A stretch of 64,000 nucleotides of DNA, taken from Malacoraja senta (Eukaryota). The stretch is from contig CM075992.1 in the NCBI GenBank assembly GCA_038087875.1, forward strand, positions 12,588,001 through 12,652,000. The letters run 5' to 3'. A model generated the notes under the pieces. The model had not been told where the DNA came from, ran no database searches, and saw only the letters and a program-made list of their open reading frames with translations. The translations under genes and the position numbers were made by a program. Shown here one piece after another: positions 1-64,000 of the stretch. Position 1 is the stretch's first letter; every line of letters starts with the position of its first letter.

Positions 1-354
1 GATGTATCTCTAAACTAAACTTCAATAAACCACAATCCATCGCAATCAGACGTGACTTGGCAAACGAGGTCCCACCTTCACTGTGGCTTCCGACAGCGAA
101 GTTTAGATGCCGGAGGTCCGCACATGGTATGGTTTCCATTGTCGGCGCGGCTTTTACTTTGGAAATAGTGCAAAGATGTATATTAAACTACTTTAGCAAA
201 ATCAATTGAGACACATCACCGGGGACAACCGACTATTTATCTGAAAACCTTACCGGGCAAACTAATGGAAACGAACTTTAGCGACCAATTGCAGCCACCG
301 AGAACAACAGCAAATCAATGCCCAACAGTGTCGTGCCCCGACCCGAAACATCAC

Positions 355-562
355 TGCTCCTTCTATCCAGAGACGCTGCCTGACCCGCTGAGTTACTCCA
401 GCACTTTGTGCCGGTCTATCTGTCCCATAATATCGTGACGGCTGTTTCAACCCCGGCACCGTTCATACAGGTAGACACAAAATGCTGGAATAACTCAGCG
501 GGTCAGACAGCATCTCTGGAGAAAAGGCAGAGGTGACGTTTCGGGCCGAGATCCTTCTTCAG
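355..562. repeat. Two inverted copies of Penelope pLTR-derived short repeat
   Basis: 363-411 is the reverse complement of about 475-525. The same motif (CAAAATGCTGGAGTAACTCAGCGG...CTTCTTCAG) caps the Penelope copies at 18021 and 53627. Confidence 0.7.
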
Positions 563-960
563 TTATTACAGCTTGTATTACGGGACCCTTGCGTGTCGTT
601 ATAATTAGATTTACTGAAGACTTTGATAAGACGGTACCTCAGAATTGAGTCGGGAGAGTGAGTATTGGCGTAGTGAAACACCAACTTTTTATGTCAAATC
701 AGAGAGGATGCATGAGCAGATTTTACTTTTTAGTTTAAAGATACAGCGTGGCCCACCGACCGAGAAATACATAAATTTATAGGAGGCATAGATGCGGCGA
801 CAGGTGGGTGAGCGGGAACCTGACAGAGGTACTGAGAATTATGAGATGCATCGATCAGGTAGACAGTCAGAACCTTTTTTCCACAGGATGGAAATGACTA
901 ACACTAGAGTGGTACGTTCTCCACCAGTCTGAACTGTTGATCCTGTCATCAAGATATAGG

Positions 961-1100
961 TGTGTAGGAAGGAACTACTCATGCTGGTTTAAACCGAAGA
1001 AAGACACACAAAAAAGCTGGAGTAACTCAGCGGGACAGGCAGCGTCTCTGGAGAAAAGGAATAGGTGATGTTTCGGGTCGAAACCCTTCTTCAGACCGAG
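961..1100 (-). repeat. Penelope pLTR-derived short repeat with minimal hammerhead core
   Basis: Minus strand reads GGT-CTGAAGA-A-GGG-TTTCGA-CCC-GAAA-CATC-ACC. Same family as 12742 and 26990. Confidence 0.7.
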
Positions 1101-1229
1101 TCAGGGGAAAGGGAAACGAGAGATATACACGGTAAGGTAGAGAGGTATAAAACAAATGAATGAAATATATACAAAACAGTAACCATGACAAAGTAAACAG
1201 GCCAATGTTAGCAGTGCGCTATGTGGAAA

Positions 1230-1520
1230 CTACAATATAATTGTATTACATTGTAATTACATTGTAAAAACATACAAGGAATTTGGTTTGCCATACAGTC
1301 ATACCAAAAAAGCAACAAGACTCACAACTACATGAAACTGAACATAAATATTCTCCACGGCGGCTCCTCCACACTCCTCACTGTGATGGAATGCAATAAA
1401 TTTTATCTTCTTTCCACCTTGTTCTCCCGGGGCAGTCCAACCATCCGGTCGGGGCGATCGAAGCTCCCGCGATCGAAGCTCCTGCGGTTAAGCTCCCGAA
1501 GTCGGTCCCCAACCAATGAG
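1230..1520 (-). mobile_element. Short non-coding retroposon (SINE-like, LINE-type tail)
   Basis: Shares the CCTCACTGTGATGGAA.GCAA core with 34465-34682 (+) and 38413-38715 (-). Confidence 0.55.
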
Positions 1521-1544
1521 ACTCAACAAGACGACTTTGAAGCT

Positions 1545-1880
1545 TGTGCGACTTGGATAGGGGATGGGTGGAGAGAGAGGGAATGCAGGGGTTACTTGAA
1601 GTAAGATAAATTAATATCCATAACATTGGGTTGTAAGCTGCCCGAGCGAAATATGAGATGCTGATCCTCCAATTTGCGTTTGACTCACTCTGAAAATGGA
1701 GGAGGCCCGGGACAGAAAGTTCAGTTTGGGATTGGAAAGAGGAATTAAAGTGTTTGGCAACCGGGAGATCAGGTCGGTTCAGGAGGACTGAGCGAAGGTG
1801 TTCAGCGAAACAATCGCCCAGTCAACGTTTGTTGTTACCGATGTGCAGTATAAGAGTCCACACCTTGAAAAACGGATACC
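1545..1880 (-). mobile_element. Old Penelope-like element 3' (GIY-YIG) fragment
   Basis: Degenerate match to the Penelope copies at 18230-18449 and 53840-54100 (e.g. GGTGTTCAGCGAAACAATCGCC). Confidence 0.65.
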
Positions 1881-2029
1881 TCGTCCAACCTCATCTACTG
1901 GACCCGAAACGTAACCTCTATACCAGACATAGATTCAATCAGTTCAAACTATAGATAGACCAAAGGGAAAGATAAAGTGCACAATTTGTTCTCAGCATTG
2001 AAGCTCATCAATTACATAGACAACGTCGA

Positions 2030-2450
2030 ATGACCTTAATGGGTGGAATCGAACAGTACCCTAGCCTATGGCAGGGACATTCAGTAGCCTGGTCATGGAG
2101 TGGAAGCAGCTGTTCCCGAGTCTGGTGATGCGTGCATCCAACCTTCTGTACCTTCTGATCATCGAGCGCAGGAAGAAGAATGGCGGGAGTGGGTCAACTC
2201 TTTGATTTTGTTGGCTGGTTTTCCGAGGCGGGCTGATGTGTAGTGTGAAGTGTAGATGATGTCAATGGTGAGAATTCTGGAATCTGCCACGGATTGGGCG
2301 ACACCTTCATCCTGCAATTTTTTGTGGTCTTGGATAGACCCTGTACCTATGCCAAGTTGTGATGCAACATGACCAAATGGTTTTTATGCTGCATCTCTAG
2401 ACGTTTGTATGGGTGATTGGAGACATGTCAAATGTCCTCAGTCTCCACAA
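2030..2450 (-). mobile_element. Degenerate non-LTR fragment, probably Rex/Babar-type
   Basis: GGAAGCAGCTGTTCCCGAG motif resembles 12400-12660 and 58790-58850. Family assigned from recall. Confidence 0.4.
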
Positions 2451-2559
2451 TAAGTATCCGTGTTGCACTGAGCTCCTGATGCCTGATAAATGCAGGTACT
2501 CAACACAATGGAAATGCATGCAGTCGCTCAGATAATGCCGCAGCTCAAATCACAGGGAG

Positions 2560-5500
2560 TCTGAACGTGTCGAAGAAATCCTGAAATGGGAGGGAGAGGA
2601 GCCTGAGGTTGTGGTACATATAGGTACCAACGACATAGGTAAAAAAAGAGAAGAGGCCCTGAAAGAAGAATTTAGGGAGTTAGATAGAGAGTTAAGGAGA
2701 AGGACTGCAATGGTAACAATCTCATGATTACTGCCTGTGCCACGCGACAGTGAGAATAGGAATGGAGCGAGGTGGAGGATAAATGAGTGGATGAGGGACG
2801 GGTGCAGTGGGTATGGATTCAAGTTTCTGGATCATTGGGACCTCTTTTGGGGAAGGTGCGACCTGTACAGAAAGGATGGGTTGCACTTGATCTCGAGGAG
2901 GACCAATATCCTGGCGGGTAGATTTTCAAAGGCTACTGGGGAGACTTTAAACTAGTATGGTTGGGGGGAGGGACTCAAATTGGGAAAGCTAGCAGTCAGT
3001 GTGTGAGGCAGGAGGCAGAGAATGGAAGCACTCTGACCCAAAATGTAGGGAAGAGAGAAGAAAAAGACAATAAACAGAGAATAAGTGAGGGTGGGTTTCT
3101 TAAATGTGTATATTTTAATGCTAGGAGCATTGTAAGAAAGGTGGATGAACTTAAAGCCTGGATTGACACCTGGAAGTATGATGTTGTGGCGATCAGTGAA
3201 ACATGGTTGCAGGAGGTCTGTGATTGGAAACTAAATATTCCAGGATTTCGTTGCTTCAGGTGTGATAGAATTGGAGGGGCAAGAGGTCGAGGTGTTGCAT
3301 TGCTTATCAGGGAAGATATTACAGCAGTGCTTTGGCAGGATAGATTAGAGGGCTCTTCTAGGGAGGCTATTTGGGTGGAACTGAGAAATGGGAAAGGAGT
3401 AGCAACACTCATAGGGGTGTATTATAGACCACCAAATGGGGAGCGAGAATTGGAGGAGCAAATATGTAAGGAGATTGCAGATATTAGTAGTAAGCACAAG
3501 GTAGTGATTGTGGGAGGTTTCAATTTTCCACACATAGACTGGGAAACACATTCTGTAAATTAACTGGATGGGTTGGAGTTTGTAAAATGTGTGCAGGATA
3601 GTTTTTTGCAGCAATACATAGAAGTACCTACTAGAGAAGGGGCGGTGCTGGACCTCCTGTTAGGAAATGAGACGGGTCAGGTGGCAGAGGTATGCGTTGG
3701 GGAACAGTTCGGGACCAGTGATCACAATACCATTAGTTTCAATATAATTATGGAGAGGGTCAGAACTGGACCTAGGGTTGAGATTTTTGATTGGAGTAAG
3801 GCTAACTTTGAGGAGATGCAAAAGGATTTAAAAGGAGTATATTGGGACAGTTTGTTTTATGGGAAAGATGTGGAAGAGAAATGGAGGACATTTAAAGGTG
3901 AAATTTTAAGAGTACAGAATCTTTACGTCCCTGTTCGGTTGAAAGGAAATAGTAAAAATTGGAAAGAGCCATGGTTTTCAAGGGAAATTGGACACTTAGT
4001 TCAGAAAAAGAGAGAGATCTACAATAATTATAGGCAGCATGGAGTAAATGAGGTGCTTGAGGAGTACAAAAAATGTAAAAAGTGTCTTAAGAAAGAAATT
4101 AGAAAAGCTAAAAGAAGATATGAGGTTCCTTTGGCAAGTAAGGTGAAAGTAAATCCAAAGGGTTTCTGCAGCTATATTAATAGCAAAAGGATAATGAGGG
4201 ATAAAATTGGTCCATTAGAGAGTCAGAGTGGACAGCTATCTGCAGAGCCAAAAGAGATGGGGGAGATATTGAACAATTTCTTTTCTTTGGTATTCACCAA
4301 GGAGAAGGATATTGAATTATGTGAGGTAAGGGAAACAAGTAGAGTAGCTATGGAAACTATGAGATTCAAAGAAGAGGAAGTACTGACACTTTTGGGAAAT
4401 ATAAAAGTGGATAAGTCTCCAGGTCCGGACAGGATATTCCCTAGGACATTGAGGGAAGTTAGTGTAGAAATAGCAGGGGCTATGATAGAAATATTTCAAA
4501 TGTCATTGGAAACGGCAATAGTGCCAGAGGATTGGCGTACTGCGCATGTTGTTCCATTGTTTAAAAAGGGGTCTAAGAGTAAACCTAGCAATTATAGACC
4601 TGTTAGTTTGACGTCAGTGGTGGGCAAATTAATGGAAAGGATACTTAGAGATAATATATATAAGCATCTGGATAAACAGGGGCTGATTAGGAACAGTCAA
4701 CACGGATTTGTGCCTGGAAGGTCATGTTTGACTAATCTTCTTGAATTTTTTGAAGAGGTTACTCGGGAAATTGATGAGGGTAAAGCCGTGGATGTTGTAT
4801 ATATGGACTTCAGTAAGGCCTTTGACAAGGTTCCTCACGGAAGGTTGGTTAAGAAGGTTCAATGGTTGGGTATTAATGGTGGAGTAGCAAGATGGATTCA
4901 ACAGTGGCTGAATGCGAGATGCCAGAGAGTAATGGTGGATGGTTGTTTGTCAGGTTGGAGGCCAGTGACTAGTGGGGTGCCACAGGGATCTGTGTTGGGT
5001 CCACTGTTGTTTGTCATGTACATCAATGATCTGGATGATGGTGTGGTAAATTGGATTAGTAAGTATGCAGATGATACTAAGATAGGTGGGGCTGTGGATA
5101 ATGAAGTAGATTTTCAAAGTCTACAGAGAGATTTATGCCGGTTGGAAGAGTGGGCTGAAAGATGGCAGATGGAGTTTAATGCTGATAAGTGTGAGGTGCT
5201 ACATCTTGGCAGGACAAATCAAAATAGGACGTACATGGTAAATGGTAGGGAATTGAAGAATGCAGGTGAACAGAGCGATCTTGGAATAACTGTGCACAGT
5301 TCCCTGAAAGTGGAATCTCATGTAGATAGGGTGGTAAAGAAAGCTTTTGGTGTGCTGGCTTTTATAAATCAGAGCATTGAGTATAGAAGTTGGGATGTAA
5401 TGTCAAAATTGTACAAGGCATTTGTATGGCCAATTCTGGAGTATGGTGTACAATTTTGGTCGCCTAATTATAGGAAGGATGTCAACAAAATAGAGAGAGT

Positions 5501-5852
5501 ACAGAGGAGATTTACCAGAATGTTGCCTGGGTTTCAGCAACTAAGTTACAGAGAAAGGTTGAACAAGTTAGGGCTTTATTCTTTGGAGCGCAGAAGGTTA
5601 AGGGGGGACTTGATAGAGGTCTTTAAAATGATGAGAGGGATAGACAGAGTTGACATGGATAAGCTTTTCCCACTGAGAGTAGGGAAGATTCAAACAAGGG
5701 GACATGACTTGAGAATTAAGGGACAGAAGTTTAGGGGTAACATGAGGGGGAACTTCTTTACTCAGAGAGTGGTGGCTGTGTGGAATGAGCTTCCAGTGAA
5801 GGTGGTGGAGGCAGGTTCGTTTTTATAATTTTAAAATAAATTGGATAGTTAT
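2560..5852 (+). mobile_element. CR1 LINE (end of ORF1 esterase plus ORF2), 3' end cut off by Gypsy LTR
   Basis: ORF1 VHIGTND and DGLHL motifs. ORF2 APE (YFNARS, SETW, YRPP, SDH) and RT (QGSVLGP, YADD). Confidence 0.95.
2961..5828 (+). pseudogene. CR1 ORF2 (APE endonuclease plus RT) with one internal in-frame TAA at 3561-3563
   Basis: ORFs 2961-3563 and 3573-5828 are in the same frame and together cover the EN and RT domains. Confidence 0.9.
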
Positions 5853-6058
5853 TGTAGATTGATGATGCATGTGAATCAATCACACGTAGCTGGCATCACT
5901 AACTCCACCCCATTATAACATTTATACTAACGCCCATTCCCAGCACCGTTAGTTGAAGCAGCCAGGATGAACTGACAACACCTCGCTCTGTAATGCTGCC
6001 AAGTTAAAGTGCTGAATAAAGATGTGTGTAAATCTTATATGCTTTGAAGTGATTTACA
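5853..6058 (+). repeat. Gypsy 5' LTR
   Basis: TGTAGATTG...ATTTACA with AATAAA. Direct repeat of 10320-10525. Confidence 0.95.
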
Positions 6059-6073
6059 TGGCGTCAGATGTGG
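6059..6073 (+). promoter_or_regulatory. Primer-binding site (tRNA-Leu-like)
   Basis: TGGCGTCAGATGTGG immediately after the LTR, resembling the Leu(CAA) PBS TGGTGTCAGAAGTGG. Confidence 0.7.
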
Positions 6074-6138
6074 TCCTACCCAGTCCTCTTGTATAACGGT
6101 TTTTATTTTATCTTTTGTGAGTTTTGCTTTACTTTACG

Positions 6139-7734
6139 ATGGCTACTTGTTGTCGGAAGCCTGAGCCTCTTGTCTTTGATGCCGATATCAGCGAACGCTG
6201 GGCCACGTTTGAAATTGATTACCAGCACTACATGAAGATTGTACACCGAAATGTACCAGATGCTGTTAAGGCCTCTCTCTTGCTCAACCTTGCGGGACCT
6301 GGTGCCCTTCGTCGATCCAGAACATTCCGTTATGCTCCGGCTATCCGTGATGCCCAGGACCAGGTAATTACACCGGCGGAGTCTACCACTGACCCTAATG
6401 TTTTGCTGCGTAAACTGGCTCAGATCTGTGAACTGCCCTCAAATCACATTTTGGACAGGGCAAGGTTTTTCTCTCGTCGTCAACTTCCCGGGGAACGAGT
6501 GGACGCATGTATTGCTTCTTTAATGTATCTAGCACAACGTTGTCGATTTCAGGAAATGCCAGCGGATCAGTTGACTGATCAGTTAACGAGGGATATTTTA
6601 GTGAATGGTATCACCGATCAAAAGCTCAGATCAGAGCTCTTGAGACGGCCAGAGTTATCGCTAGATGACGCGGTGCATGCATGTAGAACGGCTGAACTTG
6701 TTGATCCTATAGACATTCCGCATGAAAGCAATACCATCAATCTGACGGGCCTCACTAGGCAGCGGACATACACAGATAACAGCCGATCTAAGATCCAAGC
6801 TAGCCAGGCAGCTCTCAGCGATCCTTCACAGAAATGTCCTAACTGCGGCTATCTACACAGCAGGCAATCCACCCGCCCCGCCCTCGGGAAGGCTTGTAAT
6901 TACTGCAAAAAGCTAAATCACTTTGCCTCAGCCTGTCGGGCTGCTATCAGGGCCCGAGGAAAGAATGCACCCAGTCCCAAGTCTAATCTCATTTTTTTGC
7001 AACGAGACAGCAACATACTGACTCCCCATTTGCAGCTCGAAGCCGCCCCCGAATGTATTTCATTTGACTCGCAAGACGATCCTACTGTTTACATGTTACA
7101 GCATGCTGCTGCCAAGAACTCTGATCCTACAGTGACGATATCTGTAAACAATGTTGCTTTTGGCGCGAAACTGGATACGGGGGCGAGAGTCAATACAATG
7201 TCAATCAACCTTTTTAACAGGATCAGGGCTAACGAGCCACTTGTCAAGGACGCGTCCACTTTGCATGCTTTTGGTGGGGAGGTGCTATTTCCTCTGGGCA
7301 AAGCCAACTTGAAATGTGTACTGAAGAAAACAACTAGGGAATTGACGTTCCATGTGCTGGACTTTAATTCGGTTACCCTGCTTGGCAATCGTGCCTGTCA
7401 GGAACTAGGGCTGATCTCCTTTGATAAAACTGTCCACAAACTGCAAGTTTCCTTTGATCCACTGAATGACTTCCCTGGTCTTTTCGACAACAACCTCGGC
7501 AGGTTGCCTGTGTCCAACAAGATTACAATCGACCCCGACGTGACACCTGTTGTCCGAAACCCACACAGATTGTCATTTGCCATGACTGACAGGGTTCACT
7601 CTATGCTGAAGGACATGGTCTCCAAAGGCGTAATTGAAGCCGTCAGTGACCCCACCGACTGGGTCTCAACCATGATTGCCACAGTCAAGAAGGGAAAGGA
7701 TGAAATCCGCCTTGCATTAATCCAAAAGACCTGA
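6139..7734 (+). CDS. Gypsy Gag, aspartic protease and start of RT
   Basis: Zn knuckle CNYCKKLNHFASAC and protease LDTGA. Frame lost near 7712, where EIRL(C)INPKDLN needs one extra T. Confidence 0.9.
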   Translation: MATCCRKPEPLVFDADISERWATFEIDYQHYMKIVHRNVPDAVKASLLLNLAGPGALRRSRTFRYAPAIRDAQDQVITPAESTTDPNVLLRKLAQICELPSNHILDRARFFSRRQLPGERVDACIASLMYLAQRCRFQEMPADQLTDQLTRDILVNGITDQKLRSELLRRPELSLDDAVHACRTAELVDPIDIPHESNTINLTGLTRQRTYTDNSRSKIQASQAALSDPSQKCPNCGYLHSRQSTRPALGKACNYCKKLNHFASACRAAIRARGKNAPSPKSNLIFLQRDSNILTPHLQLEAAPECISFDSQDDPTVYMLQHAAAKNSDPTVTISVNNVAFGAKLDTGARVNTMSINLFNRIRANEPLVKDASTLHAFGGEVLFPLGKANLKCVLKKTTRELTFHVLDFNSVTLLGNRACQELGLISFDKTVHKLQVSFDPLNDFPGLFDNNLGRLPVSNKITIDPDVTPVVRNPHRLSFAMTDRVHSMLKDMVSKGVIEAVSDPTDWVSTMIATVKKGKDEIRLALIQKT

Positions 7735-10292
7735 ACACTGCCATTAAGCGCCCGCACCATCCCATGAAGACAGTAGAGGATGTTGCAGCAAAGATCGGAA
7801 CGGCCACCCTATTTTCCGTCCTGGATGCAAAGAATTCATTCTGGCAGATACCGCTGGAAAAGAGGTCATCAAACCTCACCACATTTGCCACCCCATTCGG
7901 CAGATTTAAGTTTTTGAGAATGCCATTCGGGATCAACTCTGCCAGCGAAGTCTTCCAAAGAACTATGGAACAATTGTTCAAGGGTCTGCCTTGTGCCATT
8001 ATTGTCGATGATATTCTTGTCTATGGCAGAGACGCGGCGGAACATGACCACAATCTCAGGCTCATTTTGGAGCGTGCTGTCCAGATCAACCTCAAACTCA
8101 ATCCTGACAAGTGCAAGTTCAGGGTTCCAGAGGTCTCCTATGTCGGCCACATCTTCACCCCTGACGGCCTCAAACCGGATCCGAAGAAGACTTCTGTCAT
8201 CACAGAAATGCCTGCACCCACTGACGTGAAAGGCCTGCAACGTTTCCTGGGCATGGTAAACTATCTCGGAAAGTTCATACCTAACCTCAGCGAATTAAGC
8301 TCCACATTGCGGCAGCTGACAAAAAAGGACACTGCATGGTCATGGTTCCAGCAACATCAGGATACCTTCGATGTTCTGAAATCAAAACTGACTAGTGCAC
8401 CGACCCTAACTTTTTTCGACCTGAAACGTCCGGTGGTGATCACCTGCGATGCCTCGAAATTCGGGCTTGGCGCAGCCTGCCTGCAACCGTCTGATGATGG
8501 TACCCTACTACCCGTCGCGTATGCCTCTCGCACCATGACCGACACGGAGCAGCACTACGCGCAAATCGAAAAGGAACTGCTGGCGGTCGTCTTTGCCTGC
8601 TCCAAATTCCACGACTTCGTCTTTGGCAACACGTTCATGGTTGAGACGGATCACCAGCCACTGGTGACAATCTTGAACAAGCCTATCCACGCCGCCCCAG
8701 CTCGTTTGCAGCGCATGATGATGCAGCTACAGCGGTACGACTTCTCTATTACCTACAAAAAGGGCAAGGACATGCATGTTGCTGACACACTCTCTCGTGC
8801 CCCTCGAACATCTTGCGAACAACACCCTCACGAACAGGGGGATTTCACTGTTCTCGGTGTTGGTCTAATCTCCAGCAAGCAACTGCGCACCCTGGCCGCG
8901 CACACTGCCAAGGATGCTACGCTTCAAGCCCTCTCGTCCATCATCAAGACAGGCTGGCCAGGCAAACAATCCAACACACCCACTGAGGTGCAGCCGTACT
9001 TCTTGGTCCGTGATGAACTGGTGGTTCAGGATGGTGTGGTCGTCAAGGGCCACAAGGTAGTTGTACCTGCATCGCTACAAGACGAGTACTTCAAAGAGGT
9101 ACACGGCGGTCACCCAGGAGCCGACTCCACACTGGCACGCGCCCGGGATCTGTTCTACTGGCCTGGAATGGCCACTTACATCCGAGACCGTGTAGCCTCC
9201 TGCCCCACTTGCAACAATCTTGCACCTCATCAGCAGCGGCAGCCCCTTCTGCAACAACCTTCACCAGCCCTGTCATGGTTGTCGATGGCTGCGGACATTT
9301 TCGAATGGCGCGGTAAGCACTACCTCGTTCTGGTCGACTCGTACTCCAACTGGTTTGAACTTGACCAACTTACCTCCCTCACGTCGGTGATAGTCATCAG
9401 GAAGCTGAAAAGACATTTCTCAGACCATGGTATTCCTGTTATTCTGAGAACCGACAATGGTCCACAGTTCACCAGCCACTCGTTCAAGCTTTTCGCTGAC
9501 CGATGGAACTTTCAGCACATCACAAGCAGTCCCGAGTATCCACAGAGTAATGGACTCGCTGAACGCGCTGTCAGGAGCGCCAAGCACTTGCTGGAGGGAG
9601 CGCGCATTTCAAACTCTGACGTCTATCTCGATCTGCTGAACCTCAGAAACATTCCGAGAGACGGAGTCTTGGGGTCACCAGCACAGCAGCTGCTATCGAG
9701 GGTGACGAGGTCTCCGGTCCCCATCGCACAACAGCAGCTGGTTCCTCGGGTGTTGAAGCCTGCCACTATCCAGCAACGTCTCCAAGAGAAGCACGAGACC
9801 CAGAAACGGTCATATGACAGTTCCAGCAGACCACTCCAGCCTCTACTGCCGGGCCAGGTCGTCCGTCTGCGAACTCCAACTGGTCATTCTCGTCTGGGCG
9901 TTGTTGTGCGGCCGACTGATGAGCCGCGATCGTACCTTGTGGACTGTGAGGGAGCGGTTTACCGGAGAAGTCGTCAACACCTGCTTGCTGTGAAGGAGCC
10001 CCGACCGCCGCCTGCCGATCCCTATGCTCCACCGCTCCAGTTCCAGCCACCTTCCGCGATGTCTCCCGCCCGTTCCCGCGTGCCTGCCACTCCCCCACGT
10101 CTATCGGTCTCCAATAACCACGGGGTCTCACCCACCGCATGTTTCCCCCCTCGGTCACCACAATCCTCTCCCGTGCGGTTTTCACCTTCAACCTCCCCGC
10201 CTCATCCTTCAGTTGAGGGAGGGGATGGTTGGGTCCGCACGCATTCGGGCCGTGTTAGTAGACCACCAGACAGGTATGGCGAGTATGTTTAA
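7713..10292 (+). CDS. Gypsy Pol (RT, RNase H, integrase), continuing after an apparent 1-nt deletion
   Basis: LDAKNSFWQI, MPFG, IVDD, CDAS, ETDH, HHCC and the DDE core (VDSYS, TDNG, NGLAER). Confidence 0.93.
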   Translation, partial: CINPKDLNTAIKRPHHPMKTVEDVAAKIGTATLFSVLDAKNSFWQIPLEKRSSNLTTFATPFGRFKFLRMPFGINSASEVFQRTMEQLFKGLPCAIIVDDILVYGRDAAEHDHNLRLILERAVQINLKLNPDKCKFRVPEVSYVGHIFTPDGLKPDPKKTSVITEMPAPTDVKGLQRFLGMVNYLGKFIPNLSELSSTLRQLTKKDTAWSWFQQHQDTFDVLKSKLTSAPTLTFFDLKRPVVITCDASKFGLGAACLQPSDDGTLLPVAYASRTMTDTEQHYAQIEKELLAVVFACSKFHDFVFGNTFMVETDHQPLVTILNKPIHAAPARLQRMMMQLQRYDFSITYKKGKDMHVADTLSRAPRTSCEQHPHEQGDFTVLGVGLISSKQLRTLAAHTAKDATLQALSSIIKTGWPGKQSNTPTEVQPYFLVRDELVVQDGVVVKGHKVVVPASLQDEYFKEVHGGHPGADSTLARARDLFYWPGMATYIRDRVASCPTCNNLAPHQQRQPLLQQPSPALSWLSMAADIFEWRGKHYLVLVDSYSNWFELDQLTSLTSVIVIRKLKRHFSDHGIPVILRTDNGPQFTSHSFKLFADRWNFQHITSSPEYPQSNGLAERAVRSAKHLLEGARISNSDVYLDLLNLRNIPRDGVLGSPAQQLLSRVTRSPVPIAQQQLVPRVLKPATIQQRLQEKHETQKRSYDSSSRPLQPLLPGQVVRLRTPTGHSRLGVVVRPTDEPRSYLVDCEGAVYRRSRQHLLAVKEPRPPPADPYAPPLQFQPPSAMSPARSRVPATPPRLSVSNNHGVSPTACFPPRSPQSSPVRFSPSTSPPHPSVEGGDGWVRTHSGRVSRPPDRYGEYV

Positions 10293-10319
10293 TATGCTTT
10301 TAATCTTTAGGGGAAAGGA

Positions 10320-10525
10320 TGTAGATTGATGATGCATGTGAATCAATCACACTTAGTTGGCATCACTAACTCCGCCCCATTATAACTATTATACTAACGC
10401 CCATTCCCAGCACCGTTAGTTGAAGCAGCCAGGATGAACTGACAACACCTAAATCTGTAATGCTGCTAAGTTAATGTGTTGAATAAAGATGTGTGTAAAT
10501 CATATACGCTTTGAAGTGATCTACA
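10320..10525 (+). repeat. Gypsy 3' LTR, preceded by PPT AGGGGAAAGGA
   Basis: Direct repeat of 5853-6058 with about 14 substitutions by eye. Confidence 0.95.
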
Positions 10526-11885
10526 GTTATTGCGGACCGAGCGGAGGTGTTCGGCGAAACGATCGCCAAGCCCCCGCTTGGTCTCACCGATGTAGAGCAA
10601 CTGACATCTAGAGCAGCGGATGCAATAGATGAGGTTGGAGGAGATGCAGGTGAACCTCTGTCGCACCTGGAACGACTGCTTGGGTCCTTGAATGGAGTCG
10701 AGGGGGGAGGTGAAGGGACAAGTGTTGCATCTCTTGCGTTGCAAGTGAAAGTGCCCGGGGAGGGGGTGGTATGGGAGGGAAGGGAAGAATTGACAAGGGA
10801 GTTATGGAGGGAGCGGTCTTTGCAGAAGGGAGACATGGGGGGAGATGGGAAGATGTGGCGAGTGGTGGGGTCACGTTGGAGGTGGCGAAACTGACGGAGG
10901 ATTACTTGTTGTATGTGACGGCTGGTGGGGTGAAAGGTGAGGACTAGGGCGGACTCTGCCCTTGTTGAGAGTGGGGGGATGTGGAGAGAGAGCAGTGTTG
11001 CGGGATGAAGAGACCCTGGTGCGAGCCTCATCAATGGTGGAGGAGGGGAACCCCCGTTCCCTGAAGAATGAGGACATTTCAGATGCCCTGGTGTGGAACG
11101 CCTCATCCTGGGAGCAGATGTGGCGTAGACGGAGGAATTGGGAGTAGGGGCTGGAGTCCTTACAGGAAGCAGGGTAGGAAGAAGTATAGTCCAGATAGCC
11201 ATGGGAGTCAGTAGGGTTATAGTGGATGTCGGTCAGAAGTCTATCACCTGCGATGGAGATAGTGAGGTCAAGGAATGGTAGGGAAGTGTCGGAAATGGTC
11301 CAGGTGTATTTGAGTGCCGGATGGAAGTTAGTGGTGAAGTGGATGAAGTCAGTCAGTTGTGTGTGGGTGCAGGAGGTGGCACCAAAACAGTCGTCAATGT
11401 AGCGGAGGTAGAGGTCGGGGATGGGGCCCTTGTGTGTGCCCATAGCTACGCCTTGTATTTGGAGGAAATGGGAGGAGTCAAACGAGAAGTTATTGAGGGT
11501 ATGGACCAGCTCCGCTAGGCGGAGGAGTGTGTCAGTGGCCGGGTATAGGTTGCTTCTCTGGTCAAGGAAGAACCGGAGGGCTTTGAGACCATCCTGGTGG
11601 GGGATGGAGGTGTAGAGTGACTGGACGTCCATGGTGAAGTTGAGGGGGTGAGGGCCTAGAGAATGGAATGCGCGGAGACGACGGAGAGTGTCTGAGGTGT
11701 CTTGAACATAGGTATGGAGGGATTTAACAAGGGGGATTGGATGGAGTCAAGGTAGGTGGAAATGAGTTCAGTGGGGCACGAACAGGCAGAGACAATGGGT
11801 CTACCGGGACAGTCAGGTTTGTGGATTTTGGGGAGAAGGTAAAATCGGGCCGTGCAGGGCTGGGGAACGATGAGGTTGGAGGCTC
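10526..11885 (-). mobile_element. Penelope-like element (RT plus GIY-YIG), truncated and internally deleted
   Basis: MDVQSLYTSIP, GVAMGT, RYIDD, and NLIYCIRCSRC...YIGETKR. Confidence 0.93.
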
Positions 11886-11892
11886 GGTCGTA

Positions 11893-13570
11893 GTAGTTAC
11901 CTATCGTCTCCCTTGCTCCTTTTCTAAAGTAGCATGGATTCTATTTGGTGCCCTCCAAAGTGGCTACTCCATTATGTTGAATTCCAGAGACAGCATCAAT
12001 GCACTCACTATTTTCATTATGACTTCCGTTGGTCTGTTTCCGTGCTGGATGACGTTCTGTAAGGTTTGTCGTTTATATTCATCCACGACTTCCTCTTCAC
12101 CAGATTGCAATCAGTCCAGATTGCAACAACACTTGCTCCTCGATGGCCATCAACACAGGGCACCTCAGGGCAGTGAGCTCAGTCCCCTGCTCTACTCACT
12201 TATTTCTACTGTGAAATTCTTATATGGCAGCCAGAACAGCTGTGTAAACACAGAACTCATAGGTAATACAACAAACAAAAGTTCAATAAATTACAAAAAA
12301 ACAATATTAGTGCAAAACAAAAACTGAAATTACTTGGTGCAATCAAGACTGTTCATAGTGTGTAGTTTAGTTGGAGTTTGTAGTGTTCAAATGCCTGGAG
12401 ATTGTTGGGAAGAAGCTGTTCCTGAACAGCCTGAGGTCATAGTTTCAGACTCCCAAACCTTTTCCCAATGGGGGAAGTGAAATGAGAGCGTGGCCAGGTG
12501 GTGTGGGTTCTTGATGATACTGGCTGCCTCTTTGAGGCAACGCCTCCTATAGATCACTTCAATGGTGGGGAGGTCAGTACCCATGATGGACCAGGCTGTG
12601 TTCACCATTATTGTGTTCTCCTTCTTTCCTAGGTGTTCAAATTGCCGAACCAATCCATAACGCAACCAATCAACTTCATGAAAGCTAGGGATCCATGAAC
12701 CTGTCTTCATTAATGAGGCAACAGAACAAAGAGTCAACAGCAGACACAAAATGCTGGAGCAACTCAGCAGGACAGGCAGCATCTCTGGAGAGAAGGGATA
12801 GGTGACATTTCGGGTCGAGACCGTTCTTCAGACTGAAGGGTCTTGACCCGAAACTTCACCCATTCCTTCTCACCAGAGATGCTGCCTGTCCCACTGAGTT
12901 ACTCCAGCATTTTGTGTCTACCTTCGATTTAAACCAGCATCTGCAGTTCTTTCCTACACAAAGAGTCAACAGCTTCAGGTTCCTGGACATGTGTATCTGT
13001 GAAGGCCTGTCCTGGGCCCAGTGGATTGATGCATCACAAAGAAAACTCATCATTGTCTTTATTTCCTCAGTAGATTGAAGAGATTCCCTATGTTGAATAC
13101 TTTTTTGAGCACTCTAACATGGAGTTATAGAGTCATACAAAATGGAAACAGGGCCTTTGGCCCAATAGCATGTTCCAACCAACTTGCCTCATCTGCACGA
13201 GTCCCATGAGCCAGTGATAATAGAATATAGACAATAGACAATAGGTGCAGGAGTAGGCCATTCAGCCCTTTGAGTCAACACCACCATTCAGTGTGATCAT
13301 GGCTGATCATCCCCAATCAGTACCCCGTTCCTGCCTTCTCCCCATATCCCCATGACTCTGCTATCTTCAAGAGCCCTATTTAGCTCTCTCTTGAAAGTAT
13401 CCAGAGAACTGTCCTCCACCGCCCTCTGCGGCAGAGAATTCCACATTCACAACTCTCTGTGTGAAAAAGTGTTTCCTTATCTCCGTTCTAAATGTCTTAC
13501 CCCTTATTCTTAAGCTGTGGCTTCTGGTTCTGGACCCCCAACATCGGGAACATGTTTCCTGCCTCTTGCA
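11893..13570 (-). repeat. Inverted segmental duplication, arm A (reverse complement of about 28082-29774)
   Basis: Colinear through unique sequence and several different TEs. ORFs 12387-12782 and 12856-13053 mirror 28957-29280 and 28622-28819. Confidence 0.95.
12742..12959. mobile_element. Palindromic Penelope-pLTR-derived element with TSD
   Basis: Internal hairpin centred near 12830. AAAGAGTCAACAGC duplicated at 12728-12741 and 12960-12973. Confidence 0.8.
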
Positions 13571-13731
13571 TGTAGTGTATTTGGGTACTTGGAACTGACT
13601 CAAAAGAACACTCAGATACAGGAGTAAACTGACAAGCTTCTTTATTCTAGGACGCCACCTTGAGTCTCCCCTAGCGCATGCGTCCCCTTGCACAATACAT
13701 AACATAAGCTAATTATATTACATACATCACA
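13571..13731 (-). repeat. 3' LTR of small non-autonomous LTR element
   Basis: Minus strand TGTGATG...ACTACA with AATAAA, preceded by PPT AAAGGGGGAGCAG (13732-13744). Inverted copy at 15016-15171. Confidence 0.9.
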
Positions 13732-13991
13732 CTGCTCCCCCTTTAACTTGGAGGCAGGTAACACCATTTACATTATATACATTACATTGCTCCCCCTTTA
13801 GCTTGGAGGCGAATAACACCATTCTATTACATTAAATATAATTGTTTAACACACTGTTGCAAAATTATATTATTACAGTCATCTTACATTACATCCTCAT
13901 AACTGTACAATCGTATCTAAACTTAGCACTTATAATGGTTCATTCCACTCATCTTCTTTAAACCAAATACATTACCCCTTGCTTTATGTGT

Positions 13992-14499
13992 TATCCTTTT
14001 CTGTTCCCTTCTGTATAAATTGCACACTCTTTCTAATTCACTCTAGATCTACCTGTATCTCTGCCTCTTCCCTTTTTAAATATCCTAAACTAATTTGCAG
14101 ATTTCTTCCTGTTCTTGATATTCTGCTAAAGTTAACATTTCCTCTGTTTCTGTTCCTTATTTGTAGGTGGGATCTCACACATGACTGCAGGTTTTCGTTT
14201 TTCAGCAGCTTCCTCTGTCGCTCAATTTCCGGGCGCTGCATATTTATCGGCTCTTGTTGTATAATAACATTCTGCAATGCATAACCATTTGACCATTGCT
14301 AAGTGAAGGAAGCTCCATGCTGGACTATAGTGAAGTGTCCTAATCGCAATCGGTCCTGCATACTTTTGTCTCGACCGCCAAGCCTCTCTTCTTTAGACTT
14401 TTCTATTAACAGTTTTTTGCTCATCGTCACACATTTATTTAACCGTTCTTTGTATCGTTTAAGCCTTTTCTGTTATTCATCTATTTGTCTTCATAAATC
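13992..14499 (-). pseudogene. TLK2: Processed fragment of Tousled-like kinase 2 (coiled-coil region) inside the LTR element
   Basis: Manual translation: [74 protein letters not shown]...EIERQRKLL...LTLAEYQEQEEICKL..GYLKREEAEIQVDLE*LERV. This matches TLK2 as I recall it, with stops and frameshifts. Confidence 0.9.
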
Positions 14500-14835
14500 A
14501 CCTTTCTGGTTATTCATCAAGAAATAGGATCTATATTGTCTTTGCAATACAACACTGGCTTTGATTTGTGCTCTGTATATATTTCTTACTACATAAGCAG
14601 GGTAGTGAGACTGCACTACAACTGCTATATAAATCAGTTTCAGGAAGTCTTTCCTATATCGTTTAAGCCTTTTGTATCGTTTAAGCCTTTTCTGTTGCAC
14701 ATCTATTTGTCTCCTTAGGTCTTTCCTATACCAACTCATACAGAGTACTGACTTCACTTTTACAGTAGCCCTCTTTAGCTTAACCCACTGCCTAACCACC
14801 ATACTCTTGTAGGCAGCCTGAATGGTAATGGTTGC
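14500..14835 (-). pseudogene. IQ-motif repeat fragments, ASPM-like, interleaved with a short second TLK piece (about 14668-14722)
   Basis: ATITIQAAYKSMVVR, AVVVQSHYPAY and KASVVLQRQYRSY are IQ-type repeats. [17 protein letters not shown] lies between them. Confidence 0.65.
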
Positions 14836-15015
14836 ATATCTGGGCTTGTATACTCTGGAATTTAGAAGGATGAGAAGGTTTCTTAATGAAACATATAAGA
14901 TTATTCAGGGATTGGATATGTTAGAGGTAGGAAACATGTTCCCGATGTTCGGGGAGTCCAGAACCAGAAGCCACAGTTTAAGAATAAGGGGTAAGACATT
15001 TAGAACGGAGATAAG

Positions 15016-15171
15016 TGTGATGTATGTAATATAATTAGCATATGTCTTGTGCAAGGGGACGCATGCGCTAGGGGAGACTCAAGGTGGCGTCCTAGAATAA
15101 AGAAGCTTGTCAGTTTACTCCTGTATCTGAGTGTTCTTTTGAGTCAGTTCCAAGTACCCAAATACACTACA
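15016..15171 (+). repeat. 5' LTR of the same small LTR element, inverted relative to the 3' LTR
   Basis: Reverse complement of 13571-13731, followed by a PBS. Confidence 0.9.
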
Positions 15172-15173
15172 AT

Positions 15174-15191
15174 TGGCGATGAGGATGGGAT
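15174..15191 (+). promoter_or_regulatory. Primer-binding site, tRNA-Ser(GCT)-like
   Basis: TGGCGATGAGGATGGGAT, 2 nt after the LTR, is one mismatch from the complement of the tRNA-Ser 3' end ATCCCATCCTCGTCGCCA. Confidence 0.8.
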
Positions 15192-15701
15192 AGAGATGGG
15201 ACTCATCCGCAGGACTATTTTGCAACACGCAGGATTGTTTAACAGTTTAAACAGTAGATACGGAGTTGTGTCGCAGTTGTTTGTGAGCTGGACATGAGAG
15301 GCCTGCAGATCCCTCTATGCTGGGGACTGTAATTCAAAAACATCAGCTGTACAAGTTGGCGAGTTTTGTAAGGCTATCTCTATGTTGTGTCTATGTGGCA
15401 AGATGTCGTCCTTCGGATTGTTACACATTTTAGACTGAGTTTTTTTTGTCGAATTCCTCAAGCTGAATAATCTTTGTACAGCTAAGTTTTAGGTGAATTG
15501 TTACACCAGAACACACAACAAGGATAACGAGGCAACGAGGATAAAAGAACAGAAATGAACAAAGAAGGGCTGTCAAAAAAAAAAAAAGTTAAAAAGAAGA
15601 GGTTGTGTTTGGAAACAAAGTGGGACGGCACCAAGCCAAAGAAAAGAAAGGTCAGAACAGGAAGCAAGGAAAACAAGTGGGGCAGTAAGTAAGTGTCACC
15701 G

Positions 15702-16920
15702 AAGCCTCCACATCCTTCCTGCAATAGGGCGACTAGAAATGCACACAATATTCCAAATGAGGCCTCACCAAAGTCCTATGAAGCTGTACCATGATTTCCT
15801 GACTCTTATACCCAATGCCCTGACCTATGAGGAGGTGACAAACGTGGTCGATAAGGGTAAGGTGGTGGATGTTGTCTACATGGATTTTAGTAAGGTGAAC
15901 TTGCACTTGGGCATTGTCTTCAGTTTAGTAAAGATTTCATTAAGCTGACGCATCATAGCAAAGTGGGTTTATGAGGATGTTGTTGGGACCCAAGTTCTAG
16001 AGCTACAGAGAGAGCTGGGCAGGCTAGAACCTTAATCCTTGGAGCACAGGAGGCTGACGGGTGAACTTACAGAGATGTATAAGTCATGGGGAGTAGATAG
16101 AGTGAATCTTTAGTTGAGTTTAGAGAAACGGCATGGAAACAGGCCCTTCAGCTCACCGAGTCCACATCGACAATCGATCATCCCTACGCTAGTCCTATGT
16201 TATCCTACACACTAGGTGGAATTTACAGAAGCCAATCACGATCGTCTTTGGAATATGGTTGGAAACCGGAGCACCCACGCGGTCACATGGAGAACGTACA
16301 AACTCCACAGAGACAGCACTCGTTGTCAGGATTGAACCTGGGTTTCCGGCGCTGTGAGGCAACAGCTCTAACGCTGCTCCACTGTGCTGCCCCTGCACAG
16401 TGTTTTTCCCATCAGGCATTTAACAACTAGAGAGCTTAGGTTTAAGGAGGGATAGGAAAGAGTTAATAGGAAACTGAGGGACAATGCTTTCACACAGAGG
16501 GTGCTGGGTATATGGAACAAACTGCCAGAGGAAGTGGCGAGGCAGCATTTATGAAGCTCAATGTCCTTTCATAAACTGTGCTGGGTTGTAGCAGGCACCT
16601 GCTGCTGACCACAGTTCAGTACAATATGGGCGAGGACAACTTTCTCTCACTGGCCTTCTCTATCTCTACAGCTGAGTTGGTTTGTGCGCACGTGTGGTTT
16701 TCACCAGTTCTACTCTGACAGCTCTATATCTATGGTCTATTTTGAGAGACGGAGAAAGAGATGTTATCATCCTGGGTGGACAAAACCATACACTAAATAA
16801 AACTTGCTACTTACTGTATAATCTTACAGATCGCTTCGAGAATGCAGAAAAAATGAAATAACAAGATGTACTGAACCAGATCCTTTTATGATTCAGCATG
16901 TTGCAGAATGACAACACATA
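15702..16920 (-). repeat. Inverted segmental duplication, arm C (reverse complement of about 24865-26007)
   Basis: Colinear across CR1 pieces, a SINE and unique sequence. ORF 15739-15948 mirrors 25761-25970. Confidence 0.95.
16190..16395 (-). mobile_element. tRNA-derived SINE (V-SINE/HE1-like)
   Basis: A box (GTGGAGCAGCGTTAG) and B box (GGTTCAATCC), then TGTGGAGTTTGTACGTTCTCC. Mirror copy at 25305-25515. Confidence 0.75.
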
Positions 16921-16939
16921 GTACAACATATATTAATAA

Positions 16940-18633
16940 AGGTAAGGGGGGAGTATGAGTGCCAGGGCAGTTTATTGTTCTGGATGTCAGATGTGGGAAG
17001 TCATGGAGTCTGATAACCTTCCAGACGTCCACATCTGCACCAGGTGCGTCAAGATGAGGCTCCTAAGGGACCGTATTAGGAAGCTAGAGCAGCAGCTCGA
17101 TGACCTCTGTCTGGTCAGGGAGAGTGAGGAGGTCATAGAGAGGAGTTATAGAGAGGTGGTCACTCCAAGACCACGGGAGGCAGACAGGTGGGTCACGGTT
17201 AGGAGGGGCAAGGGGCAGAGTCAGGGACTAGAGAGTACCCCGGTGGCTGTACACCTTGGCAATAAGTACTCCTGTTTGGGTACTGTTGGGGGGGACAGCC
17301 TACCTGGGGGTAGAGACAGCGGCCGGGCCTCCGGCACAGAGACCGGCCCTGTTGCTCAGAAGGGTAGGGAAAAGAAGAGGAGGGCAGTAGTAATAGGGGA
17401 CTCTATTGTTAGGGGGGTCAGATAGGCGATTCTGTGGACGCAGTCAGGAGACCCGGATGGTAGTTTGCCTCCCTGGTGCCAGGGTCTGGGATGTGTCTGA
17501 ACGTATCCAAGATATCTTGAATGGGAGGGAGAGGAGCCAGAGGTCGTGGTACATATAGGTACCAATGACATAGGTAGAAAAAGAGAAGAGGTCCTGAAAG
17601 GAGAATTTAGGGAGTTAGGAAGAGAGTTAAGAAGAAGGACCGCAAAAGTAACAATCTCAGGATTACTGCCTGTGCCACATGACAGTGAGAGTAGGAAGGG
17701 AGTGAGGTGGAGGATAAGTGGCTGAGGGACTGGTGCAGTGGGCATGGATTCAAGTTTCTGGATCATTGGGACCTCTCTTGAGGAAGGTGTGACCTGTACA
17801 AAAAGGACGGGTTGCACTTGAACCCGAGGGGGACCAATATCCTGGCGGGGAGATTTGCAAAGGCTACTGGGGAGACTTTAAACTAGAACTGTTGGGGGGA
17901 GGGACTCAAATAGAGAAAGCTAGTAGACAGTGTGTGAGGCAGGAGGCAGAGAAGGGAAGCACTCAGACTCAAAATGTGGGGGGGAAAGAAGAAAAAGATA
18001 ATAAACAGAGAATAAGAGGTTACTCAAAAATGCTGGAGTAACTCAGCGGGTGCAGCAGCATCTATGGAGCGAAGGAAATAGGCAACGTTTCGGGCCGAAA
18101 CCCTTCTTCAAACTGATGGGGTGTGGGGAAAAGAAAGGAAACAGGCGGAGGAGGAGCCCGAGGGCTGAGGGATGGGAGGAGACAGCCCGAGGGCTGAGGA
18201 AGGGGAAGAGACAGCAAGGGCTAACAAAATTGGGAGAATTCAATGTTCATGCCCCCAGGATGCAGACTCCCCAAGCGGAATATGATGTGCTGTTCCTCCA
18301 ATTTCCGGTGTTGCACGCTCTGGCCATGGAGGAGACACAGGACAGAGAAGTCGAATATGGAATGGGAGGGGGAGTTGAAGTGCTGAGCCACCGGGAGGTC
18401 AGGTTGGTTATTGCGGACCGAGCGGAGGTGTTCGGCGAAACGATCGCCAAGAGAATAAGAGGTGGTGGGTTTCTTAAATGTGTATATTTTAATGCTAGGA
18501 GCATTGTAAGAAAGGTGGTTGAGCTTAGAGCCTGGATTGACACCTGGAAGTATGATGTTGTGGCGATTAGTGAAACATGGTTGCAGGATGGCAGTGATTG
18601 GAAACTAAATATTCCAGGATTTCGTTGCTTCAA
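16940..18633 (+). mobile_element. CR1 LINE 5' part (ORF1 zinc finger plus SGNH esterase, start of ORF2)
   Basis: CSGC...CTRC, GDSIVRG, HIGTND and YFNARS. Same family as 2560-5852. Confidence 0.9.
18021..18449 (-). mobile_element. Penelope 3' fragment inserted in CR1 with 14-bp TSD
   Basis: AGAGAATAAGAGGT at 18007-18020 and 18450-18463. Matches 53627-54065. Confidence 0.9.
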
Positions 18634-18639
18634 AGATCT

Positions 18640-21600
18640 TCCTTATTTCTAAACATAAATGTTTTTGCAATAAGGGCCAATGTGCTATCTTGCCTTCTTA
18701 ATACTTTCTTCAGCCTGCTAACGTTTTGCAACTCCTGCACAAGAACACATGACTTCTCTACTTCCGTCATAGAACATATACAAAACATTGAACATAGAAT
18801 AGTACAGCACAGGAAGAGGCTCTTCCGCCCACGAGATCTGTGCCTAACATGATGCCAAGAGCAACAAATCTGCCGACATAATCCATATTCCTCCATAGCC
18901 TGCACATCCATGTGCTTATCCATAAGTGCCTTAAATGCCACTATAGTAACTGCCTCCATCTCCACCCCGGCAACTTGTTCCAGGCACCCACCATCCTTTG
19001 TGTAAAAAAAGCCTTGCCCCACACATCTCCTTTAAACTTTGTCCCTCTCACCTTAAAGCTATGCCCTCTAGTATTTAAAATTTCGATCCTGGAAAATAGG
19101 TTCTGACTATCTCCCCTATCTATCCCTCATTTGCAACTCTCCTCCATTTAGATAATGTTCTACCTTTGAATTCCTCTTCCAGTGCATGACCTCACATCTT
19201 CCACATTAAACTCCATTTGCTAACTTTTGGCTCTTCAATCTCTGTGTAGAGTCATAGAGTCAAAGACTCAAAGAGTGATACAGTGTGGAAACATGACACT
19301 TCCCTGGGCTTGGTCCATTTCCCTCCAAACCTTCCTTTCCATGTACTTGTCAAACTATTTCTTAAATGATGGGATAGTCCCAGCCTCAACTACCTCCTCT
19401 GGCAGCTTGGTCCATACCCGGACCACACTTTGTGTGAAAAAGGTACCCCTCTGATTCCTATTAAATCTTTTCCTCTTCATTCCCCTACGCTGGGCAAAAG
19501 ACTCTGTGCATCTGCCCGATCTATTCCCCTCTTATACACCTCTACAAGATCACCCCTTATCATCCTGTGCTCCATGGAATAGAGACCAAGCCTACTCAAC
19601 CTCTAATCCTGGCAACATAAATCTTTTCTGAACCCTTTCAAGCTTGACAATATCTTTCCTATAACATGGTGCCCAGAAATGAACACAATATTCAAAATGC
19701 GGTCTCACCAACGTCTTATACAACTGCAACATGACCTCCCAACTTCTATACTCAATACTCTGCCTGATGAAGGCCAAAGTGCCAAAAGCCTTTTTGACCA
19801 CATCTACCTGCGACTCAACCCTCAAGGAACCATGCACCTGTACTCCTTGATCCCTCTGCTCTACAACACTACCCAGAGACCTACCATTTATTGTGTCAGT
19901 CCTGCCCTTGTTCGATGTCCCAAAATGCAACACTTCACATTTCTCCGTATTAAATTCTATCAATCATTCCTCCGCCCACCTGGCCAATCGATCCAGATCT
20001 TGCTGCAATCGTTCACAACCATCTTCACTCTCTGCAAAACCATTAACTTTTTTATCACCAGCAAACTTACTAATCTTGCCCTATATGTTCTCATCCATAT
20101 CATTGATGTAGATGACAAACAGTAACGGGCCCAGAACCGAACCCTGAGGCCCACCACTAGTCACAGGCATCCAGTCTGAGAAGCAATCTTCAACCATTAC
20201 CCTCTGCTTCCTTCCATGAAGCCAATTTGCTATCCATTCAGCTATCTCTCCTTGGATTCCATGCGATCCATCCTTCCAGAGCAGACTACAATGCGCAACC
20301 TTGTCGAACGCCTTACTGAAGTCCATGCACACAACATCTACAGCTCGGCCTTCATCAACCTTTTTGGTCACGTCTTCAAAAAAATCAATCAGATTTGTGA
20401 GACACGATCTCCCTCATACAAAACCATGCTGACTATCCCTAATCGGCCCTTGAGCATCCAAATGCCTGTATATCCTATCCCTCAGAATACTCTCCAGTAA
20501 CTAACCTATTACAGATGTTAAGCTCACTGGCCTATAGTTCCCAACATTTTCCCTGCAGCCCTTCTTGAAAAGAGGTAAAACATTTGCCACCCTCCAGTCT
20601 TCCGGCACCTCTCCTGTATTTAAGGACGACTCATAAAATTTAAACCAGGGCTCCTGCAATTTTCTCTCTAGTTTCCCACAATGTCCTCAGATATATCAGA
20701 TCAGGCCCTGGAGATTTGTCTATCTTCGAACAAGACAGTACCTTTAGTACTTCTTCAACAGTGATCCTGACTGCTCTCAAGACACTTCCAGTGACTGCTC
20801 CAATTTCCTAGGTCCTACTGTCTTTCTCCTCAGAAATACAGAGGAGAAATACTCATTGAGGACCTTGCCCATCTCCTGTGGCTCCACACAGAGGTGACCG
20901 CTTTGATTCCTGAGAGGTCCCACTCTCTCCCCTCCAGGGATACACTTGATCCCAGCTGCCTATACATGTCCCATGCATCCTTCTTGTTTTTGACTAATGT
21001 CTCAATTTCCCTCGTCAGCCAAGCTTTCTTATGTTTGCCTGCTTTGTCCTTCACTCTAACGGGGACGTACACATCCTGAGCTTTCTTCAGTACACGTTTA
21101 AAAACATTCCACTTAGCTGATGTTCCTTTCCCATCTAATAACCTGCTCCAGTTAACTTGAGCGAGACCTTCTCTCATAGCCTCAAATTGGCCTTACCCCA
21201 GTTGAGCATTTAAACACATGACCCTCTCCGTCCCTATCCATAACTATCTTAAACCTAATCAAACTGTGGTCACTGGTCCCAAAAGGCTCATCCACACACA
21301 CTTCATTAACTTGCCCTTCCCAATTTCCCAATATTAGATCCAGCGTTGCCCTCTCACATGTAGGGGCCTCCACATACTGCTTAAGAAACCTTCTGAACAG
21401 TTTTGAGGAATTACACCCCATCTGAACCCTTCACACTATGATTTTCCCAGTCTATATTAGGAAAGTTGAAATCCCCTCCTACAACCTTATTTGACCTGCA
21501 GCTGTCTGCAATCTCCCGGCACATTTGTTCTTCTAATTCCTGTTGACTATTCGGTGTCTGTAGTACACCCCCAACAAGGTGATCATCCCTTCCTTGTTCC

Positions 21601-21791
21601 TCAGCTCCACCCGTATAGCCTCACAACATGAACCGTCAATAATGTCACCTCTGAACACAGCCGTGACATCCTCCTTAATCAACAATGCAATCCCCCCTCC
21701 TCTTTTCTCCTCACCCCTGTCTCTACTGAAGCTCCTGTACCCCGGAACATTGAGCTGCCCGTCCTGCCCCTCCCTTAACCAGGTTCCCGTG
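18640..21791 (-). mobile_element. Nested degenerate CR1 copies
   Basis: Minus-strand fragments: DFSKAFDKV, QGSVLGP, VRPHFEY, YYR, TWL. Confidence 0.85.
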
Positions 21792-22680
21792 TAAACATAG
21801 AAACATAGAAACATAGAAAGTAGGTGCGAGAGTAGACCACCAGGCCCATCGAGCCCGCACCGCCATTCGCTCATGGCTGAACACTAAACAGACACCCTTA
21901 CCCACAAACAGTAGACACAAGACACAGAACACAAGACACTACCCTCCCCTTTATACCGCTATCACCCCTCTCCACCCCAAGAACCGCGTGATCTCCTGGG
22001 GGAGGCAAAAAAACGGATAAAAACCCAGGTCCAATTTGGGAAAAAAATCCGGGAAATTCCTCTCCGACCCCAATCCAGGCGATCGACACTTGTCCAGGAG
22101 ATCACTCAGGTCTTACTATACTAACCATACCTAGGTCCATATCCCTGCCTTCTCCCCGTAGCCCCTTATCCCCTTGGCAGCTAAAAAACCATCTATTTTA
22201 GATTTAAATATATTTAATGTTTCTGCTTCCACTGCTACCTGGGGCAGTGAATTCCATAAATTAACCACCCTCTGGGTGAAGAAGTTCTTCCTCATCTCAG
22301 TTTTAAAAGAGCCCCCCCTTATTCTACAACTATGTCCCCTAGTTCTAGTTTCCCCGATCATTGGGAACATCCTCGGTGCATCCACCCGATCAAGGCCCCT
22401 CACGATCTTATATGTTTCAATGAAATCGCCTCTCATTCTTCTAAACTCCAAAGAGTAGAGTTCCAGCCTACTTAACCTTTCCTCATATGTCAATCCCCTC
22501 ATTGCAGGAATTAATCTTGTAAACCTTCGCTGCACTGCCTCCAGGGCCAGTACATCCTTTCTTAAGTATGGACCCCAGAACTGTACACAGTATTCCAAAT
22601 GTGGTCTCACTAATACTGTGTACAGCTGCAGCAAGACCTCCGTGTTTTTATACTCAATCCCCCTAGCAATAAAGGCCAAT
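21792..22680 (-). mobile_element. Young CR1 3' end with long 3'UTR and (TTCTATGT)n tail
   Basis: Uninterrupted 186-aa ORF2 C-terminus (22131-22691) and an 8-mer tail at about 21792-21818. Confidence 0.9.
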
Positions 22681-22688
22681 CCCCCTAG

Positions 22689-23168
22689 CACTCAGGAACA
22701 GGCCTTGGTGCACGACACCAGGATGGGCAGTGAGCCACATCACTGTTCATTACTGCACTCAACACATACTACTGTTTGGTCCCAACAGTGTAATGGTCCA
22801 GTGTATAATCCAGTGTAGCATTAGCAAACCTTCCCGCTGGGATGTTGGTTACGTTTAGGTGCAACCCGTCCCCTTTATTAGATGCAACCCGTCCCCTTTA
22901 TGCAACCCTGCCCCGGAAGAAATCCCAATTATCCAGAATCCCTGCCCCCTGCACCATCTCCTCAGCCACACATTCATTTCCCCTGTCTTCTTATTCTTAC
23001 CTTCACTAGCACGAGGTACTGGAGGCAATCCTGAGTGTTCTCACTCAGGAACAGGCCTTGGTGCACGACACCAGGATGGGCAGTGAGCCACATCACTGTT
23101 CATTACTGCACTCAACACATACTACTGTTTGGTCCCAACAGTGTAATGGTCCAGTGTATAATCCAGTG
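22689..23168 (+). repeat. 127-bp perfect direct duplication (22689-22815 = 23042-23168) flanking a CR1 ORF1 fragment
   Basis: The two copies read identical. The spacer carries a minus-strand esterase fragment. Confidence 0.9.
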
Positions 23169-23399
23169 CATCATCCAGTGTACAATCCAATGTACCAATC
23201 CATTAGTGTGTAAGAAGGAACTGCAGATGCTGGTTTAAACCGAAGATGGACATGCAGTGGGACAGGCAGCATCTCTGGAGAGAAGGAATAGTTAACATTT
23301 CAGGTTGAGAGCTGGGTAAGTGGACCTAGGAAAGATTAATGGAGTTTAATTAGGATGAATACATAGTAGTTTATCTAGAATAGGGGAATCAAGAACCAG

Positions 23400-24125
23400 A
23401 TGGCGATAGAGGAGGCCCAGGACAGAAAGGTCAGTGTAGGAACAGGAAGGGGAGTTAAAATGGTTAGCAACCAGGAAATCCAGTAGGCCATGGTTTAGTA
23501 CGAGCGCAAGTGTTCAGCAAAACAGTCAGCCGATTCTACACTTGGTCTTGCCGATGTAAAGGAGGCCACATCTGGAACACAGAGGATGAGACACAAAAAG
23601 CTGGAGTAACTCAGTGGGACAGGCAGCATCTCTGGAGAGAAGAAATAGGTGACGTTTTTGTGTATATCTTCGGTTCAAACCAGCACATCTCAACTACAAG
23701 GATTGCTGGGGTCCTGGGTTGATGTGAGGGAAGAGCTATAGGGACAGGTGTTACATCTCCTGCTGTTACGAGGGAAGGTACCTGGGAAGCGGGTGATTTG
23801 GGTGGGAAGGGATGAGTGAACCAAGGAATAGAAGAGGGAGCTGTCTCTGTGGAAGGCAGAAAGGGGTGGAGATGGGAAGATGTAACTACATGGGATCACA
23901 TTGGAGGTGGTGGAAATGTCAGAGAAATAAGTGTTGGATGTGGAAGCTGGTGGGGTGAAAGGTGAGGACCAGGGAAACTCTATTCTTGTTCAGTTTGGGG
24001 GGAGGGGAGGCAAGAGCAAAACTACGGGACACTGAGGAGGCGCAGGTGAGGGATCTGTCTATGACAGCAGGGGGAATCCACATTTACTACAGAAAGAGGA
24101 CATTTCTGATGTCCTAGGATGAAAA
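23400..24125 (-). mobile_element. Old Penelope fragment interrupted by a pLTR-derived piece
   Basis: Degenerate match to 10540-11110. Confidence 0.75.
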
Positions 24126-24179
24126 GCCTCCTCTTTAGTGAGCTGATTTAGTGAGAAATTGGCAGTAGAGGACAGTGTC

Positions 24180-27100
24180 TATATTACAATTGTACAAGAT
24201 GTTGGTGTGGCCACATTTGGAGAGTTGTGTTCAGTTTTTGTCAGCATAGGATCAATGTCGTTAAGGTGGAAAGAGTGCACAGAGGATTTACAAGGGTGAT
24301 GCCAGGACTTGGAGGCCTGAGCTATGGAGGGAAGTTAGGCTGGCTCGGATTTAATTCCTTGGAATGCAGGAGGCTGAGGGGTGATCTTATGGAGGTGTAT
24401 AAGATCATGGGGGAAATAGAGGTGAATGCACAGAGTCTTTTCCCCAGAGTAGTGGAATCAAAAACCAGAGGACATCATTTTCAGATTAGAGGGCATTTAA
24501 TAGGAATCTGAAAGGCAACTTTTTCATACAGACAGACGTAGATAAATGGAGCGGACTGGACTGCCAGAGGGGTAGTTGAGGCAGATACTTGAACAACATT
24601 TGAACAAACTTTAGACAGATACCTGGATAGGAAAGGTTTCGAGGGATATGGACCAAACGTGAGCAAGTGAGACAAGTGCAGATAGGGCATCTGGGTCGTC
24701 ATGGGCAAGTTGGGCTGAAGGGCCAGTTTCCATGCTGTACAACTCTACGACTCCATGACTTGAACTGTCCCAAGATCTGTGAGAAACTTTGTTGAACTAC
24801 TTCCATTCTATTGTGAGTGATTCAGAGATGTTTCTATACATCAGCTGAACTACATATATGAAGATATGTGTTGTCCTTCTGCAACATGCTGAATCATAAA
24901 AGGATCTGGTTCAGTACATCTTGTTATTACCTTTTTTCTGCATTCTCAAAGCGATCTGTAAGATTATACAGCAAGTAGCAAGTTTTATTTAGTGTATGGT
25001 TTGGTCCACCCAGGATGATAACATCACTTTCTCCGTCTCTCAAAATAGACCATAGATATAGAGCTGTCAGAGCAGAACTGGTGAAAACCACACGTGCGCA
25101 CAAACCAACTCAGCTGTAGAGATAGAGAAGGCCAATGAGACAAAGTTGTCCTCGCCCATATTGTACTGAACTGTGGTCAGCAGCAGGTGCCTGCTACAAC
25201 CCAGCACAGTTTATGAAAGGACAATGAGCTTCAGAAATGCTGCCTCGCCACTTCCCATCCCTCCTTAAACGTAAGCTCTCTAGTTGTTAAATGCCTGATG
25301 GGAAAACACTGTGCAGGGGTAGCACAGTGACGCAGCGTTAGAGCTGTTGCCTCACAGCGCCGGAAACCCAGGTTCAATCCTGACAACGAGTGCTGTCTCT
25401 GTGGAGTTTGTACGTTCTCCCTGTGACCGCGTGGTGCTCCGGTTTCCATCCACATTCCAAAGACGTTCGTGATTGGCTTCTGTAAATTCCACCTAGTGTG
25501 TAGGATAACATAGGACTAGCGTAGGGATGATCGATGGTCGATGTGGACTCAGTGAGCTGAAGGGCCTGTTCCCATGCCGTTTCTCTAAACTCAAATAAAC
25601 ATTCACTCTATCTACTCCCCATGACTTTATACATCTCTGTAAGATCACCCGTCAGCCTCCTGCGCTCCAAGGATTAAGGTCCTAGCCTGCCCAACTCCCT
25701 CTGTAGCTCTAGAACTTGGGTCCCAACAACATCCTCATAAACCCACTTTGTTATCTTGCGTCAGCTTAATGAAATCATTCCTAAACTGAAGACAATTCCC
25801 AAGTGCAAGTTCACCTTACTAAAATCCATGTAGACAACATCCACCACCCTACCCTTATCGACCACGTTTGTCACCTCCTCATAGGTCAGGGCATTGGGTA
25901 TAAGAGTCAGGAAATCATGGTACAGCTTCATAGGACTTTGGTGAGGCCACATTTGGAATATTGTCTGCATTTCTAGTTGCCCTATTGCAGGAAGGATGTG
26001 GAGGCTTTGGAAAGGGGGCAGAGGAAGTTTACCAGATTGTTGCCAGGATTAGGGGGTATTAGCTACATGGAGATGTTGGACAGACTTGGATTGTTTTCTC
26101 TGGATGCCGAGGCTGCAGGAAAACCTGATGGATGTACATAAAATGATGAGAGGCACAGATAGGGCAGGCAGTCAGAACCTTTTTCCCAGGATGAAAGAAA
26201 TCAAATACTAGAGAGCATAGCTTTAAGGTGAAAGGGCAAAATTTAAAGCAGATCCACTGGGCAACTTTAGTTTTACACAGAGGATGGTTAGTGCCTGGAT
26301 TGCACTGCCAGGGATGGTGGTTGAGGCAGATACAATAGTGGCATTAATGAGGCTTTTGACTAGAGATATGGATATGCAGGGAATGGAGGGATATGGATTA
26401 TGCGCAGATAGATAAGGGATAGTCTTGGCATCATGTTCAGCACAGACATTGTGGAATGAAGGGCCTGTCCTTGTGCTGCACTGATCTGTGTTTTATGAAC
26501 ACTTGGGAGCTTTGAAACTTAATGGACAGTTTGCATAACAGTCAAGGAAGGGCTAAACATCCTATGACGTATGAAGGTAGATAAATCTCCTGGTCCTAAT
26601 CAGATATATACAAGGATACAGTGGGATGCTGAAGATTAAATTGCAAGAGGCCTGGCTAAGATATATAAATCATCATTAGACAAGGGTGAGGTGCCAGAAG
26701 CCTTGAAGGTGAATAATGTTGTGCCACTATTTAAAAAGGGTTGCAAAGAAAAACCTTGGAACTATAGAGCAATGAAGTTAACATCTGTAGTAAGTAAGAT
26801 ACAGGAGAGGCTTTGGAGGGATAAGATGCATTTGGAAAGGTGGGGGATGTTTTTGATTAATTTTTTTTAATGAAATAGCCAAGGTTGAGGGCAGAGTTGT
26901 ATCAATAGTCTCTATGGACTTTAGCAGGGCTTCACTGGAATGTTCGATAACGTGGGATCCAGGGAGAGCCAGCTAACTGGATATAGAATGTGTAAGAAGG
27001 AACTGCAGATGCTGGTTTAAACCGAAGATAGACACAAAAAGCTGGAGTAACTCAGCGGGTCAAACAGCATTTCTGGAAAAAAGGAATAGGTGTCGTTTCG

Positions 27101-28430
27101 TGTGACGTTTCGGTCGAGACCCTATTTCAGACTCGACCCGAAACGTCACCTATTCCTTTTCTCCAGAGATGCTGTTTGACCTGCTAAGTTACTCCAGCCT
27201 TTTGAGTCTAACTGGATATAGAATTGGTTTTGTGGGTATGATCAGGGAGTGTGTGCCACAGGGATCGATGCTGGGCCCATTCTGTTTGTAGTTTATATTA
27301 ACAATTTGTATGAGAATATGCAAGGCATGATTAGTATGTTTGAAGATGCCATTAAAATAGGTGGTATCATATAGTAAATACGGTTGTCAATAATCATCTG
27401 GGTAAGTGGACCAATTGGAGTTTAATTAGGATGAACACATAGTCTTTTATCTAGAATATGGGAATCAAGAACCAGATGACATAGGTTTAAGGTGAGAAGG
27501 GAAACAATCAATAGGAACCTGAGGGCAATTTTTTCCACACAGAGGATGGTGGGTATATGGAACAAGCTGCCCGAGGAGGTAGTTGAGGCAGGAAACATAA
27601 CTACATTTGTATGCCATGGAAGGGAAAGATTTAGAGAAGGGTGAAGTGGCAAAAACAGGAAGGCAGATTATTACCTAAATGGTGTCAAGTTTGGAAAAGG
27701 GAAAGTACAACGGATCTGGGGGTCCTTGTTCATCAGTCACTGAAAGTAAGCATGCAGGTACAGCAGGCAGTGAAGAAAGCGAATGGCATGTTGGCCTTCA
27801 TAACAAGAGGAGTTGAGTATAGGAGCAAAGAGGTCCTTCTGCAGTGGTACAGGGTCCTAGTGAGCCCACGCCTGGCATATATGTGCAGTTTTGGTCTCCA
27901 AATTTGAGAAAGGACATTCTTGCTATTGAGGGAGTGCTGCATAGGTTCACCAGGTTAATTCCTGGGATGGCGGGACTGTCATATGTTGATAGAATGGAGC
28001 ATCTGGGTTTGTATACTCTGGAATTTAGAAGGATGAGAAGGGATCTTATTGAAACATATAAGATTATTCAAGGGTTTGACATGCTAGAGGCAGGAAACAT
28101 GTTCCCGATGTTGGGGGAGCCCAGAACCAGGGGCCACAGTTTAAGAATAAGGGGTAAGACATTTGGAACGGACATAATGAAACACTTTTCCACACAGAGC
28201 GTTGTGAGTCTGTGGAATTCTCTGCCTCAGAGGGCGGTGGAGGCCAGATCTCTGGATAATTTCAAGAGAGAGCTAAGTAGGGCCCTTGAAGATAGCGGAG
28301 TCAGGGGATATGAGGAGAAGGCAGGAATGGGGTACTGATTGTGGATGATCAGCCATGATCACACTGAATGGTGGTGCTGGCTCAAAGGGCCATATGGCCT
28401 ACTCCTGCACCAAATGTCTATTGTCTATTT
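24180..28430. mobile_element. Patchwork of CR1 ORF2/3'UTR fragments, including the right duplication arm
   Basis: Repeated VERVHRGF, RRLRGDL and VRPHLEY-type motifs. (TCTATTG)n tail near 28420. Confidence 0.75.
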
Positions 28431-29774
28431 TCTATTATCACTGGCTCATGGGACTAGTGCAGATGAGGCAAGTTGGTTGGAATATGCTATTGGGCCGAAG
28501 GCCCTGTTTCCATGTTGTATGACTCTATAACTACATGTTAGAGAGCTCTCTGCCATAGAAGAGAATTCAAAAAAGTATTCAACATAGGGAATCTCTTCAA
28601 TCTACTGAGGAACTAAAGACAATGATGAGTTTTCTTTGTGATGCATCAATACACTGGGCCCAGGACAGGCCTTCACAGATTCACACGTCCAGGAAACTGA
28701 AGCTGTTGACTCTTTGTGTAGGAAAGAACTGCAGATGCTGGTTTAAATCGAAGGTAGACACAAAATGCTGGAGTAACTCAGTGGGACAGGCAGCATGTCT
28801 GGCGAGAAGGAATGCGTGAAGTTTCGGATCGAGACCCTTCAGTCTGAAGAACGGTCTCGACCCGAAATGATACCAATCCCTTCTCTCCAGAGATGCTGCC
28901 TGTCCCGCTGAGTTGCTCCAGTATTTTGTGTCTGCTGTTGACTATTTGTCCCGTTAATGAAGACGGGTTCATGGATCCCTAGCTTTCATGAAGTTGACTG
29001 GTTGCGTTATGGACTGGTTCGGCAATTTGAACACCTAGAAAGGAAGGAGAACACAATAATGTTGAACACAGCCTGGTCCATCATGGGTACTGACCTCCCC
29101 ACCATTGAAGTGATCTATAGGAGGCGTTGCCTCAAAGAGGCAGCCAGTATCATCAAGAACCCACACCACCTGGTCACGCTCTCATTTCACTTCCGCCATT
29201 GGGAAAAGGTTTGGGAGTCTGAAACTATGACCTCAGGCTGTTCAGGAACAGCTTCTTCCCAACAACCTTCAGGCATTTGAACACTACAAACTCCAACTAA
29301 ACTACAAACTATGAACTGTCTCGATTGCACCAAGTAATTTCAGTTTTTGTTTTGCACTAATATTGTTTTTTTGTAATTTATTGAACTTTTGTTTATTGTA
29401 TTACCTATGAGTTCTGTGTTTACACAGCTGTTATTGCTGCCATGTAAGAATTTCACAGTAGAAATAAGTGAGTAGACCAGGGGATTGAGCTCACTGACCT
29501 GAGGTGCCCTGTGTTGATGGCCATCGAGGAGCAAGTGTTGTTGCAATCTGGACTGATTGCAATCTGGTGATGAGGAAGTCGTGGATCAATATAAACGACA
29601 AACCTTACAGAACGTCATCCAGCACGGAAACAGACCAACGGAAGTCATAGTGAAAACAGTGAGTGCATTGATGCTGTCTCCAGAATTCAACATAATGGAG
29701 TTGCCACTTTGGAGGGCACCAAACAGAATCCATGCTACTTTAGAAAAGGAGCAAGGGAGATGATAGGAAACTAC
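24865..29774 (+). repeat. Right arm of the inverted segmental duplication (lacks the LTR insertion)
   Basis: 24865-26007 pairs with 15702-16920, 28082-29774 pairs with 11893-13570, and about 27998-28177 pairs directly with 14836-15015. Confidence 0.9.
26990..27207. mobile_element. Palindromic Penelope-pLTR-derived element with 17-bp TSD
   Basis: CTAACTGGATATAGAAT at 26973-26989 and 27208-27224, with an internal hairpin. Confidence 0.85.
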
Positions 29775-29984
29775 AGGCAGTCAGTCTAACTTGAGTGGTC
29801 AGTGAAATGTATCTTCGTACCAATGCATTATCCCTTATATCCCTTATCATTTATCCACACACTGTGAATGGCTCACAGTGTACAGATGCAATTGTAATCA
29901 TGTATTGTCTTTCCGCTGGCTGGTTAGCATGTAACAAAAGCTTCTCACTGTACCTCGGTACACGTGACAATAAACTTAACTGAA

Positions 29985-30135
29985 ACTGCAGTGTACAACC
30001 AACCAAGTGTCCGGGCCCAGTGCACTGATCCAGTGTAATGACCTAGTGTACCGGCCCAGTATACCAACCCAATATACTGACTCAGCGCACAGGCCCAGTA
30101 TATCGACCCAGTGAACCAGCCAGTGTACCACCCTG
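29985..30135 (+). repeat. Degenerate 13-14-bp tandem repeat (CCAGTGTACCGAC-like)
   Basis: About 10 imperfect CAGTG/CAGTA units. A similar array occurs at 23138-23205. Confidence 0.6.
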
Positions 30136-30189
30136 TGCAGCCCAGCTCAGGCTCATTAATCCCTTGTTGTTCTCTTGCATCACATCCAG

Positions 30190-30410
30190 ACTCTTTGTGC
30201 CGTCATCGCTGGATTCCTGCATTATTTCTTCCTGGCCTGTTTTTCCTGGATGCTCCTGGAAGGTGTGCAGCTTTACCTCATGCTGGTGAAAGTCTTCAAT
30301 GCAAAGAGTCTGAGACCAACGTACATGTACTTGTTTGGCTACGGTTGCCCCCTGATTACTGTTGGCATCTCAGCAGCCGTGTTTTCCAAGGGTTATGGAA
30401 CAAAGAAGTA
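30190..30410 (+). CDS. ADGRE5: Adhesion GPCR (ADGRE5/CD97-like) exon, TM3-TM4
   Basis: cag|ACT...TA|gtaagc. Encodes [29 protein letters not shown]...GYGCP...GYGTKK. Confidence 0.9.
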
Positions 30411-30679
30411 GTAAGCACGAAAACTGTAGATTTATTTTGCAGACATTGCACTCAGAGCACATTGAGTTTCTGTGACAGGAATAAACATGGTTGCCGGAGG
30501 AGGCCATTCGACCCCTTGCACCTATTCTAACATTCAGTTGGACCATGACCAACCTACAACCTCAGGACCATTTTTTTGCACTGACCCTATTTTCCCCATA
30601 TCCTTGATATCCATCTCTGTCTGAAAACACTCAGCGACTGAGCCTGCAAAACCCACTTGGGGAGAGGATTGCAAAGGTT

Positions 30680-31065
30680 CTCCACCCACTAAGTGAAGAT
30701 ATTTCTTCCCATCTCCACATGCAGCATGGGAACAGGCCCTTCATCCCATGAGGTCAACCATCAAGCACCCATTTATCCCAATCCTACACTGATCCCTCTT
30801 TCTATTCCCAAAATGTCCATCAACTGCTCCAGATCCCCAAGTCCCATTCCTGTATTGTACTGTTCCATGTTCTATGCTATCATTCATGGGATAATTTACA
30901 GCTACCTATCAACCTACACGTGTTTGGGATGTTGATGGAGACTGCAGCACCCAAAGGGAATTTGCGTGGATTTAGGTGGAACATGCAAACCAACATAGGC
31001 ATCACCCAAAGTTGGGATCAAACCCAGGTCCCTGGAACTGAGGCAACAGTTCCATTAGCCACTCT
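30680..31065 (-). mobile_element. Degenerate tRNA-SINE plus CR1-type tail
   Basis: GGGATCAAACCCAGGTCCCTGG B-box region. Similar to 52930-53143. Confidence 0.5.
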
Positions 31066-33244
31066 AATTATGATCCCTGGTTGCCAGGTGAAACACTATC
31101 CTTGCTTCTATTCTATCCCCATAGAAATTTCACATATTTTAATGGGATTACATCCAACTCTTCTGAACTCTGGAGAGTAGAGGCCCAGTCTGCTGGTCCT
31201 GCTCCAGGCATCAAACTGGTGAACCTTCATTGCAATCAGTACGTCAGAGGTGTTCTCTTCCTTGGATAGGGAAACCCGGCTGATGCACCCACGTATTTGT
31301 GTCTTAGAGTCAGAGATGTGCAGCTCAGAAATGGGACCTTTGGCCCACCATCAAAGGAAACAGAAATCAGTCATGGTTCCTGAGGAATACGAAGAAATCA
31401 GGAAAATACTTGAACAAGAAATTAGGAGGAGTAAAAGAAGTTTGGCAAATAGGGTCGAGGAGAGTTTCCAGGCATTTCGTATGTAAAGAGAAAGGGTTAC
31501 TTGGTAAACGGTAGGTCCACTCCAGGACAAAGGTGGGAATTGATGCCTGAAGCCAGAGAAATGGACAAGGTCCTTAATGTGTACTTAACATTAGCATTCC
31601 CCAAGACGAAGGGCATGGATGATGTTGAGATTCAGGAGGGTGCATTGATATTAGAGTCAGAGGGTCATACAGCAAAGAAACCGGCTCTTCGGCCCAACTA
31701 CCCCATGCCAACCCAGGTGCCCCATCTACACTGGTCCAACCTGTCCATGTTTGGTACATCTCCCCTGTCCATGTACCTGTCCAAATGTCTTTTACATTTT
31801 ATTACAGTACCTGTCTCAACTATACACTCTGGTAGGTGTTGTATGTAACCACCACCTGTGAAAAGTCGCCCCTCAGGTTCTTATTAAATCTTTCCCCTCT
31901 CACCTTAAACAAATGTTGCCTAGTGCTTGATTCTCATACTCTAGATAAACTTTAGATATGCTTTCACCCTACCTATTCCCCTCATGATGTCATACACCTC
32001 CACAAGATCACCCCTCTACCTACTGAGTTTCACGGAATAAAGATCTAGCCTGCTCAACCATTCCCGACAGCTCAGGGACTCGAGTGCCAACACCTCACCA
32101 CACAGGTGAGGTGCCGCAAGGCTGAAGGGTGTGTCTCTATTTAAGAAGGGCTTGAAAGAAGAGAGTATTCTGAGGGATAGGACACTAAACTGGGTGATAT
32201 AATACATAGCGAAGATGTTTATTTAAAAAATGCAGTTGTACAAGACATTGGTACAAGACATTTAGAGTATTGTGTTCAGTTTTCGTCACCTGTTCTCACA
32301 AAAGATCTCCTTTATATTCAGCGTGTGGTGGGTGCCTGGTAATTTGTTCAGGGGAGGTGGTGGAAGCAGATGTGATAGCATGTTTAATGGGCATTGAAAC
32401 AAATACATGAGAAGATAGGGAATGGTGGGATACAGACCATGTGCAGACAGATGGGATTTTTTATGTTTTCATCATGACTGGCACAGAAATGGTGGGATGA
32501 AGGTCTCTTTCAGTGATGTACTGTTCTTTGTTCAATGTTATATGTCTGTGCCAACCTATGCATCCATCTACAATACAAGAATGCCATTTGCCTGCATTAG
32601 TGCTGTATCCATCTAGGCCGTGCCTATTTATTTACTACAAACAAGGTCCCAGCACCTATCCCTATGGTGCAACACTTTATACACACCCAGTCAGAAACAC
32701 CTCATTCACCATTACCCTCTGCATCCTCTCACCAAGCTCAATGTGGCTCCAGTTTATGCCCCAGACAGAGTCAGAGTCATAGGGTGATACAGTGTGGAAT
32801 CAGGCCCTTCGGCCCAACTCCCCTACACCGGCCAACAATGTCCCAGCTACAATAGTCCCACTTGCCTGCGACCTATGTACTGAAGTCTTCTGGATTCTCT
32901 GCACCTTAATCTTCTGGATCAGCCCACCATGTGGGTCTTTGTCAAATGTCTTGCTGAAGTCCATATGGGCAACATCTTCTGTCCTCCTTCATCAATCTCT
33001 GTTGCCTCCTCGAAAACCCCATCACGATTTCCCCACACAAATACATGCTGACCAAACCTAACCATTCCTGCCTTTCCAAATATTTTCTGTCCCTCAGGAA
33101 CTCCCTCCAATATGTTCCCAACCACTGACACAAGGCTCACTCGCATGTACTTATCTGGCTTACCCCTTCTGCCTTAAAACAAAATCTTCTTGCTGTCAAA
33201 GCCTTCCTGACTGCCCCCTGCACCAGCACATAACTTCCAGTGAT

Positions 33245-34190
33245 CTAGAAACATAGAAAATATGTGCAGGAGTAGGCCATTTGGCCCTTCGAGCCAGCAC
33301 CGCCATTCAATATGATCATGGCTGATCATCCAGAATCAGTACCCTGCTTTCTCCCCAAATCCCTTCATTCCATTAGCTCTAAGATCTATATCCAACTCTC
33401 TCTTGAATACATCCAGTGGAATTGGCCTCCACTGCCTTTTGTAGCAGAGAATGCCATGAATTCACAACTCTCTGGAAGAAAAAGTCTTTCCTCATATCAG
33501 TCCTAAATGGCCTACCATCTTTTCTTAAACTGTGACCCCTGGTTCAGGACTCCCCAAACATCGGGAAGATTTTTCCTGCATCTAGCCTGTCCAATCCCTT
33601 AAGAATTTTATATAAGATATCCTCTCATCCTTCTAAATTCCAGTGAATATAAGCCCAGTCGATTCAATCTTTCATCATTGTCAGTCCCGCCATCCCGGAA
33701 ATTAACCTGATGACCTACACTGCACTCCCTCTATAGAATGTCCTTCCTCAAATTAGGAGGCCAAAACTGCACACAATACACCATGGCCCTGTACAACTGC
33801 TGTAGAACCAACTTGCTCCTATACTCAAATCCGCTCGCAATGAAGGCCATCATGCCATTTGCTTTCTTCACTGCCTGCTGTACCTGCATGCTTACTTTCA
33901 GTGACTGATGTACAAGGACACCGAGGTATCGTTGCTCCTCCCCTTCTCCTAATCTGACATCATTCAGTTAATCTGCAGTTTTTCTTGTTTGTGCCAACAA
34001 AGTGGATAACCACACATTTATCCACATTATACTGCATCTGCCATGCATCTGCCCACTCAACCAACCTATCCAAGTCACCCTGCAGCCTCATAGCATCCCC
34101 CTCGCAGGTCACACTGCCACCGAGATTTGTGTCATCCGCAAACTTGGAGATGTTACATTTAATTCCTTTGTCTAAATCGTTGATATATAT
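33245..34190 (-). mobile_element. CR1 3' half with CATAGAAA tail
   Basis: FADDT and VIHF motifs on minus. 3'UTR matches 28300-28430. Confidence 0.85.
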
Positions 34191-34464
34191 TGTATTTTGT
34201 AAATATTGTCTACCAGGGATGAAGCAAGAGCTTTCACCAACAGCCCCAACTTGTTCTCAAAGAAGTCACACGTGGCCTCTCTCCGGCTCAGGGGGAGGTG
34301 AGTTGGGGTGGGATAGGGAGACTGAGAGGCAGATACGAAGGGTGCAGTGGAGATGGATGGGGTAAGGTCACTGAACAATCATCAAGGGAAAGAATATAGC
34401 TAAAATAGATAAAGCCCTTCCCCAGCCACAACTCCCTGCAGCACAAGGACAAAGACCAGAAGGC

Positions 34465-34682
34465 TTGAGGCCCCGACCGCGGGAGAACAAAGAAGGGATG
34501 AGATTGAACTTTGTTTTGCCTTCCATCACAGTGAGGAATGTGGAGGAGTCACTGTGGTGGATGTTTATATTAAAATGTATTTTGACTGTCTTGGTGGTTT
34601 TTATTGGTATGACTGTATGGCAAATCAAATTCCTCGTATGTTGCAAAACATACTTGGCTAATAAAGTATGATAATGATTATG
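34465..34682 (+). mobile_element. Short non-coding retroposon, same family as 1230-1520
   Basis: Shared core and AATAAAGTATGATAATGATTATGA tail. Confidence 0.6.
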
Positions 34683-34828
34683 AAGACCAACAGTGCCAAG
34701 CTGGGTCCACACAGAATTGAGTGAGGTAGCAATGTACCCATGACGGGAATAGTCGATTCCTGCCGAGCCTCAAACATGGCAGGGAGGCCGTCTGAGCAGT
34801 AATGTTACTGGTGTGGGAACATACCTGT

Positions 34829-34853
34829 ACGTGTGTGTGTGTGTGTGTGTGTG
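34829..34853 (+). repeat. (TG)n microsatellite
   Basis: Direct reading. Confidence 0.9.
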
Positions 34854-34912
34854 CAAAGTGTAAACATTTTACAGTGTCATTTGGAAACAACATTTTTTTA
34901 CTCTTTCCCCAG

Positions 34913-34975
34913 TTGTTGGTTGGATCTAAAGCCGGGATTTCTCTGGGCTTTCCTGGCTCCTGTGTGATTATTCTG
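34913..34975 (+). CDS. ADGRE5: ADGRE5-like exon (ECL2 CWL to TM5), apparently frameshifted
   Basis: ctttccccag|T TGT TGG TTG...TTCTG|gtaag. Encodes (Y)CWLDLKPGFLWAFLAPV, then TGA at 34965-34967. Confidence 0.85.
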
Positions 34976-35612
34976 GTAAGTTTGAAAAAATATGAAACAG
35001 AGAATGTCTGTTGAATTCAGGAAAATGTGAGATGATGCGTTTCGGAACCACTAATGAGGATAGGACATCAACCATGAATGGCAGGTCGGAGGAACAGAGG
35101 GGCCTTGGAGCATGGCACAAATCTGGTAAGGTGACAGCTACTGAACTTGCTGTCAGGATAACCTGTGCTGTATTCTTGGGTATTAATATTTAGCAGTATC
35201 GGATTGGATGAAAGTTCTCCATAGAGCAATGGTAAAGATTATGTCTTTATCACTGGTTTTCATGATAAATTTTTAGACAGTCCATAAATATTTGTAGATT
35301 CACAATGCATATGAGAAGATTTGAAGTCATCCACTATGGGCTGATGGAACATATATCTTCATCACTGTCTTTTTGCCCACCTACTGACTTGCGGCTGAGA
35401 GGCATGCACTGCGGACGATCTCTGCAGAGGCACAGATGTGGCACAGGCTGAGGCAAAGTGATGGCAGAGCGTTGTCTGACACACTAGCGAACAAACTGTC
35501 TTTTTAAAAATGATTGTTGAGGATCAATGTAGAGGCAAACATGTCCAAATGTAACTATTTATGCACTGCTAGATCTTTCAATGAAAATGGAAATGAATTA
35601 AAGATAACATCT

Positions 35613-36198
35613 GCTGCAGTTGTATAGGGCCCTAGTGAGACCACACCTGGAGTATTGTGTGCAGTTTTGGTCCCCTAATTTGAGGAAGGACATTCTTGCT
35701 ATTGAGGGAGTGCAGCGTAGGTTCAAAAGGTTAATTCCCGGGATGGCGGGACTGTCGTGCGCTGAGAGAATGGAGCAGCTGGGATTGTATAATCTTGAGT
35801 TTAGAAGGATGAGAGGGTATCAAATTGAAACATATAAGATTATTAAGGGTTTGAACACGCTAGAGGCAGGAAACATGTTCCTGATGTGGGGGAGTCCAGA
35901 ACCAGGGGCCACAGTTTAAGAATAAGGGGTAAGCCATTTTGAACGGAGACGAGGAAACACTTTTTCTCACAGTGAGTTGTGAGTCTGTGGAATTCTCTGC
36001 CTGGAGTTGAGGCCGGTTCTCTGGATACTTTCAAGAGAGAGCTAGACAGGGCTCTTAAAGATAGCGGAGTTAGGGGATATTGGAAGAAGGCAGGAATGTG
36101 GTACTGATTGGGGATGATCAGCCATGATCACATTGAATGGCGGTGTAGGCTCGAAGAGCCGAATGGCCTATTCCTACACCTATTGTCTATTGTCTATT
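35613..36198 (+). mobile_element. CR1 3' end (intronic)
   Basis: YRALVRPHLEYCVQFW and a (CTATTGT)n tail. Confidence 0.9.
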
Positions 36199-36268
36199 AT
36201 CAAGAAAATATTATTTCAATAAACCACTGTCATAATTGGAATAATGTGGCTTTTTCTTTTCTTGGAAG

Positions 36269-36360
36269 GTCAATGGAGGATTTTCTATTATCACTGTGTT
36301 GAAACTGGCTGCAAAGTTTTCAAGTGTCAATCCTGATATGGGCCAGTTGAAGAAAATCAG
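36269..36360 (+). CDS. ADGRE5: ADGRE5-like exon (end of TM5 to ICL3)
   Basis: gaag|GTC AAT...ATC AG|gtgag. Encodes VNGGFSIITVLKLAAKFSSVNPDMGQLKKIR, CD97-like. Confidence 0.88.
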
Positions 36361-37173
36361 GTGAGAAAAACTGGTGTGGCTGCTGGTACCTTCCTTGGTT
36401 GATACGGTATCCAGGTCATGCAAATGGCCAGCACTTGTCCCATTCCCATCCTTTTCCCATTATTCACATGAAGCTGCTGATGCTGACAGGTCTGAGAGTC
36501 ATACCGCATGGAAACAGGCCCTTTGGCCCAACTCGTCCATGCTGACCAACAAGCCCCATCTAAGCCATTCCCGTTTGCTGTTCTGATTTGGGATTCACGC
36601 ACTGATAGCTGGGCCCTTTCCAAACTTTCCAAAAGGGGAAATAACATCAGGCAGATAGAGTGGACCAGATAGAGGGAACTGTTGGCTCCAGGGTCATAGG
36701 TAATGTACCACACGTGGAAGGTCAAGCATGTGAATCACTCAGATGCCATTCCTGTCCTGTTATCTGTCGAGGTTTCTGAATGTGTTTAGGGGATGGGCAT
36801 TCTCTGGTTACACATCAGTGTGAGAAGGAATCAGCTTTGCATTATTCTGTTTGAAACAAACATTTCTCAGCAGAGGCCAACATAATCATTTTTTCTTTTC
36901 CAATAAATCCTTTGACCTTTGTTGTGCCACAAGTCATAGCTCACTTATTGTATCAGCTGACTGGTTAATATCTCTATCGCTGCAGTCTGTGCATTGAAGT
37001 CTCACTGTTTGGTTTGATGGGGATTTCAGGATTTTAACCCAGTCAACACAAATAATTGAGAGAGGATCTAGAAGCAGCAGGAAGTTTATATTACACCTTA
37101 AAGTATGCACTGTAGTGAGTGACACAAAGTAAAGTATTGTCTTGCATTCAGCTTCTTGTGCCTCTTGTTTTAG

Positions 37174-37342
37174 GGTCTTTACCTTCACTGCTGTCGCTCA
37201 ACTCTGCCTCCTGGGATGTACTTGGATATTTGGCATGTTGCACTTCCAGAAGGAAACAATTGTCATGGCCTACATCTTCACTGTGATCAACAGCATGCAA
37301 GGAATGTTCATCTCCATCCTGCACTGCCTCCTTAACAAGCAG
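37174..37342 (+). CDS. ADGRE5: ADGRE5-like exon (TM6-TM7)
   Basis: tttag|G GTC...AAG CAG|gtaag. Encodes [20 protein letters not shown]...[25 protein letters not shown], in phase with the previous exon. Confidence 0.92.
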
Positions 37343-40110
37343 GTAAGTCCCCTTGAATTTGTTCATCAACGTTCACTCAAACAGTATGTAGATGGCCAAC
37401 CAGAGAGAGGGCAATGCTGGACCTTCGATTGGGGAATGAGGCTGGGCAAGTGACTGGCCTGTGTGGGCGAGCACGTTGTGACCAGTCACCAGAATTATGG
37501 ACTCAAGTCAACGGTATAGCCATGGGCATTCACATAGGCCCCAGCTATGCCTGCCTTTATTGAAAATGGCAGCTGCAGGTCTAATAAGGTTTTCATAGAA
37601 GGGGATTATAACTTTCCAAATATTAACTAGGAATACCATAGTGCAAAAGGTTTAGACAGGGTAGAATGGGTCAAATGTATTCAGGAACATTTCCTCCGGC
37701 AATATAAAGAGAGCCCTTCTCCAGAGAAGGCAATTCTTGATATTGTCTTCGGAAATTGGAATGGACAAGTGGATGAAGTGGTCATGGATGAGCCTTTTGG
37801 GACCAGCGGTCATTGTCTATTAGGTTGAGATTAATTAAGGATAGAGACCGGTGGGCCCACGAATTAAAATCCTAAATTGGGGCAAGGCCAACATTGAAGG
37901 TATTAGACAGAAACTTGCTCGTGTTGGTTTGAGAAGGTTGTTTGAAGGAAAAGGACCATCCAGAAATGGGCTGTTTGTAAAAGTCTGCTGACAAGAGTCC
38001 ATGACCTTCATGTTCCTGTTAGAGTGAACGGTAACGCAGGCAAACATAAGGCAGCTTGGATTATGTGAGAAATTGAGGCTCAGGTCAAGTGTAAGGAGGC
38101 ATGAGACAGGTATAGGCAGCTGGGATCAAGTGTATCCCTAGAGGAATTTCAGGAACTGAGGAGTAAGCTGAAAAAGGAAATCGGGAGGGCAGAAAGGGTG
38201 GTGTAAAGACAAATAATATTAAGAATAATTGCAAGAGATTTTATGTACTTTACGGGAAAATGGGTAGTGAGAATGGGAACCCTCAAGAATCAAAGTGGTC
38301 AATTCTGTGTGAAACTACAGGAGATGGGCAAGGTCTATAATATTTCTCCTCAGTTTTTACCGTGGAGACAGACATTAGGACCGGGGAACTTGGGGCAGTC
38401 AATGGAAATGTCTTCAAGGTTTCAAGGTCAGTTTATTGTCACATGTACCAATTAAGGTACAATGATATTTAAGTTACCATACAGCCATACCAAGTGAAAA
38501 GCAACAAGACACACAGTCACATAAAAGTTAACATAAACATCCATCACAGTGGATTCCACATTCCTCACTGTGATGGAAGGCAATAAAGTTCAATCTTCTT
38601 CCTCTTTGTTCTCCCGCGGTCGGGGCAGACAAACCATCCGCAATCGGGGCGATCGCAGCCGACGAACGAAGCCCCCGTCGGGGTGATCGAAACTCCCACA
38701 TCGGGGCAGTTGAAAGGCTTGAGGGCAGTATTATGGTCGAAGAGGTATGCAGATAGACAAATATCCCGGGCCTGATCAGATTTATACAAGGACACTGTGA
38801 GAAGCTAGAGAAGAAATTGCAGGTGCCCTGGCTGAGATTTATGATTTGTCATTAAATACAGGAAGGGTGCCAAATGACAGGAGCATGGCAAATGTTGAGC
38901 CTCTTTTTAAGAAGGGCTGCAGAGAAAAGCCAGGGAACTACAGGCCAGTGTCTAACATGTGTGGTTGGCAAGTTACTAGAGAGTATTTCGAGGGATGATA
39001 TACATGCATTGAGACGGGCAGGGGCTGATTAGGGATAAGCAGCATGATTTTGTACGTGGGAGATCATGTCTCACAAATCTGATTTTTGAAGATGTAACCA
39101 AAAAGTTTGATGAGGGCAGAGCTGTAAACGTTGTATATATGGATTCCAGCAAGGCATTTGACAAGGTTCCGCATGGTAGGCTGCTCTTGAAGGTTAGATC
39201 AACTTGGATCGAAGGAGAGCCAGCTGACTGAATAGAAAACTGGCTTCAGGGAAGGAAGCAGAGGGTGATGGTGGAAGGTTGCTTTTTGCACTGGAAGCCT
39301 GTGACCAGTGGTGTACCTCAGGGTTCAGTGCTGGGCCCATTGCTGTTGGTCACCTGTATCAATGATTTGGGTGAGAACGTACAAGGCATGGTTAGTAAGT
39401 TTGCAGATGACACTAAAGAGGGTGGTATTGTAGATAACGAGATGGTTGTCAAAACATGCAGCAGGATCTTGATTGGTTGGGCAGGTGGGTTGAAGATTGC
39501 TTAATGAAGTTTAATAAATGTAAGTGTGAGGTGTTGCATGGGGGACGTAAGCAGTGCAGGACCTACACAGTGAATGGCAGGACACTGGGGAAGTATTGTA
39601 GAGCAGAGGGATCTAGGGGTTCAGGTACATAGTTCCTTCAAAGTGACATCACAAATAGATAGAGTGGTCAAGAAGGCTTTCAACACATTGGCCTGAATGT
39701 AGACGTTGGGAGGACTTGTTACAGTTGTTCAAGACATTGGCGAGGCCACATTTAGACTATTGTGTTCAGTTTTGTTCACTCTATTAGAGGAATCATGTTA
39801 AGTTGGAAAGGGTGCAGAAAATATTCACGAGGTTGGTGCCAGGACTCGAGGACCTGAGCTACAGGGAGAGGTTGATCAGGCTGGGACTTTATTTCTGTGA
39901 GCACAGGAGGATGAGGGATGATCTTAGAGAGGTGTATAAGATCATGAGAGGAATAAATAGGGTAAATGCAGTCTTTTACCCAGAGAAAGGGAATTGAAAA
40001 CAAGAGGACATAGGTTTAAGGTGAGGGGGAAAAGATTCAATAAGATCCTGAGTGGCAAATCTTTTACACAAAAGGTGGTAGGTATATGGAACGAGCTGCT
40101 GGAGGAAGTA

Positions 40111-43100
40111 ATAATAATAATAATAATAATAGATTTAATTTAAGGGCGCCTATACAAAAGTCTCAAGGACACCTTACAAAATTTAACAAAGAAACATATA
40201 ATCAGAGTAAAATAAGTTATAAAGACATCACCAATACACAAATTAAAGACAGAAATTCGATCCAAAAAAGACAACAAAAAAATTCAGAAACACAATGTGA
40301 AGGGAGAGCAGCGGCAGCCAAACCGCGCCAGCGTGCACTCTCCCTTCCGACCGCCATCTTGGACATAGACTAACATAGACACTACACACTACACACAAAA
40401 TCATCCCCCCACAATGATTACCACTGTGGGGGAAGGCACAATGTCCAGTCCCCAACCTCAGTTCTCCCCAAAGTCAGGCCTATTGAGGCCTCCACAGTTG
40501 CCTTTACGGAGGCCCGATGTTCCTGGCCGTTCTTGCTGGGTGTTGTTGCCCCGGCGTCGGGAGAGTCCTCGCAGCGGCTGGGACGGCTGGAACGGCCGAT
40601 TTCCTACCGGAGTCCGTGGCACCTAAACCCGACAAGGCCGCGCCGATTTGGAGCTCCGAGGCTCCCGATGTTAGCGTCGGCACCGCCGCCCGCGGCTGGC
40701 TGCTCCGCATTTGACCAGGTAGAATGGACATATTTATTTTCGGTAATGAAAAAATTTCAATTGGGAGAGAAGTACTGTACATGGGTTAAATTGTTATACT
40801 CTAATCCAACAGCTAGAATATTAACAAATCAAATGTTATCAGCCAAATTTAATCTTTCTAGAGGTTGTAGACAAGGATGTTCACTATCCCCACTATTATT
40901 TGCTCTTGCGATTGAACCATTAGCAGAAAGCGTTAGAAACCATCCAGGAATACATGGATACAACACTAGAGATACAAGGAATAAAATTTCCTTATATGCA
41001 GATGATGTATTAATATATATTACAAAGTTAGAAACTAGTATTCCAAATCTATTAAATCTAATAAGACAATTTGGTCAGTTCTCAGGATATAGGATTAATT
41101 GGAATAAAAGTGAAATTATGCCAATAACAAAATTCAACTTAAATACAATACAACAATCCCCTTTTAAAATAGTTAAAGATAAACTTAAATATTTAGGAAT
41201 CTATGTAACTAAGACATATACCTCTTTATTTAAACAAAATATTCCATCCTTACTTAATAAATTACACAAACATATTCAGTACTGGAAAACACTTCCTATT
41301 TCAATGCTTGGTAGAATTAATGCTATAAAAATGATTTTCTTACCACAACTACTATATTTATTTCAATTAATTCCGATATATATTCCAAAAAACGTTTTCA
41401 AAAAAGTCGACTCCATTGTTACAAGCTTTATTTGGGATTATAAGAATCATAGAATAAGTAAAAAACATTTATGTAAGTCAAAGAGTAACGAAGGTTTGGC
41501 CTTGCCAAATTTCTTATATTATTTTTGGGCAGTCCATATTAAAAACATGAATTTCTGGCTGGAAGAAATGGACCAACAACCAGAATGGTTAAGGATGGAA
41601 AAGGAAGACTGTTTACCTTTTGAAATAGGTTCGATTATATTTGCTACCACAAAATTGCATAAAAAAACCTATAAGGAAAACCCTATAATACATAGTGGAA
41701 TACGAATTTGGAAACAATTAAAAAAGGCTTTAACACTGAATAATATACCACTATGTCTTCCCATTGTAAATAATCCTCTATTCAAGCCATCCATATTGGA
41801 TAGAGGTTTTATACAATGGAAAAATCATGGAATTAAAAGGATTGGACATCTATATAGGGAAGGCATCTTTCTGTCATTTCAAGAGTTACAACAGAATCAT
41901 GGACTACACTCAAATAACTTTTTCAGATATTTACAAATTAGAGATTATGTTAAATCCTATTCACAAATTTATAGGACTAGGGAACCAGAAATTCTTGATG
42001 AATGTTTGAATAAGCATCCTAACACTGAAAAATTAATAGCTTATATTTATAACATTCTCCTCAATAATGAGGAACCACCGATGGAACTATATAGACATAA
42101 ATGGGAAAATGAGTTAGGTTATCCTATTACGAAAGATATTTGGGACGAAAGTTTCCAACATATACATCAATGTTCGTTAAATGCCAGACATGCTTTAATA
42201 CAATTTAAAGTCTTACACAGATTACATTATTCCAAAATAAAACTAAATAGAATTTTCCCACATATTTCTCCTATATGTAATAAATGCCTGCACCTAGAGG
42301 CCAATTTAACACATACCTTTGCAAATTGCATAAAAATTAAAAATTACTGGACTGATATTTTTCAAATAATCTCTGAAGTTGTTAATACCAAATTGGCTCC
42401 AGACTCAAAATTAATAATACTTGGGATATCAGAACAAAGTTTAACACTCACAACAAGCCAAAGAAACTTCCTTGACTACAGTATAATAACAGGGAAAAAA
42501 ATAATATTAAAATTCTGGAAAGGCCCTACAACCCCCACAATTAAAATGTGGATTGTGGAAATGTCGGAGACCCTACATCTAGAAAGAATTAGACTTGTCT
42601 TAATGGACAAGCAAGAACTTTTTGTTAAAATTTGGCTCCATTCATTGCCTATTTGAAGGGATAGAGTGGCCCAGCGCGAAAGCCCGACTGAAGCTTGAAC
42701 TCAGGATTAGATGTAATTATATTTCATAACCTACGAACTTATCTCCTATGACGTATTATAAGTTATTCATTCCACCTCTTTTTCTTTTTTGATATTGTAA
42801 TTCTTCTTTCTCTCTCTTCTTTCTTCTTTCTCTCTATCTTTCTTTTTCTATCTATATTAAAAAAAAACACTAGAAGCAGAATTAACTGACAATTGACAAA
42901 TGTAATAATGTATCAGTGATTGATGTATATGAAAAGTTTTTTCTTCTATTATAATATGTTACTCTACATTGTAATATGTTTGCTTCTAATAAAAATGTAT
43001 ATCGTAAAAAAAAAAATAATAATTCAGAAACACAATGTGAAGGGAGAGCAGCGGCAGCCAAACCGCGCCAGCGTCCACTCTCCCTTCCGACAGCCATCTT

Positions 43101-43838
43101 GGACATAGACTAACATAGACACTTCACACTACACACAAAATCATCCCCCCACAATAGTTACCACTGTGGGGGAAGGCACAATGTCCAGTCCCCAACCTCA
43201 GTTCTCCCCAAAGTCAGGCCTATTGAGGCCTCCACAGTTGCCTTTACGGAGGCCCGATGTTCCTGGCCGTTCTCGCTGGGTGCAGTTGCCCCGGCGTCGG
43301 GAGAGTCCTCGCAGCGGCTGGGACGGCTGGAACGGCCGATTTCCTACCGGAGTCCGTGGCACCTAAAGCCGACAAGGCCGCGCCGATTTGGAGCTCCGAG
43401 GCTCCCGATGTTAGAGTCGGCACCGCCGCCCACAGTCCCGCAGCCCGGAGGTGTTGAGCTCGGCGGTCACAGCTCACCGGAGCTCCAGCGCGTCGATCCA
43501 GCGCGGCGACCCAGGCAAGGCATCGCCCGCTCCGTTCCGCGATAGCGCTCCAGCGCTGTGCCGCCACCGAAGCTGAAGGTGCTTGGCAGTCCCCGCCAGG
43601 AAACGCCGCTCCAGGCCCGCTGGTAGGCCACGAGGACGGGTCGACGGGGCAGCCCGGAGAAAAAGCTGCCTCACCGACCAGGTAGGGACCTAGAAAATAG
43701 TTTCCCCCTTACCCCCCCACATGAAAAGTCAAAGTTCCCCAACAGACATAGACCAAGAGAACTAAAAAACGAAGAAAAAAAGTGAATTTAACGGTCGGCT
43801 GCTGGTTAGCAGCCGTTCCCCAAGATAGCTCCTCCTCC
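40111..43838 (-). mobile_element. About 1-kb GC-rich non-coding retroposon with L2-type (TTA)n tail, interrupted by L1
   Basis: Minus-strand tail TGTAAGGTGTCCTTGAG...GGCGCC...(TAT)n. TSD AAGTA at 40106-40110 and 43839-43843. Confidence 0.7.
40706..43020 (+). mobile_element. 5'-truncated L1-clade LINE (open ORF2 RT to C-terminal CCHC, 3'UTR, A tail)
   Basis: AFDQVEW, RQGCSLSPLLF, YADD, KYLG and CNKC...HTFANC. AATAAA plus A-run at about 42988-43016. Confidence 0.92.
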
Positions 43839-46800
43839 AAGTAGTTGAATCATTTACTATTACAATGTTTAAGAAACATCTAGACAGGTACATGGATAGG
43901 ATAGGTATAAAGGGATACGGGCTAAAAGCAGGCAGGTGAGAGTAGATGGGGCGTGGGTAAGTTGGGCCAAAGGACACGCTTATACGCTGTATGATTCTCT
44001 AACATTGAACATAGAACAGTGCAGCACAAGAACAGGCCCTTCGGCCCATAGTGTCTGTGCCAAACATGTTGCCAAGACCAACTCTGATCTGCCTTCATAT
44101 AATCCATTTGTTTCAATTTCCTGCATATCCATGTGAATATATAAAAGGCTCTTAAATGCCGCCATTGTATCTGCCTGAACCACCAAACCCAGCAACTCAT
44201 TCCAGACACTTAGCTTTTGTGTAAAAAAACATGACTCGCACATCTCAGAGTCTTATAGCGCATAACAGGCCCTTCGGCCCAACTCATCCATGCTGAGCAG
44301 AATGCCTAATCTAAGCTAGTCCCATTTACACGTTGGGCCTATATCCCTCTATACATAGAAACATAGAAATATAGAAAATAGGTGCAGGAGGAGACCATTT
44401 GGCCCTTCGAGCCAGCACCGCCATTCATTGTGATCATGGCTGATCGTCCCCAATCAAAAACCCGTGCCTGCCTTCTCCACATATCCCTTGATTGCACTGG
44501 CCGCTCGAGCTCCATCCAGCTCTCTCTTAAATCCACCAAGTGACTTGGCCTGCACTGCCCTCTGTGGCAGGGAATTCCACAAATTCACTACTCTCTGGGT
44601 GAAAACGTTTTTTCTCACCTAAGTCCAAAATGGCTTCCCCTTTATTCTAAGACACATGGCCCCTGGTTCTGGACTCGCCCAACATTGGGAACATTTTTCC
44701 TGCATTTAGCTTGTCCAGTCCTTTTATAATTTTATATACTAAAGTTATTTATAGTTTATAGTTTTAAACTAAATAAGGGGGGGGGGGGTGGTGGTGTCAA
44801 ATGGGATAGTCAAGGACGGAGTTAAAGGGAAAACAAGTAAAGGGATAGTTAATGACCCCAGAATTAACGGGAAAGAAAGCTTACAAAGGGATAGGAGAGT
44901 ATGGCCAAGTGTAATAGGGATCAATGTGAAAGGTGAGATGCGTAAGGAATTAAAAGTATTGTATTTGAATGCACAAAGTATAAGGAATAAAGTAGATGAG
45001 CTTGAGGCTCAGTTAGAGGTTGGTAGATATGACATTGTAGGGATTACCGAGACGTGGCTGCAGGAGGATCGGGCCTGGGAACTTAATATTCAGGGTTATA
45101 CATCCTATAGAAAGGACAGGCAGGTGGGCAGAGGAGGGGGGGTAGCTCTGCTGGTGAGGGATGGAATTCAGTCCCTTGCGAGGGAAGACATAGGGACTGA
45201 CGAGGTAGAGTCACTGTGGATTGAGTTGAGGAATTGCAAAGACAAGAAGACACTAATTGGTGTTATCTACAGACCCCCAAATAGTAGACCGGATGTAAGG
45301 TGTAATTTGCAGCAGGAGTTAAAACTGGCATGTAACAAAGGTAAGGCCACTGTGGTGATGGGGGATTTCAATATGCAGGTAGTCTGGGAAAATCAGGTTG
45401 GTTCAGGACCCCAAGAAATAGAGTTTGTAGAGTGCCTCCGAGATGGATTCTTAGAGCAGCTTGTAATGGAGCCGACCAGAGAAAAGGCAATTCTGGATTT
45501 AGTGTTGTCCAATGAACCAGATTTGATAAGAGAACTCGAGGTAAAGGAACCGCTTGGAGGTAGTGATCATAATATGGTTAGTTTTAATCTGCAAATTGAG
45601 AAGGAGAAGGTTAAATCGGAAGTGTCAGTGATGCAATTGAACAAAGGGGACTATGAAGGCATGAGAGAGGAGCTGGCCAAGGTAGACTGGAAAGAGATCC
45701 TAGCAGGAATGACGGTGGAACACCAATGGCAGAATTATCTGGGCATAATCCGGAAGACACAGGATCATTTCATTCCAAAAAGGAAGAAAGATTCTAAGGG
45801 GAGTTGGAAGCAACTGTGGCTGACAAGAGAAGTTAGGGATAGAATAAAATTAAAAGAAAAGATGTATAACACAGCAAAGAGTAGTCGGAAGCCAGAGGAT
45901 TGGGAAAGTTTCATAGGACAACAGAAGGAAACAAAATGGGCAATACATGCTGAAAAGATGAAGTACCAGGGGAAGCTGGCCAGGAATATAAAGAAGGACA
46001 GTAAAAGCTTCTTTAGATATGTTAAGGGAAAAAGAGTGGCAAAATCAGATGTGGGTCCCTTGAAGGCAGACACAGGTGAAATTATTATGGGGAACAAGGA
46101 AATGGCAGAGGAGTTGAACAGGTACTTTGGATCTGTCTTCACTCAGGAAGACACAAACAATCTCCCAGAAGGAGGTTAGTGGCGGACAGAGGATCAAAGG
46201 GGGTAGAGGAACTGAAAGAAATTATCATTAGGCGAGAAATAGTATTGGGTAGGCTAATGTGACTGAAGGATGATAAATCCCCTGGGTCTGATGTTCTGCA
46301 TCCCAGGGTCCTCAGGGAGGTGGCTCTAGAAATAGTGGACGCATTGGTGATCATTTTCCAATGTTCAATACATTTCACAATCAGTTCCCGTGGATTGGAG
46401 GATAGCTAATGTTATCCCACTTTTCAAGAAAGGAGCGAGAGAGAAAACAGGGAATTACAGACCAGTTAGCCTGACTTTGGTGGTGGGAAAGATGCTGCAA
46501 TCAATCAGTAAAGAGGTAATAATGGGGCATTTGGATAGCAGTAAAAGGATTAGTCCAAGTCAACATGGATTTATGAAAGGGAGATCATGCTTGACTAATC
46601 TTCTGGAATTTTTTGAGGATGTGACAAGTAAAATGGATGTAGTGTATCTAAACTTCCGAAAGCCTTTGTTAAGGTCCCGCATGGGAGATGGTGACTACAA
46701 TTAGAGTACATGGTATTGGGGGTAGGGTGTTGACGTGGATAGAAAATTGGTTGGCAGACAGGAAGCAAGGAGTAGGAGTGAACGGGTCCTTTTCAGAATG

Positions 46801-47173
46801 GCAGGCAGTGGCGAGTGGAGTGTCGCAAGGCTCGGTGTTGTGGTCGCAACAGTTTACCATATATATTAATGATTTGGAAGAGGGAATTAGGAGCAACACT
46901 AGCAAATTTGCAGATGACACAAAGCTGGATGCCAGTGTGAACTGTGTTAGGAGGTTGCAGGGTGACCTGGACTGGTTGAGTGTGTGGGCATATGCGTGGC
47001 AGATGCAGTATAATATAGATAAATGTGAGGTTATCCACTTTGGTGGCAAAAACAAGGGGGAAGATTATTATCTCAATGGGGTTAGGTTAGGTAAGGGTGA
47101 GGTACAGCAAGACCTGGGTGTCCTTGTACACCGATCATTGAAAGTTGGCGTGCAGGTACAGCAGGCAGTGAAG

Positions 47174-47264
47174 AAGAAGGGTTTCGGCCCAAAACGTTGC
47201 CTATTTCCTTCGCTCCATAGATGCTGCTGCACCCGCTGAGTTTCTCCAGCATTTTTGTGTACCT
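47174..47264 (+). repeat. Penelope pLTR-derived short insertion in CR1
   Basis: GAAGAAGGGTTTCGGCCCAAAACGTTGCC...CATTTTTGTGTACC is the reverse complement of 53627-53716. Confidence 0.8.
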
Positions 47265-47495
47265 AAAGCTAATAGTAAGATTAAACGAGAACTTACCAAG
47301 TTTGAAGTTTGATCTTTATTTTATGAGGAGTAACGTTGAGGGATTACGTTAAGACCCCGTCCAGCCGCACACGCGTTAATCTTTCAAAGCAGCGGAGTGA
47401 CAATCACAGACGATAATTACTGAAGTATGATAGTAAGATGCATAAAGACTTAGAACTATCAGCTTGATCTTTTTATGAGGGTGGGAGCGGAGAGC

Positions 47496-47608
47496 ACGTA
47501 ATCCCTCAACGTTACTCCTCATAAAATAAAGATCAAACTTCAAACTTGGTAAGTTCTCGTTTAATCTTACTATTTTACTTCGGAGTCACGTGAGTGACTA
47601 CGTGAAGA
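47496..47608. repeat. DIRS internal complementary region (ICR)
   Basis: First part is the reverse complement of the left terminus (47271-47349). Second part is the reverse complement of the right terminus (52219-52254). Confidence 0.93.
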
Positions 47609-47799
47609 TTTCAAAGCTCTGTGATTTCACACCGTGGATTCAAATCCAGGTGTTCACTGCATCGATTGACTCTATTTGAGTAAGCACAATCAACAATGCA
47701 TAACCACAACATTTGAATGTAATCAGTTAATGGTTTTATTTATTTTAATAAAAATAACTAAAATTAGGCCCATTTATAATGGGGGATTTAATACTGTAT

Positions 47800-48750
47800 C
47801 CAGCACGGCATCACCAAACCCTCTGAGATCTTTAATCTCCTTGTGGTAATACTTGTGAAACATCTGTTCACTTGCGCATCCTGCGGCCGCGAGAATAAGG
47901 TCTATTGGCACGCTGAATCCCTGGCCGCTGATGTTGATGCCGCCCTCGTGGAATGAGATTTAAATTTATCAGTATCAATACCTGAATATCTCAACACCTT
48001 TTTCAACCATCGTGAAATTGTTTGTGTTGATACTTTCTTATGAGGCTTTTTATGACTAATAAAAAATGCCAATTCGGCGCCTCTTAAAACTTTTGTTGTT
48101 TCTATGTAACATTTCACATATGTTACTACACACAGTCGTGAATCTGTAGGTAATGCTAAAATTCCAACTTGCATCCTGTGGACCCAGGTCTACTTTGCTT
48201 CAGTAAATCATAGACATAGAATGTCACGGCATTTTGCCCTACTTTCATTCTATCAATTCTGAGTTTCTGTAATGTTTGAACTCTCTGCGCTGAAACTAAT
48301 GCCATGAGCATAACCAATTTCATGGTAATTTTGGATAATGACAGGGTTTCAACTGGATTCCAACTCCTTAGGAACATCAGTACATCTTTTACATTCCAAA
48401 TTTCTGTATACCTGGGTCTGGGAGGATTAGAGTTGAAATTCCTTTCATAAACCTACAGACCCAAGGATGTTCTCCAATTGGAGTTTGTTCTGATTCACTG
48501 CTTAAATATGCAGAGAGTGCACTTCGTGCAGTATTAATTGCACTATAACTTAATTTCAATTCATAGTGTAGAGTTGAAAGAAACTCTATTACATCTGAAA
48601 TTTCTACTGTGTTATATGCAATATTCTTTCCTGAACAAAACACCTCCCATTTCTTTATATAGGAAATGTACTGCTTCTGGGTACTATTCCTCCAGGCTGC
48701 TGTCATAACCTCCACCGTACGGTCTGATAATCCTTTTCCAAGATATGCCT
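47800..48750 (-). pseudogene. DIRS tyrosine recombinase (fragmented)
   Basis: ORFs 48389-48715, 48156-48377 and 47902-48174 carry SYSAINTARSA, SAQRVQ and HSTR. Confidence 0.88.
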
Positions 48751-48759
48751 TCTTAGAAT

Positions 48760-50520
48760 CTGCAAATCAACAAACCAATACGATTATGTAAAGGATGTGA
48801 TTCATTAGTCACAGGGTGTACAAACAGTTCAATCTGCTTTGGAATAACCATAAGGGGGTTTTTGATCATTTTTAACACCAGTGGGTACCATACCTGTGTA
48901 GGCCAATCTGGTACTACCAAAATCCCTGAGGCTTGAATCTTGTTTAATTTTCTGTATGCATTTGTGGATTAAACAAAATGGTGGAAAAGCATACAGAAAC
49001 ATACCACCCCAATGTAGCGAGAAAGCATCCACCACTACTGCTCCAGGATCAGGTTCCCATGACACATACTTAGTCAACTGGTGGTTCAATCTTGATGCAA
49101 CCAGATCACTTTCTGGCATTCCAAATTGTGTGATAATTTGTGTGAATATTTTCCGATTTAACATCCATTCTGTATTCTCATTAAATTTACGTGATCTTTT
49201 GTCTGCAATTGTATTAATTTTTACCTGGTAAATATATTGCTGACAGCCAAATTTTTCTGGCAATACACCAGGTCCAAATTTCATTTGCCAATTTATCACA
49301 TGATTCTGATTTTATACCACCCATGTGATTTATGTATGCTACAGCTGTAGTATTGTCAACCTGTACCTGAACATGCACATTTCCCATATCAGTGCAATAA
49401 GCTCTAAGGCCGTAAAATGCGCCTAATAGCTCTAGGTAATTGATTCCCAGATTTTCCAGCAAAGGTACTTCATTCACATTCCACCTACCTCCACAGCTGG
49501 AAATCATGTTAGTAGCGCCCCAACTCAGCACACTTACATCAGTCTGTAGAGTGACGGAAGGTGTTTCTTCCAGAACTTTTCTGGAAGCATTAGAAACATT
49601 GTTAATCCACCATTCTATTTCTGTAATGGATTGAATTGTTAATTTCATGGGCCTATCAAAATGCCCTCTATTCATTTTTAACGCTTGTACCTTAGCTCTC
49701 TGTAAACATTGATAATGCAATGGTCCAAACGTGACCGCTGGAAACCTTGCAATTAATTTGCCTAGCAAACTTGCCACTTCTCTAATTGAAGGTGTGTCCT
49801 CGTTAATGGGTTTTATGCAACCTTCAATTAACTGCAGCTTTTTATCTTTTGGCAAAGTGATTACCATGTGTTCGGAGTTAATTGTGAACCCTAGGTAATC
49901 AATCTTTTTGCTTGGTAACAATTTAGATTTTTGTAGGTGAATAATGAAACCTAATTTCTCAAAATGTATTTGACTCTGGACACTGACAATTTTGCAGCAG
50001 CCAAAGTGTCCCCTACAATGAGGATATCATCTAAATAAGCCATTAACACATGGCCCTCAGCTCTTAACAGAGCTAAAATTTGGTTTGAGCAATTTAGTGA
50101 ATAATCTTGGTGCTGAAATCAGACCAAGCAGAATAATATGCATTTTGCAGATCTATGCTTGCCTTATAGCAATTCTTTGTGACTAGCTAAATGGCATTAG
50201 TAAATGTTTCCATTTTGAAATGTTTCTATTGTACATAAAGGTTAAGATTTGTCAGATCGGAAATGATTCTATATCCACCATCCCTTTTCTAGGAGAATAT
50301 TCCTAGGAGAATATTTGACACAAACTGATGGTGTTGTTCTCCTGACATTTATATCATCCTTTTCTGCATAAAGTTTTTCAATTCTTCCTTTGAGAAAATC
50401 CGTGACCAGTTTGAATTATGCTGAATTGGAGGATCCAAACATGGAGAGAACTCAATTTTGAATCCTACAATGCTACATAGAATAAATGAATCATTTGTTA
50501 TTTATTGCCATTCTTTTAGG
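48760..50520 (-). pseudogene. DIRS RT/RNase H/adenine-methylase-like ORF (fragmented)
   Basis: ORFs 49214-49921 and 48829-49299, plus YLDD. Confidence 0.88.
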
Positions 50521-52929
50521 AAGAATCGTAACCTTCCCCCTATTTGTGAGTGTGAAACATTTGTTGTGTTTCTTACCAGACCAAGCCCCCGAACCTCAGG
50601 GTTTGCCACCGGCAGTTGTTGTCCCCTTCTAGTAGGCACATTGTAACCTCCACGTATCCTCGGTGCAGCACGTCAACGTGTATACGAGAATGATAGGATT
50701 GTTCCTTCTCCAGCACCACATTTCGCCTGTAGGGATACTGCCTTCTCACCGCTCTGCTCAGCATAGGTGATCCTTTAGTTTCTTTGCTAGATTTTCTCCA
50801 AAACAGATTTAGGCATTTGTATATTGCATGGTTTGCAGAGCCTGCATACTTAGGATGAATATTTGGTCTTATTGCATTTTTATGAATACAATTTATTTCA
50901 AAGTGCACACTACACATGAGTGCTACATTTTGTTGTGAATATGATATATAACCTTCATCCAAACCACTGACCCCAGAAATTTCAGCACTTGTGTGATTTC
51001 AATTCTTGTGAGCGTAAACCACTGCTCAAATTACCCATATCAAGTTTATTCACTGCTGTAACTGTTACAATTTCCCGGGTCTCATATTTTTTGATAGTCT
51101 CATCCATGGTTAATTCCTGGGCTGATGGGAGAGTAGATAATTTATAGTCATAGCTATTTCCTCTCTCAAAGGTTCCCCTGTTACTCTGGGAACAGCAAAG
51201 TTTTGTGCCAGCCTTGGAACATTTTTGGCTCTGATAATGGGCTCTGGTCCTCATTTAAATCATCATCTAAATCTAGATATTCATTTTTATGTTGGGTAAT
51301 TTCTGGCTCCCCTGTTTCAGGTAAGTCTCTGCCAGATTCCCCCTGCGCGGGCTCTCTTGTAGGCCCACGGACAGGCAGCCCTGCTTCAGGTGCTGCTGGC
51401 GCTGGCTCAATTCTAGGCCAACGCTTCATTATTTTTACTCTTTATATTTGTTGGTGCTGGCACATTTATCATTGCACGTTTGTGCTGCCTTTTGTTCAGG
51501 CATTTCTAGTACTGGCTCTCCAATAGGCCAACACATAACTTGCCTTTTTTCTGGCATTTTTGGGCACTGGCTCTCCTGTAGGCCAACCTCTTTAATGTTT
51601 CTGCACAGGCACTGATGGCTCTCCTGTAGGCCACCCTTGTGCCTGTTCCAAGGCACCTCCTGTGCTATACTTCATTGGCCAACACCGACTTAAATCCTCC
51701 TGTGGGGGTTCTTTACAAATCATCTGCCCCATAAGGAGTTAAAACGTTTTTGACCCTTGCAGTGTAATACTCTTTCCTGCCTGAGGAGGGCATACCTGCG
51801 GGTCTGACTCATCCGAGTCTACAGGTCGGGCCTTTTTTTTTTTTTTTTTTTTTTTTTTTCTCAGCCTTGCGCCCGCCCGCGGCGGTTTAACGCACATTCG
51901 ACCACAACGGGAGCTAATGGCTTCGCTGCCACTGACTCCCCTGACTGACGCCCGCTACCCTTAGGATCTGGGGTTTTACTACGGTGCGTCCCTTGCCTCT
52001 CGTTCCCATTTCTCTATAATAAACTTGTGTGGAGCTCCACCAACAAGTCTAAACGGGAAGGAAACGCTCCTGTAAGTGAAAAGTAACTCCACTTACCTTC
52101 CGACTTTTGTATTACTTTTGTTTTACTCACCGGCTGGAGGAGCTCCTGCTCCTCCACACACGGTCATGAACGCTATGCGTCTGATCGATAATGACGCGTG
52201 TGCGGCTGGACGGGGCTTCTTCACGTAGTCACTCACGTGACTCCGAAGTAAAATGGAATGTTGGCCTTCATAACAAGAGGATTTCAGTATAGGAGTAGAG
52301 AGGTTCTTCTGCAGTTGTATAGGGCTCTGGTGAGACCAGATCAGGAGTATTGTGTACAGTTTTGGTCTCCTAATTTGAGGAAGGACATCCTTGTGATTGA
52401 GGAAGTGCAGCGTAGGTTCACAAGATTGATCCCTGCGATGGCGTGACTGTCATATGTGGAAAGATTGAAAAGACTAGGCTTGTGTTCACTGGAGTTTAGA
52501 AAGCCTTGCGGCCTTATCCAGGACCCTCTCCGTGCCTTCTAAATGCAGTTATAGTACTGCCTATTCTGACAGTTCATACAATATAACCACCACTTTCTGT
52601 GATAAAATTGCCCCTAAGGTTTGTATTAAATCTTGCCCCTCTCGCATTAAATGTGTTCCTTTCTTGATCTTGATAAAAACTGTGAATTCACCCTATCAAT
52701 TCCCCTCATAATTTTATACATAATTTGATCTCTAGAAGATCAACCTCGCCAGCCTGTGCTCCAAGGAATAAAGTCCTAGCCTGACAACCTCTTGCTATCA
52801 TCTCACCCCACTCAGGTTCTAGCAAAACCCTCGCAAATCTTCTCTGCACTCTTTCCAGCTGAGTGACCTCCTTCCTAGAGCAGGGTGACCAAAACTGTAA
52901 ACGTTCATTATATATTCTATGTTATCCCA

Positions 52930-53143
52930 TTTGTGCATCCACTCCCTACACACTAAGGGCAAATTTACAGCGGCCAAATAACCAACATGTCTTTGGGTAG
53001 GGGAGAAAAGTGGAGCACCCGGAGGAAACCCATGCAGTCACAGGAAGAACATCCAAATTTCACACAGACAGCACCTGAGGTCAGGATCGAACCCGGGTCT
53101 CTGGCACTGAGGCAGCGGCTCTACCCGCTTCACTGCTGTGCCT
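52930..53143 (-). mobile_element. tRNA-derived SINE (V-SINE/HE1-like)
   Basis: B box GGGTTCGATCC and CTGTGTGAAATTTGGATGTTCT core. Confidence 0.75.
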
Positions 53144-53626
53144 CCCTGGTCATTGTTTTTTCTTTTACCAGGGATCTGCAGCATGTTCTCTGAAACCCAC
53201 AATGTCACATTGTCCTGTGGCTGTTGGAGTAAGGGGATCACTCCATTCACACACTACCCTACAATTGTACACAAGTCTGCACTCACCCACCCAAATCCCA
53301 ATGAACCTGACCAATGCTCCACTCATTGGCCCGGCCATGGCCCACACCGACTAGATCAGGTTACACTGTCGTGCTACACAGCATCACCACCCATTCCCCA
53401 CACATTAGCCCATACACTGCCTCACACACACCCACATACAAACCTGCATCATTGGCCATATATCCAAATATTCAACCTCCAACTCGGGCAGTCACTGCAC
53501 CCACAAACCCGCACACCAAGACACTCGCTCTCCTCACCCTTTGCCTCCATCTATCCCCTCAGACAGCCCCAGGTGCAGTGATGGTCTGTGTTGGCTCTCG
53601 TGGTGTTGCCTGCTGTGCCATGGTGG

Positions 53627-54930
53627 GTACACAAAAATGCTGGAGAAACTCAGCGGGTGCAGCAGCATCTATGGAGCGAAGGAAATAGGTAACGTTTCGG
53701 GCCGAAACCCTTCTTCAGACTGATAGGGGGTGCGGAGAAGAAAGGAAAAAAGGAAAAATGCGGAGGAGGAGCCCGAGGGCTGGGGGAGGGGAGGAGACAA
53801 CCAGATGGCTGATGAAGGGGAGGGGACAGCAAGGGCTAGCAGAATTGGGAGAATTCAATGTTCAAGCCCCCAGGATGTGGACTGCCCAAGCGGAATCTGA
53901 GGTGCATTTCATCCAATTTACGGTGTTGCTCGCTGTGGCCATGGAGGAGACCCAGGACAGAGAGGTCAGATACGGAATGGGAGGGGGAGTTGAAGTGCTG
54001 TGCCACCGGGAGGTCAGGTTGGTTATTGCGGACCGACCGGAGGTGTTCGGCGAAACGATCGCCAAGCCTCCGCTTGGTCTCACCGATGTAGATCAGCTGG
54101 CATCTAGAGCAGCGGATGCAATAGATGAGGTTGGCGGAGATGCAGGTGAACCTCTGTCGCACCTGGAACGACTGCTTGGGTCCTTGAATGGAGTAGCGGG
54201 GGGAGGTGCAGGGACAAGTGTTGCATCTCTTGCGGTTGCACGGGAAAGTACCAGGGGAGGGGGTGGTATGGGAGGGAAGGGAAGAATTGACAAGGGAGTT
54301 ACGGAGGGAGCGGTCTTAGCGGAAGGCAGACATGGGGGAGATGGGAAGATGTGGCGAGTGGTGGGGTCACGTTGGAGGTGGCGAAACTGACGGAGGATCA
54401 CTTGTTGTATGTGACGGCTGGTGGGGTGAAAGGTGAGGACAAGGGGGACTCTGCCCTTGTTGTGAGTGGGGGGATGCGGAGAGAGAGCAGTGTTGCGGGG
54501 TATGGCAGAGACCCTGGTGCGAGCCTCATCTATGGTGGAGGAGGGGAACCCCCGTTCCCTGAAGAATGAGGACATTTCAGATGCCCTGGTGTGGAACGCC
54601 TCATCCTGGGAGCAGATGCGGCGTAGACGGAGTAATTGGGAGTGGGGGATGGAGTCCTTACAGGAAGCAGGGTGGGAAGAAGTGTAGTCCAGATAGCCAT
54701 GGGAGTCGGTAGGTTTGTAGTGGATGTCGGTAAGGAGTCTATCACCTGTGATGGAGATAGTGAGGTCAAGGAATGGTAGGGAAGTGTCGGAAATGGTCCA
54801 GGTGTATTTGAGTGCCGGATGGAAGTTAGTGGTGAAGTGGATGAAGTCAGTCAGTTGTGTGTGGGTGCAGGATGTGGCACCAAAACAATCATCGATGTAG
54901 CGGAGGTAGAGGTCGGGGATGGGGCCCTGG
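53627..54930 (-). mobile_element. Penelope-like element (RT C-terminus, GIY-YIG, pLTR end with hammerhead core)
   Basis: RYIDD, NLIYCIRCSRC...YIGETKRRL...VAQHFN...GLNIEF. Close to 10526-11430. Confidence 0.93.
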
Positions 54931-57331
54931 TACGCATTGGTGGGGGTTGGCAGGACTGATGTGCTGGTGTCCTGCTCGTGAGAACATTAGTTCTCTGCTG
55001 CCTCAGCCAAAGCCAGCAGGTGCCCTGGCCCCGACAAGCTGCCACGTGGTTAGTTTCTGATCTCGATGTCTTGTCTGCTTCCTAACAGGGCCTGAGAAGC
55101 GTTCATGTGACGGGAATGTGATTGAAAGCACGAGAGCCCTGCAGAGCTGGCTACAGCTGCTTCTAAAGCGAGACACAGAGCACAAGAGCAACAGTGCCCT
55201 GACTATCTTTGTTTGGGACTGTAACTCGCCTCTCCACTGGGACTGCCCCATTGCTGCTGCCACCCTCTCCCCATTCTTACCTCCATCGCTCTGCTTCAAT
55301 TTGCTACAAACTTCGGAAGAAAGAGGCAAGAAGTTGCAGCTGAGAGTTGAGCTGCTTCAGCTCTCTGCTTCTATTGAGCATGTACATAGCAGGAGTTCAT
55401 AGCTTCTACATTGTTGAACAGACTGTCCAATAATAAGCATGGTAGCATCTAGCCTGGATTCTGGGGAACGGAAGAGTTGCCTTTCACTTCAAGCACCTCC
55501 CTGGGCAGATGGGATGATGTCCGTCTGGCTTTAAGGTTGCTTGATATGGTGATCCTCTAATTGTTGGCTATTGGACAGTGGTTGGCAAGGTGACAAACCA
55601 GGATTCAGCCATCGGAAGGTGAGCACGGGCAGCACAGATCAATGAGTGCTCGTGAGTTTGGAAGGAGTTTGCTTGGGGTCCAACATGGGCTGGGTGGATG
55701 TCTAGCAGGTTTAGAGTTGAGTTAGTGTTCAATGCATCCAATGACTGCCCTGCCCTTGGCTAGATGTGGCCCTGGAGCTCAGCTAGCGTTCGTAAGCTGG
55801 CAGAGGGTGCAAGTCCCAGACTGGCTTTTGCCTGCTGTTGGGTTGGTGACACAATATGATGAGAAGAGTGCATGTGAGCTGCAAAGCCATTCCCCATCGC
55901 CGCCCATCATTATTTGGAGCTTTTCAAGAGCCAACAAAAAGCAGGTTGTAAATGCCACTGACAACCACATCTCCTGATTGGTTCGGGACATGTGAGACAC
56001 AGATGAGCTTCTCTCTCTAGGCAGTGTCGAGGGTGAAAGGCCAAAGGGTAAGAAAGCTTGAACAGGATACACCTGTCACCAGGTGAGATGTCAGAGTCTG
56101 GCCCAGGCCGCTGCTCAGCCCCGAGTCAGGCCCAGTGCAAGTTCCTCAGCAGATAATCACCACGAGGCAGCCTTCACATGGGACCCCATCTCCTCCCGGT
56201 TCACTCCAGCCCCTCGGCACCAGCTAATTGCCGTCACCATTGAGTGATACCCACCACCATCTCACCACCACATTATCTGTGTGGAGTGGTTCATGGATGG
56301 ACCTCCCATTGTCACCCTCTCAAAGACAGTGTGGGATGGAACACTCAACCCTGCCTTTGCCTGAGGCTGATGAATGAAAATGCAGCCAGTGCTGAGCACG
56401 GCTGTGGTTCCCAGTGCCCCGGGTTTGCCCTGTAACTGCCGCAGGTGAGACAAAGGAGGTTTCACCGGCTCATACGGAGGAAGCAGGAAGGGCAAGCTGG
56501 TTACACCTTGTTACTGTACTGATACATGGAAATGCAATATTTTTTTTAAATGCCAGGCCTTTATTGAATAAAAGTATCATCCTGATCTGTGGGTCTTGTT
56601 AATATGTTCACATTCCTCATATTAATAATTATTTCTCATAACTTGTAAGAAGGTGTGGTCTAGACATGAAATATTCAAAGCGTTACTGAGCAAGGGCGGT
56701 TTAGACCAAATGTGCCTTTGAAATCCTTGGTTACGGGAAGGCAGGAGAATGGGGATGAACGAGAAAAATTGATCAGTCATGATTGAATGACAGAGTAGAG
56801 TAGATGGGCTGAATGGCCTAATTCCTCTCCAATGTCTTATGCCCTGGGGAACAAGAAGTCATTCCTAAAACCCAGGACTGAGATTCCTTCCTGCACTTGG
56901 CCACATGCATCAATTGGTCAGATCTTGCTAGAACATTTGTGGTTGGTAAACACTGTCTACACCACCGTCTACAGAATGCTGACTGTCTACACCAGTGTAC
57001 ACCTGTCTACAGTTAGTGCCCACTGCCTTGCTAGTGAGGGAGTGCAGCGTAGGTTCACAAGGTTAATTCCCGGGATGGCGGGACTGTCATATGCTGAGAG
57101 AATGAAGCGGCTGGGCTTGTCTATATTACTAAAAGTCTGATCGTGACCGCTTTTGACTAACTGTGCTACGATTTCTTAGAGAACGCCGCCACCTACGGCC
57201 GTCATTTTTGGCCACCTCGCTCAGAGCCCCCCTCCGCCTTCCGGGACCGAATTTTTCCCATCAATGAAAAATCTGAGAGATATTTATGTTTTTTTTTTAA
57301 ATCACCGTTCTCTCTGCTGCCCCCGCTGGCG

Positions 57332-57461
57332 GCAGGGGGGAGGGACTATAAAACCCGGAAGTGTAGTGTCTCACTCAGTCTCTGCCAGACCCAGGAAGCG
57401 AGAGGGTCATGGCTCTCTGAGCTGCGAATAACACTGAACGCACATCTACTCCACGGTGAGT
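57332..57461 (+). promoter_or_regulatory. Putative Pol II core promoter, first exon and splice donor inside the Helitron
   Basis: G-box, TATAAAA 57347, ETS CCGGAAGT 57355, Inr-like TCAGT with its A at 57377 (+30 from TATA), donor GTGAGT 57456. Confidence 0.55.
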
Positions 57462-57481
57462 CCCCTCGATGCGGCCATAAA

Positions 57482-58086
57482 GTAGCTGCTGCCCAATTGT
57501 TTGCCTCGCCTTTTAAAAAAGTTTGTGTTCACAAAATGAATTTTGGTTGTTAGGTGGCTGCTGCCCAATTGTTTGCTTCGCCTTTTTAAAAGGTTTATGT
57601 TCACAAAATGAATTTTGATTGTCAGGTGCCTGCTGCCCTATTGTTTGCCTCGCCTTTTAAAAAATGTTTGTGTTCACAAAATGAAATTTGGTTGTCAGGT
57701 GGCTGATGCCCAATTGTTTGCCTCGCTTTAAAAAAAGTTTGTGTTCACAAAATGAATTTTGGTTGTCAGGTGGCTGCTGCCCAATTGTTTGCCTTGCCTT
57801 TTACAAAAGTTTGTGTTCACAAAATGAATTTTGGTTGTCAGGTGGCTGCTGCCCAATTGTTTGCTTCGCCTTTTTAAAAAGTTTATGTTCACAAAATGAA
57901 TTTTGATTGTCAGGTGCCTGCTGCCCTATTGTTTGCCTCGCCTTTTAAAAAATGTTTGTGTTCACAAAATGAAATTTGGTTGTCAGGTGGCTGCTGCCCA
58001 ATTGTTTGCCTTGCCTTTTACAAAAGTTTGTGTTCACAAAATGAATTTTGGTTGTCAGGTGGCTGCTGCCCAACTGTTTGCCTCGG
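57482..58086 (+). repeat. About 72-bp tandem array, 8 full units plus a partial
   Basis: Unit GTGGCTGCTGCCCAATTGTTTGCCTCGCCTTTTAAAAAAGTTTGTGTTCACAAAATGAATTTTGGTTGTCAG. Confidence 0.95.
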
Positions 58087-58499
58087 CTTGGTTTTTCAAA
58101 TCATTGCAACAGTTTTCGGACGGATAAAGCGTGAATAAACATTTTATTAGATCAGGACTGTGTTTAATTGCAAAATTGGCGCTCATTCCGTGACTTCTGC
58201 TTAGTGGCAAGATGGCGCCGATTACATCATTCCCGGTTAGCATCAAGATGGTGCTGACTGCGTCATTTCCAGTTCATGGCAAGATGGCACTGACTGCAGA
58301 AGGCATAGTGAAGACGTCGTTGAATAATTCAAGAGAGCTTACTGCTCTGTCTATGGTGAGTGTGTTTGTTGGACATTATTTAAAGCACGTTTTTGCTTCA
58401 GCAGCAGCCGCCTCTACAGGAGACTTTAAACGTTTGAATCATTCGGTTTACACACTGTATGTTCACCACGTTCTGAAGTTACTTGGCATTTTAGTATTG

Positions 58500-58543
58500 G
58501 TTGTGAGTCTGTGTGCGAGTCTGTGTGAGTGAGTCTGTCTGTG

Positions 58544-58575
<32 letters not shown>

Positions 58576-58725
58576 AGAGTGTCTGTGTGTGTATGTGTGT
58601 GTGTCTGAGAGTCTGTGTGTGTGTGTGTGTGTCTGAGAGTGTGTCTGTGTATGTGAGTGTGTCTGTGTGTGTGAGAGTCTGTGTGCGTGTGAGTGTCTGT
58701 GTGAGGTGGAGGGTGCGTGTGTGAT
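58500..58725 (+). repeat. Compound (TG)-rich microsatellite
   Basis: Direct reading. Confidence 0.9.
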
Positions 58726-59196
58726 CAACAAATAACAAATAGTACAAATAATATAGTCTTTCGTAGTTCAGAGCTTATTCGTTATGTTTAATAGCCTGAT
58801 GGCTGTCAGAAAGAGACTGTTCCTCAATGTGGATGTTACAGTTTTCAGCTTACAAAAGTCGGACGTGACTCCAAAAGTCGGGCATAAGTCAGTCAGTCCA
58901 CAAGCCGTGATTCAGTTTGTCAGTCCAGAGGCCATGAGTGAGTTTGTCAGTCCAGAGACCATGAGTTAGTCCCAAGGTAGTGAGTCCAGAGGCCATGAGT
59001 GGGTCACTCACTGCCGCCCCCCCCCCCCCACTGGCATCCCCTCCTCAAGATGCTGCCCTCCACCTGGCTATAGGATGCTCCCCCTCCTGAAGCTGCATCC
59101 ATCCCCCGCTGCAGGACACCCCCTCCCTCATCAGCCCACGAGAGCCCCCGCCTGAAGCTGTCACCCTCCCTTGTCTGCAGGATGTTTGCCACCCCC

Positions 59197-59334
59197 GGGG
59201 TGGAAGATTGCAACCTTCACGTGGTCCGTCCTGTTTCGACTAATGCAATCAACTCGACGTGCACAAACAGAAGATCAAATAGAACAAGTTGTCCTACAAC
59301 TTTAGGCTGTGCACACCACACGAAAGAAGAAGAA
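59197..59334 (+). mobile_element. 138-bp retroposon with (GAA)n tail, Vingi-like
   Basis: TSD GCCACCCCC at 59188-59196 and 59335-59343. Ends ACGAAAGAAGAAGAA. Confidence 0.6.
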
Positions 59335-60718
59335 GCCACCCCCACCCCACCCTGACAGCCCCCGCCTCAAAACATGTTTCGCACAAATTCTTCAGTGAGT
59401 CCAGAGGATTGAGAATTACAACAAATTACAACCGCTCAATCTCTCTATATTAAAATTGTCTATTTTTTTATCAACAGCAAATAGCAATCAAGAAGCAGTG
59501 AGCAGCAGACCACAACAAGAGACACAACAAGAAAGAACTTAATGATTCTCATCTTTAACATTTAATTTGTTCTTATAATTTAAGAGTAATTCACAATTTA
59601 AACTTTAATAAATCCTTTTTCCACTTTTCATGCCTGCATGTTCTTCATCACAATGGGAACCTAATAGGCAGGAATGGCTGCTCTGTGGGAGAGCCGCTAA
59701 GAGTGCATGGGGGGAGGTTGTAGGGAGATGGACTGAATGTGTGGGGCGGAGGGGAATGGCAAGGAGCAGAGTGGGGGGATGAAGGGTGGGGTGACTGAAT
59801 GAACTGCCAGTGTACCAGGCGTGAGTGACTGCACTGCCAGCCCACAAGCCGTGAGACAGTGAACTGCCAGCCCACCAGCCGTAAGTGACTGAACTGCCAG
59901 CCCAATAATCCATTCAGTCCACCCTCTCCCCCTTCTCTCTCACACAGTCTGTCACCTGTTTTGGGCAGAATTTCTGGCAGTTTCTCAGCTGCCAGCCTGG
60001 CAGGTTCGAGTGACTGTACGGCCAGGCCTCAGTGTCTGAGCTGCCAGCCCAAGAATCCATTTGGCCCACAATGTTTATACTAGCCCTCTGGAAACCAGTA
60101 CCTTCGGCCCACAACACCCGTACAAGCGCAACAGAAAGCCCCCCCCCCCCCACTGGCCAGCAATATTGGAATTGGTGGAGAGGTGGAATATTGCGTTGGT
60201 GACCAGCCCTCCCGTGTGATGCTGGGACCCAACGGGTCCCACTTAGTCTAGTATACTCTGGAGTTTAGAAGGATGAGAGCGGATCTTATTGAAATGTATA
60301 AGATTGTTAAGGGTTTGGTCACGCTAGAGGCAGGAAACAAGTTCCCGATGTTGGGGGAGTCCAGATCCAGGGGCCACAGTTTAGGAATAAGGGGTGCCAA
60401 TTAGAACGGAGACGAGGAAACACTTTTTCTCACAGAGAGTTGTGAGTCTGTGGAATTCTCTGCGTCAGAGGGCGGTGGAGGCCGGTTCTCTGGATAGTTT
60501 CAAGAGAGAGTTGGATAGGGCTCTTAAAGATATTGGAGTCAGGGGATACGGGGAGAAGGCAGGAACGGGGTACTGATTGGGGATGATCAGCCATGATCAC
60601 ACTGAATGGCGGTGCTGGCTCGAAGGGCTTAATGTCCTATTCCTGCACCTATTGTCTATTGTCTATTGTCTATTGCCTGTACTAAATCCCTCTATGATTA
60701 AAAAGTGCCTTGCAAATT

Positions 60719-63591
60719 GCTTTTATTTTTTTTCCCCATTTTTCCCCCCTGTTTATAGAGTTCTTGGATAATTGTAATCTCCCAAAACTTAATTTGATCG
60801 AACATGAGGAATTAGGTGCACAAATCTCAACTAAGGAAATAGATGAAACAATAAATTCATTATAGAATGGAAAAACACCAGGACCAGATGGTTTTAGTAA
60901 TGAATTTTATAAAAGATTCTACGAGATAATTACACCACGGTTACATAAAATGTATACATATGCTTTTAAAGAACATACACTTCCAGAAACACTAGCTGAA
61001 TCAACGATTACACTTATACCTAAAAAAGATAAAGATTTAGAAGACCCGGGTTCTTATAGAGCTATTGCGCTGTTAAATACAGATCAAAACATATTAGCGA
61101 AAACATTAGCTAGAAGATTACGTAAATATGTTAGTAAATTAATACATGCGGATCAAACGGGGTTTATACCCAAGAGATACTCATGCAATAATTTGAGACG
61201 TCTGTTTAATATAATGCACTCATATAAAACCGAAGAACAAGACTTATCAATTATTTCATTGGACGCAGAAAAAGCATTCGATCAAGTGGAATGGGATTAC
61301 CTTGTTAAAGTATTGCAAAATTTTCAAATGGGAAAGAATTTTATCGCTTGGGTAAAATTATTATATGACAGGCCTACTGCCAGAATATTAACTAATAATA
61401 TGTTGTCCCCGAAATTTCAATTATCACGGGGAAATAGACAGGGATGTTCATTATCACCTCTGCTATTTGATCTTGTAATAGAACCGTAAGCGGAAAGTAT
61501 TAGAATATATCCGAACATCCATGGTTATAATACAAAATACTCAAATAATAAAATATCATTATATGCAGATGATGTACTATTGTATATTACAAAATCACAA
61601 ATCAGTATACCAAATATATTAAATCTAAGTGAGGAATTTGGATCCTTTTCAGGATACAGAATAAATTGGAATAAAAGTGAAATTATGACGATTAAACCTC
61701 AAGACCCAACACACCTGTTAAAATTCCCTTTTAAAATCACTTCAGAAAAATTCAAATATTTGGGAATTGAAATTACTAGAAAATATAAATCTTTATTTAA
61801 TGCAAACTATATGCCCTTACTCAATAAACTAAACACACTGATTAAATTTTGGAAAACTCTCCCGATGTCTCTAATAGGCCGAATAAATGCTATAAAAATG
61901 ATTTTTTTAACACAAATTTTATATCTATTCCAGTCAATACTGATATACTTACCAAAAATTTGTTTTTAATAACTGGATGCTGATATTACAAATTTTATAT
62001 GTGACTATAATTCCCATAGAATTCAAAGAAGACATCTGTGCAAACCTAAAGAATTTGGCGGATTATCACTCCCTAATTTTTTGTATTATTGCTGGGCCGC
62101 AAATGTCAAAAATATGATTCACCTGTTGGACAACTCGGCCCAGCAGGTGGATTGGATAGTAATGGAGAGAGAGGACTGTTCCCCTTTTAATATAGGAGCG
62201 ATCCTTCTCGCACCAACAAAATTGAAGAATACAATATATAGTAAAAATCCAATTATCCATAGTACAATTAGAATTTGGAAACAAATAAAATTAACTTTAA
62301 AATTAAGAAATCTATCGCTTCTTTCACCTATAATGAATAATCCTTCGTTTAAACCTTCTACGATAGATAAATCGTTTACACACTGGGATAGACTAGGAAT
62401 TAAAACGTTTGGAGATATGTATGATAATGGAAGTTTTTTAACATTTCACCAACTACAACTTAAATACAACTTGAGTAGTAATCAATATTTTAAATATTTT
62501 CAAATACGTGACTATTTGAACAAATATACACAAGAATATCAAAATATGTCTCCAGACCTATTAGACGAGACAATGAATATAAAAGCGGAATCAACTAATT
62601 TAATATCATACCTGTATAATACCATCCTAAATATAGAAATACCATCATCTGATAGGATTAGAAGAGATTGGGAACAAGAACTAGCTATAAATATCTCGAA
62701 AGAGAGTTGGGATAAACACTTGTTATATGTGCATAAATGCTCGATTAATGTAAGACACATTCTAATTCAATTCAAAATCTTACATAGATTATATTATTCA
62801 AAAGCTAAAATAAGTAAATTTTACCCAAATGTCTCTTCTATCTGTGATAAATGTCTAACCCAAGAAGCAACTATAGCACATTCTTTTGTTTTTTGTATAA
62901 AAATTCAAAAATTTTGGAATTAAATCTTTGAAATTTTCACGAAATTATTAAAAATAAAACTGAAACCGAATGCAGAACTGACCATTTTTGGAACAATCGA
63001 AGCCAGTTTGGAGCTGACTTCGTTTCAAAGGAGCTTTCTTAATTATGGTTTAATAACGGCAAAAAAACGTATACTGAAATTTTGGAAAACCGCTCCCACG
63101 TCAACGACCAAAATGTGGATTTCTAATATGTGGGAACTGTTACACCTAGAAGATATGAGATTCCTCTTAGCGGGTAAACCAGACCAATTCCAAAAGATTT
63201 GGTCTCCATTTATCGACATTACAAATATAGGGTGCAACAAAATGTTGATAATAAATGGTTTCAGGACCTGGTGAGGGGTGAGTAAAGATATGAAGTAGGT
63301 ACATCCCTTTATCTTGTCCTATCTTATCTTACTTTTTTTTCTTTTTCTTTCTTTTGGTTTTTTCTCTTTTGTTTAACACTTTCTTGTGGTTTAGGTCCCT
63401 ATGGGTGTTCCTGGACCACTCTTTCAATCACTCACTTACTATCTCTGATAACTCTCTCTATCCTTTTTCTTATTAAAGTTCAAAATAAGAAGTGGTACAA
63501 GAAATGTATAATTTTATGTTTGTTTGAGATCACTGTATTGTACAATACTTCTAATAAAAAAATAAATTTAAAAAAAAGAAAGAAAAAAAAA
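60719..63591 (+). mobile_element. 5'-truncated degenerate L1-clade LINE
   Basis: PGPDG, SYRAIALLN, LDAEKAFD, RQGCSLSP, YADD and CDKC...HSFVFC, with a poly(A) tail. TSD GCAAATT at 60712-60718 and 63592-63598. Confidence 0.92.
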
Positions 63592-63891
63592 GCAAATTTC
63601 TTTTAAACTTCCTCTCACATCTTAAACCTATGCTCTTCAGAGTTTGACTGATCAACCCTGCGAAAAGGACTCTGACTATCGATCCTATTTTTCTTCTGTA
63701 CCTTTTTCAGGTTGCCCCTCAGTCTGCAACCCACCAACCGAAACAGTCCAAGTTTGTTCAAGCTTTCATTAGAGCTAATAGCCTCTGATGCAAGCAAGGT
63801 GAAATATTCTGCATCCTTTCTAAAGCTTCCACAGTGTGTCAACCAGAATGCACAAAATACTCCAAATATACCCAAATATGGTAAATACTGA

Positions 63892-63990
63892 ATAGACACA
63901 AAATGCTGGAATAACTCAGCGAGAGAGGCTGCATCTCTGGAGAGAAGGAATGCATGACGTGTTGGGTCAAGACGCTTCTTCAGACCGAGT
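63892..63990 (-). repeat. Penelope pLTR-derived short repeat
   Basis: Same motif as 961-1100. Confidence 0.7.
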
Positions 63991-64000
63991 GAGAGGACAG

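Follow-up and report, generated by a model that had tools for sequence, protein, structure and literature searches.

A multi-copy family of non-autonomous Ty3/gypsy elements in a skate that appears to carry pieces of ASPM and of spliced TLK2 mRNA in place of pol

Acutely transforming retroviruses are helper-dependent elements in which pol has given way to a piece of host mRNA that continues the frame of a shortened gag (gag-onc). Among the non-autonomous LTR elements of plants, TRIMs measure under about 1 kb and have a non-coding interior, and TR-GAG elements keep gag. In animals, LTR-mediated retrocopies have been described, in the parts of Tan et al. 2016 (PMC5131818) drawn upon here, as intronless mRNA pieces, sometimes from two genes, lying between discontinuous halves of an LTR element; they are in the sense strand, often in frame and co-transcribed with the element. 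The same parts of that source (PMC5131818) present the maize element Bs1 as carrying exon pieces from several host genes and as having transposed again with its switch points unchanged; it is found there in 1-5 copies in Zea. Finally, the gene-capturing telomeric retrotransposons of Drosophila are, in the excerpt of PMC13534243 used here, non-LTR elements that hold 140-235 bp taken from piRNA-pathway genes, for which piRNA evidence is given.

The window considered here is a stretch of 64,000 nucleotides from Malacoraja senta (assembly GCA_038087875.1, contig CM075992.1, positions 12,588,001 to 12,652,000 of the forward strand), and positions below are those of the window unless a contig or locus is named. 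An initial annotation, made from the letters alone, had placed at 13571-15695 a non-autonomous mini-LTR element carrying TLK2 and ASPM-like fragments. The origin and structure now proposed for this cargo element are held with high confidence: a Ty3/gypsy element of a skate would have given rise to a non-autonomous derivative in which pol was replaced by ASPM and spliced TLK2 mRNA. Capture would have happened when reverse transcriptase, in germ-line particles that had also packaged host mRNAs, switched template onto these, and the derivative, keeping LTRs, primer binding site (PBS) and polypurine tract (PPT), would have been mobilised in trans by the Gag-Pol of its relatives. The cargo would then act as translatable filler in the place of pol, an open frame shielding the RNA, for instance, from nonsense-mediated decay or, alternatively, coupling translation to packaging. 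Taken whole, from template-switch capture through amplification in trans to the cargo as filler, this reading is the probable one.

The two TG...CA LTRs of about 160 bp announced by the initial annotation are present as an inverted pair, the 3' LTR (161 bp) at 13571-13731 on the minus strand and the 5' LTR, flipped with respect to the 3' half, at 15016-15171 on the plus strand; they differ by 2 mismatches in 156 aligned bases and one gap of 5-6 bases. A 55-nt tandem duplication (13713-13822, minus strand) doubles the PPT, which had also been noticed, one copy adjoining the LTR at 13732-13746 and the second lying at about 13787-13801. The 3' UTR (13732-13990, minus strand) is inherited from the gag-pol gypsy progenitor, with matches of 73-75% to the gag-pol relative L071, to whose end the 3' LTR together with this UTR is 75% identical. 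On the same strand follow the TLK2 piece (13987-14501) and, in frame with it, the 3' remnant of the ASPM IQ-repeat piece (14502-14838), which contains a 72-nt in-frame insert where the TLK2 start occurs a second time (14671-14721). A LINE fragment of about 175 bp (14839-15015), presumably CR1-like, sits between the element halves and is inverted along with the 5' half. The PBS (15174-15191, plus strand) has 18 nt with 1 mismatch, and its complement is a tRNA 3' end with 8 exact matches in the genome; ARAGORN assigned four of five of these loci to tRNA-Ser(GCT), in keeping with the tRNA-Ser type first suggested, and one to Thr(GGT). The 5' leader (15192-15704, plus strand), cut by the rearrangement, consists of an insert of about 360 nt typical of the young subfamily and, from about 15530, of older leader. 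This insert (15192-15530) is found in young copies only, where it is placed with a full 18-nt PBS before the older leader, and was possibly taken from another helper family. Elsewhere the window contains a 72-bp tandem array of 8.4 copies (57485-58089), as well as reverse-transcriptase-like frames at 10871-11746, 40374-42656, 49214-50026 and 54093-54986, which we take to belong to Penelope-, DIRS- and LINE-type elements.

The TLK2 piece comprises about 172 codons of the window, close to the 170 codons of coiled-coil initially estimated, and matches PDB 5O0Y with an E value of 3.8e-43; it corresponds to residues ~195-376 of the TLK2 protein P0002, in the coiled-coil region and without the kinase. 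The host TLK2 gene lies at ~14.38-14.41 Mb of G000:C10, and five of its exons, all AG/GT-bounded, are contiguous in the element, the four missing introns (3299, 1703, 1082 and 1293 bp) being all GT-AG. Since these four host introns are absent, the piece is of mRNA origin, as had been supposed from the exon structure of TLK2. The window copy is 90.2% identical to the host exons over 509 aligned bases; in 25 young copies the figure is 89-92%, and the old copy L063 reaches 95.4%. The piece begins and ends within exons, and the captured part, ~180 codons in all, is without the start of the coiled-coil region; it appears to begin inside the first coiled-coil stretch, a boundary placed by deduction. 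The window piece bears the indels of -1, -28 and -1 common to the young subfamily, and two stops private to this copy. A second TLK locus, probably TLK1, is found on the separate contig G000:C6180, cut by the contig start, with 84-88% identity to the TLK2 kinase exons.

The IQ-motif repeats reported at about 14502-14838 are recovered by Pfam (IQ, E 0.0041 in the window and E 3.7e-21 in a fuller copy), and their ASPM-like identity has been borne out: among 1.84 billion representatives, the best match of the IQ part is stingray ASPM (residues 2591-2964, 56% over 398 aa, E 1e-130). In full copies the ASPM piece extends over ~355 codons. A homologue search with the window's short IQ piece returned 0/133 candidates, and a PDB search only weak myosin IQ matches. 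The host ASPM locus was found in the assembly neither among the candidates scored (52 of 534 and 68 of 375) nor by an ASH family search (0/5) or a junction-pattern search (0 matches); copies of the element may have masked it, or the assembly may lack it, and these searches are no evidence of its absence. Because this locus was not found, intron loss is demonstrated for TLK2 only. The chimera is also present in another skate assembly, where protein P0243 (XP_055489032.1), listed at NCBI as 'ASPM homolog isoform X1' of Leucoraja erinacea, is a gag-repeat-ASPM fusion ~80% identical to the young copies over 289 aa. Such a listing of an element copy illustrates the annotation risk in skates; moreover, 150 or more copies at 89-95% identity can confound the mapping of TLK2 and ASPM reads.

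The statement that neither gag nor pol is present holds for the window copy and fails for the family, in whose full copies the frame opens with a Gag-like segment and continues through ASPM and TLK2, all in the gag frame. In the ESM Atlas the top clusters for this segment are Gag, Ty3 capsid and zf-CCHC (0.91-0.92), and Pfam gives a weak zf-CCHC (E 0.035) and DUF7041 (E 0.0035); a homologue search with the N-terminal part of gag returned 0/60 candidates. In L063 the CCHC knuckle is present and runs directly into ASPM, and in young copies the knuckle is gone and a 21-nt tandem repeat stands in its place. A knuckle-based search of the genome led to four relatives without cargo, three of them with long pol frames. 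One of these relatives, L068, was scanned in full and contains RVT_1, RT_RNaseH, Integrase_H2C2 and rve in gypsy order, together with a protease motif recognised by eye only, without a Pfam match; in L067 and L071 the LTR lies within ~300 nt of the integrase end, which leaves no room for env.

Comparison of the old copy with these relatives indicates where the exchange took place. L063 is 93-97% identical to L069 and L070 up to the knuckle, just before the cargo, and lacks 333 nt (111 internal codons) of their gag; with L071, homology resumes at 75% from the TLK2 end and runs through the 3' UTR, PPT and LTR. Because L063 matches L069/L070 up to the cargo and L071 from the cargo's end, the cargo replaces pol exactly, beginning directly behind the zinc knuckle of Gag and reaching to the 3' UTR. 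At the 3' junction of the cargo in L063 there is no poly(A), and the alignments overlap by ~13 nt, UTR homology starting at L063:3951 and the TLK2 match ending at 3963, as judged against a relative only 75% alike. The cargo element, because pol is absent, is best seen as a non-autonomous derivative of a Ty3/gypsy LTR retrotransposon, whose gag and PBS we take to resemble those of the Mag clade. Thus, of the LTR-mediated capture of spliced host mRNA initially put forward, the part concerning TLK2 is retained (introns absent, cargo in the place of pol, no poly(A)) and the mini-LTR without gag is given up. No intact helper was found among the best 150 of 565 knuckle candidates, the longest open frame reaching 556 aa, and all four gag-pol relatives fetched are degenerate. 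The window itself holds, at 5853-10525, a near-intact and unrelated gypsy-type element, with 206-bp LTRs 93% alike, a 5-bp target duplication and two long frames, of 537 and 862 aa, that overlap. It was considered as a helper and rejected on its 31-38% amino-acid identity to the L068 pol and the lack of a leader match.

The same cargo occurs throughout the genome, as the initial annotation had anticipated. At least 150 contiguous matches to the TLK2 fragment exist, all of the best 150 of 315 candidates found having been confirmed on scoring; for the gag piece the figure is 150/150 (best 150 of 528), and for the 3' half 40/40 scored loci match, one of them in the window and the other 39 at 89-95%, the leader behaving likewise. 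These counts are lower bounds (at least 150), and some loci are duplicated: L007, L025, L027, L028 and L029, 5 of the 29 fetched loci outside the window, share their flanks with another locus and were dropped before the substitution and indel counts and the tree, in which the window copy was included. Among the young copies, five that have both ends measure 4358-7845 bp, and L063 measures 3250 bp; with a range of 3.3-7.8 kb, and a cargo in frame with a gag fragment, the family is not a 'mini-LTR' one. Target duplications of 5 bp are exact in 9/10 cases, that is in eight of nine young pairs, the ninth having one mismatch, and in L063. LTR pairs diverge by 0 to 10% (41/1412 bases in nine young copies and 16/159 in L063). 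The TLK match is significant, it spans five exons, and many insertions with their own target duplications carry the same cargo; none of the outcomes named in the initial annotation as fatal to its reading has thus materialised.

In 4/9 full copies (L033, L036, L037 and L057) the 5' LTR is 55 nt longer and starts at the more upstream of the two PPT copies, and the target duplications of these four are exact and match the longer LTR. Priming of the plus strand at either PPT would fit this arrangement, and tandem arrays sharing an LTR are ruled out by it. A tree of the TLK2 piece, with rough supports, places 25 copies in a star-like young clade with short end branches, L064 and L066 as a pair, and L063 and L065 near the host gene. 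The non-autonomous derivative made at least three subfamilies, and the cargo is kept in all those examined. Three other runs, one each from organisms A, B and C, also yield contigs, and these span 24-30 of a copy's 30 bins. The third subfamily, represented by L064 (G000:C18:9973800-9979000) and L066 (G000:C2735:64800-69900), is clustered on C18 and many short contigs and has LINE sequence inserted in the ASPM part; many of its matches share open frames of 303 or 415 aa, and it is possibly a segmental amplification of one copy. At another locus, L014, a full PBS stands behind the 3' LTR and gives way to unrelated sequence, which by eye we take to be DIRS-type.

Expression was followed in one polyA run (X12, organism G), of which 7.3 million records, 6% of the run, were used. 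On the copy L004 and its flanks 443 reads could be placed, mostly 90-95% alike and therefore from a related species or subfamily. Read depth is 59-68 on the 3' UTR, falls from 64 to 15 along the TLK2 part, and is 6-9 on gag and ~1 on ASPM. Nearly all reads run in one direction, which, for a library of the common stranded type, would be the element sense. Moreover, 41 reads join the TLK2 part to the element 3' UTR, 26 continue into the LTR and 13 run from LTR to PBS. Since host TLK2 mRNA cannot join the TLK2 part to the element 3' UTR, this shows that element-derived transcripts exist in the polyA run. A single transcript across gag, ASPM and TLK2 was not found in this read set, the ASPM depth being ~1.

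The proposed role of the cargo as translatable filler depends on how frame and protein have evolved. At 1182 sites with outgroups, the stem of the young subfamily carries 35 nonsynonymous (N) and 12 synonymous (S) substitutions, against 361:122 for post-insertion singletons (p=1), and in gag alone 15:4 against 39:11. The amino-acid sequence evolves neutrally and the protein is unconstrained, no purifying selection on it being found in the first of these comparisons. Stops account for 0/47 stem substitutions and 33/516 singletons, a non-significant difference (p=0.10). The frame, in turn, is kept by 8/9 lineage-level rearrangements as against 11/37 private indels (Fisher p=0.002), in a small post hoc count where two events are compound and L064 and L066 may be segmental duplicates; a harsher count gives 5/6 (p=0.02). 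The events that keep it are the 333-nt gag deletion, the gag-ASPM and ASPM-TLK2 joins, the exchange of knuckle for repeat, with a spacer that is a multiple of three in 15/20 young copies, the 72-nt insert, three separate indels summing to -30 in 24/25 young copies, a 63-nt deletion and a net change of +3. A whole open frame was found in none of 15 young copies checked, whose longest stop-free stretches are 169-486 aa. Selection for one long translatable frame, and not for its protein sequence, is thus given neither more nor less credence than its opposite, because the count is post hoc, the events are partly compound and recombination is possibly frame-biased.

The same data bear on the view that an element of the same origin is a pure passenger, spread on its cis signals alone, its single frame being the product of chance and of recombination bias. 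The equality of the stem and singleton ratios is what such a passenger should display, and the loss of the knuckle in the young subfamily and the single frame-breaking lineage event, a +1 near the end of the frame in L064/L066, also agree with it. Even with no selection at work, in-frame joins may be favoured when the template switch is made between coding or periodic sequences, and among the young LTR retrocopies of flies 14/17 are in frame, for which youth is the reason suggested in the relevant part of Tan et al. (PMC5131818). However, the surplus of frame-keeping lineage events over private indels, the repeat spacer in multiples of three and the three mutually compensating indels speak against a pure passenger, which is possible but less likely than not.

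A different benefit would follow if the cargo acted against host defence, either because a kinase-less TLK2 coiled-coil ties up TLK dimers or because element piRNAs cut TLK2 and ASPM mRNA. Retention of the cargo in every subfamily examined is in its favour, and in the TLK2 part the fixed changes found only in young copies are 4 N to 6 S; nevertheless, the whole ORF is without amino-acid constraint, and 14 N to 7 S (3+7+4 N, 1+0+6 S) were fixed in the same part after the oldest split. To our knowledge ASPM has no role in silencing, which also counts against it. As far as the consulted parts of these sources go, human cells depleted of TLK transcribe satellites and some HERVs more strongly (PMC7408502), and CC1 is required for TLK2 dimerisation (PMC6023931); the cargo apparently begins inside the first coiled-coil stretch, but the beginning of the region is missing from it. 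Similarly, the telomeric elements of flies hold piRNA-pathway gene fragments ~90% identical to the host genes that they target, according to the excerpt of PMC13534243, and identities here are 89-95%, yet few reads lie on the opposite strand. Moreover, the host shows no escape: at most one synonymous difference in 299 nt is common to all copies, and 188 aa of host TLK2 are equal to those of Amblyraja radiata and Leucoraja erinacea. Counter-defence is for these reasons unlikely, and counter-silencing through TLK2 is possible but unsupported. It is improbable, in particular, that a helper-dependent 'gag-cargo' transducer spread owing to its TLK2 coiled-coil, as protein or piRNA source, lowering TLK-dependent heterochromatin silencing in the germ line; if true, this would be a transposon-encoded anti-silencing factor built from host mRNA.

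Whatever the function of the cargo, the window locus itself is no longer to be regarded as an intact LTR element: its LTRs are inverted, its middle is lost, and the target-site duplication that was looked for is absent, there being a 93-bp duplication of the flank instead of a 5-bp one. The LINE sequence adjoining the 5' LTR repeats, over 93 bp, what flanks the 3' LTR at 13476-13566, with 3 mismatches in 91. The stretch 13571-15695 appears to be a dead, rearranged relic of a larger family and not a working 2.1-kb unit, produced by a later inversion of the 5' half with loss of ~2-2.5 kb of the middle, as compared with copies of 4.4-4.7 kb, at one inversion breakpoint. An assembly error might be blamed for this layout, which is absent from all 29 other loci fetched and is known from the assembly alone. 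However, undoing a single inversion (~14839-15704) restores both the element order and a collinear LINE flank, and short shared letters are found at both breakpoints, so that an error of this kind is doubtful.

Finally, it is very improbable that an ASPM/TLK2 retrocopy made by LINEs, or the product of a DNA-level rearrangement, landed in an LTR element already present and then travelled with it, for although the genome is LINE-rich and the ASPM piece, as we presume from the human gene, may fit one large exon, so that DNA capture is possible for ASPM, both TLK2 ends lie inside exons, no poly(A) follows TLK2, the progenitor 3' UTR homology overlaps the end of the TLK2 match, and pol is replaced by the cargo, not interrupted.

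With template-switch capture and amplification in trans as the preferred reading, the interest of the family resides in the whole series being available in one genome, from the gag-pol progenitor through the old capture copy to the derived subfamilies, along with the host donor gene. Animal LTR-mediated capture has so far been known mostly from single young loci, and two questions become testable through the skate family, namely whether captured cargo alters the success of an element, and whether selection keeps a frame open in the RNAs of non-autonomous LTR elements whatever protein it encodes. In this family the reading frame seems to outlast the protein sequence. A description of it was sought in the literature (skate, LTR retrotransposon and ASPM) and none was found; the search was of the openly accessible literature outside Repbase and Dfam, and a repeat library may already contain the family without comment.

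When compared with known systems, the skate element is built like a gag-onc transducing retrovirus, from which it differs in its gypsy progenitor, its lack of a catalytic domain and the absence of amino-acid constraint. With TRIM and TR-GAG it shares short LTRs, PBS and PPT, and the absence of pol, as well as gag in the case of TR-GAG; unlike TRIM it reaches 3250-7845 bp with a long ORF, and unlike both its gag lacks 111 internal codons and its frame is mostly host-derived. With the Drosophila telomeric elements, as portrayed in the excerpt of PMC13534243, it has in common that host fragments are kept at ~90% identity in a successful element, whereas its cargo of ~1.6 kb comes from cell-cycle genes, forms a coding frame and is known from DNA and polyA reads. 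Like maize Bs1, in the account of PMC5131818 cited above, it is an LTR element with host exonic pieces, the plant host, the 1-5 copies and the cargo being different. It also works like the retrocopies of Tan et al. 2016, with which, on the features given in those parts of the paper, it shares the loss of parental introns (4/4 for TLK2), the discontinuous element halves flanking the cargo and the absence of poly(A); those, however, are young loci in single or few copies (PMC5131818), whereas the skate chimera is a family of at least 150 matches in several subfamilies, a copy number far above that of the captured-gene elements found described. The mechanism proposed is the known LTR-mediated retroposition; what is new is its scale, its persistence across subfamilies and species, and the exact replacement of pol.
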